Of a DNA stretch of 64,000 bases, positions 1 to 64,000 are shown in pieces. This DNA is from Collinsella aerofaciens (GTDB taxonomy: Bacteria > Actinomycetota > Coriobacteriia > Coriobacteriales > Coriobacteriaceae). Below the pieces are notes generated by a model. The model was not told the DNA's origin and did not search any database. It saw only the letters and a program-made list of their open reading frames with translations. The stretch spans positions 2,070,865-2,134,864 of the forward strand of contig NAKE01000001.1 of NCBI GenBank assembly GCA_008680965.1, written 5' to 3'. The position numbers and the translations under genes are program-made. How positions within the stretch are numbered: the first letter of the stretch is position 1; the number at the start of each line of letters is the position of its first letter.

Positions 1-341
1 GCGTTGACCTCGATCATGCCCGTGTCGTAGTAAGCGCCCCACATGCCGGGCGTGAGCGAGCACGCCCAAAAGCACAGGCTCACGGCCAGGTTGACCAGCA
101 GCGCGAGGACAGAGATTTTGATGGATGCCTTGGCGCCAAAGCGCTTGCAGATCATGTCCTGGCACAAAAACGAAACCCAGCTCACCACAAAGCCGCAATC
201 GAGTGCCAGATACGGCAGGCTGATAAGCTCTTTGTTGGCCAGCAGGTTCATCATGATGACACTCACGAAAAACAGCGAAACCGTTGCCGCGGGAATGCTC
301 CGCAACAGGACCTTGTAGTCCTCCATGACCTTCTTGATCAT
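1..341 (-). CDS. VUT family (YhhQ/DUF165-like, queuosine-precursor transporter type) membrane protein, N-terminal part only; gene runs off the window start
   Basis: Reverse-strand ATG at 339-341 follows an AAAGGAG RBS. The translation starts MIKKVMEDYKVLLRSIPAATVSLFFVSVIMMNLLANKELISLPYLALDCGFVVSWVSF... and is hydrophobic and VUT-like. It is not in the ORF track because no stop lies inside the window. The listed + ORF 43..318 is its antisense shadow. Confidence 0.55.
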   Translation of the reverse strand, partial: MIKKVMEDYKVLLRSIPAATVSLFFVSVIMMNLLANKELISLPYLALDCGFVVSWVSFLCQDMICKRFGAKASIKISVLALLVNLAVSLCFWACSLTPGMWGAYYDTGMIEVN

Positions 342-497
342 TATGTACTCCTTTGGTTTTAGGTTTAACGAGCAGGATATCGGACCCGAACTGCTCGGAC
401 GTCACGGGCTTGAGACGACGATGGGTATAATAGCCGCTCACACGGCATCAGGCAAGCAAACGGCGCGGCAGCCCCACAGGGCCACCGCGCCGATGCA

Positions 498-2111
<1,614 letters not shown>

Positions 2112-2265
2112 GCGGATCCTTTCTTGCATTGAGTGCATTACGTCGATGTAACCGCACTATTGTAGCCGCGAAATCCCGCTCTAGGGCGCCTATCAGGACA
2201 AATTCATCAGTTGGGGCCTGGGTAGCCGGCCCAATCCGAATTTGTCTCTTGCGTAACTGTACATA

Positions 2266-2299
2266 GTGTATATATACTGTGCTTACCGGTTATATACAC
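2266..2299. promoter_or_regulatory. inverted repeat GTGTATATA-N16-TATATACAC, candidate GntR operator/promoter
   Basis: 9-bp perfect inverted repeat (2266-2274 / 2291-2299) in an AT-rich patch ~30 nt upstream of the GntR gene start. Confidence 0.4.
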
Positions 2300-2326
2300 G
2301 TGTAGCCCAACAGCTAAGGAGCCGCT

Positions 2327-2707
2327 GTGGACATCATCCTATCCAATTCGAGCGACAAGCCCATCTACGAGCAAATAGCCTCGCAAGTCAAAGCTCAGAT
2401 CCTTTCGGGCGCGCTCGCTGCAGGAGCCAAACTCCCCAGCATCCGTGCACTCGCGAGCGATCTTGGCGTGAGTGTCATCACCACCAAGCGCGCCTACGCC
2501 GACCTGGAGCAACTCGGCTTTATCTGCACCGTGCAGGGCAAGGGCTGTTTTGTCGCCGAGGGCAACCAAGAACTCTTGCGCGAAAACCAGCTCTGCCATA
2601 TCGAAGAGCTGCTTGCGAAAGCGGCGAGCCAAGCCGAAGCCTTGGGCGTCACGCGCGACAAGCTGCACGAGATGCTCGACCTCGTAGCCCCCGAAACCAT
2701 GCAGTAG
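2327..2707 (+). CDS. GntR family (YtrA-like, short) transcriptional regulator
   Basis: GTG start after an AAGGAG RBS. The wHTH reads PSIRALASDLGVSVITTKRAYADLEQLGFI. Size ~125 aa, immediately upstream of ABC ATPase and ABC-2 permease genes, as in ytrA-type operons. Confidence 0.8.
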   Translation: MDIILSNSSDKPIYEQIASQVKAQILSGALAAGAKLPSIRALASDLGVSVITTKRAYADLEQLGFICTVQGKGCFVAEGNQELLRENQLCHIEELLAKAASQAEALGVTRDKLHEMLDLVAPETMQ

Positions 2708-2730
2708 CCATCTGCAAGAAAGGCTATACC

Positions 2731-3612
2731 ATGCAAAAGTTGCTAGAACTCAAAGGTGTATCGCGCCGCGTGAGCGACCGCTTTTCACTGCGCGACGTCA
2801 CGCTTGCCGTGGAGCCCGGCCAGATCGTTGGCTTTGTGGGCGCAAATGGCGCCGGCAAGACGACGACCATTCGCGCCGCGCTTGGGCTTATAAAGCCCGA
2901 TGCCGGCGAGGTGCATCTGCTTGGACAGCGCTGCGACGCCAACGCGCCCGACGAGACGCAGCGCCACCTGCGCTCCCGCATCGGGCTTGCCCTGGACACG
3001 TGTCCCTTCCCCTCCACGCTCAAGGTGGGCCAGGTCGAGAAGCTCGTAGGCCCGGCATACCCCACGTGGAGCTGCGAAACGTTCGCCGGATTCATCGACC
3101 GATTTGGCCTCGACCCCAAGACGAAGGTCAAGGACCTCTCCCGCGGCATGGGCATGAAGCTGCAGCTCGCCTGTGCGCTCAGCCACAATGCCAAGCTGCT
3201 CGTTTTGGACGAAGCCACCGCGGGCCTCGATCCCATGGCGCGCGAGGAACTGCTCGACGAGTTGCTTGCCTTTGTCGCCGACGGCCAGCACAGCGTGCTG
3301 CTCTCGAGCCACATTACGTCCGACCTCGATCGCGCCGCCGACCGCGTCATCTGCATCGATAACGGTTCGATTGTGTTTGACCTGCCGCGCGAGGACATTA
3401 CCGACCGAGCCGGCATCGCCCACTGCACCCAAGCACAGGCCGCAGAGCTTATGGCTTGCGTCGAAGGCGCCCGTGCCGCCCACCACGCCTATAGCGTGGA
3501 CGTGCTCGTGCCCAACCGTCGCGATGTGCTCGAGGCCTTCCCCGAGATTCCCTGCGACCGGGCAACCATTGATGACTATCTTCGCCTCACGCTGAAAGGG
3601 GCTTCGAAATGA
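2731..3612 (+). CDS. ABC transporter ATP-binding protein
   Basis: Walker A GANGAGKTT, a signature-like LSRGMGMKL and Walker B LLVLDEATAGLD. Start at MQKLLELKG (ATG 2731). The longer ORF-track start at 2266 overlaps the GntR gene and is spurious. Confidence 0.85.
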   Translation: MQKLLELKGVSRRVSDRFSLRDVTLAVEPGQIVGFVGANGAGKTTTIRAALGLIKPDAGEVHLLGQRCDANAPDETQRHLRSRIGLALDTCPFPSTLKVGQVEKLVGPAYPTWSCETFAGFIDRFGLDPKTKVKDLSRGMGMKLQLACALSHNAKLLVLDEATAGLDPMAREELLDELLAFVADGQHSVLLSSHITSDLDRAADRVICIDNGSIVFDLPREDITDRAGIAHCTQAQAAELMACVEGARAAHHAYSVDVLVPNRRDVLEAFPEIPCDRATIDDYLRLTLKGASK

Positions 3613-4307
3613 AACGCGCCTTTATGTCTGAGCTCGCCATCGTCCGCACGCTTGTCCCGAGCATCGCGGGCGTCGGCCTGTTCATCTTCGTCGTACTGAC
3701 CCTCGCCAACGCATCGGACGGTGACTCTGGCATGAGTGCCGGCGCCTGCGCGGTCAGCGCCATGTCGCCCATCGTGGTCATGAACTCGCTGGCCGGCTAC
3801 GACAATCAAAACGGATGGGAGCGCTATCGGGCAACGCTGCCCATCTCGCGCAAAGACATCATCTGTGCACGCTACCTGAGCATCATTGTCTTCTCGGCCG
3901 TCATGGCGTGCGCCGCCGCGCTTTTGAGCATCGTCTCCATCCCGCTCTTCAACAGCGCGGGTATTCCCTCGACGGGACAGACCGTCTTTGAGACCACAAT
4001 AGCCTCCGCCGCATCGATGCTCATCTCCCTCATGATGGTGTTTTTGGCACAGCCGCTGTTCTTTCGATTTGGACACATGGAGGCGCTGCGCCTTTCCGTC
4101 GGCCTGTTTGCCCTGCTCGGGTGCCTTGCCATGGCAGCGCTGAGCTCCTCCAACCCCATCAGCAACTGGCTCATGTCGATTGCCGGGGCGAATCCCGACC
4201 CTGCTGTTCTTGGCTGTCTGTGCGCAGGAATCGCGGTATTGACCCTCGTGCTATGTGCACTTAGCTGCATCGTCAGCACCAAGGTTTATCGAGTACGCGA
4301 TCTGTAG
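3609..4307 (+). CDS. ABC-2 type transporter permease
   Basis: 4-nt overlap with the ATPase stop, multiple hydrophobic helices, operon context. Confidence 0.7.
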   Translation: MKRAFMSELAIVRTLVPSIAGVGLFIFVVLTLANASDGDSGMSAGACAVSAMSPIVVMNSLAGYDNQNGWERYRATLPISRKDIICARYLSIIVFSAVMACAAALLSIVSIPLFNSAGIPSTGQTVFETTIASAASMLISLMMVFLAQPLFFRFGHMEALRLSVGLFALLGCLAMAALSSSNPISNWLMSIAGANPDPAVLGCLCAGIAVLTLVLCALSCIVSTKVYRVRDL

Positions 4308-4586
4308 CCACGCGAAACTTGACCCATGCTGGCCACAATCGGTCGTAATCGCCCATCCGCCAATCCGTGACAAATGGCATGTCCCCGGCCCGTGTGTGAC
4401 GTTCTATAATAAAAACGTCACGGGCCTCAGCCCAATTTCGATCATCCAAGGGGATGTCTTTTTGGTCATTGTTCTTTAGGGAACGGTCAATCGCATACAA
4501 ATTGAAAACGGCCGTCTTGCGGCCGTGGTTTGTTGCGCCGTTCCGCCTCCGTCATCTGCCACATATGCACCTGATAGGAAAGAACA

Positions 4587-5324
4587 ATGAACTCTGCGAA
4601 ATCTCAATCCTTCCCAAAAGCCACCAGCTTCGACGCGGCACTTGTACGTTCTAAGATTATGGGGCCGAACCCCCTCAAGCTCTGCGAAGAGCTGCTTCGC
4701 GGCGCAAGCATCCCCCGCGGCGTCCGCGTCTGCGACCTTGGATCGGGCACCGGTATCACCAGCGCCCTGCTTGCCCACGAATACGGGTTGGACACGTACG
4801 CTGTCGATCTGTGGAGCGACCCACAGGAAAACCGCGCGTTCTTCGATTCGCTCGGCATCCCCCGCGACACTATTCACCCTGTTAAGGCGGACGCCTCACA
4901 AGGGCTGCCGTTTGAGCACGACTTTTTTGATGCAGTCGTGAGCATCGACTCGTACAACTACTACGGTCGCGACCCGCACTATCTGGGCGAGCGCCTGCTC
5001 CCCTACGTAAAGCAAGGCGGGATGCTCTACTTAAGCATCCCCGGCATGGTTCGCGACTGCCACGACAACCTGCCCGCCTGCCTGCTCAAATCCTGGGCAC
5101 CCGAGCAGCTCGACTATATGCACGACATAGCCTGGTGGCGCGCCATGATCGAGCCGACCCCCGGCGTCGAGATTGTCTCGATGCAGCCTATGCTCTGCAC
5201 GGACGAAGCGTGGGAAGACTGGCTCGCCTGCGACAACGAGTACGCAGCAGGCGACCGCGCTGCCGTTGAAGCCGGCGCGCTCGAATACCTCAACACCATC
5301 GCCATCGTGCTGAGAAAGTTCTAA
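4587..5324 (+). CDS. class I SAM-dependent methyltransferase
   Basis: Motif I VCDLGSGTGITS followed by an acidic loop (AVDLW). Confidence 0.7.
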   Translation: MNSAKSQSFPKATSFDAALVRSKIMGPNPLKLCEELLRGASIPRGVRVCDLGSGTGITSALLAHEYGLDTYAVDLWSDPQENRAFFDSLGIPRDTIHPVKADASQGLPFEHDFFDAVVSIDSYNYYGRDPHYLGERLLPYVKQGGMLYLSIPGMVRDCHDNLPACLLKSWAPEQLDYMHDIAWWRAMIEPTPGVEIVSMQPMLCTDEAWEDWLACDNEYAAGDRAAVEAGALEYLNTIAIVLRKF

Positions 5325-5406
5325 ACAATAGCCGCGCGAGCCGTAAACAAACGGCCTCACGCGGCTTCTTTAAAACAAGTTCTGAACAACCGTAAAGCGC
5401 AATACG

Positions 5407-6705
5407 CTACTTGCGCAGCGGCTTGGGCAGCGGAATGCCGGCGGCGATGACGGCCGCGATGATCATGCAAACGATACCCTTGAGTGGGAAGCACATGAGC
5501 AGCAGGCCCACAACCATAACAGGCTGGCGCATAACGGCGCCCATCGTCGATGCCGTGCAGACGGCGACGCAAAAGACCGGATCTGCGCCGGTGAGGATGG
5601 CAAGGCCGTAGCCCAGGCTTACGCCCGAGAAGATAACCGGGAAGAAGTGGCCGCCGCGCCAGCCCATGTTGATGAGGGCGGGTGTCAGCATGGCCTTGAG
5701 AAGACCGGTCGCGATGAGCACACCGGCGGGGATGGTGAGGTAGGTCTCCATAAGTACGTCGGCCTGGGTCTCACCGGCAAACATGGTATAAGGCAGAACT
5801 GTGCCGCAGATGGCGAGCGCCAGACCAGCCAGCATGGCCTTGACGACGGGGCGCTCCCCTATTGCATGGGACAGCGCCTCACTTGCATGCTCGGAGACAA
5901 AGTACAGCCAACCGCATACGGTGCCGACCAACGCCAGCGGAATGAGCCAGACAAGTTCCAGGTTGCCCACCTCGGCAGCCTCGAACCTCGGCATGCCCAT
6001 GCCGCCACCCATAAGCTGGCCGAGCAGCAGATAGGTGCCCAGGCCGCCGGCAATCGCGATGCCGTAGACCACGGTCTTTTGCGCCTTGGGCAGCTTGATG
6101 GTGATCTCGTCGGACGCGGAGTCCTCGCCAGCGCCCCGACCATCGGCGCTACCGGCGAGCGGCGCCACAAAGCCAAAGATGGGCGCGGTAAAGAGCGCCG
6201 TCAGGGCAGCCTGGGTACCCAGCAGCGTAAGCTCCCTAAACTCGGCGCCAAAGCGACGCATGCGGTCGCCGACCCAGCTGCACAGACCCGCGATAACGCC
6301 GGTCAGGCCGGCCTCCGGTCCAATGCTTCCGCCAAACAGCAGCGGCAGCAATGCCGCAAGCGAAAGCTTGCCGAGGTTGTCGTACGGGTAGCGACCGTCT
6401 TGCTTAACCTTGGCCATCACCTGGTTGAGGTCATCGGTCTTGGTGCCCGTCATCTTTTCGTACAGACCGATCAGCAGGCCGCCCAGCAGGCAGACGAAAA
6501 ACGGGTACGGCAAAAAACCGAACGGACCGCTCGCGAGCTCGGGCGAAGCGACGCCCAGCATATGAGGGATCTCGGTCCATAGATAGTTGATACCGTGCTC
6601 CATCGCAAAGAAAAACAGCCAGACCGCGGCGCCCGCAAACGCACCGGTCACGGCCACGCTCACTAAAAACAGCGCACGGTTTTTGGGTTTTGCAAGGTTA
6701 TCCAT
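5407..6705 (-). CDS. ClC family voltage-gated chloride channel / H+-Cl- antiporter
   Basis: GPEAGLTG and GGHFFPVIF selectivity-type motifs, ~10+ TM segments. Confidence 0.8.
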   Translation of the reverse strand: MDNLAKPKNRALFLVSVAVTGAFAGAAVWLFFFAMEHGINYLWTEIPHMLGVASPELASGPFGFLPYPFFVCLLGGLLIGLYEKMTGTKTDDLNQVMAKVKQDGRYPYDNLGKLSLAALLPLLFGGSIGPEAGLTGVIAGLCSWVGDRMRRFGAEFRELTLLGTQAALTALFTAPIFGFVAPLAGSADGRGAGEDSASDEITIKLPKAQKTVVYGIAIAGGLGTYLLLGQLMGGGMGMPRFEAAEVGNLELVWLIPLALVGTVCGWLYFVSEHASEALSHAIGERPVVKAMLAGLALAICGTVLPYTMFAGETQADVLMETYLTIPAGVLIATGLLKAMLTPALINMGWRGGHFFPVIFSGVSLGYGLAILTGADPVFCVAVCTASTMGAVMRQPVMVVGLLLMCFPLKGIVCMIIAAVIAAGIPLPKPLRK

Positions 6706-6831
6706 CGGGACCTCCCGTGGTCAAAATCGACAAAGATACGTTTTATTGTAGAGCGAGCGTTGCCCGAACGAGCCAACCATCTGCGCCGCGAACAGCGCCG
6801 TTGGGTGCCGCACACGCGACGGGCCCAAGGC

Positions 6832-7365
6832 TTAGCTGCCGATAATCGATGCGATTTGGTGCAGGTCGTCGGCAAAGTAGATGCCGGCCTGGCGCTGCGG
6901 GCTCGATAGGCCCTTGTCGATCATGTGCCCGAGCAGCGACCTAAGGTCGTTGTAGTAACCGTCCAAGTTGTACAGGATGCACGGCGCGCTCAGATGGCCC
7001 AGCGACACGGCCGACATGACCTCGGCAATCTCCTCGAGCGTGCCCGTACCGCCCGGAAAGGCGATGAACGCATCGCCGAGCTCGATCATCTTGGCCTTAC
7101 GCTCGGCCATATCACTCGTCACGATCAGGTCGTCGATACCATCGTGCTGAAACTCGGCCTCGATAAAAAAGCTCGGCTCCACACCGGTCACGTGTCCGCC
7201 GGCATCGAGCACGCTATCGGCGAGCGCGCCCATCAGCCCCGACTTGGACCCGCCGTATACCAGCGCGTGGCCGTTGGAGCCAATCCATGTGCCGAGCTGC
7301 TGCACCGCAGGCAGAAACGCCGGGTCGTTACCGACGCTGGCGCCCAGGTATACCGTGATATTCAT
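6832..7365 (-). CDS. LOG family (TIGR00730) protein, cytokinin riboside 5'-monophosphate phosphoribohydrolase-like
   Basis: Motifs YGGSKSGLMG and PGGTGTLEE; ~177 aa. Confidence 0.8.
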   Translation of the reverse strand: MNITVYLGASVGNDPAFLPAVQQLGTWIGSNGHALVYGGSKSGLMGALADSVLDAGGHVTGVEPSFFIEAEFQHDGIDDLIVTSDMAERKAKMIELGDAFIAFPGGTGTLEEIAEVMSAVSLGHLSAPCILYNLDGYYNDLRSLLGHMIDKGLSSPQRQAGIYFADDLHQIASIIGS

Positions 7366-7400
7366 ATTCAGCCCCCTTGTTGTGACGCGCGGCGCCCGCC

Positions 7401-7826
7401 CTAGCGTTGGCGTCGGCGATATTCGCGCACGCGGCGCGACAGGTCGGCGAGCTCATCGCGATCGAGCTCTTCCAGATGCTCAAGATCGTCCATAAAGCGC
7501 GCCATGGTGTCCTTTTGGCGCATCTTGATGAGCGTATTGCAGTAGTTCACCGCCACGCCCGTGAGCATGGCGATGTAGAAGATGCTGATGACGCTCAAAA
7601 CGACGGTGATAGCGCGGGCAACCGGCGTTTCGGCCGGGATATCGCCAAAGCCGATCGTCGATACGGTCTCAAAGCTAAACCAGAGGCCATCGCCAAACGT
7701 AAGGGTCGCAGGGTCGGACAGCCAGACGGCCGTCGAGCACAGCAGGTAGAAGATAAGGAACAGGCCGGTGATGCGCGCAAAGCCAGCCTGGCGCAACACG
7801 TCGGCAAGCGTCCTCAACTTGTTCAT
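7401..7826 (-). CDS. two-TM potassium channel family protein
   Basis: Selectivity filter TVSTIGFGD. Start moved to MNKLRTLADV (ATG 7824-7826), because the upstream ORF-track extension runs through the repeat-rich intergenic region. Confidence 0.75.
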   Translation of the reverse strand: MNKLRTLADVLRQAGFARITGLFLIFYLLCSTAVWLSDPATLTFGDGLWFSFETVSTIGFGDIPAETPVARAITVVLSVISIFYIAMLTGVAVNYCNTLIKMRQKDTMARFMDDLEHLEELDRDELADLSRRVREYRRRQR

Positions 7827-7913
7827 CGCGACCCCTTTTCCCAAGCGTCCAATCATGTTCGTTCGGTATTGTCCCACACTCGGCACTCGAGAACGCTCCT
7901 TTTGTGCTGGCAG

Positions 7914-8058
7914 AAAGGGACTGTCCCCAACTGCCGGCACATAAGGAACGTCCCTAAGTGCCAACTCCGGCAAAGAGTGTCCCCGGCGACTAGTCGTTTA
8001 AGAACGTCCCCAATGACTACTACAACTGCCGGACAGATTGGGAACGTCCCTAAGTGCC
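7914..8058. repeat. cluster of GTCCC(C/T)-centred repeats, including an imperfect ~35-nt direct repeat
   Basis: GGAACGTCCCTAAGTGCC occurs exactly at 7945-7962 and 8041-8058, each preceded by CAACTGCCGG. Further copies are GGGACTGTCCCC (7917-7928), GAGTGTCCCC and GAACGTCCCCAATGAC. The cluster lies between the divergent K+ channel and hybrid kinase genes. Confidence 0.8.
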
Positions 8059-8088
8059 GGATGTTAGGCAAGCTGAGCTGGTATCCTT

Positions 8089-10926
8089 ATGCGGTATTAT
8101 CTCGACTCGATAGGATTGCCTGTGAAACCTTCCGCCGTCCTTCACTTAGCTCTATATCGCACCCTAGCCGTCGCGCTTGCTGCGCTCACACTACTGAGCG
8201 CCGTCATGCCCACCCCAGCCTTTGCCGCCGACTCCGACCAGCAGGTCAAGACGGTCCGCGTTGGCTGGCTCGTCAACAACAAAGGCTTCCAGGAAGGCAC
8301 GCCGGGCGAGCGCCTCTCGGGATGGGGCTACGAGTACCTCCAGACCCTCTCGTATTACACAAAGGGCTGGCAATACGAATACGTTAGCGGCACCTTCTCC
8401 GAGCTTATGGACATGCTCGAGGCAGGCGAAATCGACCTCATGCCCAACATCTCGTATTCGGCAGAACGCGAGCAGAAGCTGCTCTTTTCCTCGAACCCCG
8501 AGGGCACCGAGCGCTACTACATCTACGCCAGGCCCGACCGCGACGACCTGGCCAAGGGTGACCCCCAGGCGCTCCAAGGCCTCACCATCGGCTGCAACTC
8601 TGGCGTTATGCAAACTATCGTCGGCCAGCAGTGGCTCGCCGACGAAGGCGTTACCTGCACCTATAAAGAAATCGACACCGGCAGTGCCCTCTTTGAGGCG
8701 CTTGCAGACGGCGAGGTCGACGCCGTCATCATGAACGACACCATTTCGTCGCCCGATGCGTCACCCATGTTCTACGTAGGCTCGAGCGACTACTATTTTG
8801 CCGTTCCCAAAAGCCGCCCTGATCTGATGAACGACATCAACGCCGCCATGACGACCATCGCCCGCGATAACCCGCGCTATAACGAGGAAGTCAAATCGAG
8901 TTACTCGACCCAAAACAGTGGCTCGTCATCGCTCACCGGCCCCGAGACCACCTGGCTCAAAGAAAACGGCAATACCATCACGATCGGCTATCTTAAAAAC
9001 CAACTTCCCTACTGTACGCAAAATGACGACGGCGAGATGGAAGGGTCGCTCGCCTCGCTTGCAACGACGTTGCACGACAAGTTTGGCATTACGGTCAAAA
9101 CAATCGCACTCTCGAGCAACAAACAAATGATCAAAGCCCTTTCCAACGGGACCATCGATGTCGCCCTGCCGTTGTTTCGCGACTACTGGCTCGCCGAGCA
9201 GACAGGGGTCATCCAGTCAAACTCGATGGGAACGGTTTCGCTGACCGCCATTCACAGTGGCAAAAACCTGAACAGCGACCTTAAGAACATCGCTTGTACA
9301 AAGAGCACAATCGTTAACCGTTTTGAGCTCGAAAGTCTCTTTCCGAACGCAACGGTAACCGAGTATTCGAATGACGGCGAGGTGCTCAAAGCCCTCGATG
9401 AGGGGAAGGCACGTTGCATCATTGTCCCCAGCACGCGCCTGGAAACTCTCCGCGACATCTACGACATCGAGGATTTCGAAACACAGGAACTCACCAACAC
9501 GGCACAACTATCGTGTTTAATTTCGCGCGGCAAGCCCGAGCTGCTGGGAATCATCAATAAGGGCATCGTCAATGCAGGTGAATCGCTCTCTGCAAACAGC
9601 TATTTCCCCACATCGTACTCGGCGCAAGAATCGGATGCGTTCCGACTTCTCTACCGCAACCGCATCGTCATTGCGGCAGTCGTCATTTGCATTTTGCTCA
9701 CCGGCATCGTCATCCTTGTCTGGTCGCTTTACCGCGCACAGGAGGAACGGCAGAAAGCCGATGCCGCCAACGCCGCCAAAACCGCTTTCCTCACGCGCAT
9801 GAGCAACGACATCCGCACGCCGCTCAACGGCATCCTGGGCCTTATCGAAATTGAGGAATTGAGAGAAGGCGACATGCAGGTCGCCCGCGAAAGCCGCGCC
9901 AAGGCGCGCGTTGCCGCCAATCACCTGCTGTCACTGATTAACGACATCCTCGAGATGGGCAGGATCGAGGAGCGCAAAGTGACGCTCGAGCACGAATCAT
10001 TCAACCTTAAAGAGCTGTGCGACAATGCGCTCGTACTGTGCAAGCTCCGCGCATCGGACCGCCGCATAACCATGCTCGACACCAGCGAGCCCTACGCTGT
10101 CGACCAATATATGATCGGCAGCCCCACCCATATTCGGCAGATCCTTGTCAACCTGCTCGACAACAGCATCAAGTACAACAAGCACGGAGGCACCGTCACG
10201 TTCTCATCGACCATCAAACCGGTCGACGACGAGCACGCCGTGTTTTGCTTTAGCGTCTCGGATACCGGCATTGGTATGACATCCGAGTTTTTGGCACACA
10301 TTTACGAGCCGTTTGCCCAGGAAGGCGACGATGCGCGCAGCAAGTTCCAAGGAACCGGCATTGGCATGTCTATCGTCAAATCGCTCATCGATATGATGGG
10401 CGGCACGATTGAGATTTCGAGTGAGGTTGGCGTGGGGAGTACGTTTGACGTCCGGATTCCGCTCGATATCGACAAGAACCCTCAGATAAAAGAATGTGCA
10501 GACACGCAGGTAAGCAGCTGCTCACTCGCCGGCATGAACGTCCTTTTGGCAGAAGATAACGAACTCAATGCCGAGATTGCCCAAGCTCTGCTCGAAAGCG
10601 AAGGCATCGTCGTGACTCGCGCCGCCGACGGCAACGAAACGGTCGATCTATATGTTGGTCGTCCCGCCGGCAGCTTCGATGCAATCCTGATGGACATCAT
10701 GATGCCGGGCATGGACGGCTACGAGGCAACCCGGGCGATCCGCCTGAGCGAAAAGGCCGATGCGGCCGACATCCCCATCATCGCGCTCACCGCCAACGCC
10801 TTTGCCGAAGACGCCAAGGCGGCACACGACGCCGGCATGAACGCCCATCTGCCCAAACCGCTCGACTTTAGCAAGCTCAAAAACATACTCGCCTGTATCA
10901 AGAAAAATGGGGCTGTTTCGCTATAG
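8089..10926 (+). CDS. hybrid sensor histidine kinase/response regulator with two extracytoplasmic solute-binding (SBP_bac_3-like) domains
   Basis: N-terminal signal/TM, two periplasmic-binding-like repeats, a TM segment, H-box MSNDIRTPLNGILG, ATPase boxes DTGIGM and GTGIGMSIV, and a C-terminal receiver (LMDIMMPGMDG ... LPKP). Confidence 0.85.
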   Translation: MRYYLDSIGLPVKPSAVLHLALYRTLAVALAALTLLSAVMPTPAFAADSDQQVKTVRVGWLVNNKGFQEGTPGERLSGWGYEYLQTLSYYTKGWQYEYVSGTFSELMDMLEAGEIDLMPNISYSAEREQKLLFSSNPEGTERYYIYARPDRDDLAKGDPQALQGLTIGCNSGVMQTIVGQQWLADEGVTCTYKEIDTGSALFEALADGEVDAVIMNDTISSPDASPMFYVGSSDYYFAVPKSRPDLMNDINAAMTTIARDNPRYNEEVKSSYSTQNSGSSSLTGPETTWLKENGNTITIGYLKNQLPYCTQNDDGEMEGSLASLATTLHDKFGITVKTIALSSNKQMIKALSNGTIDVALPLFRDYWLAEQTGVIQSNSMGTVSLTAIHSGKNLNSDLKNIACTKSTIVNRFELESLFPNATVTEYSNDGEVLKALDEGKARCIIVPSTRLETLRDIYDIEDFETQELTNTAQLSCLISRGKPELLGIINKGIVNAGESLSANSYFPTSYSAQESDAFRLLYRNRIVIAAVVICILLTGIVILVWSLYRAQEERQKADAANAAKTAFLTRMSNDIRTPLNGILGLIEIEELREGDMQVARESRAKARVAANHLLSLINDILEMGRIEERKVTLEHESFNLKELCDNALVLCKLRASDRRITMLDTSEPYAVDQYMIGSPTHIRQILVNLLDNSIKYNKHGGTVTFSSTIKPVDDEHAVFCFSVSDTGIGMTSEFLAHIYEPFAQEGDDARSKFQGTGIGMSIVKSLIDMMGGTIEISSEVGVGSTFDVRIPLDIDKNPQIKECADTQVSSCSLAGMNVLLAEDNELNAEIAQALLESEGIVVTRAADGNETVDLYVGRPAGSFDAILMDIMMPGMDGYEATRAIRLSEKADAADIPIIALTANAFAEDAKAAHDAGMNAHLPKPLDFSKLKNILACIKKNGAVSL

Positions 10927-10967
10927 TTTGTGCTCAACCACCATGCGCAGTAGAAAGGAAGCCAACG

Positions 10968-11447
10968 ATGTTTAGGCCCTTACGTCGAAAGAAACGCGCC
11001 ATCACCGACGAGAAAGCGCGCGAACTGCTCGCTACCTGCAAGCGCGGCGTCTTTGCCGTCAACGGCGATGATGGCTACCCCTATGCCATTCCCGTCAACT
11101 ACTTCTTTGACGCCGAGCACGACAAGATTTATTTCCATGGCGCCAAGGCTGGCCACAAGGTCGATTCACTCAAGCATGATGATAAAGTCTGCTTTACCGT
11201 TTACGGCAACGAGTGGTACAAGGACGGCGACTGGGCTCCCTACGTTATGAGTACCGTTGTCTTTGGTCGTTGTCGCCTGGTAGATGAAGCGCCCGCGTTT
11301 ATCGAGGACAAAGTCCGTCAGCTCGCGCTTAAGTACTACCCTTCTGCCGAAGAAGTCGAGGAGGAGATCGCCAAAGACATAAAGGGCGTCCAACTCTACG
11401 AGATTTCGATTGAACATCTTTGCGGCAAGCAGATTCATGAAAAGTAG
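10968..11447 (+). CDS. pyridoxamine 5'-phosphate oxidase family (NimA-like flavin-binding) protein
   Basis: ~159 aa with GYPYAIPVNYFF...IYFHGAKAGHK, typical of the PNPOx-like split-barrel family. Confidence 0.7.
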   Translation: MFRPLRRKKRAITDEKARELLATCKRGVFAVNGDDGYPYAIPVNYFFDAEHDKIYFHGAKAGHKVDSLKHDDKVCFTVYGNEWYKDGDWAPYVMSTVVFGRCRLVDEAPAFIEDKVRQLALKYYPSAEEVEEEIAKDIKGVQLYEISIEHLCGKQIHEK

Positions 11448-11543
11448 CGAATGCGGAAAACGCGCTCGCTACCCTCTGCACCCCATGTGCCCACGCATTT
11501 TGACGGCGTGGGCACATGGGGCAGCACTCGAATCGAGCGCCCC

Positions 11544-12755
11544 CTATACCCCAAAAACGTAGCGGTCCAGGCGCTCACACGCCTCCTTTACCCGCGAAAG
11601 CGGCAGTGCCAGATTCACGCGGATGTGACAGGGCCCGTGGAACGAGCGGCCGTCCTGATACCCCACGCCCACGCGCGCCCCCTCGTCGAGCAGCCACTGA
11701 ATATCGCGGCCATGCTCGAGGCACCACTCGGTGCAGTCCAGAAACACCATGTACGTGCCCTGCGGACGCGAATAGCCCACGCCCTCAAAATGCTCGTCCA
11801 CGTAATCGCAGAAGTAGTCAATGTTGCCCTGGATGACCTGGTTGAGCTCATCGACCCACTCGTAGCCCTGCGGCTGGTAGGCGCCGATAAGCGCGTGCAT
11901 CGAAAGGACGTTCATCTCGTTGTAGTGAGTCTTGTTGGACACGGCGCACACGCGGTCGCGCAGCGTCTCGTTATAGATGATGTGGTAGCTGCCGACCAGG
12001 CCCGCCAGGTTGAACGTCTTGCTGGGCGCGTAGAGGGCAACCGTGCGCATGCGGGCATCCTCGCTCACCGACTGCGTCGGGATATGTCTGTGACCCGGCA
12101 GGATGATATCGGACCAAATCTCATCCGAGATCACCACGCAATCATGCTGGCGATAGATGTCCATGGCGCGCTCGATCTCGTCGCGCTCCCATACGCGCCC
12201 GCAGGGATTGTGCGGCGAGCAGAACACCGCGGCATGGATGTGGTTTTGGGCGAGCTTGCGCTCCATGTCCTCAAAGTCCATACGCCACACGCCTTGGTCG
12301 TCGAGCTTAAGCGGGCTGTGGACAATGCGATAGCCCGCGGCTTCGATAGACTTGGTAAAGCCGATGTAGGTGGGGCTGTGGACCAGCACCGCATCGCCCG
12401 GCTGGACATACGCGCGCAGCGTCGACACAACACCGCCCAGCACGCCGTTTTCGTAACCGATATGTTCAGGGCGCAGACCCTCGACGCCATTGCGGCGGCT
12501 CTGCCATTCGATGATGCGGTCAGAGTACTCGGCACGCGGATCAAAGTAGCCAAACATGGGGTGCTGGGCACGCTGAATGATGTGTTCCTGGACCGTGGGC
12601 ACCGTGGCGAAGTTCATGTCCGCCACCCACATGGGAATGCGATCGAAGCCCTCGTCGGGTGCGTTTGGAGCCATGCCGGGGATCTCACCCCAAGAATCAA
12701 CGGCGATGGAGTCCATGCCGTGGCGGTCGATAAGCGAAGTAAAGTCGTATTTCAT
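11544..12755 (-). CDS. MalY/PatB family PLP-dependent C-S lyase (cystathionine beta-lyase type aminotransferase class I/II)
   Basis: N-terminus MKYDFTSLIDRHGMDS and the PLP-lysine region YAPSKTFNLAG. The large + ORF 11451..12887 is its antisense shadow. Confidence 0.8.
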   Translation of the reverse strand: MKYDFTSLIDRHGMDSIAVDSWGEIPGMAPNAPDEGFDRIPMWVADMNFATVPTVQEHIIQRAQHPMFGYFDPRAEYSDRIIEWQSRRNGVEGLRPEHIGYENGVLGGVVSTLRAYVQPGDAVLVHSPTYIGFTKSIEAAGYRIVHSPLKLDDQGVWRMDFEDMERKLAQNHIHAAVFCSPHNPCGRVWERDEIERAMDIYRQHDCVVISDEIWSDIILPGHRHIPTQSVSEDARMRTVALYAPSKTFNLAGLVGSYHIIYNETLRDRVCAVSNKTHYNEMNVLSMHALIGAYQPQGYEWVDELNQVIQGNIDYFCDYVDEHFEGVGYSRPQGTYMVFLDCTEWCLEHGRDIQWLLDEGARVGVGYQDGRSFHGPCHIRVNLALPLSRVKEACERLDRYVFGV

Positions 12756-12867
12756 CCTGGGCTCCCATGCAAAGCGGATTGTTTTGGTAGGCGTTATTGT
12801 CCACCAGCATGGGCGGTTTTGGCATGGGGTTTGGCTCTTAATTTGACGGGTGCGGACGAATGGCTGA

Positions 12868-13614
12868 TTAGTCTTGCGCGTCGTTGACGGCGACTACGGT
12901 TAGCCGGGTTTCATCGACCGTAAAAGATATGTCGAGCCCGGCGAAGGCCAAGTGATAAACACGGTTTGGCTCGTGCTTGCTGCCCGCGCGGCGCGGATCC
13001 TGGCGAAGAACCTCAACCAAGCCAGGAAGCTTTGTAGGCGGGACCATATCCTGCAGCGCTTGCGGAAACTCGACGTCGAGCTCTTGCCACGGCGCATCCT
13101 CAATCCAGCCGCCGGTCGCATCCGGGTGGCAATCCGCAAACGGAATGTAGGGCTTAATGTCGTAGATGGGCGTGCCGTCGCGCAGGTCGGTCCCCAACAC
13201 ATGGATGATGGGACCATCGTCGGTGAGCTCGACACGATCAAGCTTGACGCAGGTGAGACCGATGGGATTAGGGCGAAACGGACTGCGCGTGGCAAAGACG
13301 CCCACACGCTCGGCTCCGCCCAGACGCGGCGGACGCACGGTTTTCGACCACTTGGCATTAGTTCCGGACCTGTCCTGCTTTTTGGCATCGGCGGCTATGT
13401 CCTTAGCCGTGCCGCCGGGCGTGCCGTTTTCGAAGCGCCAGAGCAACTATAGGTGAGAGAAGGAATCCAGACCCTCAACTGCTGCGTTGGAGGCAAATTC
13501 CGGTTCAAAGACGATGCGTCCCTGCAAATGGGGCGCCAAAAAGCTGTTGCGCGGAATGCCGAACTTCTGCGGCAGATCGGTATGTATGTGTGCAATAGGT
13601 TCCATGCCGGTCAT
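12868..13614 (-). pseudogene. trmO: tRNA (t6A37) methyltransferase TrmO/TsaA interrupted by one in-frame TAG
   Basis: ORFs 13447..13698 and 12868..13446 are contiguous in the same frame. The sequence reads ...EGLDSFSHL-TAG-LLWRFENG, and TrmO family members carry a conserved Trp (SHLWLL) at that position. TAG (13447-13449) is one G-to-A change from TGG. Downstream motifs RSPFRPNPIG and DGTPIYDIKPY are intact. Confidence 0.75.
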
Positions 13615-13752
13615 TGTACGGCATGGAGGCGTGGGGCGTTGTACGCAATTCTTCGCCGCAGCCCCCGTCGTGCAACCAACGGTTGCTTGGAAGGGCACCT
13701 ACTGCCGCGTATGCTTAAGCCATCAACCAGCAGAAAGCAGAAAGGAGCCGTT

Positions 13753-14580
13753 ATGGCCTTTGCAGAAAAGCTCATTGCTGTCCGTCGCGCCCATCACCTT
13801 ACCCAAGAGCAGCTCGCCGCCAAGCTCTTCGTCACACGCCAAGCCGTCAGCCGTTGGGAACGCGGCGAGGTCACACCGGGTATCGACATGATGAAGCTCA
13901 TCGCCGCCGTGACCGGCGAGCCCCTGTCTCACCTGCTCGAAATGCCCGAGCACTATTGCCAGAGCTGCGGCATGATACTCACACCCGACGACTGCGGCAC
14001 CGATGCTGCGGGCACCGCGACCGATCATTACTGCAAGTGGTGCTACGACCACGGCAAGTACACCTACGACACTACGATGGAGGCAATGATCGAGGATTGT
14101 GCCCCGCGCCTGGCACAAAACACCGGTATGTCGCTCGACGAAGCTGTCTCGCTCATGGGCGCCGTGCTGCCGCAACTGGAACGCTGGCGCGCCGTGCAAG
14201 AAAACGAGGAGCGCTACGGCGCCGAAGCGCGGGCGCGCTATGGCGATGAGGCTATCGATGCAGCAAACGAAACGTTACTGGATATGGATCCTCAGACATG
14301 GAACGACATGAAGGAACTTGAACGCGCTATTCTGGGCCAGCTCTCGATTGCCATGAGCGACGGCGAACCGGATGGAAGCGAGGCTCGCAAGCTTGTCGCG
14401 ATGCATCGTCGCTGGATTGCTCTCAACTGGGGATGCGAGCCCCAAGACGAGGCGTACTTGGGCCTCGCCCACGGCTATCTTGCCGACCAGCGCTTTGTTG
14501 ACTACTACGACAAGCCCTGCGGCACCGGCGCCACGGCGTTTCTAGTCCAGACGATCGAGTCGTCGTCGGCTCACGCATAG
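13753..14580 (+). CDS. XRE-type HTH / zinc-ribbon / TipAS-like effector-domain fusion regulator
   Basis: AAAGGAG RBS then ATG 13753. HTH LTQEQLAAKLFVTRQAVSRWERGE; CxxC...CxxC (CQSCG...CKWC); C-terminal TipAS-like region (RYGDEAIDA...HRRWIALNW...LADQRFVDYYD). Confidence 0.7.
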   Translation: MAFAEKLIAVRRAHHLTQEQLAAKLFVTRQAVSRWERGEVTPGIDMMKLIAAVTGEPLSHLLEMPEHYCQSCGMILTPDDCGTDAAGTATDHYCKWCYDHGKYTYDTTMEAMIEDCAPRLAQNTGMSLDEAVSLMGAVLPQLERWRAVQENEERYGAEARARYGDEAIDAANETLLDMDPQTWNDMKELERAILGQLSIAMSDGEPDGSEARKLVAMHRRWIALNWGCEPQDEAYLGLAHGYLADQRFVDYYDKPCGTGATAFLVQTIESSSAHA

Positions 14581-14631
14581 ACTGCAGCGGCTTTGGGTAT
14601 TTCAATCGAAACCTCAACCGATTGGAGACCC

Positions 14632-14877
14632 ATGGCTACTGATCACGAGCTCGCGCTGTACGTTATGACCGGCTGCCCGTATTGCATAAAGGTCAAGCGC
14701 TTTTTGGCCGATAACGGCGTGACCATTCCCGAACGCAATATCTCGACTGACCCCGATGCCGAGCAGACGCTCATCGCCGTCGGCGGAAAACGCCAGGTTC
14801 CCTGCCTGTTCATTGACGGCAAACCGCTCTACGAGTCGAGCGACATCATCACCTGGGCACAGAAAAACCTCCTCTAG
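14632..14877 (+). CDS. glutaredoxin family protein
   Basis: CPYC active site, ~81 aa, GGAG RBS before ATG 14632. Confidence 0.8.
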   Translation: MATDHELALYVMTGCPYCIKVKRFLADNGVTIPERNISTDPDAEQTLIAVGGKRQVPCLFIDGKPLYESSDIITWAQKNLL

Positions 14878-15162
14878 CACTCATTGGGGACGTACTTAAA
14901 TGAGTAGGTAGGAATTCAGCTTCTCAAATTTATAGAACATACGTTTGCTTTTATGCTATACTCGCCTCAAGGCATGAGACGAGTCGAGAGCTCCTGCGGA
15001 GGTCCCCAATGACACGCTGGAGCGAGCTCGGTAAGTAAGATCGGTGGTTACCGCACTCGCCCATCTCAGACAGGCTGCGCTCCTGTTCGCCGTCGCCATC
15101 AAAGAACGGCACTCACAACCAAACGTTTCCGTTATCCGTGAGTCACACAGGAGTGCATCGTT

Positions 15163-16449
15163 ATGGCAAAAAAGATTCCAACCTTTACGTCCGACATCGT
15201 TTCGAGCGCCTGCTCAGATATCAGCGGAATAGTTGAAGCCAAGAGCCTTAATCAAAAGGGTATCGATCATGAAACTTCGCTTGAGGGGGCATTGCTCATC
15301 GGGCGCCGCCTCGAACAAGAGACCGCCGGATACCCCGTTACCAACCTCAAAGGATTGCTCTCCCCTGTCGGCGGCCATCTACACAAGCATTATGGTCCCC
15401 GCTTAGGACAATCCTATCTCACACGCTGCATTAAGTTCGCTCGCGCCGTTCCCAAAGACGTGCCACCTAGATCAGAGCTTGGCCTAACTCACTATGAGTC
15501 ACTCGCTCGCATTACAAACGAGTACCTGCGTCTGGAGCTCATGAACGTCGCGGCCGACAACAGATGGTCCTCATCACGCGTCGTGCTTCACGCCAGATAC
15601 CAAAGCCCACAAGATGCTCCAAGCAACAGGGAATTCCGCGAGCTCATAGCGAACCAGGAAGTTTGGCGCTTTGCACGCGCTTATACAGATGCTTGCGGAA
15701 TCATCTCGCTTGAGAAGTTTGTTGAGCTTTACAATTCTTGCGCTCCCAAACCAGTCTCGATATTCGAAGTAAATGAAACCATTTGGAAAATCAGAGACGA
15801 GTCGGGGCGCATCGACAACCCCTGTATGTTATCCAGAGACGGAGAGCTGTACCTCATAACGCCGGAACTTGATGACACAGTCGAAAACAACCCTTATTAC
15901 TACGACGACTACGGATATTCTTATCGAAAATATAAACGCCATAGCGAGTACACCGAGGAAATGCGTTCGTTACGCGAGCGACGTGTTCAGAGCAGGAGGG
16001 CGGCCATATTCGCTGCTCATAAACAGCATCCAATCAAAAAACTCGATTATGAGGACGTTGTCTGCGGATATGCCACCTACACACGGTTTGTTAACAATCT
16101 CAAACTGGATATCTTGAAGGATTCCAAGCTGAGTGCCGCGAGCCTTCACGCAAGAGAGGACGAATTCGATTTCATTATGGCAAAGCTCTTGCGCTCTATT
16201 GGTCTCAACGGCATGCCGACAGTGCAACAAATTAACGAAGATGCCGAATTTCTATTGATCGTCGTACGGCCCGATTTTTATGAACAAGCGAAGATAAACA
16301 AGGTCTCCAAACTCCTCTCGATAATCTATGAGAACACTCCCCTCTGGGAGTTCAACGGCCGCTCGCATACCGAACTAAGAAATGAAGAAGCGGTAGAGCC
16401 TCTCGTGCCAACTATGCAACCAACAGTCCAACCAAAACAGGCTGCTTAA
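15163..16449 (+). CDS. hypothetical protein; the N-terminal ~150 aa resemble the helical N-domain of YhcG/DUF1016 proteins
   Basis: ORF of 428 aa in a visibly AT-richer segment. The region YGPRLGQSYLTRCIKFARAV...LTHYESLARI...NRWSSSRV resembles the DUF1016 N-domain. No nuclease motif was recognised in the remainder. Confidence 0.5.
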   Translation: MAKKIPTFTSDIVSSACSDISGIVEAKSLNQKGIDHETSLEGALLIGRRLEQETAGYPVTNLKGLLSPVGGHLHKHYGPRLGQSYLTRCIKFARAVPKDVPPRSELGLTHYESLARITNEYLRLELMNVAADNRWSSSRVVLHARYQSPQDAPSNREFRELIANQEVWRFARAYTDACGIISLEKFVELYNSCAPKPVSIFEVNETIWKIRDESGRIDNPCMLSRDGELYLITPELDDTVENNPYYYDDYGYSYRKYKRHSEYTEEMRSLRERRVQSRRAAIFAAHKQHPIKKLDYEDVVCGYATYTRFVNNLKLDILKDSKLSAASLHAREDEFDFIMAKLLRSIGLNGMPTVQQINEDAEFLLIVVRPDFYEQAKINKVSKLLSIIYENTPLWEFNGRSHTELRNEEAVEPLVPTMQPTVQPKQAA

Positions 16450-16506
16450 CCATATTAACTGCTTGTATTTTTGTCTACAAAACTGTATACATAAAGAGAG
16501 GTCCCT

Positions 16507-16773
16507 ATGGAGCTCATCGCAATCCACCCCCATGCCCTCAAACATGGGCTGACAGAGACGGATATTACCTGCGCTTGGAACTCCGCTTTCGCATGGTTTA
16601 GGCGTGATCTTGAAAATGGAGGCATCGATTACGTTCTCGTTGGACTTGATGGAAAAAACCGCCTCATGGAGCTCATTGCTCGATGTTGCCCCGACCGAGA
16701 TGGTTACATCATTTACCACGCCCTTGTCCCTCCTACGCGCAAGGTGCTCAGGGAAATCGGAATCGATCGATAG
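16507..16773 (+). CDS. small putative toxin-like protein of a two-gene toxin-antitoxin (TA) type module
   Basis: 88 aa, 8 nt upstream of a ribbon-helix-helix gene. The toxin-first order matches BrnT/BrnA-type modules, but the family was not identified by eye. Confidence 0.4.
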   Translation: MELIAIHPHALKHGLTETDITCAWNSAFAWFRRDLENGGIDYVLVGLDGKNRLMELIARCCPDRDGYIIYHALVPPTRKVLREIGIDR

Positions 16774-16781
16774 GAGGCGCT

Positions 16782-17048
16782 ATGGACGCTAAACAGCTCG
16801 AAAAGATGATGGGGTTTGCTCCCGGTGAGCTAGAAAAAGCCGCAGCGGCATACGAAAAAGATGAGTGGCCGAAGGGCCACACCGTCAAGTTGGGAAGGCC
16901 GCCGATTTCCGATGAACCAAGCGTTGTTTTATCGGCACGTGTGGGCGAATCGGTTCTTGAAGCATTTGACGCAAAGGCAAAGCGCCATGGGCAAACGCGC
17001 ACGGAGCGACTCAGGGAACTCATTACACTCGATGCAATGATTGCCTAG
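16782..17048 (+). CDS. ribbon-helix-helix (CopG/BrnA-like) putative antitoxin
   Basis: TAGGAGG RBS then ATG 16782. The C-terminal half reads VVLSARVGESVLEAFDAKAKRHGQTRTERLRELI, a beta-strand followed by two helices as in RHH proteins. Confidence 0.5.
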   Translation: MDAKQLEKMMGFAPGELEKAAAAYEKDEWPKGHTVKLGRPPISDEPSVVLSARVGESVLEAFDAKAKRHGQTRTERLRELITLDAMIA

Positions 17049-17077
17049 TCCCCTGCCGAACCAAACATGTACGTCAG

Positions 17078-17132
17078 CATCCAAAAACGATATTTTTCGA
17101 CATCCTTGGATGCTGGCGTACAGTTTTTTGCA
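17078..17132 (+). terminator. hairpin plus T-run after the TA-like pair
   Basis: 10-bp stem CAGCATCCAA / TTGGATGCTG, followed by ACAGTTTTTTG. Confidence 0.5.
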
Positions 17133-17179
17133 TGGGTCCGGCACAGGCGATCCGTTCTTCTCCGTCCCCAAGGGATCAT

Positions 17180-18139
17180 TTAGCCACAAAAGCGGGCGAT
17201 GGGCGCAAGCTGCTGCTCGCGAAAGACACGGTCGACAGCGGCACGGTATTCATCGACCTTTTTGGTCTTGCGTACGAGTTTGTGAACGGTCGCTGGATCG
17301 GCGAAGGCGCATTTGGCGTAGAACCACCACTCCTTCATGCGAAAGACCGCGTTGCCCCCAATCTCGTCCGCATAGGCCGCAAACAGCATGTCATGGAAGC
17401 GTTGCAGCTCAGCGGCGGTAGCGGCAGGGTCGCCCTTAACCATGCGAGCCAGCGCGGGATTCGCAAGCAAGCCGCGCCCCAACATTACGTGGCGTGTTCC
17501 GGGATAGGCCTTCACCAGCGCATCCATGTCCTCAAGATCAAAGATGTCGCCGTTATAGGCCACGGGGAACGGCGCCCGTTCCAGCGTCTCGCCGTAAAAC
17601 TCTTTGCGCGGTGAGCCCGTATAACGGTCCTTTTGCACGCGCGGATGCACGATCAACTCCGCCAGCGGCATTCGGCAATAGAGGTCGAGCACGCGCTCGT
17701 ACTCGTCATCGCATTCGAGCCCCAGTCTGGTCTTGACCGACACCGGCAAGGGCGAGCGTTCGCACACGTCGCTCAAGAACACCTCGAGCTCATCCAAATT
17801 GCGCAGAAAGCCCGAACCCTTGCCCTTCGCGACCACCGTACCCGAAGGGCAGCCAAGGTTGAGGTTGACCTCGCGGTAACCCATATCGGCAAGCACCTGC
17901 GCCGCCCACACAAACTCGTCCGCATTCTTGGACATCAGCTGGGGCACCACGTTAAGTCCCTGGTTGTTGGCAGGATCGACCTCTTTAAACGCCTTGCCGC
18001 CAAAGCGATTGCCCACCCGCGGCGGCGGCAAAAACGGCGTGTAATAACAATCGAGCGCGCCGAAGCACTCCGCATGCACGCGACGGAACACATGCCCGGT
18101 AATCCCCTCCATAGGAGCCAGCGATAAATACATCAACAT
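17180..18139 (-). CDS. dus: tRNA-dihydrouridine synthase family protein
   Basis: N-terminus LAPMEGITGHVFR, NLGCP motif, TIM-barrel length. Confidence 0.8.
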   Translation of the reverse strand: MLMYLSLAPMEGITGHVFRRVHAECFGALDCYYTPFLPPPRVGNRFGGKAFKEVDPANNQGLNVVPQLMSKNADEFVWAAQVLADMGYREVNLNLGCPSGTVVAKGKGSGFLRNLDELEVFLSDVCERSPLPVSVKTRLGLECDDEYERVLDLYCRMPLAELIVHPRVQKDRYTGSPRKEFYGETLERAPFPVAYNGDIFDLEDMDALVKAYPGTRHVMLGRGLLANPALARMVKGDPAATAAELQRFHDMLFAAYADEIGGNAVFRMKEWWFYAKCAFADPATVHKLVRKTKKVDEYRAAVDRVFREQQLAPIARFCG

Positions 18140-18153
18140 CCATTCTCAAATCA

Positions 18154-18184
18154 ATGTGACAAAGGGACTGTCCCTTTGTCACAT
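18154..18184. repeat. 31-nt perfect palindrome ATGTGACAAAGGGACTGTCCCTTTGTCACAT (family copy 1)
   Basis: Read directly. Lies between the divergent dus and DUF3592 genes. Confidence 0.95.
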
Positions 18185-18256
18185 AATACGCCCACCGAGG
18201 GCGGGGATTCTCTATACTGGGTCACATATGACGGTATCGCGCCAAAGGAGAACGCC

Positions 18257-18784
18257 GTGACCACGTCGCAGATATCCCTGCTCGCGCTCATCTTGGTTGG
18301 GGGCATCGGCATCCTGCTTATCGGAGTGAGCGCGCTCATGAAAGCCGCCGCTCGCAAGAAAGCCAAGGCCTGTACCGCCGTGACCATGGGAACGGTCATC
18401 GACCATCGCTTTATGGGCGAAGGCAGGATGTATCCCGTTTTGGAATACGCCGTCGACGGCACGCAATACCGCGCGAAAAAACAATTCCGTGGCATAAAGA
18501 CCAAAAGCTTGTCGGGACTCCCCATCCGCACGCAAGCCACCGCCTACGAAGACGCCAAGGGCTGGCTGCACGTGCAGACAGGCCCCATCGCCCGCCTAGG
18601 CACCCTCGCGGAGCAGCTTTGGCCCCTCGGTAGCCAAATGACCGTGTACTACAACCCCAGCAACCCAGACAAAAGCTATGTCGAACGCCCCATCGTGGGC
18701 AACTTTGCCACACTGATGTTTAACATCGCAGGCTTCTTGCTCATCGCGATGAGCATCTTGCTCTATGTTCTTATCCAGCGCTAG
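18257..18784 (+). CDS. DUF3592-like membrane protein
   Basis: TM helix, beta-rich domain (GTVIDHRF...YPVLEYAVDGTQY...VYYNPSNPDKSY), then TM helix. Start set at GTG 18257 after an AAAGGAG RBS, because the ORF-track start lies inside the palindrome. Confidence 0.65.
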   Translation: MTTSQISLLALILVGGIGILLIGVSALMKAAARKKAKACTAVTMGTVIDHRFMGEGRMYPVLEYAVDGTQYRAKKQFRGIKTKSLSGLPIRTQATAYEDAKGWLHVQTGPIARLGTLAEQLWPLGSQMTVYYNPSNPDKSYVERPIVGNFATLMFNIAGFLLIAMSILLYVLIQR

Positions 18785-18847
18785 CTCAAACTGATGCGCC
18801 CCGCGCCCCATGCGCCGCAACGACCGTTACGACACCAAGGATCAGCC

Positions 18848-19981
18848 ATGGCAACACTTTCCGAACAAGAACGCAAGCGTATCCAGCGATACTGCATCTA
18901 TCCCAAGATTGCCGGCACAGCGCTTGCCATGGCGTTTGTGCTGCCTTTTTTGATCATTCCCTTCGAAATGATTGACGATATCGTCTTCCATCATGAAAGC
19001 TTCCAGGAGACGGGCATGATGACCGCCTTGGCGCTCACCGCCGTCGAGCTCGCCATCTTCTGCTACTGCGCGCTCGCGCCGCGCTTTGGCATGCGCGGCA
19101 AGCAGTGGAAAGAAATGCAGCACCGACTCGTCGTCGAGCAGGCTGAGAAAGACCACTCGGCACAAATCGCAGGTGTTATCGGTACGCAGGCCGCCGCGCG
19201 CCTGCTCAAGAACAGCGACAACGAGACCGCACGCAACCTGGGCGGCGCGGCAGAAGTCGCCGCTGCCGTAGGCGCCGTCGCCACCGCGGCAGACGTGCTT
19301 GCCGAAAGCTTTGCCAACGCAAAGGCCATGGCAGAGGCCTGTGGCGTGCCTATCCCCCGTGCAAAAAAGTGGATCGTCGCGCTTGTGGCACTGCCCCTCG
19401 CAATCGTGTGCGGTGCCTATATCCCGCAGCTGGCGCAGGGAAACATCGAGATGCAACAGAACGCCGCGGCCGCGGCCGAGCAGATCACCATCGCCCGCAA
19501 GGCATTAGAGCCCGCATGCGAGTACGTGTCCGCCGATGACCCCTACGAGCGATATCAAGATTACGGCTATCACGTCCGCGGCTACCTTCACGACGGCGAC
19601 TCCGATACCCAGAAGACCTATACGTACCTGGATTTCGACAACAAGGGAACGCTCAAGGAAGTGAGTTACATAGCAGAGGTCGACCCCAGCGCGAGCCTTG
19701 AGGACAACCTCGCCCGCATCGAGCGCGACCTTGACGAGCTGTTCTCTGCCGTCCAAACCGTAGACGTCAAGACGGTGAGCCCCGAGCTCTTGGCACCGCA
19801 GAAACTCCCCGAAGAGTTTAGGCAGGCATTTTTGAACGGCTCACTCTACGAGAGAATCTCTATCAGGACGAGTGACGACCTCATCAAAACGTATTACTCG
19901 TTTGATACGGATCCCGAGGACGAGTTTGACGAGTACACCCATCCAAGCATCCGTATCACATTGATGGGCAAAACGAGCTAG
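18848..19981 (+). CDS. hypothetical membrane protein
   Basis: ATG 18848; several TM helices followed by a soluble C-terminal domain. No family recognised. Confidence 0.5.
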   Translation: MATLSEQERKRIQRYCIYPKIAGTALAMAFVLPFLIIPFEMIDDIVFHHESFQETGMMTALALTAVELAIFCYCALAPRFGMRGKQWKEMQHRLVVEQAEKDHSAQIAGVIGTQAAARLLKNSDNETARNLGGAAEVAAAVGAVATAADVLAESFANAKAMAEACGVPIPRAKKWIVALVALPLAIVCGAYIPQLAQGNIEMQQNAAAAAEQITIARKALEPACEYVSADDPYERYQDYGYHVRGYLHDGDSDTQKTYTYLDFDNKGTLKEVSYIAEVDPSASLEDNLARIERDLDELFSAVQTVDVKTVSPELLAPQKLPEEFRQAFLNGSLYERISIRTSDDLIKTYYSFDTDPEDEFDEYTHPSIRITLMGKTS

Positions 19982-19987
19982 CCACCC

Positions 19988-20020
19988 AATGTGACAAAGG
20001 GACTGTCCCTTTGTCACATT
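19988..20020. repeat. 33-nt perfect palindrome AATGTGACAAAGGGACTGTCCCTTTGTCACATT (family copy 2)
   Basis: Read directly. Lies between convergent gene ends. Confidence 0.95.
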
Positions 20021-23000
20021 ATTCGGAGCGTAGGGCTTCCACAGGGTCTTTCTTGGATGCGCTGCGAGCCGGCAGCAGGCCGGCAACGACCGTCAGCAAC
20101 ACCGAAATCACAATGAGCATCAGCGCATCCTGCACGGGCAGGCTCATCAGGTTGGGGACCTGTTTGGCCGCAAGCGCCCAAGCATTGACCGGGAAGCTCA
20201 CGGCCACCACGACGACAATGGCAAAGACGCCGGCGATGAGGCCCTCGATAAAGGTCTCGGCATTGAATACGTTGGCCACGTTGCGCTTTGACGCGCCGAT
20301 CGCGCGCAGGATGCCAATCTCCTTTTTGCGCTCCAGCACGCTGATGTAGGTGATAATGCCGATCATGATGGAGCTCACCACCAAACTGATACTCACGAAT
20401 GCGATGAGCACCAAGCTGATGGTGTTCACGATGTCGGTCACCGAACCCATGATGATGCCCATGTAGTCGGTGTACGAGATCGCCTGTTCATCGTGGCCAA
20501 CGGCTTTGACCTGCTTGTTGTACGCATCGATGTGATCGAGTACGCGCTCCTTGGCCTCAAAGTCACGCGGGAAAATCTTGACCGAGATGGGGTCTGCCTC
20601 GTCCGCATAGCCCAACGTGGTCAGATTGTTATCGTAGGTGAGCTTTGCCGCCTTGGCATAGCTCATCATGAGCGAACTCAGGTCCTCAGCGTCCATGTTA
20701 AAGTGGATAGCGCGAGCAAAGGCGTTTGCATCCACGCGCATGGCGCTCGCCAAGTTGGCAAAACTCGAAGACATCTGCGTCGCCATTTGGTCCATGAGCC
20801 CTGCCGCACCCGCCTTGAGCTGGGTTGATACCGTCGTCGCAATCTGCTCGCTGACCGCCTTCATCACCTGATCCATAGACTGCTGCAAATACGGAGCCAG
20901 CTGCTTTTGCACATAGTCGCCCATCACCTGCTGCAGACGCTCGGCCAGGGCATCGCCGCCGAGTGCCCTGAGCTGAGCCAGGTATTGCTGGGCGTCGGCA
21001 TCATGCTCAAGATACGTCGAGAATGCGGCAGCAAGCTTTGACGCGTCCTTAAGGTCTTCGGGCGACAGCGCCTTAAACTGATCGGACTGCATAAAGCCCT
21101 CAAACAGCTGATTGGCAAGCGTTCCCACCTGCTGCATTTGCTCGGGCGTGAGCTCCAGACCGTCAAAGATGCCCGAGAAATCCGGAGCCGGCGCCTTGGC
21201 CATGATGTCACTAAAGTCGATGTCTCGCCCAACACCCGAAAGGTCAATATCCAGCCCGGACAAATCAAGGCTAGAAAGGTCCATGCCGCCGGCCGCACCC
21301 GAGAGCGCAGATGCATCGAACGAGAACGCGCTCTTCAGCGCCGCCTCGTCCACACTGAACATGCTGCTCAGATCCACGCCTTGCTTGGCCTCGCTCTGCA
21401 GCTCGTCGAAGGTTTTGCCCGTAAAGACATCCGTCTCGGGGTGGGCAAGCTGCTCCTGCACAATCTGCGAATCGGCGGCGCGCTTCATAAGCTGGCAAGT
21501 CAGCGCATGCGTATAGGCAATGCCCGGAGTCAATGCGCTCGCGTTGGCCGTCTCGTTGGGTCGCACCACGCCCACAATGCGCACGTCAATACCGTCGGCA
21601 ACCTTGGCGGCCATAAAGTCGGCGTCGCCAGACATGTCGGTCCACATGCCGGTCTCTTCGTTTTTGCGATAGGCATCGGCCGGCGACAACACCTTAAATG
21701 TCGTGGACAGCGCATCGTCGTAGGTAAAGTCGGTGCCGGTCTCGGGCGTCTCGACCTTGCCGTCGGCCGTCATGGCGCTGTTGACCAGGTCGTTGAGCTC
21801 ATCGATATCCAGCGCGCCGATGCTATAGAGCGTATAGTCGCCCACCGTGCCGCGGTCCGAAAGCACCATCACGGCTTCGTTGGCGGACGTGGGCCAATGG
21901 CCGGCAACGACATCGTATTGGCTGTCGAGCAGGCTCTGGTCGTCAATCATCTCGTTAAAGACCGAGGTCCCCATGGAATCCATGCTCACCGTTGCCGCCG
22001 AGCTTGCGCCTCCGCTCATGGCCTCGGTCATAGCGTTGGGAACAAGCCGAACGGGCCTCTCGTCGCCCTTGCTCAAACGATAGACAACCGGCGTCACGCC
22101 GTAGCCGTACTGGATAGCGTTGACCTCTTTGTCGATACCGTCACCGCCGCCGTCAAGCCATGCCTTAAAGCTCGTCATATCGTTAGATTTAACGCTTGCG
22201 AACATATCCTTTACGGCCGTGACCACCGGGATCTTATCGGTCCCCTGAGCCTTGCCACCGGTGGCGCCATCGGACGAGCCCTCGCCCTTGGATACCTCCT
22301 CATCGGCAGCCCCATGCCCGCCCATCATGGACGACAGGTCGTAATCTTGTTTGGAAATCGTAAGCGGGTAGCTCGAGAGTGTGTCCTCCTCGACCTTTTT
22401 GATGTAGCCGTTTACGCCGTTGGAGAGCGCCAGAATCGCCGCGATGCCAATAATGCCAATCGAACCAGCAAAGGCCGTCATAGCCGTACGGCCCTTCTTA
22501 GTCAAAAGGTTTCGGGCAGAAAGCCCCAGCGCTGTCACAAAGCTCATCGATGTTTTGCGCGTAGGCTTTGCCTCGCGACGCGCGGCATTGGCAACATCAA
22601 AGGGGTCGGAATCGTCGGTGATCTTGCCGTCCGCCAGGTTGACGATGCGCGTGGCGTACTGGTACGCCAGCTCGGGATTGTGCGTGACCATGATGACCAG
22701 ACGGTCGCGCGCAACGTCCTTGAGCAAATCCATGACCTGCACGGATGTCGTTGAGTCCAAGGCGCCGGTCGGCTCGTCAGCCAGCACAATCTCGGGATCG
22801 TTAATCAGGGCGCGGGCGATGGCCACGCGCTGCATCTGCCCGCCCGAAAGCTGGCTCGGGCGCTTGTCAACGTGCTCGCCCAGACCGACTGCCTCGAGCG
22901 CCTTGCGCGCACGTTGGCGGCGCTCGGCATGCCCCACGCCCGTGAGCGTAAGCGCCAACTCCACGTTTTCCAAAATGCTCTGATGCGGAATGAGGTTATA

Positions 23001-23273
23001 GCTCTGGAACACAAAGCCGATGCGATTATTGCGATAGGCATCCCAATCGCGGTCGTTGAAGTCCTTGGTCGAGATGCCGTCGATCAGCAGGTCGCCGGAA
23101 TCGAAATGGTCGAGTCCACCAATGACGTTGAGCATCGTAGTTTTACCCGAACCCGAGGGACCCAGGATGGCTACAAACTCGTTATCGCGAAAAGACAGGC
23201 TTACGCTGTCGAGCGCTACCTGCGTAAACGACTGCGTAACGTACCTTTTGCAAATATCTCTGAGATCCAGCAT
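20019..23273 (-). CDS. fused ABC transporter ATP-binding/permease protein (MacB/FtsX-like)
   Basis: N-terminal [24 protein letters not shown] and [11 protein letters not shown] long extracytoplasmic region precedes a C-terminal FtsX-like 4-TM bundle. Start at [11 protein letters not shown] (ATG 23271-23273). Confidence 0.85.
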
Positions 23274-23353
23274 GGACGGCAACCTCTCCCCCGCCGTTCG
23301 CATCCAACGCGTTTGACCTACTCTATCAGCTTTTTTGCCGGTACCAGCAAGGA

Positions 23354-23383
23354 ATGTAACGAACAAAAATGTAACGAACAAAA
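23354..23383. repeat. perfect 2 x 15-nt tandem repeat ATGTAACGAACAAAA
   Basis: Copies at 23354-23368 and 23369-23383, about 80 nt upstream of the MacB-like gene start (minus strand). Confidence 0.9.
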
Positions 23384-23430
23384 AACGGGACGGCACGCCG
23401 CATGGCGCACCATCCCGCACATAACATCGA

Positions 23431-23465
23431 AGGTGTGACAAAGGGACTGCCCCTTTGTCACACCT
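23431..23465. repeat. 35-nt near-perfect palindrome AGGTGTGACAAAGGGACTGCCCCTTTGTCACACCT (family copy 3)
   Basis: Read directly. One mismatch pair next to the centre. Lies between the tlpA-like gene end and the MacB-like upstream region. Confidence 0.95.
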
Positions 23466-23480
23466 TTGTCGCATTCGAAC

Positions 23481-24443
23481 CTACTGTTCGCTCTTCGCGA
23501 GTGCCTGATCGATCAGTTTGTTGAGCGCCTCGCGCTGCTCAGCGGAGTTGATGCCGCCCATGATCGGCTCTCCCACAATGTTACCGTTCTGGTCGATCAC
23601 GTAGGTGGTCGGGAACGAGTACAGGTTGGAGGTGAACTTTCCGGCCTCGCTGTCCGACTTAAACCAGATGTTCTTATACGTCACGCCCTTCTTGGAAAGC
23701 ACGTCCTTGGCATCGGCCACCTCGTCTTTGTTGCCATCGAGCGTAAAGGAATTAACGCCCACGACCTGGCCGTCCTTCTCGGCAAGCTCCTTGTTGAGCT
23801 TCTCCAGATCGCCCAGCTCTCCCACGCACGGCTTGCAGGTGGTAAACCAGAAGTTCATGACGGTGACCTTGTTCTTGGAGAACAGCTCGTCGCTGTTTAC
23901 ATCGTTGCCGTCCAAGTCCTTGCCCTTAAAGCTGGGGAACTTCGTCTCCCCGCTCTCGCCGTTGGTCATACCCGCGGTCGAGGCATCAACGCTCTCCCCC
24001 TCGCCGGGCGCGCTGCCACATCCGGGGAACTCCTTCTCCAGCGCCATGAGCTTGTCCTCGATCTCCTTGACCTGCTGCGCGCCGGCCTTAAGCGTCTTAA
24101 GCTCGTCAGCCGCAAACTGATCTTTGGCGCCCTCGATGGTATCGAGCAAGAAGTCACCGTAGTTCTTGCCGTCCTCAATCATGGGGGTGTCTTTGTTGGC
24201 CGCAAGGAACACCTTTTCCCATAGGGCGTTATCGCTCGCAAAGATCTCGTTTTCCTTTTGCAGCAGCTGCTGATACAGCTCGGCCGCCTCCTCGGCACTT
24301 GACGGCTTTTGCGCTATGAGCTCGGCAATCTGCGCATCGCCGCTCGTAGCATCCTTCGCGTCGCCCTTGGGGGCAGAGCACGCCGCGAGAGTCAGCGCCA
24401 GCACGGGCAGCATCAACAGAGCCGCAATTTTTGACAGTTTCAT
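23481..24443 (-). CDS. TlpA/redoxin family thiol-disulfide oxidoreductase lipoprotein
   Basis: Lipobox LTLAAC, helical linker, thioredoxin fold with FWFTTCKPC. Confidence 0.8.
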   Translation of the reverse strand: MKLSKIAALLMLPVLALTLAACSAPKGDAKDATSGDAQIAELIAQKPSSAEEAAELYQQLLQKENEIFASDNALWEKVFLAANKDTPMIEDGKNYGDFLLDTIEGAKDQFAADELKTLKAGAQQVKEIEDKLMALEKEFPGCGSAPGEGESVDASTAGMTNGESGETKFPSFKGKDLDGNDVNSDELFSKNKVTVMNFWFTTCKPCVGELGDLEKLNKELAEKDGQVVGVNSFTLDGNKDEVADAKDVLSKKGVTYKNIWFKSDSEAGKFTSNLYSFPTTYVIDQNGNIVGEPIMGGINSAEQREALNKLIDQALAKSEQ

Positions 24444-24478
24444 GGTTCCTCCGTTTATATCGAAACTTATATAGGTAC

Positions 24479-24698
24479 CTATTTGTTTTCGCAGGCTTGC
24501 GTGGACTGCGCGGGTTTGTCGCCCGTCACACCCAGCCCATAGCGAAAGCTAATAGCATCGACGGGGCACGCGCCCACGCATTTGCCGCAACGAATGCACT
24601 CGGCATGGTTGGGCGTACGCGTAACGTCCACGTCCATTTGACACACCTTGGCGCACTTGCCGCACGAGACGCATTTGCACTGGTCAACCTGGATCCCC
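24479..24698 (-). pseudogene. C-terminal fragment of a membrane 4Fe-4S binding protein (two ferredoxin CxxCxxCxxxC motifs), cut off by IS256
   Basis: Reverse translation gives ...GIQVDQCKCVSCGKCAKVCQMDVDVTRTPNHAECIRCGKCVGACPVDAISFRYG...ENK*. It joins in frame to 26183..26882 once the IS and one TSD copy are removed. Confidence 0.85.
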
Positions 24699-26182
24699 GG
24701 TAGTGTCGAGAAAGTTGGTGTAGCGCCCGATCCGAAGCGAGTCGGCCCGGCGTCCAGGAACCTGGAATACGGTTGATATCCTATGCCGCCTCGATCCTGT
24801 CCGCAAGCTCGAGGCCGGATTCGATCATCTTCCTGGCCTCAGCCTCCAGCCGCGACCAGTCGACCGTCCCGTCGAGCCCGCGCGTGCGGCCCTCGTCGTA
24901 GAGCTCCCTCATCTTCGCCTCCGAGAAGTACCTGGATTCCTGCCATGTCTCGTCCTGCTCGCACATGACCGCGCCTGCCAGCCGCACCAGCGACGCCGCC
25001 GAGGGGAACGCCTGCACCACCCTCGACCTGCGCTTTATCTCGCGGTTCGTCCGCTCCTGGACGTTGTTGGTGCGCAGGCGCTTCCAGTGCGACGGCGGGA
25101 AGTCGAGGTATGCCAGGGCGTCCGGCTCGGCCTCCTCGAGGATCGCCGCCGCCCTCGGGCAGCACCCCTCCAGCATGTCGCACGCCACGTGGTACATGGC
25201 GGTCACGGTGGCGGCGTCGCGCCCGCGGAACACCTGCGAGACGATCCTGCCCACGCGGCGCCTGAGCTGCCAGGAGCCCGCCTCGCGCATGCAGTCGCGC
25301 ATGAGGTGGACGGCGCAGCGCTGCCATGCCGCCCCCTGGAAGACCTCCGCCGCGGCCGCGACGAGGCCCGCGTGCGCGTCGGAGACGACGAGCTCCACGC
25401 CGGAGACGCCGCGGTCGCGGATCTTCCTGAGGAATGCCAGCCACGAGTCGTACGATTCCGTGTCCACCACGTCGACACCCAGCACGCGCCTCCAGCCGCC
25501 CGCGTCGCAGCCGATGGCCGTGACGACGGCCGTGGAGGCCACGCGGCCCCCGCGGCGGCACTTGACGTAGGTGGCGTCGAGCCAGACGTAGGGCACCGGC
25601 GAGCCGTCGAGGGGCCTCGCGCAGAGCTCCTCGATGTCGGCGTCAAGGCTCGACGCGATGGCGCTCACCTGGTCCTTGGAGAGCCTGGACACGCCCATCT
25701 TCTCGGCCACCCTCTGCACCTTGCGGGTGCTCGTTCCGGTGGCGTACATCTCGGCCACGGCGGCCACGAGGGCGCGGTCCGCGCGCTGGTAGCGCTCGAT
25801 CACGTCGTCCGGGAAGAAGCTGCCGGTGCGGAGCTTCGGGATTCGCAGCGTCAGCGTGCCGACGCAGGTGGCGAGCGACCTCTCTCGGTAGCCGTTTCGG
25901 CTGTTCGACCCGCCGCCGCAAAGCTGGTCGGCCTCGGCGTCCATCACGGCGTTCACGACCTGCTCGGCGAGGCGCCTGAGCAGCTCCTGCATGTCGATGG
26001 CGCCGTCGTCGAACCGGGGCATGGCGAGCATGTCCGGCGTCGGGTCTGATAAGATTTCCATAGCGGTCTTCGTCCTTTCCTAGAACCTGTTGTTGTGGTG
26101 ATTTCAGATTCTAGGACGAAGGCCGTTCTTCGTTAAACGGGCGCTGGGGCGTCACCCTTACACCAACATTTTCGACGCGATC
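24699..26182 (-). mobile_element. IS256 family insertion sequence
   Basis: Imperfect terminal inverted repeats (IRs) GGTAGTGTCGAGAAAGTTGGTGTA and reverse complement GATCGCGTCGAAAATGTTGGTGTA. 8-bp direct target duplication GGATCCCC at 24691-24698 and 26183-26190. A single mutator-type transposase gene lies inside. Confidence 0.9.
24781..26061 (-). CDS. IS256 family (mutator-type) transposase
   Basis: 426 aa with typical blocks: GYRERSLATCVGTLTLRIPKLR, YVWLDATYVK, VVSDAHAGL, WQRCAVHLMRD and RTNNVQERTNREIKRR. Confidence 0.9.
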   Translation of the reverse strand: MEILSDPTPDMLAMPRFDDGAIDMQELLRRLAEQVVNAVMDAEADQLCGGGSNSRNGYRERSLATCVGTLTLRIPKLRTGSFFPDDVIERYQRADRALVAAVAEMYATGTSTRKVQRVAEKMGVSRLSKDQVSAIASSLDADIEELCARPLDGSPVPYVWLDATYVKCRRGGRVASTAVVTAIGCDAGGWRRVLGVDVVDTESYDSWLAFLRKIRDRGVSGVELVVSDAHAGLVAAAAEVFQGAAWQRCAVHLMRDCMREAGSWQLRRRVGRIVSQVFRGRDAATVTAMYHVACDMLEGCCPRAAAILEEAEPDALAYLDFPPSHWKRLRTNNVQERTNREIKRRSRVVQAFPSAASLVRLAGAVMCEQDETWQESRYFSEAKMRELYDEGRTRGLDGTVDWSRLEAEARKMIESGLELADRIEAA

Positions 26183-26882
26183 GGATCCCCAGCAAAGACA
26201 CCTTGTTCATGAGCGCATAAAACGCACCGAGTGGACAAATCCATTTGCAGAAGGGGCGGTAGAACAAAACGCTCAGCACCGCAACCACAATGAGGATCGC
26301 GAGCTTCCAGGTAAAGAGCTTTCCCAGCGCAGAGCGGATTCCCATGTTCATGATGGACAGCGGAATCGCGCCCTCGAGCACGCCCTGCGGGCAGATGTAC
26401 TTGCAAAAGAACGGGTCGCCCATACCCACATCGTTGACCACCAAGACGGGCAGCAGCACCACGGCAAACAGCAGCACGGCATACTTGATGTACGTGAGCG
26501 GCTTGAGCTTTTTCGTGGAGAGCTTTTTGCTGGGAATCTTATGCAAAAGCTCTTGCAGCCATCCAAACGGGCACAAAAAGCCGCATACAAAACGTCCCAG
26601 CAGCACGCCGATTAGAATGAGCGTTCCGGTGACGTAATACGAAAAGCTAAACTTAGACGAGCCCACCACCGACTGAAACGACCCGATGGGACACGCACCC
26701 GAGGCCGCCGGACACGAGTAGCAGTTGAGGCCCGGCACGCAGACGGCTTTGCCCGCTCCCTGGTAGATGCCGCCCTTGGCAAAGTTGGGCAGGTGAATAT
26801 TGGTCGCAAGCGTCGCCGCCGCCTGAATCAATCCGCGGAATCTCGCCAAAAGATGCGATGCAGTGTTTTTTCTTTTATCCAA
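26183..26882 (-). pseudogene. N-terminal fragment of the same 4Fe-4S binding membrane protein (NapH/MauN-like architecture)
   Basis: VPGLNCYSCPAASGACPIGS, TM helices, and CxxxCP motifs (FLCPFGW, KYICPQG, KWICPLG). Start uncertain; a TTG at 26880-26882 overlaps the stop of the upstream small gene. Confidence 0.75.
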
Positions 26883-27030
26883 TTCCGATACACTCCAAGC
26901 ACAGCCTGATTGCCTTGGCCAGCACGGCATCTGCCTCGCCGCGCATAACGCCAAAGCCAACCATGGCTACCCCAACGATCAGCAAAGCCACCTGCGCCAC
27001 AGGCTTAATCGCTTTGAACAATCTGACCAC
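26875..27030 (-). CDS. small CD1871A-like CXXC membrane peptide
   Basis: Not in the ORF track. Reverse translation gives (V)VRLFKAIKPVAQVALLIVGVAMVGFGVMRGEADAVLAKAIRLCLECIGIG*. One TM helix plus the C-terminal CLEC-IGIG ending is typical of the small proteins encoded next to these 4Fe-4S proteins. Start is GTG 27030 or TTG 27021, after AAGGAG. Confidence 0.55.
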   Translation of the reverse strand: MVRLFKAIKPVAQVALLIVGVAMVGFGVMRGEADAVLAKAIRLCLECIGIG

Positions 27031-27110
27031 TCCTTTCGTTTCGCGACCCATTGGACCATACCGACTATAAAATCCGTGTTAAGCGTGAATGACTATGCAA
27101 GGAGAACGTT

Positions 27111-27785
27111 ATGCGCATCTTGGTCGTCGAGGACGAGCGGGCGCTGTGCGATGCGATCGCACGCAGCCTGCGCAACTTGGCCTATAGCGTCGACTGCTGC
27201 TACGACGGGCAGCAGGCCCTCGATCTGCTCGATGTCGAGACCTTTGATCTTGTCGTGCTCGACCTCAATCTCCCCCATGTCGACGGCATGACCGTGCTCA
27301 GGCAACTCAGGACAACTGATTGTGAGACCAAGGTGCTTGTGCTCTCGGCACGCGGCGAGGTCTCCGACAAGGTGGCGGGGCTCGATGCAGGCGCCAACGA
27401 CTACCTCACCAAGCCGTTCCATCTTGACGAGCTGGCGGCACGCATACGCAGCCTCACGCTCAGGCGCTTTACGCAAAGCGACGTTGTTCTAACCTGTGGT
27501 TCGTTGAGCTTTGACACCAAGGCACGCCTCGCCTCCGTGGGCGACGAGGTTCTATCCCTCACGCGCAAGGAGACCGGCATCCTGGAATACCTGATGCTTA
27601 ACCAAGGGCGGCCGGTGAGCCAGGAAGAGCTTATCGAGCATGTATGGGACAGCAGCGTCAACAGCTTTAGCAACGCGACCCGCGTGCATATCTCATCGCT
27701 GCGCAAAAAGCTGCGCGGCGCGTTGGGGCACGACCCCATCCGCAACCGAATCGGCGAAGGCTACGTTATGGAGGACGGCAAATGA
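27111..27785 (+). CDS. OmpR/PhoB family response regulator
   Basis: Receiver domain (DLVVLDLNLP, K in LTKPF) plus a winged-helix output (LTRKETGILEYL...RIGEGY). Confidence 0.9.
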   Translation: MRILVVEDERALCDAIARSLRNLAYSVDCCYDGQQALDLLDVETFDLVVLDLNLPHVDGMTVLRQLRTTDCETKVLVLSARGEVSDKVAGLDAGANDYLTKPFHLDELAARIRSLTLRRFTQSDVVLTCGSLSFDTKARLASVGDEVLSLTRKETGILEYLMLNQGRPVSQEELIEHVWDSSVNSFSNATRVHISSLRKKLRGALGHDPIRNRIGEGYVMEDGK

Positions 27786-28933
27786 AGCGGCTGTCGCTGC
27801 AGTGGCGCATCACGTTAATGACGGCCCTGTTGGTATGTTCGACCTGCGTACTTATGAATTGCCTGGTTGGCTACTCCGGCATGCGCTATATGGACTCGAT
27901 TGGTGCAGAAGCGTCGACGCACAGCAAGGTGGAGACCGCAGCGCCCAGCTCATTTGACCCGGCAAGCAAAGAGCTCGATGACGAGCTGACCATCGTCGTG
28001 AGCGACGCCCAAGCATCGTTTAGCGCAACGAGCTGGTGCATAACCGCGGCGGTGACGCTGCTCGGTGGCGTGCTGGCCTATTTTGTGAGCGGACATGCGC
28101 TGCAGCCGTTGCGCTCCTTTGCGGCGCAAGTCGAGAGCGTGCGGCCCGACAACCTCGCCGACACAAAGATCAGCGAGGACGTGCCCTCTGAACTCAGGCG
28201 CTGCAGCGCGTCGTTTAACGACATGATTTCCCGCCTTGACGAGGGATTTTCCGCACAAAAACAGTTTACCGGCAACGCCGCACACGAGTTGCGCACCCCG
28301 CTCGCCCTTATGCAAGCACAGATTGAACTATTCATCTCCGAGCACTCCGGTTTGCAACCCGAAACAGCCGAGCTGCTCGGCCTGCTACAAGAACAAACCG
28401 AGCGAATGTCGCGGATGACCAAGGTATTGCTCGAGATGAGTGAGCTCCGCAGCGTTCCTTGCGAGGACGATGTTGAACTTGGTCCCTTGTCCGAAGAGGT
28501 CCTCACCGACCTTGCGCCACTTGCCGAAAATAAGGGCATAGCCCTCAATTGTGCTGGAGACGCTTTAGTAATCGGGAACGATGCGGTCCTCTATCGGCTG
28601 GTGTTTAACCTGGCCGAAAACGCCATCCGTTACAGCCGCTCCGGCTCGTCTGTCAACGTCTCCATCAGCGACAGCGACAGCCACGTGCTCCTGCGAGTCA
28701 AAGATGAGGGCCCGGGAATACCCAAGCAGTACCGAGAGAGCATCTTCCAGCCGTTCTTTCGTCTAGACAAATCCCGCAGCAGGGCATACGGCGGCGCAGG
28801 ACTCGGGCTAGCGCTTGTTTGGGAGATTGCAGCGCTTCACGGTGGCACGGTAGAGGTCGAAACAAGTTCCGAGAACGGAACCACCATGCTCGTAAGCCTT
28901 CCAAAACGATCCGCAGCGTTAACCGAACAGTAA
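27782..28933 (+). CDS. sensor histidine kinase
   Basis: 4-nt overlap with the response regulator gene. Two TM segments, HAMP-like linker, H-box AAHELRTPLA, N box NLAENAIRY, G boxes DEGPGI and GGAGLGLA. Confidence 0.9.
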   Translation: MKRLSLQWRITLMTALLVCSTCVLMNCLVGYSGMRYMDSIGAEASTHSKVETAAPSSFDPASKELDDELTIVVSDAQASFSATSWCITAAVTLLGGVLAYFVSGHALQPLRSFAAQVESVRPDNLADTKISEDVPSELRRCSASFNDMISRLDEGFSAQKQFTGNAAHELRTPLALMQAQIELFISEHSGLQPETAELLGLLQEQTERMSRMTKVLLEMSELRSVPCEDDVELGPLSEEVLTDLAPLAENKGIALNCAGDALVIGNDAVLYRLVFNLAENAIRYSRSGSSVNVSISDSDSHVLLRVKDEGPGIPKQYRESIFQPFFRLDKSRSRAYGGAGLGLALVWEIAALHGGTVEVETSSENGTTMLVSLPKRSAALTEQ

Positions 28934-29001
28934 AACGAAAGGGGTCCCGAGCAACAGGGGTAAAATGGCTGCTAATGTTGCCAGCTGTTGGGAGATGGAA
29001 G

Positions 29002-30006
29002 ATGGACTGCGATGGCTACCCGCGCATTCCCATGCCGTTGATGTGCACCGCCTTTGTGCCGGGGCAGATTGACGCTGCGGTTGCAGGCATTTCCGACCCC
29101 GATTCACGCACCATCGCCACGGCGGAAGCGCTGTACTTTCGCGGACAGGCCACACTCGCCGCCGAGACAGCACGCCCCTATCTTGACGCCACCGACCCCG
29201 CACTGCGCTATTCCGCATGCCTTATCTGCGGATATGCCAGTCTGTCGCTCAACCGTATCACCGATGCCCGTCGTTGCCTTGCGGGCATCCTCGATACGCC
29301 AACTGACGAGGAATCGTCCGCCGTCCACGCCACGCATATCCTGTTCGCCTCCGCCGCGAGCGTCCTGTTGCACTTGCCTTCCCCGTATTCTGCCGAAGAG
29401 TTTTATCCACTTGCGGCGCATCTGCCCGAAGGCCTGCGCCTGTTCGCCAGCTACGTGATGGCGCACGCGTTGTATCTGCGCGGCGAATACGGCCGCAGCC
29501 TGGGCATGGCGGAAAACGCCCTGATTATGAAACAGGGAAGCTACCCCATCTCGGAGCTATTCCTGCACTTGTCGGCCTCGATGGCCTGTATGAGTCTCAA
29601 AGACGTCGACGCCGCAAAAGCGCACTTTGGCGCCGCTTGGGACATTGCGCGCCCCGACGGCCTTATCGAGCTCATCGGCGAACACCATGGCCTTTTGCAG
29701 GGACTCATCGAGGCATGCCTAAAATCGCAATACTCTGACGATTTCGCTCGCATCATCGAGATCACGTATCGATTCAGCTACGGCTGGCGGCGCATCCACA
29801 ACCCCGATTCGGGCGAGGACGTGGCCGACGATCTAACGACCACGGAGTTCACCATGGCCATGCTCGCCTGCCGTGGGTGGACCAACGCCGAAATCGCACG
29901 CCATATGGGCGTGTCGCCGGGAACTGTTAAAAACCGCCTATCCGGCGTATATGCAAAGCTTGGCATCGGCACGCGCGCCGAGCTGGTCGCGCATATGCTG
30001 CGTTAG
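29002..30006 (+). CDS. LuxR family transcriptional regulator (helical/TPR-like N-domain plus C-terminal HTH)
   Basis: C-terminus reads LTTTEFTMAMLACRGWTNAEIARHMGVSPGTVKNRLSGVYAKLGI. Start at ATG 29002 (GGAG 7 nt upstream); ATG 28975 is an alternative. The ORF-track start overlaps the kinase gene. Confidence 0.8.
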   Translation: MDCDGYPRIPMPLMCTAFVPGQIDAAVAGISDPDSRTIATAEALYFRGQATLAAETARPYLDATDPALRYSACLICGYASLSLNRITDARRCLAGILDTPTDEESSAVHATHILFASAASVLLHLPSPYSAEEFYPLAAHLPEGLRLFASYVMAHALYLRGEYGRSLGMAENALIMKQGSYPISELFLHLSASMACMSLKDVDAAKAHFGAAWDIARPDGLIELIGEHHGLLQGLIEACLKSQYSDDFARIIEITYRFSYGWRRIHNPDSGEDVADDLTTTEFTMAMLACRGWTNAEIARHMGVSPGTVKNRLSGVYAKLGIGTRAELVAHMLR

Positions 30007-30161
30007 CGACCGGGCCGCCAAGCGCATCGAACGCGTTCCGGAACCCGGCACTTCGCTCGCCTAAATTGGACATTTTGGCCCTTGAACGGCACTACCGCCA
30101 CGGGGCGCCATCTCGCAAAATTGGATTATTTCCACCGATATTTGCGGGATGGGAGCCAAAA

Positions 30162-33100
30162 ATGCTTGATCGCCGTTCGTTACTTGTTGCCGGAGCGTCC
30201 TCGCTAGCGAGCATCATGTTGCCTCGCGTGCCGGGAAGCAAAAATGCCTTCCTGCTGCCGTTCGCGCCCACCGAAGCCTATGCCGACGAAAAAGACCCCT
30301 TCAGGGTGCTCGTTCTCTCGCGCACCATGTTTGGTGTGGTCGTGGTCGACGTCGCCAACAAGAATATGCCCGTCAAGGGAGCGCAGGTCACGCTCGCGTC
30401 GCGTTATGCCGCGGGCAAGCAGCTCTCCGCCACGACCGACGATGAGGGCACGGCCATCTTTGAGGTCGCGCCGCTTTCGGAAGGCTACGTGGACGAGGCG
30501 ACGCTTCTCGACGCGTACGACTTTAACGGCGGCATCTCCATTAGCATGGCGGGCTACCGTGATGTCGAGATTCCCCTTGCGCGTATCCAGGGCGGCACCG
30601 CCATAACCGCGCCCACGCGTCCGCTTTCCGACGACGAGCCGTACTTCCGCCAGCTCACATTCGACGAATGGGACATCCAATACGCCGAAGCCACGTTCAT
30701 GGCATTGCCGAAGAACGACACGACAAACGAGCAGCCCGATACGCACGCCTTTACCGTGCAGGCACATCTGCCGCAGGGTGGGCAGGCAACGCTGCGCATT
30801 AACAAAGTGACGCCTGCCGCAGGCAGCTCACCCGAAACCGTCATGCAGATCGGCCAGATCAAGGCCAGTGCATCGGGTGCGAATAATCTGGCAACGTTCA
30901 CACTCGAAGATAAGTTCCTCGATGCGGCATCGGGCCTTCTGGAAGAAGGGTGCAAGCTACGCTTTGCCCTCGACTATCAGGGCAAAACCTACACGCTTTC
31001 ATCCCCTATGGCCGTTGTCACCGCGCCGGCCGCAAAGGCGGAATCGGGCTCGACCACCATCATTCCCACCACCATGGACCAAGAGATCACTCCGTTTGAT
31101 TTCCCCGCGGCGTTTCCCGGCATCGGCGGCAATAAGTTCACGTGCTGGATACCCACATTTCCGATCCTCTTCGATTTCTCGTTTGCCGGATATGTGCTGT
31201 TTGGCGGAGGATACAAACCAGCCAGCTATATGAACGATTCGGGCAATCCAGATCCAGAGTACTGGAAGAAATCACCGCGCGAGTCGGGTGCCAAGCAGGC
31301 AAACCGCTACCTCGACGAGATGGAGGGGAAGTGGAATCAGTACAAGAGCATGAGTGCCGGTTCGGGCACCGACCCAAGAAACACCAAGCTCCTTCGCCAC
31401 CATTGCACGCTGCTGTTCACGATGGATATCGCCACACAGCTGTACGGCTCGCTCGCCTACGATTGGGTGGGCAAAACCTGGGGTGACAACAACGACCCCG
31501 CATACGGCAATATTAAGGCCCTCTTCCAGGTAAGAACCGACCTCAACTGGACCGAACAGTTCACCTTGGGACCGGTGCCGTTTTTCCTAAACGTCAACCC
31601 CTGGGTGCTGGCAAAACTGGCGCTCGCCGTGGGCGCCCACACACACGGTAGCGGCGCAGCGTTTTTCAAAAACATATCGCTCGACTATTCCAACACCTCG
31701 GGCTCATTCACCATCCAGATCGGGCTTGCCGTCACTTTTGGCGCCGGCGTTGCAGGCGTCGCCTCGTCTGCCGTGCGCGGCGCCGCGTCCCTCACGTTGT
31801 TCATTGGGTACGAGAAGGCGGATGGACACCAGCTTCCGCGACTGCGCGTAGGTGCAGACGTCGATGTCGATGTGATACTCCAGTTCGTCATGTTCAAGTG
31901 GACCACCAAAGCTTGGTCGGGATCGTGGCCCACACTCCTCGATTCGTGGAATATGTCAGTGAACAACGGCGATCAGTATGTGCTCCAGCGCTCTGAGCTG
32001 GCCTTGGGTGGAGATACGCCTTATACGCTGGATGCCCGCTTCGGCTCAGCCGGCAACGCCGAGACAGGTGGTGTGCCGCAATTAATCGCATCGGCCATCA
32101 TCGTCACCAACGCCGAGCTGCTCGCACGCGCCGAGGTTAAGGCCACTGCCGTAAACGTCGCGCCTGTCGTGCGCGATTGGGATCAAGCGGTTACGCGCAT
32201 TGAGCTCGAGGCGGATGCAGAAAGCGACGACACGGGACGGATCGAGCATTTCGTCCATGCACTGATAGAGAACGACGAAAACGCCGCGCCAATGTATGAG
32301 TACACCTATATCGGGCAGGCGACGAACGCCGTTGCGGACCCCAACGCCAATTCTGCTGGTGTATCGGAGGACGAGCGTGGCGGCATAAAACCCTCGAGCG
32401 ACAACGTGCTGTTTTCCGGCGTGCTCAGCGAAGCCCACATGAAGCTGGCAATGATTGCCGGCGTAGAATGCCTGTTCCGTATCGCCTCGGTGTGCTACGG
32501 CGACAATGGCCGCTCGCGCCTGGTGGTGCACACAAGGGCAAACGGCACGTGGTCCACCCCCACGCCCGTGGACTTCCCCCTTGGGTTTGGCGAGGGCGAC
32601 GTGGAGCGCGACGGCATATACGATTACGACTTCGACGTGGTGGAATATACGGACGGGAGGGGAAACCAGGACGCCTACGTGCTGCTGGTCTCGGGCGAGC
32701 GCCCCGACGGCGACAACACCCTTTTCGATACGGCAAGCACAGCCGGCATACTGTCCGTCGTGCGCCTGCGCATAAGTAATGACGAGACCCGCGTGGTGTC
32801 GCATACGTCATGGCGCAGCATCTCGCGCGGCCGCCTGCAAGAGGATGGCTACCATTGCCTGCAGTGCCCACGTATCACGGCGGGCAAGACGCTGGTCGAC
32901 GGGCGCCTGTCGGGTGCCTACCTCCACCGCCGCGGAACCACCGCAGAAAAGGCGCTCGGCAGCGAGGCTGAGGTTGCGCTGGAGTGCTTTACCCTGTGGT
33001 CGGACGTTTCGGGCGACAGCCTGACGTTCCGCCAAGTTCTCCGCTTTCCGCAAGCACCGTCGAGTATCGAGCTGGGCGAGCCCGAAAATATCAACGGCAA

Positions 33101-34529
33101 AATGGTGGTGCCCGTTGCGTACGAGACCGCAGACGGCTGCGGCTGCGCATCGTACGCCGTGATCGGCCAGTCCATTGCGGGCTGGGGCGTTATGTCACCA
33201 GACGCCACGGTACCCCGTGCGGTGCCGTGGCCACAACATTCGGGCTTTTTGGCAACCGTCAACGAGCAACTGCAGCATGTTACTTGGACACGAGGCGCAT
33301 CGGCATTTGCAACGCAGCCCGTGGGTGCCGCAGGCTGTGGCCCGGCATCGTTTAGCGTGAGCAACAACGGCAGGTGCGTGCTCTATGTAGAGAACACCGA
33401 TGGCAAGGTGGGACAAACCTACGACGAAGAAGGCAACCCGGTAGCAGTGATGGGCAAGCACTTCCGCATCTTCGCCAGCACCTTGGCAGGCGATCTGTTC
33501 ACGGAGCCGTTCGTGATGTGCGAGCTGGACCATCCCGTCGATCAGATAACGACATTTTTGACGTCGGGAGGTATGATCTCCACGCTCGCCACGCACATTG
33601 TGAGCGCGGAGAAGAGCGAGGCAGAGCTACACGGCATCGAAGTGCCCTTGATGGCGTGTGCCACTCCGACGGGGGCGGTCGCTACCTCGGGCGCGGTGGT
33701 GCCCGGAGCAGCAGGCGAATCCTTCATGGTCACGGTGCGAAACGACGGCAACACCTTGCTGACCGCCGGCACGATCGATCTGTACCGAGAGGACTCCAGC
33801 CAGCCGTTCTCCAGCGCGTCCATCGGATTCGGAGTGAACGCACGTATGGCATCGATCTACGATCCAGAGCTTGCCGAGGACGCTTCGGCCAACGACATGG
33901 CACACGTGAAGTACGCGCCCGAGACGCTGGGCACACGTTTCGCAACGCACCCGCTGGTTGCCGACAACGGCAACGCCGTGCTGGCACCGGGTTGCACGGC
34001 ACAGTTCCGCATGAGCTTCGCCATCCCCGAGAGTTGGGGCGACGAAGTGGGCAAACGCGTCACGCTGTATGCGAAGGCGCGTGACCTGGTGGCACTCGAT
34101 CCCGTAACGCTCGAAGAAATTCGACCGGGTGCAAACTCGACGCTGGACGCCGTACTGCACGAGCTTCATGTACCCGACGCGGCATGCGAGCGCTCAGAAG
34201 TTCAGGTCGGCGTATGCGACAGCGCGGATACGACAGGACTTCACGACGCCCCGATGACAGCAGACGGCGATGGTGGCTCGAGCGGCGGCGGTACTGACGA
34301 GGGCGACGGCTCCGGAGGAAGCAGCTCCGGCAGTGGCAAGGACCACGGCAATAACAAGCGCTCCGGAAAAGCGGGCGCGCTTGCGGGCACGGGCGATGTC
34401 AACGCTCCCCTTACGGCAGCCGCTGCTGCACTCGCCGCGGCAGGCGCCGGCCTCGTCGCCTACAGCGTCCGCCGCACGGCGCTCGAAACCGACACAGCTA
34501 ATAAGGTCAATTCGGATAGGCCTCGCTAG
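30162..34529 (+). CDS. very large secreted cell-wall-anchored protein (Tat-like signal, C-terminal LAGTG sorting signal); function unknown
   Basis: GGGAG RBS then ATG 30162. N-terminus MLDRRSLLVAGASSLASIMLP. C-terminus has a Gly/Ser-rich spacer, LAGTGD, a hydrophobic helix and RR, which is the LAxTG class-E-sortase type signal of Actinomycetota. No catalytic motif recognised. Confidence 0.75.
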   Translation: MLDRRSLLVAGASSLASIMLPRVPGSKNAFLLPFAPTEAYADEKDPFRVLVLSRTMFGVVVVDVANKNMPVKGAQVTLASRYAAGKQLSATTDDEGTAIFEVAPLSEGYVDEATLLDAYDFNGGISISMAGYRDVEIPLARIQGGTAITAPTRPLSDDEPYFRQLTFDEWDIQYAEATFMALPKNDTTNEQPDTHAFTVQAHLPQGGQATLRINKVTPAAGSSPETVMQIGQIKASASGANNLATFTLEDKFLDAASGLLEEGCKLRFALDYQGKTYTLSSPMAVVTAPAAKAESGSTTIIPTTMDQEITPFDFPAAFPGIGGNKFTCWIPTFPILFDFSFAGYVLFGGGYKPASYMNDSGNPDPEYWKKSPRESGAKQANRYLDEMEGKWNQYKSMSAGSGTDPRNTKLLRHHCTLLFTMDIATQLYGSLAYDWVGKTWGDNNDPAYGNIKALFQVRTDLNWTEQFTLGPVPFFLNVNPWVLAKLALAVGAHTHGSGAAFFKNISLDYSNTSGSFTIQIGLAVTFGAGVAGVASSAVRGAASLTLFIGYEKADGHQLPRLRVGADVDVDVILQFVMFKWTTKAWSGSWPTLLDSWNMSVNNGDQYVLQRSELALGGDTPYTLDARFGSAGNAETGGVPQLIASAIIVTNAELLARAEVKATAVNVAPVVRDWDQAVTRIELEADAESDDTGRIEHFVHALIENDENAAPMYEYTYIGQATNAVADPNANSAGVSEDERGGIKPSSDNVLFSGVLSEAHMKLAMIAGVECLFRIASVCYGDNGRSRLVVHTRANGTWSTPTPVDFPLGFGEGDVERDGIYDYDFDVVEYTDGRGNQDAYVLLVSGERPDGDNTLFDTASTAGILSVVRLRISNDETRVVSHTSWRSISRGRLQEDGYHCLQCPRITAGKTLVDGRLSGAYLHRRGTTAEKALGSEAEVALECFTLWSDVSGDSLTFRQVLRFPQAPSSIELGEPENINGKMVVPVAYETADGCGCASYAVIGQSIAGWGVMSPDATVPRAVPWPQHSGFLATVNEQLQHVTWTRGASAFATQPVGAAGCGPASFSVSNNGRCVLYVENTDGKVGQTYDEEGNPVAVMGKHFRIFASTLAGDLFTEPFVMCELDHPVDQITTFLTSGGMISTLATHIVSAEKSEAELHGIEVPLMACATPTGAVATSGAVVPGAAGESFMVTVRNDGNTLLTAGTIDLYREDSSQPFSSASIGFGVNARMASIYDPELAEDASANDMAHVKYAPETLGTRFATHPLVADNGNAVLAPGCTAQFRMSFAIPESWGDEVGKRVTLYAKARDLVALDPVTLEEIRPGANSTLDAVLHELHVPDAACERSEVQVGVCDSADTTGLHDAPMTADGDGGSSGGGTDEGDGSGGSSSGSGKDHGNNKRSGKAGALAGTGDVNAPLTAAAAALAAAGAGLVAYSVRRTALETDTANKVNSDRPR

Positions 34530-34574
34530 CTCCTACTTACTTTTGTGAGAGGCGCCGACTCGGCTAATCGAGCA

Positions 34575-35204
34575 TCAAAATGGGCTGGTTCTGGATACCC
34601 AGAGCCGGCCCATTGCGCAATAGATGTCGTCTGAGGAGTCGAGTTCTGCCTCGAGCTTGGCACGGCGTCTTTTCGCCGTGAAAAACGTTGCACACAGGAC
34701 AGCAAACGTGGCCGCGAAAATCGTCGCACCGCAGAACACGCCCGTGGCCAGGTTCGCCAACCAAAAGACGCTTTCGAGCGGTACGATCTGCGCCTCAGCG
34801 ACACAGCGCATTGCGGCAATAACAAGCGCGAACGCGGTGCCGCTAAGACCGCTGACAAGCAGGAAATATCCAACAGGAAGATGCTCGGTTTGCCCAAAAC
34901 GATTGGTATCGACATAGCCCTTCCGCGTTTGCAGTCCTGCGCAAATCAACATCACGAGAATGAGCCACAAATACATGGCTGCCTCGAACGGCGTTGCAAA
35001 GCCATGCGGCATTTCACTGGCGTCGCTGTGAACCCACGCAACCTGTCGAGCTATAAACTGGTAGAAAAAGATCATCAACATGCCAAACGAAAGCAGCACG
35101 AAACCAATCTTGTAGATCTTCGCGCTCTCAGCCTCCAGGCGCTCATCCTTTGGACCGGCATATTCACGCCACTTTTGCACGAGTTTTAAATCTTCAAATT
35201 TCAT
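34575..35204 (-). CDS. hypothetical 4-5 TM membrane protein co-transcribed with a small XRE regulator
   Basis: Hydrophobic profile. Starts 10 nt downstream of the XRE gene stop, an arrangement seen in YozG-type regulator/membrane-protein pairs. Confidence 0.6.
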   Translation of the reverse strand: MKFEDLKLVQKWREYAGPKDERLEAESAKIYKIGFVLLSFGMLMIFFYQFIARQVAWVHSDASEMPHGFATPFEAAMYLWLILVMLICAGLQTRKGYVDTNRFGQTEHLPVGYFLLVSGLSGTAFALVIAAMRCVAEAQIVPLESVFWLANLATGVFCGATIFAATFAVLCATFFTAKRRRAKLEAELDSSDDIYCAMGRLWVSRTSPF

Positions 35205-35213
35205 AGCGAACTC

Positions 35214-35444
35214 CTAAAGAGCGTCAGGGTCGACGTTGCTCTCGTCTTCCCAAAACAAGTCGTTCAACGTAACGCGTAGCGCTTTACAGATTGCCACGCA
35301 CAAATTGAGCGTGGGGTTGTAGCCGCCCGCCTCGATAAGGCCGATGGTTTGGCGCGTAACGCCCACGGCTTGGGCTAAGTCAGCTTGCGAAAGGCCAGCC
35401 GCCGCGCGTGCCGCCTTCATGCGTAGGTTCTTTTTGCCCGGCAT
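35214..35444 (-). CDS. XRE family (YozG-like) helix-turn-helix transcriptional regulator
   Basis: MPGKKNLRMKAARAAAGLSQADLAQAVGVTRQTIGLIEAGGYNPTLNLCVAICKAL. Start at ATG 35442-35444. Confidence 0.85.
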   Translation of the reverse strand: MPGKKNLRMKAARAAAGLSQADLAQAVGVTRQTIGLIEAGGYNPTLNLCVAICKALRVTLNDLFWEDESNVDPDAL

Positions 35445-35895
35445 GGAGTTCCTTTCGTAAATGTGGACAGATATCCGTTGCAACATGACAGAAATATATT
35501 GCATCCTTCACAAGATGTCAACTATATCTGTCATTATGGAAACCATGTTCGCCATCGCCATGTGGACATAACAATCTCGATTCGCTATTCAAACTTACTC
35601 GGACAGAACCGACTCGGTTTTGTCCGAGTAAACGTGATTGATAGTCGATCGCTGTGCCCGCTCGTGCAATCAGCATCATTCGATTTTGTTTAGTAAAACT
35701 AGGTCCCTATTAAATAAAATTCGTTTGTATCCAAATTTGTTTAACAATGCCGCGTTACCACTAAACACTATACCCGTTAATCCGAACGATTGTTCGATGG
35801 ATTTCGTGTTGGGTGGAATCGTCTGTGGGCTGGGCTATGCTACCTTGACTATCTATATGACTAAAACGCAGCAAGGGAGCACCGAGAGAGCGAGT

Positions 35896-37893
35896 ATGGC
35901 AAAAAACACCGCAAACTATGGTAACGACAGTATCCGCCAGCTCAAGGATGAGGAGCGCGTACGCCTGCGCCCCGCCGTCATCTTTGGCTCGGACGGACTC
36001 GATGGCTGCGCGCATGCTGCCTTCGAGATCCTGTCCAACGCCGTTGACGAGGCGCGCCAGGGCTACGGCAAGCTCATCACCCTTACCGCCTTTCGCGATG
36101 GCTCCATTCAGGTAGAGGACAACGGCCGCGGCTGCCCGCTCGACTGGAACCCTTCCGAGAAGCGCTTTAACTGGGAGCTCGTCTTCTGCGAGCTCTACGC
36201 CGGCGGCAAGTACAACAACAACCAGGGCGGCGACTACGACTTCTCGCTCGGCACCAACGGCCTGGGCTCCTGCGCGACCCAGTACGCTTCCGAGTACATG
36301 GACGTCACGGTTTGGCGTGACGGTAACAAGTACTCCTTACACTTTAAGAAGGGCAAGGTCGTCGGCGCCAAGAAGAAGGCGCTCGAGATTGAGCCCAGCG
36401 ACGAGAACCGCACCGGCACCACCATCAAGTGGCGCCCCGATCTTGAGGTCTTTACCTCGATCAGCATTCCCCACGATTGGTATCGCGAGACCATGCGCCG
36501 CCAGGCCGTGGTCAATGCCAACGTAACCTTCCGCCTGCGCATCGAAGGCGACGATGGCGAGTTCTCCGAAGAGGACTTTTGCTATCCCAAGGGCATTGAG
36601 GACTACGTGCTCGAGAAGGTGGGTGCCGACTACCTCACCGAACCCTTCTTTATCGAGGCCGACCGCCGCGGTCGCGACCGCGAGGACCTGCCCGACTACA
36701 ACGTAAAGATCACCGCGTGCATGTGCTTCTCGCGCACCTTCATGATGCAGGAGTATTACCACAACTCATCGTGGCTCGAGAACGGCGGCTCGCCCGAAAA
36801 GGCTGCCCGCAGCGCTCTGACCAGCGCCATCGATGCCTACATTAAGAACCAAGGCAAGTACAACAAAAATGAGAGCGGCATTAAGTGGCAAGACGTCCAG
36901 GACTGCCTGGTGCTGGTAACCAACTGCTTCTCCACCCAGACGTCCTACGAGAACCAGACCAAGAAGGCCATCAATAACCGCTTTATCCAGCAGGCCATGA
37001 CGGCCTTCTTTAAGGAACGCCTCTCGACCTACTTGATCGAGAACAAGGACGCCGCCAATAAGATCATGGAGCAGGTGCTCATCAACAAGCGTTCGCGCGA
37101 GAACGCCGAGAAGACGCGCCAGAGCATCAAGACCAACCTGCAGCAGAAGACCGACATGGCCAACCGCGTGCAGAAATTCATCGACTGCCGCTCCAAGGAC
37201 AAGAGCCGTCGCGAGATCTACATCGTAGAGGGCGACTCGGCAGCAGGCGCCATCCGCACGTCGCGCGATGCCGAGTTCCAGGGCGTTATGCCCGTCCGAG
37301 GCAAGATCCTCAACTGCCTTAAGGAGGACTACCCGCGCATCTTTAAGTCCGACATCATCATGGACCTCATGCGCGTGCTGGGCTGCGGCGTGGAGATCAA
37401 GGACAAGCGCATCAAGAACCTTGGCGCTTTTGACCTGGACAACCTCAACTGGAACAAGGTCATCATCTGTACGGACGCCGACGTCGACGGTTACCACATT
37501 CGCACGCTCGTGCTCACCATGCTCTATCGACTGGTGCCCACGCTTATCGACGAGGGCTACGTGTATATCGCCGAGTCTCCGCTCTACGAGATCAACTGCA
37601 AAGAGAAGACCTACTTTGCCTATACTGAGCTCGAGAAAAACGGCATCCTCAAAGAGATCGGCGACCAGAAGTGCTCGATCAACCGCTCCAAGGGTCTTGG
37701 TGAGAACGATCCGGACATGATGTGGCTCACCACCATGAACCCCGAGACGCGCCGCCTAATCAAGGTGGAACCCGAGGACGTCACCAAGATGGAAACCATG
37801 TTCAACCTGTTGCTGGGCAACGACGAGGCGGGCCGTAAGCGCCACATCTCCGAGCATGGCAAGGAATACCTGGACCAGCTGGACCTGCAATAG
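35896..37893 (+). CDS. parE: type IIA DNA topoisomerase subunit B (ParE/GyrB family; topo IV assignment by context and length)
   Basis: GHKL ATPase N-terminus (EILSNAVDEA, GLGSCATQ), Toprim (EIYIVEGDSAAG, DADVDGYHI) and tail GLGENDPDMMW. Start ATG 35896. Confidence 0.85.
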   Translation: MAKNTANYGNDSIRQLKDEERVRLRPAVIFGSDGLDGCAHAAFEILSNAVDEARQGYGKLITLTAFRDGSIQVEDNGRGCPLDWNPSEKRFNWELVFCELYAGGKYNNNQGGDYDFSLGTNGLGSCATQYASEYMDVTVWRDGNKYSLHFKKGKVVGAKKKALEIEPSDENRTGTTIKWRPDLEVFTSISIPHDWYRETMRRQAVVNANVTFRLRIEGDDGEFSEEDFCYPKGIEDYVLEKVGADYLTEPFFIEADRRGRDREDLPDYNVKITACMCFSRTFMMQEYYHNSSWLENGGSPEKAARSALTSAIDAYIKNQGKYNKNESGIKWQDVQDCLVLVTNCFSTQTSYENQTKKAINNRFIQQAMTAFFKERLSTYLIENKDAANKIMEQVLINKRSRENAEKTRQSIKTNLQQKTDMANRVQKFIDCRSKDKSRREIYIVEGDSAAGAIRTSRDAEFQGVMPVRGKILNCLKEDYPRIFKSDIIMDLMRVLGCGVEIKDKRIKNLGAFDLDNLNWNKVIICTDADVDGYHIRTLVLTMLYRLVPTLIDEGYVYIAESPLYEINCKEKTYFAYTELEKNGILKEIGDQKCSINRSKGLGENDPDMMWLTTMNPETRRLIKVEPEDVTKMETMFNLLLGNDEAGRKRHISEHGKEYLDQLDLQ

Positions 37894-37938
37894 CAGCAAA
37901 TCGATAGCGACGGCCCATAAGAAGTTCAAGAGGAAATC

Positions 37939-40179
37939 GTGGCAAAGAAGAAGACGAAGAACCAGCCAAAGAAAAAGCAGGTCAACGCCGAGAACGTCAT
38001 CGGCCTGCACTCCGAGGTCACCGACCAGCCGATTACGCAGACGCTCGAGGTCAACTACATGCCCTACGCTATGAGCGTCAACGTCTCGCGTGCATTCCCC
38101 GAGATCGACGGTTTTAAGCCCTCGCACCGCAAGCTGCTCTACACCATGTACAAGATGGGCCTGCTCAAGGGCGAGCGCCAGAAGAGCGCCAACATCGTGG
38201 GCCAGACCATGAAGCTCAACCCGCACGGCGATGCCGCGATCTACGAAACGATGGTGCGTCTGGCCACCGGCAACGAGGCGCTGCTTGCCCCCTTCGTGGA
38301 GTCGAAGGGCAACTTTGGCAAGTACTATTCGGGCGACCTGAGCTACGCCGCCTCGCGTTACACCGAGGCCAAGCTCTCCCCCATCAGTGCCGAGATCTTC
38401 AAGGACATCGACAAGGACCCGGTCGACTTCGTTGACAGCTACGACGGCGCCATGAAGGAGCCGCGCCTGCTGCCCACCACGTTCCCCAACATCCTCGTCT
38501 CGGCCAACAAGGGCATCGGCGTCGCTATGGCGTCCGACATCTGCGGTTTCAACCTCAACGAAGTCTGCACCGCCACGATGCACTACCTGCAGGATCCCGA
38601 CTGCGACCTGCTCGAGTACATGCCTATGCCCGACTTCTCGACCGGCGGCGAGATCATCTACCGCCGCGAGGAGATGGAGAAGATCATCGAGACCGGCCTT
38701 GGCAGCTTCCAGATCCGCTCCCGCTGGCGCTGGATTCCCGAAGAGCGCATCATCGAGGTCTACGAGATCCCCTACACCACCAAGACCGATGTCATCATCG
38801 AGCGCATCGTCAAGCTCTCCAAAGAAGGCAAGGTCAAAGAGATCGCAGACATTCGCGACGAGACCGACCTTTCGGGTCTGCGCATCGCTATCGACCTTAA
38901 GCGCGGCGTCGACCCCGACAAGCTCATGGCCAAGCTCTATCGCTCGACCACGCTGCAGGATTCGTTCTCGTGCAACTTCAACGTACTGGTCGACGGCTAT
39001 CCCCGCGTTATGGGTGTGCGCCAGATCTTGCACGAATGGGTCAAGTGGCGTATTGAGTCCACGCGCCGCCGCATTAACTTTGACCTGGGCAAAAAGTCCG
39101 AGCGCCTGCACCTGCTGCACGGCCTTGAGGCGATCTTGCTCGACATCGACAAGGCGATTGCCATCATCCGCGGCACCAAGCTCGAGGCCGAGGTCGTGCC
39201 CAACCTTATGAAGGGTTTCGACATCGACGAGACCCAGGCCGAGTTTGTTGCCGAGCTCAAGCTCCGCAACATCAACGAGGAGTACATCCTCAACCGCACC
39301 AAGGACATCGCCAAGCTCGAGGGTGAGATCGCCGAACTCGAGGAGATCCTCTCGAGCGAGGACAACATCAAGAAGGTCATCAGCGACGAGCTGGTCACGG
39401 TTAACAAGAAGTACGTGATGCCGCGCCGCACGGGCAGGATCGAGCCCCATGAGGTTATCGAGGTAAGCTTGGAGCCCGAGGTCGAGGAGTACCCGGTTAC
39501 CATCATGCTTTCGCGCGATGGCTACCTCAAGAAGATGACGGACCGCGTGCTCAAGAAGGCGACCACGCTCAAGTACAAGGACGGCGACAAGCCCTTTATC
39601 GAGTTCCCGTCCTCCAACACCCACGAGCTGCTGGTCTTTACCAACAAGAGCCAGGTGTACAAGTGCAAGGTCGCGGCGTTTGAGGATACAAAGTCGGCCC
39701 AGCTGGGCTCGTACCTTCCGACCGATCTTGAGATGGAACCCGACGAGAGCGTCATCTGGGTCATCGACCCCGAGGACTACAAGGCCGACGTGCTGTTCGT
39801 CTTTGAGAACGGCCGCGTGGTGCGTGTCGCGCTTTCTGGATACGTTACCAAGACCAACCGCAAGCGCCTCAAGAACGCCATCTATGGTGGCAGCAAGCTG
39901 CTGTATGCCCAGGTGCTCAAGGAAGATCGCGACATCGCGCTGGTCTCGAGCGACTATCGTTTGATGAACTTCAACACGTCGCTGCTTAAGACCAAGACGA
40001 CCACCAACACGCAGGGCGTCCAGGCCTTCACCGCCAAGAAAGGCCGCTCGGTCACCACGGTGGGCACGACCGAGGAGATTCTTGGCGCCGGCGTCTCCGC
40101 CGAAAAGTTCACCGCGCAGAGCCTCCCCTCCGCCGGTGCCCTCATGAAGGAAAATGACATGCCGAGTTTGTTTGACTAG
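37939..40179 (+). CDS. parC: type IIA DNA topoisomerase subunit A (ParC/GyrA family)
   Basis: GTG start. Motifs DGFKPSHRKLLY, PHGDAAIYETMVRL and catalytic-Tyr region AASRYTEAKL. The shorter C-terminal domain is consistent with ParC. The 828-aa minus ORF 37756..40242 is an antisense artefact. Confidence 0.85.
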   Translation: MAKKKTKNQPKKKQVNAENVIGLHSEVTDQPITQTLEVNYMPYAMSVNVSRAFPEIDGFKPSHRKLLYTMYKMGLLKGERQKSANIVGQTMKLNPHGDAAIYETMVRLATGNEALLAPFVESKGNFGKYYSGDLSYAASRYTEAKLSPISAEIFKDIDKDPVDFVDSYDGAMKEPRLLPTTFPNILVSANKGIGVAMASDICGFNLNEVCTATMHYLQDPDCDLLEYMPMPDFSTGGEIIYRREEMEKIIETGLGSFQIRSRWRWIPEERIIEVYEIPYTTKTDVIIERIVKLSKEGKVKEIADIRDETDLSGLRIAIDLKRGVDPDKLMAKLYRSTTLQDSFSCNFNVLVDGYPRVMGVRQILHEWVKWRIESTRRRINFDLGKKSERLHLLHGLEAILLDIDKAIAIIRGTKLEAEVVPNLMKGFDIDETQAEFVAELKLRNINEEYILNRTKDIAKLEGEIAELEEILSSEDNIKKVISDELVTVNKKYVMPRRTGRIEPHEVIEVSLEPEVEEYPVTIMLSRDGYLKKMTDRVLKKATTLKYKDGDKPFIEFPSSNTHELLVFTNKSQVYKCKVAAFEDTKSAQLGSYLPTDLEMEPDESVIWVIDPEDYKADVLFVFENGRVVRVALSGYVTKTNRKRLKNAIYGGSKLLYAQVLKEDRDIALVSSDYRLMNFNTSLLKTKTTTNTQGVQAFTAKKGRSVTTVGTTEEILGAGVSAEKFTAQSLPSAGALMKENDMPSLFD

Positions 40180-40216
40180 GTACCACGGCAACGAGATCGT
40201 TAGATACTTCGCAAAG

Positions 40217-40266
40217 CGACGAGGCCCGGAACGCAACGGCATTGCGCCCGGGACTCGTCGTTTTTC
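40217..40266 (+). terminator. rho-independent terminator after parC
   Basis: Stem CGACGAGGCCCGG ... CCCGGGACTCGTCG followed by TTTTT. Confidence 0.7.
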
Positions 40267-40361
40267 TTCTCAACTATTTTTTAACGCAGATAAATTGATT
40301 TCTGCTTATTTTTCTGCGTAAAAAATGTCAGCGTCACTACTTCGATGCCCTTTGGTCAGTC

Positions 40362-40419
40362 GTTAGCAAAACTTGCAAAAGTTAGCAAAACTTGCAAAAA
40401 TTAGCAAAACCTGCAAAGG
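40362..40419 (+). repeat. three tandem 19-20 nt repeats GTTAGCAAAACTTGCAAAA, equal to six GCAAAA tracts phased every 9-10 bp
   Basis: Units at 40362-40380, 40381-40400 and 40401-40419, ending 7 nt before the ATG of the next gene. Embedded in an AT-rich ~160-nt spacer. Confidence 0.9.
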
Positions 40420-40426
40420 AGCTACC

Positions 40427-41521
40427 ATGGAGTACAGCAAGAACCCCTTTACCCCAACATTTGGAAGCGTCCCTCCCTTTCTAGCGGGTCGCGAGCATAT
40501 CCTGCGCGACATCAACCGTGGCTTTATCAACGGCCCAGGAGATCCCAACCTGTCGACCATTTTTACTGGCGCAAGGGGAACGGGCAAGACGGCACTTCTC
40601 TCGCTCCTTTCAGAAACAGCGCTTGAACACGACTGGATCGCAGCAAATGTCTCCGCCATGCCAGGCATGCTCGAAGATATTATCGAGCGAACCAAAGAAG
40701 CCGCAGATAGCTACCTCTCACAGCCTCACGCGCGCATAAACGGTGTTCAAATTGGCCCAGTGGGCATCGATTGGACATACGCTCAAGAGGCTCAGGGCAA
40801 CTGGCGCACGCGCATGAATGGCATCTTTAAGCAACTCGAAAAACATGACATCGGACTTCTCATCACCATCGATGAAGTCACCGTCGATCTCGAAGAAATG
40901 CTTCAATTTGCCTCTGTTTACCAGCACTTTGTACGCGAAGGTAAAAAAGTTGCCCTACTCATGGCAGGACTGCCCTACAAAGTATCGGCGTTGCTACGTA
41001 ACGATTCCGTCTCGTTCCTCAGACGCTCCCAGTATCATCAGCTGGGACGAATCACTGATGTTGAGATTGCAAATGCATTTCGTAAAACCATTGAAGCAGG
41101 AGGACGCTCAATCACGCCAGAAGCGCTCGAGGATGCCGTGAAGGCCGTCGACGGATTTCCCTACATGATGCAGCTCGTCGGATACCGCACTTGGGATGTT
41201 TCGGAAAACTCGCCCCAAATCAGTACATCCGATGTCCAGCAGGGTTCTCTGCTTGCCCGTATGGAGCTGCGCGATCGTATTCTCGAAACGACCTATCAGG
41301 AGCTTTCCGATAAAGACATTGAGTTTTTGCTCGCGATGCTGCCCGATTCTGGCCCCAGCAGGGTCTCGGAGATAGCCAAACGCATGGGCGTCGCCAGCAA
41401 CTACGCAAGCCAATACAAACGCCGCCTCCTCGAGGACGGCGTTATCGGGGAACGTGGACGTGGCCTCGTCGGCTTCGACATCCCCGCGTTCAGGGAATTC
41501 TTGAACGAGAAGGCGTTTTAG
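40427..41521 (+). CDS. AAA/STAND-like ATP-binding protein with C-terminal winged-helix domain (Arch_ATPase/AAA_16-like)
   Basis: FTPTFGSVPPFLAGRE, Walker A GARGTGKTAL, Walker B LLITIDEV, and a C-terminal wHTH (VSEIAKRMGVASNYASQYKRRLLEDGVI). AT-richer than its neighbours. Confidence 0.65.
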   Translation: MEYSKNPFTPTFGSVPPFLAGREHILRDINRGFINGPGDPNLSTIFTGARGTGKTALLSLLSETALEHDWIAANVSAMPGMLEDIIERTKEAADSYLSQPHARINGVQIGPVGIDWTYAQEAQGNWRTRMNGIFKQLEKHDIGLLITIDEVTVDLEEMLQFASVYQHFVREGKKVALLMAGLPYKVSALLRNDSVSFLRRSQYHQLGRITDVEIANAFRKTIEAGGRSITPEALEDAVKAVDGFPYMMQLVGYRTWDVSENSPQISTSDVQQGSLLARMELRDRILETTYQELSDKDIEFLLAMLPDSGPSRVSEIAKRMGVASNYASQYKRRLLEDGVIGERGRGLVGFDIPAFREFLNEKAF

Positions 41522-41629
41522 CACACCGGAATTGTCCGCGGGAGCATCGTTGCATGGCAATCAGCAATCCTCTTGGTAAGGGCAGCAAGCATTTCCGCTT
41601 GTGCTGATTGCCATGCGCTCCTCTTGTCC

Positions 41630-42160
41630 TTAGGCGAGCTTGCGGGCGAGCTCGCGCACCTCTTCCAACTTAGGCGAGGAGGCCATGCTGTCGCGCTCGG
41701 TCATGCCGCTAATGGTGACAATGCCCTGGTCCTCCCACTTGCAGTACGCGCAGGTTGACTTGTACATGGCAATCGCCGCATCATAGACACCCTCGCTGTG
41801 GCTATCGAGCAAAAGGGCCGTCTTGGTGAACGGGAAACCCGTGGCACCGAAGGCGTACAGGCGGTCGATGGCGGTCTTTTCCTGCGCAGTGATATCAAAC
41901 CAGTAGATAGGCGAAGCGAAGACAACCATGTCGGTGTCTTTCAGCGACTCAATCACGTTGGCCATGTCATCCTTCTGCACGCAGACGCCCTCATGGGCGA
42001 AGCAGTACTGGCATCCCAAGCAGCCGGCGATCTTCTTGCTGGCAACGCGGATGACCTCGACCGTATGGCCGCCCTCACGCGCGGTCTCGGCAAACGCCTC
42101 GACCATGGTATCGGTATTGGCGCCCTTACGCGGGCTGCCGCTCAATACAACGATATTCAT
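41630..42160 (-). CDS. flavodoxin-like fold NAD(P)H-dependent FMN reductase / iron-sulfur flavoprotein family protein
   Basis: MNIVVLSGSPRKGANT followed by the CLGCQYC cysteine cluster. Confidence 0.75.
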   Translation of the reverse strand: MNIVVLSGSPRKGANTDTMVEAFAETAREGGHTVEVIRVASKKIAGCLGCQYCFAHEGVCVQKDDMANVIESLKDTDMVVFASPIYWFDITAQEKTAIDRLYAFGATGFPFTKTALLLDSHSEGVYDAAIAMYKSTCAYCKWEDQGIVTISGMTERDSMASSPKLEEVRELARKLA

Positions 42161-42364
42161 AGGATTCCCTCTCCTTCATGCTGCAGGCGCGCAGCATTTT
42201 TTCTTGTAACCAAAACAAATGGGGTTAATCAATCGCCAGCAGGCCATATCTCTTGCTCAAGTTCCCTAAAGAAGCTCAAGGCGATTGCGATTGCCTTATA
42301 CAACATCGAAAACCAAAGAGGGGCCATAGCAACGTCGCCTGCCTGAAATGGCACGCTGTCAAGA

Positions 42365-42916
42365 TCAACTACGGGGATCGTGACGAGCCGATACCGCCCG
42401 CATGCCCCCTTCGGAATAGGCGCTGAGCAGCTCCTGAGCGTGGGCAAACTCGGGCCCTCGCCTCCAACCGAGCAGGCGGTTGACCGCGAGATTTCCCTGG
42501 ACGTTGTGGACGAAGAGCAGATAGGCGTCCTCGCGCGAAAGCCCAGTCTCCTCCATGATCGAGGGAACCATCTGCTCGGCGCCGCGCTCGACGACGCGCT
42601 GTGCCACCCGGGCGTACGCGTCGTCATCCGAGTAGAGCAGATAATAGTCATCGTTTGCCGGCGGACGCTGGCAGAGGGCACCCGCCTCCGTTCCCTCGAG
42701 CGGCGGCACCGCCGCCAAGGCCTCGTCGATAAGCGCGTCGAGCAGGGCGAACTTGTCCTCGTAGTGCAGATAGAACGTGCCACGGTTGATATCGGCGCGG
42801 CGGCAGATATCCGCTACCGTCATCTTCGCGAAGCCGACCTCGGCCAGCAGCGCGAAGAACGCCTCCCGTATGACCGAGAGTGTATAGCGTCGGCGACGAT
42901 CGATCTTCCCCGCTTC
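42365..42916 (-). CDS. TetR/AcrR family transcriptional regulator
   Basis: HTH FAKMTVADICRRADINRGTFYLHY. Start at MEAGKIDRRR (ATG 42914-42916). Divergent from the SIR2-like operon. Confidence 0.85.
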   Translation of the reverse strand, partial: EAGKIDRRRRYTLSVIREAFFALLAEVGFAKMTVADICRRADINRGTFYLHYEDKFALLDALIDEALAAVPPLEGTEAGALCQRPPANDDYYLLYSDDDAYARVAQRVVERGAEQMVPSIMEETGLSREDAYLLFVHNVQGNLAVNRLLGWRRGPEFAHAQELLSAYSEGGMRAVSARHDPRS

Positions 42917-43022
42917 CATTACCCCTCCAATTGCAACGCTCGACAATGCCCGGCAAACGCTCGTTTATCGACAGCAGGCCGAAGCTGTTCATTGCTCTTA
43001 AGCAAATCGACATGGATACTTT

Positions 43023-43042
43023 TTATAGACACCTGTTTATAA
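43023..43042. promoter_or_regulatory. candidate TetR operator TTATAGACA-CC-TGTTTATAA
   Basis: 8/9 inverted repeat in the TetR/SIR2-like divergent intergenic region. An almost identical motif recurs next to the decayed TetR copy near 46050-46070. Confidence 0.45.
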
Positions 43043-43062
43043 TAGCTGAAAGAAGGTATCCA

Positions 43063-44028
43063 GTGACCCTGTACGAGCAGCTCGTTATCGAGCTCACCAA
43101 CCAATCGTTTTCCCTTCAGGCCGCCTACCGCAGCGGCGGCACGCCCTATGAGCTGAGTGACCGCGAGCCCGAGCCCTACGACCAGCAAATCAGGGACTTC
43201 GCCCGCATGATCGAGGAAGCCGATTGCGTGCTGGTGGGCGGGGCCTCTGGGCTCTCCGCGGCGGGCGGCGGCGACTTCTATTACGAGGACAACGCAACCT
43301 ATCGCAGGCATTTCGGCAAATTCGCCGAGCGCTACGGTTTCAAGGGCGCTTTCGAGGGGTCGTTCTACCGCTGGCCCACCGCCGAGGCGCGCTGGGGATA
43401 CCTCGCCACCTTCCTCGACACCACGCTCAACGCCCCGCTGCGCAAGCCCTACAAGGACCTCGACGCCATTCTCGCCGAGAAGGATTTCTTCGTGCTCACC
43501 ACCAACCAGGACACGCAGTTTGTGAAGCTCTATCCCTGGGAGAAAGTGGCAGAGATCCAAGGCGACCACCGCTTCTTTCAGTGCTCCCGCTGTTGCACCG
43601 ACGCGGTGTGGGATGCGGTCGAGCCGGTCTCCAACATGGTAGAGGCCATGGGAGGCGGCCTTGAGGTTCCGACAGAGCTCGTGCCGCGCTGCCCGCACTG
43701 CGGGGCAGAGGCGTTCCCCTGGGTTCGCGGCTACGGCAACTTCCTGCAGGGCGAACTCTACGAGGAGCAGTACCGCAAGGTGTCCGACTGGCTCGACGCG
43801 CACGCACGGCAGAGGATCCTCTTCCTCGAGCTGGGTGTGGGCCGCATGACGCCCGCGTTTATCCAGGAGCCGTTCTGGGCCCTCACGGCGCAGTTACCGC
43901 AGGCCAGCTACATCGCCGTAAACAACAAGACGCAGTTTCTCCCCCGCGCGATCGAGGATCGGGGGCTCGCCGTTCGCGCCGACATCGCCGACGTGCTCGC
44001 CGACGTGCGCAAGACGCTGGGGAGGTAG
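43063..44028 (+). CDS. SIR2-like (sirtuin-fold) protein, paralog A, with Zn-ribbon cysteines
   Basis: GTG 43063, aligned with the ATG of the decayed copy at 46089. Gly-rich NAD loop VLVGGASGLSAAGG, TTNQD (TQNID-like), CSRCC...CPHCG, and LELGVG. Confidence 0.7.
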   Translation: MTLYEQLVIELTNQSFSLQAAYRSGGTPYELSDREPEPYDQQIRDFARMIEEADCVLVGGASGLSAAGGGDFYYEDNATYRRHFGKFAERYGFKGAFEGSFYRWPTAEARWGYLATFLDTTLNAPLRKPYKDLDAILAEKDFFVLTTNQDTQFVKLYPWEKVAEIQGDHRFFQCSRCCTDAVWDAVEPVSNMVEAMGGGLEVPTELVPRCPHCGAEAFPWVRGYGNFLQGELYEEQYRKVSDWLDAHARQRILFLELGVGRMTPAFIQEPFWALTAQLPQASYIAVNNKTQFLPRAIEDRGLAVRADIADVLADVRKTLGR

Positions 44029-44031
44029 CGC

Positions 44032-44730
44032 ATGGAGACGGCGAAAGCAGTTCGCATAGGCAGGGCGCTAGCCGAAGCGGATCTTGTCATCATCGGCGCT
44101 AGCAACGGACTCGACATGGCGGAGGGGCTCAACCTTTTCTGCGCCGATGCTCATTTCCAAGAGGCGTACGGGGACCTCGCCCAGGCAGACGGCATCGGCT
44201 GCATACTGCAGGGGCTCGCTTCCCCGGATGCCAGCGTGCGACGCCGATGGGCCGAGCGGTTCCATCAAAAGGAGTATCTCGAATATGAGCCCGGCTCGCT
44301 CATGAACGGGCTGCGGCGTCTTACGGAGCACGCCGACACCTTCGTGGTCACATGCAACATCGACGGGCACTTCGCGCGCGCCGGGTTCGACGAGGAGCGC
44401 GTGCTCGAAACGGAGGGGAGCATACGCACGTCGATCGACGAGCGGCGTCTCGCCCATCCAGACGCCCTCGCCACGGCCCAGCTCGAGGAGCTCGAGCGCC
44501 TTGTGCAAGCCCATCGCAACGGCAGGGTCGCCATCCTCGAACTTGGCGTGGGACTGCGCAACGGCATCATAAAGCACATGCTCGCCCAGATCGCGAACGT
44601 CTGCGAGCACGCCACCTACATCGTGTTCAACTACAGCCAGGCTATGGCGCCCGATGCATCGTGCGAGACGATTCTCGTTGACGGCGATATGGCCCCGGAT
44701 TTCGAGGAGATCGCCCGATGCCACCCCTAG
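44032..44730 (+). CDS. SIR2-like protein, paralog B (no Zn-ribbon cysteines)
   Basis: Starts 4 nt after the paralog A stop. Motifs VIIGASNGLDMAEG, VVTCNIDGHF and ILELGVG. Confidence 0.65.
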   Translation: METAKAVRIGRALAEADLVIIGASNGLDMAEGLNLFCADAHFQEAYGDLAQADGIGCILQGLASPDASVRRRWAERFHQKEYLEYEPGSLMNGLRRLTEHADTFVVTCNIDGHFARAGFDEERVLETEGSIRTSIDERRLAHPDALATAQLEELERLVQAHRNGRVAILELGVGLRNGIIKHMLAQIANVCEHATYIVFNYSQAMAPDASCETILVDGDMAPDFEEIARCHP

Positions 44731-45566
44731 AAAGAGAAGCGCGTAGGCTTCGAAGCCTTATCGACGATGCCGACGCCATCATCGTCGGCATCGGCTCGGG
44801 CATGTCGAGCGCCGCCGGGTTCAACCATTACAACCGCGCGGGCATGGCGCGCGCAGGAATGGCGGACTGGCAGCAAGCCTTTGGCTTCAAGAGCCTTTTC
44901 GACGGCTTCTACCACCTCTACCCCAGCCTCGAGCAGCAATGGGCCTACTACGCGCGATATATCGATTTCATGCTGCGCGAGCCGACCTCGCAGCCCTATC
45001 TCGACCTACGGTCCCTCATCGGCCATAAGGATTACTTCATCCTGAGCACCAATGTAGACACCCAAGTCGAGAAGACGTTTCCCGACGAGAGAACCTGTAA
45101 CTATCAGGGAAGCTTCGCGCACCTTCAGTGCAAGCAGCCATGCTGTGACGAGCTCTTCGACGCGAGCCCCTACGTCGAACGCATGCTCGCGGGCATGGCG
45201 GGGTTCGAGGTCCTCAGCGAGGATATCCCCCGATGCCCGCATTGCGGCTGGCAGCTTGTGCCGTGGGTGCGCGACGACACGTTTCTGCAGGGTGCGGCCT
45301 GGCGCGAGAGCCTCGGACGATACGAGCGCTTCGTGTGCGAGCACAGCGATCACCGCGTGCTGTTGTTGGAGCTCGGCGTAGGCGAGATGACCCCCGGCAT
45401 CATCACGCTCCCGTTCTGGAGCATGACCGCGAAGCTGCCGGATGCGCACCTTTTGAGCGTAAACATCTCGGGCGACTCGGCTCCGTTGCAGCTTGGAAGC
45501 AAGGCAGAGGCGATCCAGGCCGATTTGGGCGCCCTGCTCTCGGTGGCGCGGGCAGGTGGCGAGTAA
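44718..45566 (+). CDS. SIR2-like protein, paralog C, with Zn-ribbon cysteines
   Basis: Overlaps paralog B by 13 nt. Motifs IIVGIGSGMSSAAG, LSTNVDTQV, CKQPCC...CPHCG and LLELGVG. Confidence 0.7.
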   Translation: MPPLEREARRLRSLIDDADAIIVGIGSGMSSAAGFNHYNRAGMARAGMADWQQAFGFKSLFDGFYHLYPSLEQQWAYYARYIDFMLREPTSQPYLDLRSLIGHKDYFILSTNVDTQVEKTFPDERTCNYQGSFAHLQCKQPCCDELFDASPYVERMLAGMAGFEVLSEDIPRCPHCGWQLVPWVRDDTFLQGAAWRESLGRYERFVCEHSDHRVLLLELGVGEMTPGIITLPFWSMTAKLPDAHLLSVNISGDSAPLQLGSKAEAIQADLGALLSVARAGGE

Positions 45567-45601
45567 CGCGGAGCGGTAGACGCGCAATGAGGTTTTAGCC
45601 G

Positions 45602-45631
45602 CAGCCTCCGAACGAGAGGGCTCGGAGGCTG
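45602..45631. terminator. 10-bp-stem hairpin between the SIR2-like operon and the decayed TetR copy
   Basis: CAGCCTCCGA-N10-TCGGAGGCTG. No clear T-run. Confidence 0.4.
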
Positions 45632-45659
45632 GTATTCCTGAATCGCAGGTCACGATGGG

Positions 45660-45945
45660 TTATCGGAATCGTGAAGAGCGGATACCGCCAGTAAGCCCCC
45701 TTCGGAATAGGCGTTGAGCAGCTCCTGGGCATGGGCGAACTCGGGGCCTCGTCGATAAGCGCATCGAGCAGCGCGTACTTATCCTCGCAATGCAGATAGA
45801 ACGTTCCCCGGTTGATCTCGGCGCGGCGGCAGATGTCCGCCACCGTCATCTTCGCGAAGCCGACCTCGGCCAGCAGCGCGAAGAACGCCTCCTGTATGAC
45901 CGAGAGGGTGTAGCGCCGCCGGCGGTCGATCTTGGTTTCTCCCAT
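45660..45945 (-). pseudogene. decayed TetR paralog with an internal deletion and frame change
   Basis: MGETKIDRRRRYTLSVIQEAFFALLAEVGFAKMTVADICRRAEINRGTFYLHCEDKYALLDALIDEA matches the intact TetR. The sequence then jumps out of frame to the equivalent of ...GPEFAHAQELL(N/S)AYSEGG..., so roughly the middle third is missing. Confidence 0.8.
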
Positions 45946-46088
45946 CGCCTCTCCAATCTGAGTCGTTTGACAATGTCCAGTAGCTGTTCGTTTATCGACA
46001 GGTGCACGCGTTTGTTCATTGCCCCTGCGAAAATCAACAAGGATACTGTTTATAGACACCTGTTTTTTATAGCTGAAAGGGAGCACGG

Positions 46089-46289
46089 ATGACCCTGTGC
46101 GAGAAGCTCGGCATCGGGCTTGTCAGCCGATCGTTTTCCCATCGGGCCGTCTATCGAAACGGCGGCACGTCATACGATTTGGGCGATTGCGAGCCTGCTG
46201 CTTGCAAGCAAGATATCGAGGTTTTTGCCCGCAAGGTGGGGGAGGCTGATTGCGTGTTTACGGGAGAGGCAGGTAGGCAGGCGTTATGA
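46089..46289 (+). pseudogene. truncated, diverged copy of SIR2-like paralog A (first ~65 codons only)
   Basis: MTLCEKLGIGLVSRSFSHRAVYRNGGTSYDLGDCEPAACKQDIEVFARKVGEADCVFTGEAG aligns with VTLYEQLVIELTNQSFSLQAAYRSGGTPYELSDREPEPYDQQIRDFARMIEEADCVLVGGASG. Homology ends where the AT-richer cassette begins. Confidence 0.75.
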
Positions 46290-46975
46290 GCATCTGCATC
46301 AAAAATCAGATTCAGAATATGAATATCGTCATCGGCTGCACGGTGGGGTGTCCATATTGCTATGCCCGTAACAATGTGAAACGTTGGCATATGATTGACG
46401 ACTTCGCTGATCCTGCGTTCTTCCCGAGCAAGCTCAAGATGATGGAAAAGAAACGCCCGCAGAACTTTCTCCTTACCGGCATGAGCGATCTCTCCGGGTG
46501 GAAGCTGGAATGGCGAGACGAGGTATTTGCAAAGATCCATGAGAATCCACAGCATCAGTTCCTGTTCCTGACCAAGAGACCCGATTTGCTGGATTTAGAT
46601 ACCGACCTGGAAAACGCATGGTTCGGCGTTACGGTGACGAGGAAAGCGGAGCTGTGGCGTATCGACGCCCTTCGGAAAAACGTCAAAGCAAATCACTTCT
46701 TCGTTACTTTTGAGCCGCTATTCGACGATCCCGGTACGGTCGACCTTTCCGGAATCAACTGGATCGTCGTCGGTACCATGACCGGGGCGCAGAGCAGGAA
46801 GGTTCATACGGAACCGGAGTGGGCATGGTCTTTGACGGACCAGGCTCACGCGCTTGGCATTCCAATGTTTATGAAGGAAGACCTCGTCTCTGTCATAGGG
46901 GACGAAAACATGATTCAGGAATTGCCGGAAGAATTCGAAAGAGTGCTGGAGGTGCAGAGAACATGGCGGAAGTGA
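46286..46975 (+). CDS. DUF5131 / phage Gp37-Gp68 family three-Cys-motif protein
   Basis: N-terminal CTVGCPYC (CxxxCxxC), WFGVTV and INWIVVG blocks, ~229 aa. AT-richer than flanking DNA. Confidence 0.65.
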   Translation: MSICIKNQIQNMNIVIGCTVGCPYCYARNNVKRWHMIDDFADPAFFPSKLKMMEKKRPQNFLLTGMSDLSGWKLEWRDEVFAKIHENPQHQFLFLTKRPDLLDLDTDLENAWFGVTVTRKAELWRIDALRKNVKANHFFVTFEPLFDDPGTVDLSGINWIVVGTMTGAQSRKVHTEPEWAWSLTDQAHALGIPMFMKEDLVSVIGDENMIQELPEEFERVLEVQRTWRK

Positions 46976-47904
46976 TTGATGGAATCCTCATCAATGAGGT
47001 GGAAGCAAAGAACATCATGACCAAGTCCAGCCTGCCGGTAGGCGGCTACTCGGTCAATCCCTATGTGGGCTGCACGCATGCCTGCAAGTATTGCTATGCC
47101 TCCTTTATGAAGCGCTTTACCGGACACAAGGAGGAATGGGGCACCTTTCTTGATGTGAAGCATTGGCCGGAAATCAAGAATCCGAAGAAATACGCTGGAC
47201 AGCGGGTGGTTATCGGTTCTGTGACGGATGGCTACAATCCACAGGAGGAGCGATTCGGGAATACCAGGAAACTCCTGGAGCAGCTGATTGGCAGCGATGC
47301 AGATATTCTGATCTGCACAAAGTCCGATCTTGTGGTACGGGATATCGATCTGCTGAAGAGGCTTGGACGAGTGACCGTTTCATGGTCGATCAACACGCTG
47401 GATGAGAACTTCAAGAACGATATGGACTCCGCGTCGAGCATCGAGCGTCGTATCGCTGCTATGAAGCAGGTGTATGACGAAGGTATCCGTACGGTCTGCT
47501 TCGTGTCCCCGGTATTTCCCGGCATCACGGATTTTGAGATGATTTTTGAGCGAGTAAAAGATCGGTGCGATTTGTTTTGGCTCGAAAATCTCAATCTTCG
47601 GGGTGGTTTCAAAAAAGCGATCCTGGATTATATCGCCGAGAAACATCCCAATCTCGTACCGCTTTACGATGAGATCTATAACAAGCGCAACCGTAGCTAT
47701 TTTGAAGCGCTTGAAGTAAAAGCCGAGGAAATGGCCAAGAAGTACGATTGCCCCTTTGTGGACAACGAAATGCCTTATGGCAGAGTCCCCCAGGGGCATC
47801 CGGTGATCGTGGACTACTTCTATCACGAGGAAGTCCGAGGGTCAGATAATAGCGGAAAAGAAATCGTTAAACGGAAACCGACGACGATTCGCTCGAGCGA
47901 TTAG
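46963..47904 (+). CDS. radical SAM protein of the SPL/DNA-photolyase-like (COG1533-type) group
   Basis: ATG 46963 overlaps the upstream stop by 13 nt. SVNPYVGCTHACKYCYA (CxxxCxxC); TIM-barrel-length body. Confidence 0.65.
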   Translation: MAEVIDGILINEVEAKNIMTKSSLPVGGYSVNPYVGCTHACKYCYASFMKRFTGHKEEWGTFLDVKHWPEIKNPKKYAGQRVVIGSVTDGYNPQEERFGNTRKLLEQLIGSDADILICTKSDLVVRDIDLLKRLGRVTVSWSINTLDENFKNDMDSASSIERRIAAMKQVYDEGIRTVCFVSPVFPGITDFEMIFERVKDRCDLFWLENLNLRGGFKKAILDYIAEKHPNLVPLYDEIYNKRNRSYFEALEVKAEEMAKKYDCPFVDNEMPYGRVPQGHPVIVDYFYHEEVRGSDNSGKEIVKRKPTTIRSSD

Positions 47905-48099
47905 CGTCCACGCGTGGCTTCTGCCGATTGGCGCAACGGGCGACAGATTAAGGGATCGCTCGGGCGGATGATCCCGCTGCAGTACAGGCGGTCGCTCAAT
48001 TTAGCGGCATGAGCGTTTTCGCACGGAAAACCAGTATCCCCTGTGCCGAGTTTAATCGTAGCGAATACAATGGGCACTGAGCATCAATCGAAAGTAGTC

Positions 48100-48816
48100 A
48101 AGAGCCTTTTCGACGGCTTCTACCACCTCTACCCCAGCCTCGAGCAGCAATGGGCATACTACGCGCGATATATCGACTTCATGCTGCGCGAGCCGACCTC
48201 GCAGCCCTATCTCGACCTACGGTCCCTCATCGGCCATAAGGATTACTTCATCCTGAGCACCAATGTAGACACCCAAGTCGAGAAGACGTTTCCCGACGAG
48301 AGAACCTGTAACTATCAGGGAAGCTTCGCGCACCTTCAGTGCAAGCAGCCATGCTGTGACGAGCTCTTCGACGCGAGCCCCTACGTCGAACGCATGCTCG
48401 CGGGCATGGCGGGGTTCGAGGTCCTCAGCGAGGATATCCCCCGATGCCCGCATTGCGGCTGGCAGCTTGTGCCGTGGGTGCGCGACGACACGTTTCTGCA
48501 GGGTGCGGCCTGGCGCGAGAGCCTCGGACGATACGAGCGCTTCGTGTGCGAGCACAGCGATCACCGCGTGCTGTTGTTGGAGCTCGGCGTAGGCGAGATG
48601 ACCCCCGGCATCATCACGCTCCCGTTCTGGAGCATGACCGCGAAGCTGCCGGATGCGCACCTTTTGAGCGTAAACATCTCGGGCGACTCGGCTCCGTTGC
48701 AGCTTGGAAGCAAGGCAGAGGCGATCCAGGCCGATTTGGGCGCCCTGCTCTCGGCGGCGCGGACGGGCGACGAGCAGCGCAGTTCATCGCGCCGTGTTTC
48801 ATGCGTGGACGCTTAA
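48100..48816 (+). pseudogene. 5'-truncated near-identical copy of SIR2-like paralog C
   Basis: 48100-~48766 matches 44887-~45553 with only a few substitutions seen by eye. The Gly-rich NAD-binding N-terminus is missing. The C-terminal ~15 codons and the downstream sequence differ. Confidence 0.8.
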
Positions 48817-48820
48817 ATCA

Positions 48821-48845
48821 AAACCACCCCTAGAAGGGGTGGTTT
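48821..48845 (+). terminator. hairpin AAACCACCCC-TAGAA-GGGGTGGTTT after the truncated SIR2-like copy
   Basis: Perfect 10-bp stem, followed by TTTGCTCTT. Confidence 0.55.
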
Positions 48846-48849
48846 GCTC

Positions 48850-49620
48850 TTAGGGTGTAACCCTTGGATTTCCGGCACGCGTCTAAAGGCGCCGGCCCTC
48901 ACGGGGTTCGGGCCGCACTGCAGATTGACCCGTGACGGGCCGGTCAAACCGGCGCTATTTACGCCCCGGCCCCCTATCGAAGGGGTCCTCGTACTCCTTG
49001 GCGCTCAGCCGGTCGAGCGCGATGTCGGCCTTCCCCTGCTCCCGGATGTACTTCGCGATCGTGGCCTCGTTCAGGCCGACGGTGGACACGCAGTGGCCCT
49101 CGGCCCAGAACTTCCTGTTGCCGAATTTGTACTTCATGTTCGCGTGCCTGCCGAATACCATCAGCGAGCTCTTCCCCTTCAGGTAGCCCATCACGCTGGA
49201 CACGCTGTACTTCGGCGGTATCGCCAGCAGCATGTGGACGTGGTCGGGCATCAGGTGCCCCTCGATGACCTCTATCCCCTTGTACTGGCAGAGCTTCCTG
49301 AAGATCTCCCCAAGGTCGGACCTTATTTGGTTGTAGATGACTTTGCGCCTATACTTCGGCGTGAACACGACGTGGTACTTGCACGTCCACTTCGTGTGCG
49401 ACAGGCCGTAGGCCTTCTGGGCCATACGCCACCACCGCCCTCTCGACTCGGATTCCTTGCGGCCTGAACAATCGCAAGTGTCCGGCGAGGGGGCGGCTTT
49501 GTAAAGCCGTTTGGCCCCACCCGCATAGCGGGTGGTTTCTGATGCGGCGCGCTGCGCGCCCCGCACAGGCTAAAGCCTGTAAATAAAAATACCCCCGATT
49601 CCAAGCGGAAATCGGGGATA
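48850..49620 (-). mobile_element. IS200/IS605 family element (boundaries approximate)
   Basis: Y1 transposase gene flanked by GC-rich subterminal hairpins, e.g. CACCCGC-ATA-GCGGGTG (~49519-49535) and CCCCGATT-N9-AATCGGGG (49593-49617). No terminal IRs, as expected for this family. Confidence 0.6.
48955..49425 (-). CDS. tnpA: IS200/IS605 family Y1 (HUH) transposase TnpA
   Basis: MAQKAYGLSHTKWTCKYHVVFTPKYRRK...PDHVHMLLAIPPKYSVS...YIREQ. HUH motif (HVH) and catalytic Tyr region present. Start at ATG 49423-49425. Confidence 0.9.
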   Translation of the reverse strand: MAQKAYGLSHTKWTCKYHVVFTPKYRRKVIYNQIRSDLGEIFRKLCQYKGIEVIEGHLMPDHVHMLLAIPPKYSVSSVMGYLKGKSSLMVFGRHANMKYKFGNRKFWAEGHCVSTVGLNEATIAKYIREQGKADIALDRLSAKEYEDPFDRGPGRK

Positions 49621-50059
49621 TCTCATCGGGTGGCTTTCAAGCAGTTTGCAAAACTGCAGGTCGCAGACCTTCATTGCTAGTAGGAGAAATGAGTAGTCTC
49701 GGGTGGCTTGCCCATGAGTTGACGAATACGTTGGAACTTCGCCATTGGCTCAATCGCTTCGCGCGCTCGATAAACTTGTTTAGTAAAAGGCGGATCGGTC
49801 ACCGATGGACGCGCGACGAGAAACACGTACCTCCAGTGGTTCAAGCACGGCGCGCGTGAGGATCTCTGCAAGCAACCACCTGGTACGCTACTGTTGCCAG
49901 CGTGGCTTAGCGGACTGGCGAATCCCGCCCCGTGCGCGTCATCATCCAATCAAATGCCCTGGCAAGCAGCAGCACCGCCAATCACACTGCGTTCTTACGG
50001 CGCCCTCTGCGATACAATTAGCGAATTGTGTTTTCACCTCGCAGCTACGGAGACATTAG

Positions 50060-53000
50060 ATGATTACGCTGGACAATCTTCGCGACGCACTTAGGGCTCT
50101 GTGCTACGAGCCGTCGGGCGACGGCACCGTTTATCAGAAATCCTGGGAAGAGACCAGCGCGCAAATCACGGTCGATTTTTCCAAGAAACGCATCGGCTAC
50201 CCGAAAGACCTGGGGTTCAAGGTCAACAAAGACACAACTTGTAACTTCTCCGATAACGAGAACTTCGTCGTACTCGCCTGCGTAACCATGCTCCTCGACA
50301 AAGGATATCGCCCCGAATCACTCGAGCTGGAGCGCGAATGGGCCCTTGGGCACGAACAAAAGAGCGGCCGCGCTGATATCTGCATTAATGACGAGAGGGG
50401 CGACACACTCGCAATCGTCGAATGCAAGACCCCTGGAACCGAGTTCAAAAACGAATTCAAGAACATGCAGTCAGACGGAGGGCAACTCCTCTCCTATTGG
50501 CAACAAGAGCGCGCGACTCGCTGGTTGGTACTCTTTGCATGCGATTTCATCAACAACGAAATTGTGCCAGACCAGGTTTCAATTAACTGCAGCGATGACG
50601 AGAACTTCATCGCGCTCGCCAAACGCGATGACACCATTGCGCTCTACCGCGACGCCCATACAGTGGAACAGCTCCATCAAGTTTGGACGGAAACGTACAA
50701 CCAACAAGTCGAGGGAAACATCCTCTTTGGCGATAGGTCGACGGCATACCACCCGATGGTTCCTCCCCTTCTCAAGAAGGACCTTGTCGACTTCAGGGCC
50801 GAAGACAGCATCGTCAACCGCTTCGAGGAAATCCTCCGCCACAACAACGTCTCCGATAAAGAGAACGCCTTCAATCGCCTTATTGCGCTCTTTATCGCGA
50901 AGCTCCAAGACGAGCTCTCGAAAATGCCAACCCAGGAGATTGAGTTCCAATACCGCCAAGGACGCGACACCTACGAAACGCTCCAGGACAGACTCCAGAG
51001 ACTCCACTCAGACGGCATGAGAAAGCTCATGCGGGAAGAGGTCCTGTACGTTCCCAACAACTACGCCGAAAACCTCATAAGCAACTATACGGGCCAGCAC
51101 CGCAAGAAGCTCATCGAGGAGCTGAACGGCACGCTGCGCAAGCTCAAGTTCTATACCAACAATGACTTTGCGTTCAAAGACGTCCACAACGAGGAACTCT
51201 TTCTTCAGAACGGCAAGGTACTCGTAGAGACGGTGCAACTTCTACAGCCGTATCGCATCGTAGGAACTCAAGACATTCAATTCTTGGGCGACCTCTTCGA
51301 ACAGCTCCTTAATCAGGGCTTTAAGCAAAACGAGGGCCAATTCTTCACACCTGTGCCCATCACCCGTTTTATTTGGAAGTCACTCCCACTCGACAGCATC
51401 GTGCAGGACGAGGCTGGTGCCGTACACTATCCACGCGTTATCGATTACGCCTGTGGCGCGGGGCACTTTCTCACAGAAGGATTCGAAGAAATCTCCGACG
51501 CCGCATGCCAATATGATCCGACCATAGAGGATGACCTCGGAGACGCCGACTGGGTCAGAGACAATCTCGTCGGCATCGAGAAGGACTATCGACTCGCTCG
51601 CGTTTCCAAGGTCTCGTTCTACATGCATGGCGCAGGGCAGAGCAACGTGGTCTTCGGCGACGGACTTGAAAATTATCCCGACAAGGGAATCGACAGCCGA
51701 ACCGACAGGGGACGCTTCGACATTCTTGTCGCCAATCCCCCGTACTCTGTAGCGGCCTTCAAACCGCATCTCAAGCTTCACAACAACGAACTCAAAGTGC
51801 TGGAAACCATCAGCGATAGCGGCTCGGAAATCGAGACCCTCTTTGTCGAGCGTGCGGCACAGCTTGTTCGGCCCGGAGGCTACGCCGCCATCGTCCTCCC
51901 CACCTCGATCCTCGACAAGAGCACGAGCTCGAGTTTCATGGCCGCACGCGATGTGCTTTTGAGCTCCTTCGAGATCGTCTCCATCGCCAGGTTTGGATCA
52001 GGCACATTCGCGGCCACAGGAACAAACGTCGCAATTATGTTCCTACGTCGCTTTGACGAGATCCCGCCCCGCAATGCGAACGCACTTGATTTCGTTGACG
52101 CTGTTTTTGAGCGCAGGAAGCTCACTGGCTGGAGAGACGAAAGCGCTTTCAACGCTTATCTCGGCACAATTAATGTAGACGGAGATACTTACCGGGCTTT
52201 TCTCGCAGGAGAGGCTAACTGGAACGAATGGGCAAACACTCGCCACTTCAGCGTTTATTGCCATCTTTTCGAATCATCGAAGGAGCTCAAGGCCCTTCGG
52301 AAGAGCAAGACTTGGAAGGCGGCCGACAAGAACTCACGGCTCAAAGCAGAGAGCGAGCTGTTCTATCGCCATGCGCACAAGGAAGAGCGCAAACGCCTGC
52401 GCGTTTGGGGTCTCGTCTGCGGCGAACAGACGCTCATCATCAACTCACCTAACACGACCAAGGAAATCGCCTCTTTCCTTGGCTACAAATGGAGCAATCG
52501 CAAAGGCAACGAGGGGATACAGCCCATCGATGGTGAGGGCGTGCTCTATTCGGACAACGAATCGGACGACACGAACTCGCTAAGCGGCATCATCAGAGCA
52601 TGGTTCTCCGGCGAGCAGGTTGAGCCCGGCGACCTTGCCCAGTACTACTACTATGCCAAGACCGCCGATTTCATTGACTTTGATGCCGATAAGTTCGACG
52701 AGACTCTTACGATTCCCCGCTCTTTCTACAAGCCCCGCTCGTTCGCCCAGGGCACCGTAGTCAAGACGCTTAGAGACATCACATCCTACGTTACCAACAG
52801 CGTGGCCCAGAGTTCCATCACCACCGACACTTACGTAACAACGGAAAACATGGTCAAGGACCGTGGCGGCATAACCGCCTATGGCGGAGAGCTTCCGGCA
52901 AGTGATGGCACCGCATACAAGAAGGGAGACACGCTCGTCTCCAATATTCGCCCCTATCTGCAGAAGATTTGGCTCGCAGACCGCGATGGGGCGTGCTCCA

Positions 53001-53905
53001 AGGATGTTTTGGTATTCCGAAGCATAAATACCGACAGCCTATTGCCCGAGTTTCTCCATCTGCTCCTGTGGCAGAAGGACTTCTTCGACTACGATATGTC
53101 CACCTTCACGGGAACCGGCAGGCCTCGCGGAGACAAGGATGAGCTGCTCAAATACCCCATCCCAGTCCCGACGCTCTCCGAGCAGAGAGCCCTCATCGAC
53201 GATTTCAATCGCTTAACAGATGAAATCAATAGCAAACGACAGCAAATCGCCGCTCTCAAGGAGAGCGTCAAATCACGGTTTGTCGAGGTATTTGGCGATC
53301 CGGTCGATGGTAAAAAATGGCCTTTCGTTAGGCTTGAAGACCTCTGTACCAAGTTGGGTTCCGGAGCAACACCACGAGGCGGCAAAACGGCATACAAGGC
53401 CGAAGGTGTTCCGCTGGTCAGAAGTATGAATGTTCACAACGGTCGTTTCGTGTGGAAGGACCTTGCTTGTATTGATGATGAACAAGCCGCAAAACTAGAA
53501 GGCGTCACGCTGATGAAGGGTGACGTGCTTCTGAATATTACTGGCGCTTCGGTTGCTCGTTCATGTCTTTTGCCGGATGAATTGGCTGGTGGACGTGTTA
53601 ATCAGCATGTCTCAATTGTCAGAGTCGACCAAAAACGGATGCTACCGGTGCTATTGAACACGGTGCTGATCAGTGATTCGTATCAGAGACTCCTGCTAAA
53701 CGGCTCAAGAGCGGCTGGAGCAACAAGGGAGGCAATTACCAAAGAAGATCTAAAGAGAATGACGGTTCCCTTGCCTCCCCTTGAGCTTCAGCAAGAGTTC
53801 GCCGACTTCGTCGCCCAGGTCGACAAATCGCAATTTGCACTCGAGCAAGAGGTCGACGCCCTTTCCGCAGAGCGCGACGCCCTTCTAGACCGATTCCTCG
53901 CGTGA
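50060..53905 (+). CDS. single-chain restriction-modification-specificity enzyme (type IIB/IIG-like): N-terminal PD-(D/E)xK nuclease, N6-adenine methyltransferase, HsdS-like two-TRD module
   Basis: Nuclease-like GRADICINDERGDTLAIVECK; MTase motif I VIDYACGAGHFL and motif IV LVANPPYS. The C-terminal ~400 aa carry two TRDs separated by the conserved helix LSEQRALIDDFNRLTDEINSKRQQIAALKESVKSRFVEVFG and end in LELQQEFADFVAQVDKSQFALEQE. No separate hsdR, hsdM or hsdS gene is present. Confidence 0.75.
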   Translation: MITLDNLRDALRALCYEPSGDGTVYQKSWEETSAQITVDFSKKRIGYPKDLGFKVNKDTTCNFSDNENFVVLACVTMLLDKGYRPESLELEREWALGHEQKSGRADICINDERGDTLAIVECKTPGTEFKNEFKNMQSDGGQLLSYWQQERATRWLVLFACDFINNEIVPDQVSINCSDDENFIALAKRDDTIALYRDAHTVEQLHQVWTETYNQQVEGNILFGDRSTAYHPMVPPLLKKDLVDFRAEDSIVNRFEEILRHNNVSDKENAFNRLIALFIAKLQDELSKMPTQEIEFQYRQGRDTYETLQDRLQRLHSDGMRKLMREEVLYVPNNYAENLISNYTGQHRKKLIEELNGTLRKLKFYTNNDFAFKDVHNEELFLQNGKVLVETVQLLQPYRIVGTQDIQFLGDLFEQLLNQGFKQNEGQFFTPVPITRFIWKSLPLDSIVQDEAGAVHYPRVIDYACGAGHFLTEGFEEISDAACQYDPTIEDDLGDADWVRDNLVGIEKDYRLARVSKVSFYMHGAGQSNVVFGDGLENYPDKGIDSRTDRGRFDILVANPPYSVAAFKPHLKLHNNELKVLETISDSGSEIETLFVERAAQLVRPGGYAAIVLPTSILDKSTSSSFMAARDVLLSSFEIVSIARFGSGTFAATGTNVAIMFLRRFDEIPPRNANALDFVDAVFERRKLTGWRDESAFNAYLGTINVDGDTYRAFLAGEANWNEWANTRHFSVYCHLFESSKELKALRKSKTWKAADKNSRLKAESELFYRHAHKEERKRLRVWGLVCGEQTLIINSPNTTKEIASFLGYKWSNRKGNEGIQPIDGEGVLYSDNESDDTNSLSGIIRAWFSGEQVEPGDLAQYYYYAKTADFIDFDADKFDETLTIPRSFYKPRSFAQGTVVKTLRDITSYVTNSVAQSSITTDTYVTTENMVKDRGGITAYGGELPASDGTAYKKGDTLVSNIRPYLQKIWLADRDGACSKDVLVFRSINTDSLLPEFLHLLLWQKDFFDYDMSTFTGTGRPRGDKDELLKYPIPVPTLSEQRALIDDFNRLTDEINSKRQQIAALKESVKSRFVEVFGDPVDGKKWPFVRLEDLCTKLGSGATPRGGKTAYKAEGVPLVRSMNVHNGRFVWKDLACIDDEQAAKLEGVTLMKGDVLLNITGASVARSCLLPDELAGGRVNQHVSIVRVDQKRMLPVLLNTVLISDSYQRLLLNGSRAAGATREAITKEDLKRMTVPLPPLELQQEFADFVAQVDKSQFALEQEVDALSAERDALLDRFLA

Positions 53906-53942
53906 TACGTTCCTCCCATCCATATCGGGATGGGAGGAACTG

Positions 53943-54935
53943 ATGCACACGACGATCGAAATAGCAAACGCGGTTCTCACAAAAATGCAGGCACTCGTTA
54001 GCGGCGAAGTGCTTTCGTATCTCGAGAGCGTCCTTATGAGCGAACTCAGGGGCATCGAACTTGAAGTGAACGCGCTCAGCAATGTCGAAGACGAGGCCTC
54101 AAAGTACATGGAGCGATTCCTCGCAGCCAAAACCATCGAGGGATGCTCGCCTAAGACCATCAGGTACTACAAGGCCACACTTACAAGGGCGCTCGAAGCA
54201 ATCAAAAAACCAATTGTCCGGATTAGTTCAGATGACTTACGAACATACCTGAGCGAATATCCCATGGGTAATAACGCAGGGAGCATCACCGTCGACAACG
54301 TCAGGCGCATCCTGTCGTCATTCTTCTCTTGGCTTGAAGACGAGAACCATATACTCAAAAGCCCTGCACGACGCATTAAAAAGATTCGCTCAAAGAGAAC
54401 GGTCAAGTCCGTATATTCTGATGAAGAACTTATAGCCCTCACAGACGCCTGTTCTTGCAAGAGGGATCTGGCAATCATCAACCTTCTTAGTTCAACAGGG
54501 ATGAGAATAGGCGAACTCGTCTCGCTCAATCGAGAAGACGTTGATCTAAATCGGCGAGAGTGCATTGTACTCGGAAAGGGCAACAAAGAGAGAGTCGTCT
54601 ATTTTGATGCGACTACAAAGCTGCACCTAAACAACTACCTGCAAGAACGCAGCGATAACGTCGCCGCGCTATTCTGTAGTCTCACAAAGCCGAGTTCTAG
54701 GCTGCAAGTAAGCGGAGTCGAGCTCCGCCTTCGCTCCTTGGGAACAAAAGCAGGCGTCAAACACGTCCACCCACATAAGTTCAGGAGAACGCTGGCCACC
54801 AAAGCAATTGGAAAAGGAATGCCCATCGAGCAGGTGCAGAAGCTGCTTGGCCATCAAAAGATTGATACAACGTTGATGTACGCAATGGTCGATCAGGACA
54901 ACGTAAGGGACTCTCATAGAAGGTATATCTGTTAA
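53943..54935 (+). CDS. tyrosine site-specific recombinase (XerC/D-integrase family)
   Basis: TGMRIGELVSL (Arg), HPHKFRRTLAT (HxxR) and LLGHQKIDTTLMYA (His..Tyr). Lies between the active and spare TRD segments. Confidence 0.85.
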   Translation: MHTTIEIANAVLTKMQALVSGEVLSYLESVLMSELRGIELEVNALSNVEDEASKYMERFLAAKTIEGCSPKTIRYYKATLTRALEAIKKPIVRISSDDLRTYLSEYPMGNNAGSITVDNVRRILSSFFSWLEDENHILKSPARRIKKIRSKRTVKSVYSDEELIALTDACSCKRDLAIINLLSSTGMRIGELVSLNREDVDLNRRECIVLGKGNKERVVYFDATTKLHLNNYLQERSDNVAALFCSLTKPSSRLQVSGVELRLRSLGTKAGVKHVHPHKFRRTLATKAIGKGMPIEQVQKLLGHQKIDTTLMYAMVDQDNVRDSHRRYIC

Positions 54936-55523
54936 GTCAAATCACGGTTTGTAGAGATATTCGCATCCTTTGATGGCTGTGAAAAACTCCCGCTATGCAA
55001 CTGCGTTGATTGTGTCGAGTCCGGAAAGAGCCCAAAGTGTCTGACGACTCCGCGAGCTGGATCGGAGCCAGCTGTCCTTAAGCTCAGTGCCATTTCTACT
55101 GGTACATACTGCGAGGATCAGAACAAGGCGCTTCCGCTCGACAGCGAGCCTGTTATTAGCAAGTTTGTGCGGGATGGCGACATCCTTCTCGCTCGCAAGA
55201 ACACTCCCGAGCTTGTTGGGCGCTCTGTTCTCGTTAGGCATACTGATGGCGGTATCATGTTTCCAGACATAGTGTTTCGTATGCATCCGTTGCCTATCGT
55301 CGACGGGGCATATCTCTCTCATCTGCTTTCCGAAACGATGCTTAATTCGATTCGTTCGCTTGCGCATGGCTCTGCTAAATCAATGAGTAATATTCCAAAG
55401 ACCGAACTTGAAAAGCTGTTGATTCCGATACCACCCGCAAGCCTTCAGCGCCAGTTCGCCGACTTCGTCACCCAGGTCGACAAATCGCAATTTATCATCC
55501 ACCAAGATCTTCACGGCTTTTGA
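54936..55523 (+). other. promoterless, start-less spare TRD2 cassette (half-HsdS)
   Basis: Begins 1 nt after the recombinase stop with VKSRFVEIF... and ends LQRQFADFVTQVDKSQFIIHQDLHGF*. The frame is open throughout (~195 codons). It is bounded by the same two conserved blocks as the expressed TRD2: a 17-nt exact repeat at 53267-53283 / 54936-54952 and a 41-nt 40/41 repeat at 53796-53836 / 55453-55493, both pairs direct. Confidence 0.8.
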
Positions 55524-55549
55524 AAAGACAGATAGTTACATGTCCAACG

Positions 55550-55960
55550 CTACAGAAGCCCGAGGACCGTCGCCTTTGATAGCATCTCGTAGGCTCGCGG
55601 ATATGTCTCTTTGTCGCGCTCGGCCATAAATGCCCAGTTCGCCGTCACGTCAGCCGCTCTCACCATAGCCACCTTGGAGGAGTCGACATAGGAGACTGGA
55701 ATCTTGGGCAGCCAGTCGCTAAATACAGGAGGGTAGGAAGTCTGCCACGTTGGATTGAACATGCCGCAGCTCAGCTCCTCATCAATCGATTCTGCCAGGT
55801 TGTACTTTCCGTCGATCGAAGTCGAATGCTCGTCAACCACAACAGAAACCGCGTCAACCTCACTCGCGGCAATTCCCTGAAGCCTCAGCGCGTCAACGAT
55901 GCCGGACTTCACGCCACGCTTTAGAGCGTAGTCAAGATACCTTTGCTTGCGCCTTTTCGA
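55550..55960 (-). pseudogene. 5'-truncated gene fragment (possibly DUF3800-like)
   Basis: The C-terminal ~135 codons look coding (…YVDSSKVAMVRAADVTANWAF…). The N-terminal part of the listed ORF runs into the IS30 remnant and is not native. Confidence 0.35.
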
Positions 55961-55970
55961 GCTTGAATTC

Positions 55971-56138
55971 TCAGAGCAAGTGCAACACCTCTGAGTAGTG
56001 GACCTCGTAGGGCGTCCTGAACCCCAGGCGTTTGTGGGGCCTGCGGTTGATGGCATCGTACACCCGCTCGACCTCCTCGTCCGAGACCGCAGAGAAGCCG
56101 GTCCCCTTCGGGAAGTACTCGCGCAACAGACCGTCTGT
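55971..56138 (-). pseudogene. IS30 family transposase, C-terminal ~55-codon remnant
   Basis: Reverse translation gives TDGLLREYFPKGTGFSAVSDEEVERVYDAINRRPHKRLGFRTPYEVHYSEVLHLL*, the typical IS30 DDE C-terminus. Confidence 0.75.
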
Positions 56139-56164
56139 GTTTAGTCAAGCCTGATTTTCGGTTT

Positions 56165-56220
56165 GGGGCTGCGGTGGAAATCCTGGTCCTCTTTTGATCC
56201 AGGATTTCCACCGCAGCCCC
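56165..56220. repeat. perfect 22-bp-stem foldback (GGGGCTGCGGTGGAAATCCTGG-N12-CCAGGATTTCCACCGCAGCCCC), core of a ~120-bp imperfect palindrome (56133-56251)
   Basis: Read directly. The outer arms share TCTGTGTTT / AAACACAGA and GGTTTGGGG / CCCCAACC. Confidence 0.9.
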
Positions 56221-56251
56221 AACCCGTAAATTGAACGCTATCAAACACAGA

Positions 56252-56473
56252 TGCCGTCGCGAAGTCGATGTCGCGCGTGACGCGGCCGTCGGGGATGCGC
56301 GCGAGCAGCCCGCTTCCGCCCTTGAGGATGAACCGGCCGTCGGGGTTGCTGAACACCCTGCACAGGAACCGGTCGCGCAAAGCCCGACGACAGCCGTCCC
56401 CAGGGTCACCGCCCCTGTCGCGAACGACCCTCTTCAGGGCCCTGTCGAGCTGACCGCCGTTCTCGTACGTCAT
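56252..56473 (-). pseudogene. AbiEii/AbiGii family nucleotidyltransferase toxin, N-terminal ~73 codons only
   Basis: MTYENGGQLDRALKRVV...RFILKGGSGLLARIPDGRVTRDIDFAT. Homology stops at the palindrome arm. Confidence 0.7.
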
Positions 56474-56854
56474 TCTTCCCGCCTCCTAGCTAACGAACCG
56501 CACAGGCTGGCCCCCGCCGGCATCCCGGCTTTTGCCCCCCTCGCGTCGATTTTCTCCCTCAGCGTGCCCTCGTCTTCGACGAGGCCCCTTTCGAGCGCGT
56601 CCGCGAGCACGTTCGCGACCAGGCTCAGCTCCTCCCCGGAGTCTATCAGGTCCACCACCGTGAGCCAGGGCCTCGTCGCCGGGATGTCCGAGACGATCGC
56701 CACGTCCTTCGGGTCGAGGCGGCGCTTCCTGATGAATCAGGTTCGGGCGCTTAGTCTGCTTTCTCTCGGGCGTGCAGAACTCGTAGGGCGAGGGGCTGAC
56801 CTCGCCGATGCCGTAGAGCCATGCAGCCGTCGCCCCCATGGCGACGGGGCTCCT
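56470..56854 (-). pseudogene. AbiEi family antitoxin, C-terminal part (frameshifted)
   Basis: ...SPVAMGATAAWLYGIGEVSPSPYEFCTPERKQTKRPNLIH runs in one frame. It continues as RKRRLDPKDVAIVSDIPATRPWLTVVDLI... in another frame, with the shift near 56725-56735. The stop overlaps the AbiEii start. Confidence 0.7.
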
Positions 56855-56939
56855 TGTGTTTCGTCAAGAGGATTTGAGCAAAAAGAGCATCGGAAATTGA
56901 GCAGCCTGAGCATCGGAAGTACGCACGCTTTTTGAGCGG

Positions 56940-57683
56940 CTAGCCCTCCTGCATGAGGGCGTGACGGACGCGGTAGGACTCGCCGCGGAACTGGACGAGC
57001 CTCCCGTGGTGGACGATGCGGTCGATCACGGCGGCAGCCATCTGGTCGTCCCCGAACACCGACCCCCACCTGCTGAACTCCAGGTTCGTGGTGATTACCA
57101 CCGACTGCCTCTCGTATGCGTCGGCGAAGACTTGGAAGAGCAGCCTCGCCCCGTCCGCGTCGAGCGGGAGAAACCCGAGCTCGTCGATGACGAGCAGGCG
57201 GGCCTTGCCGATGAGCGCGGCCTCCCGGTCGAGCCTCCCGTCGTCGCGGGCGCGCCTCAGGCGCATCACGAGCGAGGACGCCGTGAAGAATCGCGCCTCG
57301 AGCCTCCTCTCGCACGCCAGCGCGCAGAGGGCCGACGCCATGTGCGTCTTGCCGGTGCCGACGTCGCCCATGAGCACGAGGTCCTCCCTGCGCTCGACGA
57401 AGTCGAGCGCGAGCAGCGACTCGCGCCCCATGCCCTCCGGCCACGACACGGCCGACCAGTCGTAGCCGTCGAAGGTCTTGGGCGCCGGCAGCGCGCAGCG
57501 CCTGAGCAGCGTCGCGCGCTTCGAGGCCTCGCGGCTGGACCTCTCCGCCTCGAGGTAGCCCGCCAGGTACTCCACCTGTTTCGGGGTGCCGAGCCTCGAC
57601 CACTCCTCCAGGACGGCGGTGGTGAGCGAGCACGACCGCCCGGCCTCCAGGACCCTGCGGGCCAGCTCCTCGCTAGCTGCCAT
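56940..57683 (-). CDS. istB: IS21 family helper ATPase IstB
   Basis: Walker A GDVGTGKTH, Walker B LLVIDELG, C-terminus DRIVHHG. Confidence 0.9.
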   Translation of the reverse strand: MAASEELARRVLEAGRSCSLTTAVLEEWSRLGTPKQVEYLAGYLEAERSSREASKRATLLRRCALPAPKTFDGYDWSAVSWPEGMGRESLLALDFVERREDLVLMGDVGTGKTHMASALCALACERRLEARFFTASSLVMRLRRARDDGRLDREAALIGKARLLVIDELGFLPLDADGARLLFQVFADAYERQSVVITTNLEFSRWGSVFGDDQMAAAVIDRIVHHGRLVQFRGESYRVRHALMQEG

Positions 57684-58026
57684 CGGCGACCGCCCCCTTC
57701 AGGAACCCGTCGTAGACCGACAGGTCGGCCCCGCCGGCCCCGCCGCCGCCTCCCGCGATGCGTCTCGCCAGCACGTCGACCGTGGCGTCGTCGGGGACGC
57801 GGCCGCCCTCGACGACCCTGAGCGCCGCCTCGCATGCCGCCTCGAAACCCGAGGACTCGCTCGCCCGGCCGATCGACCTGAGCGTGCGCCTCCTGCCGGC
57901 GGAGTCCATCCGGTCGATCCCCTCGACGAGCCCCGGCGGCATGTCGCGCCTGATCGTCGACTCCCCGAAGGCCCTCGGCCTGGCGATGATGGCGGGCACG
58001 AGCGAGAGGGGGTTCCGGACCGCGGG
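57673..58026 (-). pseudogene. istA: IS21 transposase IstA, C-terminal fragment
   Basis: Joins in frame to 59244..60359 (…AFGEGP|AVRNPLSLV…) after removal of the IS3 element and one GGG copy. Confidence 0.8.
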
Positions 58027-58087
58027 TGGATTGGCTACACTGGTGTGGACAGTTCCGGGAGGGGCGCAGGAGACGGGAGGGCCGTAT

Positions 58088-58375
58088 ATGAGGGACCCCA
58101 GGCACCCGAGGCATTTCACCGACGAGTTCAAGAGGCAGATAGTCGACCTCTACAACGCCGGCAAGCCCAAGCGCGAGATCATGGACGAGTACGACCTCGG
58201 CAAGAGCACCGTGGAGAGGTGGATCAAGTCGATAAACGCGACCGGCTCGCCGCGCGCCGCGGACAACCGCACGCCCGAGCAGAACCGGATCCTGGAGCTC
58301 GAGCGCGAGAACCGCAGGCTCCGGATGGAGGTCGACGTCTTAAAACAAGCGGCGCTGATATACGCTCGAAAGTGA
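58088..58375 (+). CDS. IS3 family transposase OrfA (HTH)
   Basis: MRDPRHPRHFTDEFKRQIVDLYNAGKPKREIMDEYDLGKSTVERWIK... with a leucine-zipper-like C-terminus. Confidence 0.85.
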   Translation: MRDPRHPRHFTDEFKRQIVDLYNAGKPKREIMDEYDLGKSTVERWIKSINATGSPRAADNRTPEQNRILELERENRRLRMEVDVLKQAALIYARK

Positions 58376-59229
58376 GGGCCATAGCGGCCAACGAGGGCCG
58401 CTACCCCATATCAGCGCAGTGCAGGCTCCTCGGCGTCGCGAGGTCGACGTACTACTCCATGCGCTCGCGGCCCGGCCGGCCCGCCGCGCCGGACCCCGCC
58501 GCGCCGGCCGTGGTCGCGGCCCACGCCGCCAGCAAGGGCCGGTACGGCTCGCGCAAGATAAAGGCGTCGCTCGAGCGGTCGGGCGTCACCGTCAGCCGGC
58601 GCCGGGTCTGCCGCATCATGAGGGAGAACGGCCTGGTCAGCGCATACGGCAGGAAGAGGTTCAAGGTGCACCCCGGGGCGGTCAACGAGGCCGACGTGCC
58701 GAACGTCGTCGCGCGCGGCTTCTGCGGCAGGGCGCCGCGCACCCATATATGCAGCGACCTGACCTACGTGCGCGTGGGGGCGTCGTGGAACTACGTCTGC
58801 CTGCTCGTCGACCTCTACAACAGGGAGATCGTCGGCCACTCCGCCGGGCCCAGGAAGGACGCCCGGCTGGTCAAGTCGGCGTTCGCGACGCTCTCCTTCC
58901 CGATCTCGGACATCGAGGTGTTCCACACGGACCGCGGCAGCGAGTTCGACAACGCCGAGATCGACCTGATGCTCGAGGCCTTCGGCATAGAGAGGTCGCT
59001 GTCGGCCAAGGGCTGCCCCTACGACAACGCCGTCGACGAGTCGACCAACAGGATACTGAAGGCCGAGCTCGTCCACCGCGAGACGTTCGGCACGACGCGC
59101 GAGCTCCGGGCCAAGCTCTCGGACTACGTGCACTGGTACAACAACTTCAGGATCCACTCGACGCTGGGCTACATGTCGCCGGTCGAGTTCAGGGAGGCGG
59201 GGCTGTCCCTCCCGGAATCGTCCAAATAG
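58339..59229 (+). CDS. IS3 family transposase OrfB (DDE integrase core), probably made as an OrfAB fusion by -1 frameshifting
   Basis: DLTYV, HTDRGSEF and NAVDES...E motifs. orfB is in the -1 frame relative to orfA, with overlap 58339-58375 containing C-UUA-AAA-C. The exact slip site is not proven. Confidence 0.8.
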   Translation, partial: LKTSGADIRSKVRAIAANEGRYPISAQCRLLGVARSTYYSMRSRPGRPAAPDPAAPAVVAAHAASKGRYGSRKIKASLERSGVTVSRRRVCRIMRENGLVSAYGRKRFKVHPGAVNEADVPNVVARGFCGRAPRTHICSDLTYVRVGASWNYVCLLVDLYNREIVGHSAGPRKDARLVKSAFATLSFPISDIEVFHTDRGSEFDNAEIDLMLEAFGIERSLSAKGCPYDNAVDESTNRILKAELVHRETFGTTRELRAKLSDYVHWYNNFRIHSTLGYMSPVEFREAGLSLPESSK

Positions 59230-59243
59230 GTGTTGCCAATCCA

Positions 59244-60359
59244 GGGGCCCTCCCCGAAGGCCCTGGGGAGGACGGCGACCCGGCGGCCGCGGTCGGCGAG
59301 GATCTCCACCGTCGACGCGCGCATGCCGACGAGCAGGCTCCGCCCGTGCCAGGCGGGCCCGGCGACGTACTCGCGCCCGTCGGCCTCGACGTAGCCGCGC
59401 TTGTCGGCGCGGGCGGTGACCCACCTCACCGCGTCGAACTCCACGCCGGGAAGGGCGCGCATGGCGGCGAGGTCCTCCCGGTAGGCCTCCCCGTGCGGCC
59501 TGCCGTCGCGGCAGCGCGCCGCCGCGTTGACCCTCGCGCATCCATCGGCGAGGAACGCGTTGAGCTCGGGGAGCGTGCCGAACGCCGGCACGGGGACGAG
59601 GAGGTTGCGCCGGAGGAACCCCACGGCGTTCTCGACGGAGCCCTTCTCGTTTCCCGAATAGGGGTTGCAGTACCGGCTCTCGAAGCGGTAGTGGGCCCTG
59701 AACTGCGAGAACAGCCTCGATTCCGTGACCTCGCCGCGCACCATCCTGCCCGCCTCGGTGGCGTTGTCGAGCACCATCGCCGCCGGGGCGCGGCCCCAGC
59801 GGCGGAAGATCTCGAGCAGCCCGGCGCACAGGCACTCCGACCTCTGCGACATGAGGGCGACGCACTGCCGGTCGTTCGAGTGCGGAAGCGTCGCGACCAG
59901 CAGCTTGAGGTCGAGGGTCCTCCCGCCGACCGCGGCGCGGAAGTTCCCGAAATCGACCTGGCAGGTGCCGGGCGCCCACTCGAGCTCGAGGTACCCCTCT
60001 CCGCCCGCCGCCGCCCGGGCAAGCCTGAGCTCGCGGACGAACCTCTGCACGGTGGAGTACGAGCCGCCGTAGCCGCGCTCGGCGACGAGCCTGTAGTAGA
60101 TCCGCCTGGCGGTGTGGCGCTGCTTCCTCGGGGCCCCGAGGTCGGCCTCGAGAACGCCCGCGATCCATTCCTCGTTGCCCTCGAGCGCGGGCCTGCCCCT
60201 CCTCTGGGGCATCGGCGCGACGGGCGACATGTCCTCCATGTCGGCGTACTTCGCCACGGTGTTCCGGCTCACGTGGAGCACTCTGGCGATTTCGGACCTC
60301 GAGCGCCCGGCGGCATCCATCGACCGTATATCATTCACTGTGTCCAGGGGCACGGTCAT
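59244..60359 (-). pseudogene. istA: IS21 transposase IstA, N-terminal fragment
   Basis: GGAGGAG RBS then ATG 60357-60359. HTH MDAAGRSRSEIARVLHVSRNTVAKY and DDE region CQVDFG...LVATLPHSN...VLDNA. Confidence 0.85.
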
Positions 60360-60535
60360 CTCCTCCATCCTTCCCGGGCGGGCTCGCCAAAGTAACCGCC
60401 CGGGGAAACCATACGGCGAGGGCCGCGCCCCCGGTCCCCGGGGCGCGGCCCTCTTGCTTAAACTGCTCAACTTTTCGTGCTCACGGTGCTCATTTCCCAG
60501 TGATCACTCGGACCACTTCTTAGTGAACATCAACA

Positions 60536-60760
60536 GCTCCTCCCCGGGTCGATCGACAGTCAGGCCGCGAGGACGTCCTCCTCCCGCGTGCTCGGTGAGC
60601 CGCCCATGCGGTAGACGCCCTTCGCGAGCCTCTCTATGTTGCCGAGCCCTTCCAGCCTCGAGAGCGCGTACCGCTCGACGCCGAGCACCTTCGCCTGCAC
60701 AGATGTGAAGAGCCCCCTTTGGGAAGAGGCGATGTCGTTGGTGGCTCGTATGACTTCGAT
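60536..60760 (-). pseudogene. AbiEi family antitoxin, N-terminal part with an in-frame TGA
   Basis: IEVIRATNDIASSQRGLFTSVQAKVLGVERYALSRLEGLGNIERLAKGVYRMGG...EDVLAA-TGA-LSIDPGRS. TGA (60560-60562) sits where family members have Trp (AAWL). No clean start codon found. Confidence 0.65.
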
Positions 60761-60994
60761 TTATTCCATGCTTGCATTGTGGAAAATAATGCAACAATGC
60801 AAGCAATACGCTCAGAATACACGGCGTTATTCGGCGGCATTCGGGGTCACTGAAACTGCGGAAACCGATTTTCGCATTTCTTTATTCCCATTTGTTGACC
60901 TGGGCGAATGCAATTGAAGAGGGCTTGAATCCGCCTCGCAGTTTCAAGTCAGTTTCATCCGCTCGAAATCGGCCTTCGGGGGACCCGAATTGTG

Positions 60995-61075
60995 AATTAT
61001 TCCCGCAGGGCCTAATTATTCCCGTACCGCCGAGTACTCCGTTGTACCGCCCAGTAGGGACACACGGGAATAATT
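60995..61075. repeat. AATTATTCCCG x3 (two direct, one inverted) enclosing a GTACCGCC(G/C)AGTA x2 direct repeat
   Basis: AATTATTCCCG at 60995-61005 and 61014-61024; CGGGAATAATT at 61065-61075. GTACCGCCGAGTA (61024-61036) and GTACCGCCCAGTA (61044-61056). Partial TTATTCCCA copies at 60882-60890 and 61138-61146. Confidence 0.9.
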
Positions 61076-61108
61076 GGGTCGTTTTCCCAGGTAGAGATGC
61101 AAAAAGAA

Positions 61109-61136
61109 AGCCCTCGAACCAAAGGGTTCGAGGGCT
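61109..61136 (-). terminator. 12-bp-stem hairpin with T-run on the minus strand
   Basis: AGCCCTCGAACC-AAAG-GGTTCGAGGGCT. The minus-strand reading is followed by TTCTTTTTGC. Confidence 0.55.
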
Positions 61137-61298
61137 GTTATTCCCACTATTTCGCTGGTGGCTTTGGTTCTGTCGTCCCGTCATTCCAGTTGCACCCAGT
61201 TTTCGGCATCGACACGGAACGCGTGCCGCCGAATGACGCGATGTCGCGTCTCGTCGGCTTCGGGGACAAAAGCTGGGACAACTTCAAAAACTTTTTTC

Positions 61299-61325
61299 AA
61301 ACTCAGGGCTTTGAGTTTTTGTTTT
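61299..61325 (+). terminator. hairpin AAACTCA-GGGCTT-TGAGTTT followed by TTGTTTTG (A/T runs on both sides)
   Basis: Read directly. Possibly bidirectional. Confidence 0.45.
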
Positions 61326-61612
61326 GTCCCAAAGGAGCTTCCGGCCGTGATTCGGATGCCCGATTGGGCGGAATCGCCCGTTTCTGGAACTCAACCGCAG
61401 CATCACGCACAAGCCACTCGCAACAACTGCAAATGATTGGTCGAGGGCGGCTTCCAACGCGATTCCAAAGCCGCAGGTCAGGCGACTGCGCTGCTGGCAG
61501 GGAAAGGGAGTCGTATCAGGCGGCTTGCCCATGAGTCGACGATGAGGCCTTCACCGAATGTCGAGAACATGCTGGTAAAATAGGCAATACTTTTTATGAC
61601 AGGAGAACGAGC

Positions 61613-62575
61613 ATGGCCGAACCCCACGATAGGAAGCCGATCCTCACGATCGAGCAGCAGATAGAGCACCTCAAGCAGAAGGGCGTAGCCTTCGAGCTGT
61701 GTTCCGAGGAAGAGGCCGAGGACTACCTGCGCGACAAGTGCAACTTCTTCAAGCTCGCATCCTATCGCAAACTCTTCTCGAAATACGAGGGAGGCCCGCG
61801 CGACGGCCGCTACGTAGACCTCGACTTCGGCCAGCTACGCCTGCTCGCGGCGCTCGACCAGGAGCTACGCCACGCCCTGCTCGGCATGACGCTCGACATC
61901 GAGCACTTCCAGAAGGTGACACTGCTTCGCGAGATGGAGGACCGTGGAGAGGATGGCTACGCCATCGTGGCCGACTACATGGCATCGCTTACCACTGCAA
62001 ACAGGGAGTACCGCCTGCGCGAGCTCAAGATGAGCGGCCGCAGCCCCTACAGCTCGAGCCTCTACGCGAAGTACTCCGGCGACATGCCTGCCTGGGCCTT
62101 CCTTGAGCTCACCTCGTTCGGCACCCTCATCGACTTCGTGCGCTTCTGCGCCAGGCGATGGGGCGACAGGCGCTTCGAGGCCTCCCACTACGACCTCAAG
62201 CGCGTGAAGTCCGTCCGCAACTGCGCCGCGCACGGCTCGTGCCTGATCAACTGCTTCGCCGAGAGGGGCGCCGCCCGGGGCTCGGCGTCCAGTGGCGTCT
62301 CCCGAAGGGTCGCCGCCGTGGGAATCCCCAAGGCGACCAGGAGGAAGTGGATGGGGAATACGGCCATGCAGGAGGTCGCGACCGTGCTCGTGGCGCACTC
62401 CGGCTTGGTACCCGAGGGCTCCTCGCGCTCGCGCGCCGCATCCGAGCTCGCCGAGATGTTCGCCAGGGCCGACGGAGAAACCGAGGCGCTGCCCGACAAG
62501 GGGCCCGACGCCGCAGCTCGCTCCGCGCTCGAGTTCCTTCGCAGGTTGACAGAATCGCTCGGGTTGGTAGAATAG
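61613..62575 (+). CDS. Abi_2 family (AbiD/AbiF-like) abortive-infection protein
   Basis: N-terminus KPILTIEQQIEHLKQKGVAF...EEAEDYLRDKCNFFKLASYRKLF, central WAFLELTSFGTLIDF, and RVKSVRNCAAHGSCLIN (RN-AH motif). Confidence 0.75.
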   Translation: MAEPHDRKPILTIEQQIEHLKQKGVAFELCSEEEAEDYLRDKCNFFKLASYRKLFSKYEGGPRDGRYVDLDFGQLRLLAALDQELRHALLGMTLDIEHFQKVTLLREMEDRGEDGYAIVADYMASLTTANREYRLRELKMSGRSPYSSSLYAKYSGDMPAWAFLELTSFGTLIDFVRFCARRWGDRRFEASHYDLKRVKSVRNCAAHGSCLINCFAERGAARGSASSGVSRRVAAVGIPKATRRKWMGNTAMQEVATVLVAHSGLVPEGSSRSRAASELAEMFARADGETEALPDKGPDAAARSALEFLRRLTESLGLVE

Positions 62576-62586
62576 CCTGCAGATAG

Positions 62587-62641
62587 CAAAACCTTCACGG
62601 TTTTAGGGGCGGACTTGCGCAAGCGACTCTGCCCTATTTTT
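62587..62641 (+). terminator. terminator module copy 1 (small hairpin plus GGGCGGA...TCTGCCC stem plus TATTTTT) right after the Abi_2 gene
   Basis: AAAACC-TTCAC-GGTTTT, then AGGGGCGGACTTGCGCAAGCGACTCTGCCCTATTTTT. Confidence 0.6.
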
Positions 62642-62720
62642 ATATTCACTCACTATAGGAGACGGGTGATACCTGGGTCAATGACAGAACTGAGAAGCCC
62701 GGAATAATGGAGCCAGTTAG

Positions 62721-62773
62721 AAACCCTCGGGTTTGCGGGGCGGGATCGTGAGAGCGATTCTGCCCTATTTTTT
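62721..62773 (+). terminator. terminator module copy 2 (same architecture, ~134 nt downstream of copy 1)
   Basis: AAACC-CTCG-GGTTT, then GGGCGGGATCG-TGAGAG-CGATTCTGCCC (11 bp including 2 G-U pairs), then TATTTTTT. Confidence 0.65.
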
Positions 62774-63079
62774 CCTCCGTCTGCCCCAAACCAAGTAGTT
62801 CGAAGATAGCCTGTAGGTGTCCTCCTGGGCGCCTTTTATTTTCAGGGAATCGGCCGCTTCATGAACGAGCGACCGGCTTGACCTAGATCGAACCGCCTTC
62901 ATCTCCGCCTAGGCGCCGGCGATCAACATCGTAAATCCGCGCGTGCTACAATGCGGGCACCAGAGATGAAAACACAGTCCCCGTCGGGTAGTCGTGGGCG
63001 TGCGGGAGTCCGCATCAGTAACCTGCCTCCTTGGTTGTCCCTTCTCTGCATGGTCATCTACATAAAGGAGGAACCAACC

Positions 63080-63547
63080 ATGCAGATCAGCGTGTCATCC
63101 ACCCTGACCGTATATCATGACGGCCAATTCTGGGTCGGGCTGGCGGAGCATGTCGAGGACGGCAGATACGGCGTCGTCCGCATCGTCTTCGGTGCAGAAC
63201 CGTCCAATGAGGAAATCCTGCAATTCGTTACAAGCAAATGGGCGAAGCTCTCGTTCTTCGGTGACGAGGCCACGGAAACAAGCAAGCCCGCGAAGAATCC
63301 CAAGCGACGCGCTCGCGAGGCAGCGAAAGCCCTTAAGCGGCCCGCGGTGAGCACCAAGGCACAACAGGCGCTCGCAGCACAGCGGGAAGCGATGAAGCGG
63401 GAGTCGGCTCAAGCAAGAAGCCAGCGTCGCGCGGATGAGGCGGAGGCGCGCTTCGAGCCACTGCACTTCACAGCTTGTTTCTCAAGTATTTGGGACGCAC
63501 ACGCGGCGTTCAAAAATGCGGAGCGACTCCACATGGCTCGAGACTGA
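63080..63547 (+). CDS. DUF2992 (YjdF-like) family protein
   Basis: AAAGGAGG RBS then ATG 63080. LTVYHDGQFWVGLAEHVEDGRYGVVRIVFGAEPSNEEILQFV... then a basic tail NPKRRAREAAKALKRPAVSTKAQQALAAQREAMKRE. The last ~35 residues are atypical (non-basic), which may reflect a frameshifted end. Confidence 0.65.
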   Translation: MQISVSSTLTVYHDGQFWVGLAEHVEDGRYGVVRIVFGAEPSNEEILQFVTSKWAKLSFFGDEATETSKPAKNPKRRAREAAKALKRPAVSTKAQQALAAQREAMKRESAQARSQRRADEAEARFEPLHFTACFSSIWDAHAAFKNAERLHMARD

Positions 63548-63558
63548 GCCGAGGTGCC

Positions 63559-64000
63559 CTACTTCTCGCCCTCCAGCAGCCCCACGACACGGTCGATGTC
63601 GACGGCGAAGCGGGGCCTTCCCTCGCGCTCGCAGCGGTCGAGGTACGCCTGGCACTCGGAGACAATGCGCTTGGTGTTGCCGCCGATGATGCGCTGGAGC
63701 GTCTCGTAGTAGGCCGAGCCCTCGGTCCTGAAGCGGCGCTGGTAGGACTTGGTTATGGGGAACATCTTGATGTAGTGGATGCCGTGGCGACAGCCGGGGC
63801 TCGTCGTGGGGCGGGGTGGCAACGCAAAGTACTGGTCTTTGGGCACGTTGGGGGCGATGTTGGAATGCAGCGGCACGGCGAAGTCCCTGCGCTTCCCGCG
63901 GAAACGCAGCCTCACCACCACGATGCAGGGGAGATTGTGCTTAAGCATGAGCTCGCGGTCGCCCTCGACGAGGTCGAAGAAGTCCTGGGAGATGGATACG
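63559..64000 (-). CDS. ToxN/AbiQ-like type III toxin-antitoxin endoribonuclease candidate; 5' end outside the window
   Basis: The frame is open to the window edge: ...ISQDFFDLVEGDRELMLKHNLPCIVVVRLRFRGKRRDFAVPLHSNI...GIHYIKMFPITKS...YYETLQRIIGGNTKRIVSECQAYL. It resembles the ToxN/AbiQ blocks (PxxGIVLxI..YFAPLSS; INxxxMIPI). By-eye similarity only. Confidence 0.4.
   Translation of the reverse strand, partial: VSISQDFFDLVEGDRELMLKHNLPCIVVVRLRFRGKRRDFAVPLHSNIAPNVPKDQYFALPPRPTTSPGCRHGIHYIKMFPITKSYQRRFRTEGSAYYETLQRIIGGNTKRIVSECQAYLDRCEREGRPRFAVDIDRVVGLLEGEK

Follow-up and report, generated by a model that had tools for sequence, protein, structure and literature searches.

Three consecutive sirtuin-like genes beside a repressor gene in Collinsella aerofaciens, none of them with the catalytic histidine of sirtuins, raise the question of which NAD+-dependent chemistry, if any, such a cassette performs. 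The first-pass annotation of the window, the whole 64,000-nt stretch of DNA analysed, had described three paralogs of sirtuin type, encoded in a single tightly coupled operon that has its own TetR gene beside it, and the coordinates, motifs and paralogy E-values bear this out. Within 42365–45566, a divergent TetR gene on the minus strand is followed by A, B and C consecutively on the plus strand. The features, including those downstream, are listed below, where SirTM denotes a class M sirtuin.

42365–42919, minus strand: TetR1, TetR-family repressor of 184 aa from ATG 42919 (the ORF reaches TTG 42946); PF00440 TetR_N, E = 1.2e-11
42920–43062, no strand: predicted divergent promoter/operator region between TetR1 and A
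43063–44028, plus strand: A, A-type SirTM of 321 aa; N148/Q166/R222; Zn ribbon C174/C177..C210/C213; N-terminal extension of ~40 aa
44032–44730, plus strand: B, E-type sirtuin-fold paralog of 232 aa; N109, E126-x-E128-G; no Zn ribbon, no Arg192 equivalent
44718–45566, plus strand: C, second Q-type SirTM, 282 aa; N112/Q130/R185; Zn ribbon; TTNVD-like motif class
45595–45945, minus strand: TetR2 remnant, second-copy repressor with a 265-bp internal deletion relative to the intact 186-aa gene of locus L001
46089–46289, plus strand: A′ remnant of 66 aa, 5′ end of a second A gene; 4-nt overlap with the next gene start
46286–47904, plus strand: radical SAM mobile pair, A 46286–46975 and B 46996–47904; TIGR04471 410 bits (cutoff 355), TIGR04470 594 bits (cutoff 410)
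48043–48816, plus strand: C′ remnant, 3′ part of a second C gene (C aa about 57–282), lacking the NAD-loop N-terminus

The true start of A is GTG 43063, with ATG or GTG kept at the same column in divergent cassettes; the ORF start at 42880 was rejected on the basis of this column. Between the stop of A at 44028 and the start of B at 44032 there is a gap of 3 nt and not the 4 nt first read, with GGGAGG just 5′ of B. The 13-nt overlap between B and C stands: C starts at 44718 inside B, which ends at 44730, and GAGGAG lies 9 nt upstream of C. The paralogy is far above chance, with 37% identity and E = 1e-69 for A and C, E = 1e-14 for B and C, and E = 2e-8 for A and B. The motifs read earlier were all located. 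The Gly-rich loops are GGASGLS (59) in A, GASNGL (22) in B and GIGSGMS (24) in C; the T-x-N-x-D blocks are TTNQD (N148), TCNID (N109) and STNVD (N112); and the position of the catalytic HG reads EIQGD (Q166), ETEGS (E128) and NYQGS (Q130), respectively. A motif check likewise found CxxC...CxxC in A and C and none in B.

A and C both match the SirTM of S. pyogenes (SpySirTM, PDB 5a3a), A with E = 2.5e-37 by phmmer and C with E = 7.7e-38 by PDB sequence match. The Gln or Glu that had been placed by eye at the catalytic-His position is confirmed by HMMER and MAFFT alignments, in which SpySirTM chain Q147 (Gln137) shares a column with A Q166, B E128 and C Q130. QG in place of the catalytic HG is found in A and C and not in B. 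Equivalents of Asn118 (A N148, C N112) and of Arg192 (A R222, C R185) are both present in A and C, while B keeps the Asn only. These alignments identify both A and C as full-length members of class M. In SirTM the His-to-Gln change is the hallmark of the class, whose members are robust ADP-ribosyltransferases without deacylase activity; N118, Q137 and R192 are needed for activity, and Q137H abolishes it (Rack 2015, PMC4518038). The absent His in A and C is not anomalous, since Gln is normal in class M sirtuins and the Q137H enzyme is inactive. The missing His had been taken as a possible sign of partial inactivity, which does not hold for A and C; B alone departs, with Glu, no Arg and no Zn ribbon. 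A and C are predicted to be NAD+-dependent mono-ADP-ribosyltransferases and not deacylases, an activity extrapolated from enzymes 30–40% identical, the only known target of which, GcvH-L, is absent here.

A falls in a separate clade of SirTMs marked by the motifs TTNQD and [IL]QG. It is most similar to the C-terminal half of a fusion protein that joins an E-type to an A-type sirtuin (P0212, 58%) and to partners of E-type genes (38–61%). The L. brevis A-type has no Zn cysteines, which shows plasticity. The closest relative of C outside Collinsella is an HD-domain–SirTM fusion (P0255, 45%), and the C ortholog in L101 and L102 carries an HD-like domain of the P0255 type. Purifying selection is evident for both genes (dN/dS 0.12–0.15 for A and 0.11–0.19 for C).

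B matches 5a3a at E = 2.3e-9 in two pieces with the Zn module skipped, and its AF2 model (pLDDT 90.3) has 5a3a as top Foldseek match (E = 1.2e-12, TM 0.77). It carries the full motif set, NAD-loop included, of the E-type subfamily, which we define here by an SNG-x3-EG loop, T[SC]N, an invariant E-x-E-G and LELGxG-x-N-x3-K, the gene adjoining or being fused with an A-type of the TTNQD/[IL]QG kind. ExEG, TxN, LELG-G, N and K are invariant in the family, which spans Actinomycetota, Bacillota and Bacteroidota; no published name for it was found. The Arg192 equivalent is lost in B through deletion of the Zn module, and E-types retaining the Zn ribbon have Asp/Glu in the Arg192 stretch. The ribbon is missing from B in the Collinsella lineage and present in some other E-types. 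By motifs and modelled fold, B is a sirtuin fold of a separate, conserved and apparently undescribed subfamily, and it might be catalytically dead or else the main enzyme.

The divergent TetR and the near-palindrome upstream of the operon, both described earlier, were located. TetR1 has the PF00440 HTH and the divergent arrangement. The near-palindrome TTATAGACA-cc-TGTTTATAA (= TTATAGACAccTGTTTATAA) lies at 43023–43042, matches in 8 of 9 half-site positions and overlaps TATAAT at 43038–43043. A second conserved box, CGTTTATCGACAG..CTGTTCATTGC, occupies 42962–42996, and the SD of A, GAAAGAAGG, is at 43048–43056. Both boxes are kept in the 87%-identical second copy and across cassettes with TetR proteins 69–95% identical. 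Since the near-palindrome was flagged neither by the repeat finder (seed 6) nor by the sigma-70 scan, we only infer the operator role, and the boxes at 42962–43042 are put forward as a putative TetR1 operator. Orthologs of TetR1 stand divergent from the pair of A-type and E-type genes in L101–L107, in Lactobacillaceae plasmids and in L185–L187, at 29–38% identity (E = 1e-34 to 1e-40).

TetR-A-B-C was recovered from 80 Collinsella genome loci and from most of 80 metagenome loci, with identities down to 74% for A, 40% for B and 42% for C. At least three different genomic contexts harbour it, and all three sirtuin-fold genes are under purifying selection (dN/dS 0.1–0.25). The trio is conserved as a unit in Coriobacteriia-like lineages and not elsewhere. 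What returns across Coriobacteriia, Lactobacillaceae plasmids, Bacillales, Staphylococcaceae and Bacteroidota ICEs is the A-type/E-type pair with an orthologous TetR. Since C lies outside the conserved core beyond Coriobacteriia-like lineages, the trio itself may be an elaboration specific to those lineages. The two genes of the pair lie next to each other or overlap in S. succinus, Macrococcus, a Lachnospiraceae-labelled MAG, Bacteroides, a Phocaeicola ICE, Paenibacillus, Mesobacillus, Lactobacillaceae plasmids and L186/L187; indeed, A-type and E-type are adjacent or fused in every independent context examined. Natural E-A fusion proteins (P0136, P0142, P0212 and P0287) together with this constant adjacency lend independent support to the hetero-oligomer suggested at first reading.

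Other genes occasionally accompany the A/E pair in relatives, namely an HD hydrolase, NAD-salvage genes (PncB, isochorismatase), cupin and Fic. On two Bacillales megaplasmids, PncB and an isochorismatase-family gene stand in the gene string of the pair, as does the HD gene. In Macrococcus an isochorismatase gene adjoins the pair, with OYE/Flavodoxin_2 nearby. The isochorismatase of these relatives may be a PncA-like nicotinamidase. On plasmids of food Lactobacillaceae the E-type has a fused cupin-like domain (PF06172, E = 2.9e-4; annotated cupin). The module is mobile (ICE, plasmids), and Fic/Doc genes are found near it. The modelled HD fold weakly resembles YpgQ, PDEs and SdeD/DupA (best E = 0.045, TM about 0.5). 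HD, cupin and Pnc genes are all missing from the Collinsella cassette.

How does this layout compare with known sirtuin systems? A and C share the fold, QG, the Asn118/Arg192 equivalents, the Zn ribbon and LE[IL]GVG with the SirTMs of S. aureus and S. pyogenes and with fungal Mfs1 (PMC4518038; PDB 5a3a, 8rsn). However, the known SirTM systems are defined by macrodomain, GcvH-L and LplA2 partners (PMC4518038), whereas the cassette has none of these and instead has an E-type paralog and a TetR. By tblastn no macrodomain was found in the 64-kb window, and no neighbour in any context examined gave a Macro Pfam match. Nor did the GcvH and BPL_LplA_LipB families turn up among the neighbouring genes called within ±10 kb or in any of the remaining contexts. 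Since the partner that defines SirTM systems is missing, the chemistry of the cassette may differ from that of SirTM, for instance as NAD hydrolysis or with a small-molecule acceptor. Minimal SirTM/Zn-Macro pairs and Macro-SirTM fusions are likewise small mobile SirTM modules (Ariza et al. 2024, PMC11490716), but these pairs have a macrodomain eraser, while the partner in the cassette is a sirtuin fold, or an HD hydrolase in relatives. L108 is the sole fetched locus with a macrodomain (tblastn match), and there a SirTM/Zn-Macro pair lies directly upstream of the TetR-A-B-C cassette. The Legionella SidE-type logic of ADP-ribosylation followed by phosphodiester cleavage recalls relatives in which an HD/PDE-superfamily protein comes after the transferase pair or is fused to it; nevertheless, the similarity is weak (E ≥ 0.045, TM about 0.5), the folds of the transferases are unrelated and the HD gene is missing from the window. 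The first reading knew of no described system with this layout. A literature search found no paper describing TetR with A-type and E-type genes, so the layout looks new; the SirTM enzyme class itself is already known.

The cassette is probably an inducible, NAD-consuming module for ADP-ribosyl transfer, mobile and TetR-repressed, with A and B in complex. TetR1 would bind the palindromic boxes conserved in the divergent intergenic region until released by a small ligand, and translational coupling would yield A, B and C in fixed proportion. A would be the catalytic mono-ADP-ribosyltransferase, in complex with B, which would contribute a second site for nucleotide binding or else a surface for regulation or for substrate binding. 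The N-terminal extension of A, which makes up the linker in natural E-A fusions, is a likely docking element. C could be a second transferase, acting on its own target or in the same pathway, and the HD phosphohydrolase domain joined to C in relatives would have been lost in Collinsella. Reversal, if any, would be supplied in trans, since the cassette encodes no eraser macrodomain. A bolder form of this proposal, which we hold tentatively, is an undescribed two-component sirtuin system in which a Glu-type fold joins a Gln-type ADP-ribosyltransferase with a target that is not GcvH-L. Optional additions would be HD phosphodiesterase, cupin, Fic and PncA/PncB, and the target would be either a small molecule doubling as the TetR ligand or a protein on which the ADP-ribose is then processed by HD.

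Among sirtuins, only SirTMs are known to be pure ADP-ribosyltransferases, and GcvH-L is their sole known target. The cassette represents a SirTM lineage that lacks macrodomains and has an obligate sirtuin-fold partner, in which the active site is altered (Glu for Gln, no Arg), together with a dedicated regulator, a predicted small-molecule-responsive TetR. The lineage is widespread in abundant gut bacteria (Collinsella, Bacteroides/Phocaeicola) and food bacteria (Lactobacillaceae), mobile elements included. The compact, cloneable four-gene system and the natural fusions make it feasible to ask for other SirTM targets and for the role of the Glu-type sirtuin, and a likely mis-annotation of A/B/C-type genes as "NAD-dependent deacetylases" or "hypothetical" is corrected. 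If the two-component reading is true, a macrodomain-independent branch of bacterial ADP-ribosylation has spread among gut and food bacteria by way of plasmids and ICEs.

Alternatively, A-B could transfer ADP-ribose from NAD+ to a small nucleophile that is itself the TetR ligand, for xenobiotic detoxification or metabolite modification, with HD trimming the adduct, cupin binding the substrate and PncA/PncB recycling nicotinamide in relatives. The inheritance of TetR orthologs with the pair across phyla, the E-type/cupin-like fusions, the single gene string of HD, PncB and isochorismatase, and the flavin oxidoreductase neighbours (FMN_red at 41630–42160 here, OYE/Flavodoxin_2 in Macrococcus) all speak for this. 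Yet the sole characterised SirTM modifies a protein, to our knowledge no sirtuin-fold small-molecule ADP-ribosyltransferase is established, the accessory genes are missing from the Collinsella cassette and the HD fold matches are weak, which leaves this alternative doubtful. Less probable still is anti-phage or abortive infection, by which the paralogs would be NADase effectors depleting NAD+ on infection in the style of Thoeris, DSR, SIR2-HerA or SIR2-pAgo, as the first-pass annotation had hinted. As it had noted, the operon does lie at the edge of a defence-rich, variable island, which has Type IIG RM, integrase and Abi_2, with NERD, RES and AAA_13 there in other strains; the immediate neighbours of the cassette are TetR, FMN reductase and AAA ATPase. 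The module is mobile and occurs near Fic/Doc genes, and A of the inserted radical SAM pair matches the PADLOC candidate models PDC-M41B/M30B. The cassette also shares the sirtuin fold and, by prediction, NAD+ as substrate with SIR2 effectors (ThsA, DSR1/2, SIR2-HerA, SIR2-pAgo), and like them it is found close to defence islands and on mobile elements. Nevertheless, a defence role is not supported: A, B and C have no PADLOC match, the known defence sirtuins belong to the distinct SIR2_2/SIRim subfamily, the catalytic His is absent, and sensor partners such as HerA, pAgo or TIR are missing. We know of no described defence system with a dedicated, co-inherited TetR, and A is strongly conserved (74–77% identity where B and C have 40–43%; dN/dS about 0.13). 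Neighbours in relatives (PncB, isochorismatase, HD, cupin, Fic, flavin oxidoreductases) point to a stress or xenobiotic response over phage defence.

It is far less credible that B, perhaps with C, is a non-functional duplicate, so that the operon amounts to one SirTM with decaying paralogs. B does lack the Zn ribbon and the Gln and Arg that SpySirTM requires for activity, and duplication with decay has occurred nearby (TetR2, A′ and C′). But its dN/dS is 0.18–0.24, its ORF is intact (≥95% coverage) in 165 of 171 loci, E-x-E-G and the NAD-binding motifs are invariant across the three phyla of the family, and pairing or fusion with an A-type is obligate. B is not a decaying copy, being a member of a subfamily that is conserved and under purifying selection; gene decay is largely refuted, and an inert but structural B is compatible with the A-B module. 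Almost negligible is the chance that the genes encode ordinary CobB-like protein deacylases, which the source annotation of homologs ("NAD-dependent protein deacetylase") and weak NCBIfam matches to PRK00481 deacylase models (E about 1e-3) would suggest. Those matches score 18 bits against cutoffs of 243–252, no Pfam SIR2 match appears at E ≤ 0.1, an intact catalytic His was looked for by alignment and is found in none of A, B and C, and SirTMs have no deacylase activity, with Q137H inactive (PMC4518038).

Downstream of C, the TetR2 region is ~87% identical to the 5′ part of TetR1 and the intergenic region, and TetR2, as read from its sequence, is inactivated by the 265-bp internal deletion. 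By tblastn, A′ matches A aa 1–61 at 52–59% identity, and C aa 48–282 match at ~91% identity at the equivalent position of many loci. The radical SAM pair takes the place of the interior of this second cassette copy; it is present in some Collinsella genomes and missing from others.

The cassette comprises TetR1, a TetR-type regulator gene, and three genes that diverge from it.

42365-42919, - strand, TetR1 (PF00440, E=1.2e-11), divergent from A-B-C
43063-44028, + strand, A, from GTG to TAG, start-codon column conserved as ATG/GTG
44032-44730, + strand, B, from an ATG lying 3 nt past the A stop, with GGGAGG upstream
44718-45566, + strand, C, from an ATG preceded by GAGGAG; C and B share 13 nt

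GTG 42880, the first in the reading frame, was rejected as the start of A; the column at 43063 is kept both among divergent cassettes and in the second copy downstream. Every motif that the first-pass annotation listed in the three proteins was found again, as was the 13-nt overlap of B and C, whereas the gap between A and B is 3 nt and not 4. Sequence comparison shows A, B and C to be true paralogs (37% identity and E=1e-69 between A and C, E=1e-14 between B and C, and E=2e-8 between A and B). An Rfam scan of 41-49 kb for riboswitch and other RNA families gave no match, and therefore no riboswitch is assigned. The FMN reductase gene (41630-42160) is excluded from the cassette because it is missing in the cassette's other genomic contexts.

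None of A, B and C has a match in Pfam or PADLOC. In a search of solved structures, A (E=2.5e-37) and C (E=7.7e-38) match 5a3a, the class M sirtuin (SirTM) of Streptococcus pyogenes, over the full length, and both also match 8rsn, a fungal macro-SirTM fusion. Class M is defined by QG in place of the otherwise universal HG; its members are robust mono-ADP-ribosyltransferases without deacylase activity, which need Asn118, Gln137 and Arg192 and are inactivated by Q137H (Rack et al. 2015, PMC4518038). The three columns are occupied by N148, Q166 and R222 in A and by N112, Q130 and R185 in C, and the Zn-ribbon cysteines are retained in both. The missing catalytic His, initially read as an anomaly, is therefore the signature of an enzyme class with demonstrated activity. 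The motif class is TTNQD/[IL]QG in A and TTNVD in C. The closest relative of C outside the lineage, P0255 (45% identity), is a fusion of an HD domain to a SirTM, and an HD-like domain is still present on the C ortholog of the metagenomic loci L101 and L102.

B matches 5a3a in two pieces (E=2.3e-9) that skip the Zn-binding module. Its AlphaFold2 model (pLDDT 90.3, pTM 0.88) is nearest to 5a3a by Foldseek (E=1.2e-12, TM 0.77), with canonical sirtuins ranking behind. HMMER, run exhaustively against 1.84 billion cluster representatives, returned just 370 relatives of B, and the top matches form a coherent group, here called E-type for the Glu at the catalytic-His site, with invariant SNG..EG, T[SC]N, E-x-E-G, LELGxG, N and K. 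The Zn ribbon is present in many E-types, including the nearest non-Collinsella relatives of B (41-50% identity), and has been lost in B and some others. The WVR arginine is found in none of the E-types, and the ribbon-bearing ones carry Asp/Glu in that stretch. Since the NAD loop, TxN and LELGxG are shared with SirTMs and conserved, B plausibly binds NAD+/ADPR; its active-site chemistry would differ from that of SirTMs.

A is orthologous to the partner enzyme of E-types elsewhere (38-61% identity). The A-type and E-type genes are adjacent or overlapping in Staphylococcus succinus, Macrococcus, a Lachnospiraceae-labelled MAG, Bacteroides, a Phocaeicola/Bacteroides conjugative element, Paenibacillus and Mesobacillus megaplasmids, Lactobacillaceae plasmids (some of them conjugative or mobilizable) and three further contigs. 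Natural single-chain E-A fusions also occur (P0136, P0142, P0212 and P0287), and the linker of P0212 is the counterpart of the ~40-aa N-terminal extension of A. The gene strings that accompany the pair are as follows.

L180 1680-6226 and L182 4986-10036, Paenibacillus/Mesobacillus megaplasmid strings
L181 4992-7870 and L183 2199-6170, Lactobacillaceae plasmids with an orthologous TetR, A-type and E-type-cupin fusion
L092 7675-8268, L097 6678-7253 and L101 6731-7380, HD-superfamily protein

The Bacillales megaplasmid string runs A-type, E-type (with Zn ribbon), HD-domain protein, nicotinate phosphoribosyltransferase and an isochorismatase-family hydrolase, which may be a PncA-like nicotinamidase; in Macrococcus, too, an isochorismatase adjoins the pair. 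The Bacillales strings link the pair to NAD salvage, and the presence of these salvage genes speaks for a system that turns NAD+ over with release of nicotinamide. On the Lactobacillaceae plasmids, the E-type is fused to a C-terminal cupin-like domain (~440 aa), and the A-type of L. brevis has lost the Zn-ribbon cysteines. In Bacteroidota, the gene of the HD-superfamily protein (~190 aa) comes after the E-type gene, the two overlapping by 4 nt, and Fic comes next. In Actinomycetota-like relatives the C-type SirTM carries this protein as a fusion, and the Collinsella cassette has lost it. Its family has 512 relatives, labelled "HD domain protein" in some sources, and the HD-like query has no sequence match in Pfam, NCBIfam or PDB. 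The AF2 model (pLDDT 94) gives weak fold matches to YpgQ, PDEs and Legionella SdeD/DupA (E of at least 0.045), and therefore any role for it is speculative.

The homolog search with B and the scan of genome contigs were dominated by near-identical Collinsella and so speak to within-genus synteny only; distant contexts were drawn from a distant-E-type profile, exact-protein look-ups, a metagenome scan seeded with P0123-type proteins and a plasmid collection. The window stems from a Collinsella genome of the aerofaciens group. B is 94-100% identical to loci of 80 Collinsella assemblies, and TetR-A-B-C follows parE/parC and the FMN reductase in essentially all Collinsella loci. An Ellagibacter-labelled MAG has the four-gene unit (~89% identity) in other surroundings. 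A third context is the related metagenomic contig L108, where the gene of a canonical SirTM (312 aa, TTNVD..CTQGD) overlaps that of a macrodomain protein (278 aa) at 2020-3745, both immediately upstream of a cassette of 90% identity. This is the only macrodomain met with, neither GcvH-L nor LplA being found in the window or in the contexts examined, and it hints that an eraser could be supplied from elsewhere in L108-like genomes. Metagenomic relatives are more diverged, with A at 82-84%, B at 71-72% and C at 80-82% identity in L105/L106, and TetR at 69%, A at 74-77%, B at 40-43% (with Zn ribbon) and C at 42-43% in L101-L104. Compared pairwise with the window, dN/dS ranges over 0.12-0.15 (A), 0.18-0.24 (B) and 0.11-0.19 (C), and therefore all three genes are maintained. 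Conservation of the trio as a unit holds in Coriobacteriia-like lineages; elsewhere it is the A-type/E-type pair that is kept. A phage collection gave weak or partial matches only, and so no link to phages is drawn.

Orthologs of TetR1 near the pair (E 1e-34 to 1e-40) share conserved blocks along the whole alignment. They are divergent and upstream on L. plantarum plasmids (with IS30 between), in Limosilactobacillus and on the contigs L186 and L187; in L. brevis the ortholog is downstream and convergent. Two intergenic blocks are kept across cassettes whose TetR is at 69% identity, CGTTTATCGACAG..CTGTTCATTGC at 42962-42996 and GATACTGTTTATAGACACCTGTTTATAAT; inside the latter, the near-palindrome TTATAGACAccTGTTTATAA at 43023-43042 overlaps TATAAT. 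The putative operator was recognized by manual reading and phylogenetic footprint. An inverted-repeat finder and a promoter scan over the intergenic region flagged neither block; repression by TetR1 at both is putative.

The best-supported reading is that the cassette is a predicted inducible ADP-ribosyl-transfer module, in which A would act as the catalytic SirTM, B as an obligate partner of A, and C as a further SirTM confined to the Collinsella-like lineage; TetR control would answer to a ligand. A CobB-like deacylase is excluded by the absent His and by NCBIfam, where CobB matches A, B and C at just 18 bits against cutoffs of ~250; this also disposes of ordinary CobB-like sirtuins, the outcome that the first-pass annotation had named as refuting its reading. 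Simple gene decay of B is refuted by the selection on it and by the conservation of the E-type family. The defence-type NADase once considered is a weak candidate: A, B and C belong to the wrong sirtuin subfamily and have no PADLOC match, a sensor is absent, and a dedicated repressor is present. Alternatively, the acceptor of the ADP-ribosyl group could be a small molecule, in detoxification or metabolite modification; the associations with TetR, cupin, HD and Pnc genes suggest this, and it is a live alternative.

The SirTM class of enzymes is already known, as is its switch from His to Gln. No published description was found of the macrodomain-free layout, the E-type subfamily or the TetR/A/E module including fusions and accessory genes, in keeping with the initial impression of an undescribed layout. 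Likewise, no account of SirTM paralogs, SirTM+HD, Sir2+HD+NAPRTase or the "radical SAM mobile pair" turned up in the literature searched.

A broken second cassette copy lies immediately downstream (45595-48816). Compared with other strains, its TetR2 lacks 265 bp internally. A' is a 66-aa remnant of the 5' end; its stop overlaps with the beginning of a radical SAM mobile pair (rSAM pair A/B, TIGR04471/TIGR04470; 46286-46975 and 46996-47904). The rSAM pair stands in place of the copy's interior, and therefore behind a second TetR-type promoter, and is followed by the 3' fragment C'. Some Collinsella genomes carry this insert and some do not. A homologous rSAM pair (51% and 66% identity to window 46286-47904) lies at 1425-2968 of L097-L099, on a Bacteroidota conjugative element (ICE) and ~1 kb from the A-type/E-type pair, and thus both modules co-occur in two phyla. 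rSAM pair A matches the PADLOC candidate models PDC-M41B/M30B.

Further downstream lies a variable island (50060-54935 and 61613-63547). Besides a Type IIG restriction-modification enzyme (PADLOC E=7.9e-258), it encodes a tyrosine integrase, DUF2992, an Abi_2 protein and an HTH protein of transposase-like type; at this position NERD, RES or AAA_13 genes are found in other strains. Between parC and the FMN reductase, 40373-41521 encodes a P-loop ATPase whose C-terminal domain is a winged helix, and in other strains this variable slot is empty or taken by an opposite-strand AAA_14/DUF4143 gene. A 1487-aa ORF at 30066-34529, with coding-like GC3 and no Pfam/PADLOC match, is preceded by a LuxR/GerE-type regulator gene (28819-30006).

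Follow-up and report, generated by a model that had tools for sequence, protein, structure and literature searches.

Specificity switching by rearrangement of target recognition domain (TRD) segments has been described for several restriction-modification (R-M) systems. The tvr locus of Streptococcus pneumoniae (SpnIV; TvrR) is a direct-repeat shufflon that works by excision and reintegration (Kwun et al., 2018; PMC6265443). Its midpoint repeat (~17-18 bp) and tail-end repeat (~70-80 bp) have a common core and are all direct, circles have been detected by PCR, and some excision is independent of TvrR (PMC6265443). Inverting hsdS shufflons include ivr/SpnIII and others (PMC7672463), and Milman et al. 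(2023; PMC9881135) described programmed inversions in fused Type II R-M enzymes (Cj0031 homologues, DISARM DrmMI, BREX PglX).

Here we analysed a 64-kb stretch of Collinsella DNA (the window). It carries a locus that is, in our judgement, likely to be a tvr-type phase-variable specificity switch (an excision-reintegration shufflon) acting on a single-chain Type IIB/IIG enzyme.

A single-chain R-M-S enzyme predicted from sequence

The enzyme gene and its constant parts are as follows.

50060-53905, + strand: single-chain R-M-S restriction-modification enzyme, 1281 aa (ORF, Pfam domains, PADLOC profile)
50060-50764, + strand: N-terminal PD-(D/E)xK endonuclease domain, residues 1-235, with D106, E121 and K123 (HSDR_N_2, invariant residues, model)
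51275-52060, + strand: gamma-class N6-adenine methyltransferase domain, residues 406-667, with DYACGAGHF and NPPY (N6_Mtase, Eco57I)
52700-53266, + strand: TRD1 and central conserved helix (Methylase_S and type I Specificity profiles over residues about 900-1075)

The domain order is nuclease, N6-adenine methylase, TRD1, central helix, TRD2 and C-terminal helix. Residues 1-1280 matched the PADLOC Type IIG REase-MTase profile PDLC03624 (REase_MTase_IIG) over profile positions 1-1269 of 1271 (E = 7.9e-258), and Pfam gave matches to N6_Mtase (residues 406-667, E = 2.9e-22), to Eco57I (E = 1.2e-9) and, in two stretches reaching residue 1264, to Methylase_S. RM.BsaXI (8w0p) and the S subunits 7vru_C and 5ybb_D are the closest PDB relatives. 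For the nuclease, HSDR_N_2 matched residues 79-132 with 25.6 bits (cut-off 25), and the AlphaFold model of the N-terminal domain (pLDDT 91) was matched by Foldseek to the endonuclease domain in chains of Type IIB BsaXI (E = 3e-9, probability 1.00). D106, E121, C122 and K123 are unchanged across 16 relatives at 41-66% identity; methylase motif I (D462, Y463, C465, G466, A467, H469, F470) and NPPY (N559, P560, P561, Y562) are likewise invariant in relatives of this range. The protein is predicted to be an active single-chain Type IIB/IIG enzyme.

Cassettes, sites and recombinase in the window

The exchangeable part and the recombinase gene occupy the remainder of the locus.

53267-53283, + strand: siteL, expressed copy, 17-nt GTCAAATCACGGTTTGT, encoding VKSRFV; exact repeat, left crossover site
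53284-53821, + strand: expressed TRD2 cassette, type A (cassette cluster A)
53822-53836, + strand: siteR, expressed copy, 15-nt GACAAATCGCAATTT, encoding DKSQF; right crossover site, core of a tvr-like tail-end repeat
53837-53905, + strand: tailA, slot-fixed terminal part of the expressed gene, ALEQEVDALSAERDALLDRFLA and a stop codon; forms the latter half of the C-terminal helix
53909-53940, + strand: perfect 13-bp hairpin (inverted repeat), 3' arm holding the recombinase Shine-Dalgarno (SD) GGGAGGAA
53943-54935, + strand: Xer-like tyrosine recombinase, 330 aa (Pfam Phage_integrase, E = 5e-33; SAM_4)
54936-54952, + strand: siteL, silent copy, identical 17-mer, its first base directly after the recombinase stop
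54953-55478, + strand: silent TRD2 cassette, type B, open frame without start codon (translation; Methylase_S)
55479-55493, + strand: siteR, silent copy, identical 15-mer
55494-55523, + strand: tailB, short slot-fixed end, IIHQDLHGF then stop

Both sites lie inside coding sequence, siteL where the central helix ends and siteR within the C-terminal helix. The 64-kb window has exactly two copies of each, and all four are on the + strand, with 0.00 copies of the 17-mer and 0.13 of the 15-mer expected from shuffles. They are embedded in longer direct repeats, one at 53267/54936 (17 nt exact, 26 nt at 92%) and one at 53786/55443 (79 nt at 80%, with a 40/41 block inside). CAAATC..TTT is common to siteL and siteR and their centres differ, so each site is expected to pair mainly with its own kind.

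The spare cassette region (54936-55523) starts next to the recombinase TAA and is open for 195 codons to a TGA at 55521-55523, in direct orientation relative to the expressed TRD2. The two TRD2 translations are 29-30% identical with conserved blocks at both ends, and the spare one matched Methylase_S (Pfam, E = 1.2e-5). No further TRD copy was detected by tblastn on either strand of the 64-kb window.

The recombinase ORF is intact, retains the motifs RIGE, GKGNKER, HxxR and Y, and matched NCBIfam recomb_XerA_Arch with 238.5 bits (cut-off 220). Its ATG is 2 nt past the hairpin stem, and the RNA fold of the hairpin has an energy of -32.5 kcal/mol (z = -5.4; 0 of 200 shuffles as low). By analogy with the tvr attenuator, this hairpin, which occludes the SD, probably holds recombinase expression, and hence the switching rate, at a low level. 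Genes for recombinases at 53-62% identity are flanked by TRD segments in other R-M loci and do not sit at phage or ICE ends. The same layout, with locus-specific site pairs that follow the same pattern, was found with fused enzymes of Veillonella, Negativicoccus and Streptococcus, and also in classical hsdM-hsdS-rec-hsdS'-hsdR loci. From its position we infer that the Collinsella recombinase, dedicated to this locus, takes part in switching.

An earlier note on this DNA had described a 1281-aa nuclease-methylase-specificity ORF of Type IIB-like architecture, a tyrosine recombinase gene after it, a start-less open TRD2 alternative of ~195 codons behind the recombinase stop, and two direct repeat pairs (17 nt exact and 40/41). 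All of these were recovered; the profile searches returned both nuclease and methyltransferase matches, and the BsaXI endonuclease fold and the invariant catalytic and methylase residues bear out the architecture. The note had also allowed for a recombinase of phage or ICE type, and its relatives inside R-M loci speak against that grouping.

Slot occupancy among Collinsella loci

We compared 86 non-redundant Collinsella loci; some results below refer to 62 two-slot loci or to 96 loci. TRD1 and the central helix are the same in all Collinsella relatives, and the RM core up to that point is 97-100% identical (96 loci). All two-slot loci have the recombinase at the same position, conserved at 98-100%. 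Six TRD2 cassette types (A-F) were distinguished, and each was found in the expressed and in the silent slot. Among the non-redundant loci, the arrangement A/C (expressed/silent) occurred 21 times and C/A 21 times, A/B twice and B/A three times; cassette A occupied the expressed slot in 29 and the silent slot in 25, and three identical alleles were seen in both slots. Cultured isolates carry both A/C (L013, L017, L040, L057) and C/A (L024-L028, L047, L060). Cassette A, expressed in the window, occupies the silent slot of L012 and of many other loci, and cassette B, silent in the window, is expressed in P0002/L001 (98.2% nucleotide identity), L021, L022 and L049. TailA always stays 3' of the expressed slot, whichever cassette is present. 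Silent copies are intact in 52 of 57 cases and expressed copies in 66 of 71, which answers the concern of the earlier note that the spare cassette might be frameshifted or absent in relatives.

Reciprocal arrangements sit on backgrounds 0-3 mismatches apart in 4.28 kb. Two pairs with opposite arrangements (L014 and L036; L104 and L107) show no mismatch over 4280 nt, and one haplotype cluster (≤3 mismatches) holds eight A/C and nine C/A loci. In all loci, slot-linked sequence gives way to cassette-linked sequence precisely at the borders of the 17-mer and the 15-mer. Cassettes A and C have little in common beyond these short sites, which argues for site-specific recombination.

Six recombinase-less one-cassette loci end in tailB, which there forms the enzyme C-terminus: RM-[C]-tailB was found five times and RM-[A]-tailB once (P0009/L002, L029, L033, L048, L059, L061). 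In L011, RM-[D] is joined straight to the flank. L113 has a hybrid L/R site, GTCAAATC followed by GCAATTT, immediately 3' of the recombinase. The deletion products and the hybrid site map to the same bases as the crossover sites. Seven contigs terminate at the last base of siteL; these breaks and the tandem in L099 may stem from mixed strains or from the path taken by the assembler.

Proposed mechanism and alternative explanations

In the proposed mechanism, the constant TRD1 and the exchangeable TRD2 would together let the enzyme read a bipartite target, and the recombinase encoded between the TRD2 slots would act at two kinds of short direct site. Recombination of siteL with siteL or siteR with siteR would release a circle of ~1.66 kb with one cassette and the recombinase gene, leaving a one-cassette chromosome with the tailB end. 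Reintegration via the other kind of site would place the formerly silent cassette in frame and the other cassette behind the recombinase, and the second half-site of nuclease and methylase would change together. Loss of the circle would lock the strain in a recombinase-less form.

The cassette differences might instead have arisen solely through horizontal transfer with RecA-dependent replacement of alleles; the recombinase and the spare would then be passengers, and no switching would take place within a lineage. Six cassette types over only two slots mean that some inter-strain exchange must also occur, and the module is located in different genomic contexts with a GC content below that of its flanks. 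As the full explanation, however, transfer is improbable: the exchange edges lie at invariant 17-nt and 15-nt sequences, which are short for efficient homologous recombination, A/C and C/A are equally frequent on identical backgrounds, deletion and hybrid-site products fall at the same bases, and the site pattern is kept beside the 53-62% identical recombinases in other phyla.

We also give little credence to a former shuffler whose copy in the window is now static (e.g., with a silenced or inactive recombinase) and keeps the spare cassette as a stored relic. The very stable hairpin over the recombinase ribosome-binding site would fit a static copy, a search of the region gave no promoter-like site, and recombinase-less locked forms are common among the loci. 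Against this, the recombinase is intact and 98-100% identical to copies in strains of the opposite arrangement, both sites are intact, the silent cassette is open, and A/B loci (L062/L096) differ from B/A loci (L021, L022, L049) by ≤10 mismatches in 4.28 kb, one pair by ≤3.

Non-reciprocal gene conversion, in which a copy of the silent cassette overwrites the expressed one (compare pilin or VSG-type antigenic variation), would be allowed by the direct orientation and flanking homology blocks but is very improbable, since it predicts same-cassette loci (none among the 62 two-slot loci), the displaced cassette always turns up in the other slot, and the module has a conserved tyrosine recombinase dedicated to it.

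The earlier note had proposed cassette exchange without inversion, by excision-reintegration or gene conversion. Alternative TRD2 occupancy in relatives, the common reciprocal pairs, the lack of inverted sites and the deletions at the same two sites support this interpretation overall, and the reciprocal pattern favours excision and reintegration over gene conversion.

Comparison with known systems

The Collinsella locus resembles tvr in having a tyrosine recombinase gene between TRD-coding segments, two direct-repeat classes with a common short core (siteL being the counterpart of the midpoint repeat), a fixed first TRD with downstream TRDs that change slots, recombinase-less shortened forms and a structured RNA element 5' of the recombinase. 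The tail-end repeat peptide LPPLxLQxEFADFVAQVDKSQ is common to both, and the block EFADFVAQVDKSQ at siteR also terminates tvr C-terminal TRDs. The differences are that tvr serves a classical three-subunit Type I enzyme (hsdM ... hsdR), while the Collinsella R, M and S form one polypeptide without translocase; that tvr has the tvrAT toxin-antitoxin pair and the Collinsella locus has no such module; that only two slots are present and only the C-terminal TRD is exchanged; and that the host is a gut actinobacterium. For tvr, circles have been demonstrated by experiment; for the Collinsella locus they are postulated.

Engineered TRD swaps among AloI, PpiI and TstI (Jurenaite-Urbanaviciene, 2007) reportedly gave new specificities. 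The Type IIB enzymes AloI, TstI, PpiI and CjeI (PMC4027205) are likewise single chains of about 1250-1280 aa with a PD-(D/E)xK nuclease, a gamma N6A methylase and a C-terminal two-TRD specificity module; the likeness to AloI and TstI rests on length and domain order, and double-sided cleavage by the Collinsella enzyme is putative. The RM chain of two-chain BsaXI (PDB 8w0p) matches the Collinsella nuclease and methylase by sequence and fold. Unlike the Collinsella locus, characterised AloI-type enzymes have not been reported with a recombinase and spare TRD.

In the inverting systems (PMC9881135; PMC7672463) a recombinase also replaces the specificity region by a silent partial copy, giving population heterogeneity. 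They rely on inverted repeats and switch in one inversion step, whereas all sites here are direct (0 inverted in 96 loci), so exchange would need two steps via an excised intermediate and could end in irreversible loss. The earlier note had assumed that hsdS shufflons rely on inverted repeats; tvr already uses the same direct-repeat mechanism (PMC6265443), and the novelty was therefore overstated. The mechanism is known from the pneumococcal three-subunit system, and what would be new is a single-chain enzyme as its carrier.

The fused enzyme, its recombinase and the spare cassette

An earlier note, made from the sequence alone, had described a fused nuclease-methylase-specificity gene, a tyrosine recombinase gene directly behind it, and a start-less alternative TRD2 framed by the same two blocks as the expressed one, with both repeat pairs in direct orientation. 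These elements were all found in the window:

50060-53905 (+): 1281-aa open reading frame, the fused enzyme, including the expressed TRD2 cassette
53267 and 54936 (+): 17-nt exact direct repeat, siteL
53786 and 55443 (+): 79-nt direct repeat at 80% identity, including the block matching at 40 of 41 positions
53909-53940: perfect 13-bp hairpin
53943-54935 (+): 330-aa open reading frame, tyrosine recombinase with Phage_integrase and SAM-like N-domain (Pfam)
54936-55523 (+): spare (silent) TRD2 cassette, frame open for 195 codons from the base after the recombinase stop, with a Methylase_S match (Pfam)

The spare and expressed TRD2 are 29-30% identical and have both bordering blocks in common. 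The 17-mer GTCAAATCACGGTTTGT (siteL) and the 15-mer GACAAATCGCAATTT (siteR), which border the cassettes with one copy each per slot, are present in exactly two copies in the 64-kb window, in both cases on the + strand (0.00 and 0.13 copies expected by chance, respectively). A tblastn search of the window with the S region and the spare cassette gave no TRD copies beyond the two known. There is no hsdM or hsdR near the fused enzyme, R, M and S being joined in one open reading frame. The silent cassette lies in the reading frame of the recombinase with the TAA stop alone between them (window 54933-54936), such that readthrough would yield a recombinase-TRD fusion; the shared frame probably follows from the position of siteL right against the stop codon. 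At L120, a classical Type I locus, the silent cassette is out of frame with the recombinase.

The GC content of the module (49803-55523) is 0.49-0.55, and that of the flanks (44000-49800 and 55600-60500) reaches 0.60-0.72. Among Collinsella strains the module was found in at least four genomic contexts (L001, L003, L009, and the window). Given its low GC and varied contexts, the module appears to be horizontally mobile or to sit in a hot spot. An IS200-like Y1 transposase gene is located upstream (48955-49566, -). Downstream are a short AbiEii toxin fragment (56141-56473, -), a broken defence gene whose region holds a 33-nt inverted repeat with 94% complementarity and a 12-nt loop (56154-56186/56199-56231), and genes for IS21 IstB (56940-57683, -) and an IS3-type integrase (57586-59229, +).

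Domain and structure analysis of the enzyme

Profile and structure searches supported the domain assignment of the note: one chain holds a PD-(D/E)xK endonuclease domain at the N-terminus, a gamma-class N6-adenine methyltransferase with motif I and NPPY, and, at the C-terminus, an HsdS-like module with two TRDs. Pfam searches detected HSDR_N_2 (25.6 bits, cut-off 25), N6_Mtase (E 2.9e-22), Eco57I, and Methylase_S in two stretches. RM.BsaXI was matched at E 3.7e-38, and the PADLOC model REase_MTase_IIG PDLC03624 covers the enzyme end to end (E 7.9e-258). The AlphaFold model of residues 1-235 (pLDDT 91) gave a confident match to BsaXI chains only, in their nuclease region (E 3.3e-9, probability 1.0), with weaker matches to other restriction-nuclease folds. 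The S module matches the PDB S subunits 7vru_C (residues 900-1251) and 5ybb_D; the closest solved relatives are thus the BsaXI RM subunit and, for residues 900-1271, Type I-like S subunits. Among 16 relatives (41-66% identity) there is no variation at the putative catalytic residues D106, E121, and K123, in methylase motif I (D462-F470), or in NPPY (559-562). Pfam and PADLOC profile searches of the enzyme detected neither a helicase nor a translocase domain. The predicted enzyme corresponds to the single-chain Type IIB/IIG R-M-S type. In architecture and length it agrees with AloI and TstI (TstI = 1251 aa; PMC4027205).

Cassette occupancy across Collinsella

We collected loci of the same clade by a genome scan (enzyme alignment) and a metagenome scan (recombinase), which yielded 96 loci (86 non-redundant). 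The host belongs to Collinsella (Coriobacteriaceae), from the human gut. Across all 96 loci, identity is 97-100% both for the enzyme core up to and including TRD1 and for the recombinase. Clustering of TRD2 at ≥90% nucleotide identity resolved six cassette types, A to F, each of which occurs in the expressed and in the silent slot.

Cassette arrangements (expressed/silent), with the number of non-redundant loci
C/A: 21
A/C: 21
B/A: 3
A/B (includes the window): 2
D/E: 2
E/C: 1
A/E: 1
C/B: 1
B/F: 1
F/D: 1

No two-slot locus carried one cassette in both slots. The silent B of the window is the expressed TRD2 of P0002/L001 (98.2% nucleotide identity), and its expressed A is the silent cassette of L012 and many other loci. 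Both A/C and C/A are present among cultured isolates; the pattern is therefore not a metagenome artefact. Isolates with the A/C arrangement include AM13-34, AM33-4BH, OM04-5, and C. aerofaciens 1001262st2_G5. Opposite arrangements were found on identical backgrounds (L014/L036 and L104/L107, 0 mismatches in 4280 nt), and one haplotype cluster (≤3 mismatches) contains eight A/C and nine C/A loci. We concluded that switching happens repeatedly and outpaces point mutation in the locus. Identical cassette alleles are present in both slots, and the silent cassettes are no less intact than the expressed ones (52 of 57 vs. 66 of 71).

Two side observations concern a broken cassette and a set of contig ends. 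In L046 (9208-9851) unrelated high-GC sequence breaks into the expressed cassette C after ~370 nt; an insertion or rearrangement has probably inactivated the enzyme. In L069 and L076, from Ruminococcaceae and Clostridia MAGs (enzyme 48-49% identical), the contigs end near residues 1077-1080, at the midpoint repeat, which hints at a variable TRD2 in distant relatives too.

Probable exchange sites and cassette boundaries

Junction sequences were sorted by cassette and by slot. At the left boundary the sequence is slot-specific up to the 17-mer, and cassette-specific polymorphism begins at the next base; at the right boundary it is cassette-specific up to the 15-mer and continues into slot-specific tails. 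The expressed slot is always followed by tailA (ALEQEVDALSAERDALLDRFLA), the 3' end of the expressed gene. The silent slot is followed by tailB (IIHQDLHGF), a short end, wherever the window-type downstream flank is present, and by different sequence in other genomic contexts. The commonest partners, A and C, have little in common beyond the 17 and 15 bases, which fits site-specific and not homologous recombination. The sequences of the two sites are similar (GTCAAATCACGGTTT vs. GACAAATCGCAATTT, common CAAATC..TTT) but their centres differ; from the way in which tyrosine recombinases use overlap regions, like site should pair with like. Loci whose recombinases are 53-62% identical contain exact repeat pairs with sequences of their own, alike in pattern and position to those described here, for example AAATCCAAATTTG with GACAAATTGAAATTTG and TCAAATCCCGATTTAT with GATAAATCGAAATTT.

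An inverting hsdS shufflon (ivr/SpnIII, Mycoplasma, or Bacteroides type) would require inverted sites, and in a search of both strands of the 96 loci (≤2 mismatches) neither siteL nor siteR occurred in reverse orientation. This reading was ruled out, and with the reciprocal cassette pairs the result agrees with the note's view that cassettes are exchanged without simple inversion. The minus-strand Methylase_S open reading frame downstream in L003/L005 and L011 is no partner site and belongs to an unrelated hsdS fragment of the flank. In L003-L008 (10313-10957, -) and L011 (7446-8066, -) an inverted fragment of an unrelated hsdS, ending ...YYRDRLLDF, lies right after the silent-slot siteR, and the right boundary of the module in those strains is therefore exactly siteR.

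Putative deletion, hybrid, and tandem products

Like-site recombination between direct sites would delete one cassette together with the recombinase. Recombinase-less forms were detected as enzyme core (RM), one cassette, and tailB: RM-[C]-tailB in five cases and RM-[A]-tailB in one. L011 consists of RM-[D] joined to the flank that, in L003 of the same study, follows the silent slot. In L113 (6966-6980) the hybrid GTCAAATC|GCAATTT lies right after the recombinase stop and the silent cassette is absent; this is the product expected of a rare siteL-by-siteR deletion within the shared CAAATC. A further recombinase-less form, RM-[F]-tailB in L030, carries at 3733-3749 the siteL variant GTCAAATCACAATTTGT, in which GG is changed to AA, towards the siteR centre.

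Seven contigs stop precisely with the final base of the 17-mer. The assembly graph forks there, at the start of the cassette, which shows that within a sample the enzyme core is followed by more than one cassette. L099 (5343-8644) reads RM-[C]-tailA-rec-[C]-tailA-rec-[A]-tailB (rec, recombinase), with two identical 1651-nt units in tandem. This arrangement would fit an excised circle integrated into an intact locus, or unequal exchange. As proof of circle integration it was downgraded, because an assembler path through a mixed A/C and C/A population gives the same result, and L099 counts solely as evidence of heterogeneity.

The recombinase and its relatives

The recombinase scored 238.5 bits against the Xer-like model NF040815 (curated cut-off 220), and the catalytic motifs RIGE, GKGNKER, HPHKFRR, LGHQ, and LMY, read from the translation, are kept. 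PADLOC has no model for this protein. Its relatives are very numerous (roughly 8000) and, in every case in which the neighbourhood was readable, lie inside an R-M locus. Some follow fused enzymes of the same family and are accompanied by a direct silent TRD (Veillonella sp. VA142, Negativicoccus massiliensis, and a Streptococcus MAG). Others are located in classical hsdM-hsdS-rec-hsdS'-hsdR loci (L120, L138-L144), with the order rec-hsdS-hsdM-hsdS in L141 and L142, or in hsdM ... hsdR loci with a RhuM-like gene ahead of the recombinase and with inverted TRD fragments (L145-L147). Of 22 distant fused-enzyme homologues having enough downstream sequence, just the three from Veillonella, Negativicoccus, and Streptococcus carry the module, an optional add-on.

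A phage or ICE integrase with a separate att site, which the note had named as a refuting finding, was ruled out by the Xer-like match, the R-M setting of every relative with a readable neighbourhood, and the position of the gene, which in all two-slot loci stays between the slots regardless of flanks.

In L145-L147 (58% identity) one recombinase protein is found with differing TRD layouts between samples: a full hsdS and a half hsdS plus inverted fragment swap sides of the recombinase, with 15-25-nt inverted repeats. Such layouts indicate that the recombinase family may drive both inversions and translocations.

The 37 nt between the enzyme stop and the recombinase start contain the hairpin (-32.5 kcal/mol, z = -5.4), which buries the Shine-Dalgarno sequence of the recombinase and may keep switching rare. 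Hairpins around the Shine-Dalgarno sequence in the distant loci L066, L071, L124, and L126 are weaker and not consistent across loci. No sigma-70-like promoter was found in 49500-56200; such a scan is uninformative for an actinobacterium.

Proposed mechanism of cassette exchange

We consider it likely that the cassettes are reciprocally exchanged by the recombinase at the two sites, and a two-step conservative exchange is the best-supported reading of the data. In the first step, recombination of one like-site pair would excise a circle carrying one cassette and the recombinase gene, of 1669 bp if siteL is used and 1657 bp if siteR is used. The junction of the siteL circle is predicted to read ...TATCTGTTAA|GTCAAATCACGGTTTGT|CGAGGTATTTGG. 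The deletion products, the L099 tandem, and the contig breaks at siteL are indirect signs of such a circle. In the second step the circle would reintegrate through the other site pair, so that the cassettes are swapped and the expressed gene keeps tailA; failed reintegration would leave locked tailB forms. As a single chain carries the nuclease, the methylase, and the TRDs, the second half-site would change for cleavage and methylation at the same time.

A more far-reaching proposal, which we regard as rather unlikely, is that the 1.66-kb unit of cassette plus recombinase, with its heterospecific sites, is a self-encoded integron-like specificity cassette that is also lost, captured, and passed on, the tailB state being a protective intermediate. 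If so, strain-to-strain transfer would explain the six cassette types circulating in two-slot loci of varied contexts. The excised state with its truncated C-terminal helix (tailB) could be a built-in inactive intermediate, and the inactive enzyme would guard against self-restriction while new methylation is laid down. The recombinase and site pair would then constitute natural recombinase-mediated cassette exchange inside a coding sequence.

By the two-step reading, such exchange is frequent in Collinsella, an abundant genus of the human gut, and its recombinase-site module turns up in different phyla, in fused as well as classical loci. It raises the questions of how cells survive a sudden joint change of cleavage and methylation specificity, whether Collinsella populations contain epigenetic phase variants, and whether two 15-17-nt heterospecific sites and a small recombinase would be usable as a tool for in-frame cassette exchange. 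With six natural TRD2 cassettes on one constant scaffold, the locus provides a panel for TRD-to-sequence rules in Type IIB enzymes. Metagenomic analyses should expect assembly breaks and strain-level differences at this locus.

Comparison with known systems

Specificity switching by site-specific recombination is well documented in three-subunit Type I systems. Our search of the open-access literature found no published recombinase-linked Type IIB/IIG cassette system and no report on Collinsella of phase variation in R-M systems. According to the tvr paper, phase-variable Type II systems typically do no more than switch on and off (PMC6265443), and a 2023 survey described, for fused Type II enzymes, programmed inversions rather than excision-reintegration (PMC9881135). 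The direct-repeat route counts as exceptional: in a 2020 survey, direct repeats were found, besides tvr, in 1 of 46 hsdS-recombinase loci examined in detail, a Sphaerochaeta locus (PMC7672463).

The excision-reintegration mechanism is not new, its precedent being the tvr shufflon of Streptococcus pneumoniae with the recombinase TvrR, which has a ~18-bp midpoint repeat and a ~70-bp tail-end repeat with a ~11-bp common core (PMC6265443). In both systems the recombinase gene lies between TRD segments, two direct repeat classes have a common core, and isolates differ in whether a given TRD segment lies ahead of or behind the recombinase; a circular intermediate is predicted for the present locus. 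The C-terminal TRDs end in LPPLALQNEFADFVAQVDKSQLA in tvr and in LPPLELQQEFADFVAQVDKSQFA here (protein sequences compared), and this homologous tail-end peptide makes it plausible that the recombinase is orthologous to TvrR. Unlike the single-chain Type IIB/IIG enzyme described here, tvr is a three-subunit Type I system with a toxin-antitoxin pair; tvrAT-like genes are absent from this locus, where the gap between enzyme and recombinase holds no open reading frame. The novelty is moderated by the tvr precedent, and what is new is the probable use of the rarer route, excision and reintegration at direct repeats, by an enzyme that unites nuclease, methylase, and specificity module in a single chain.
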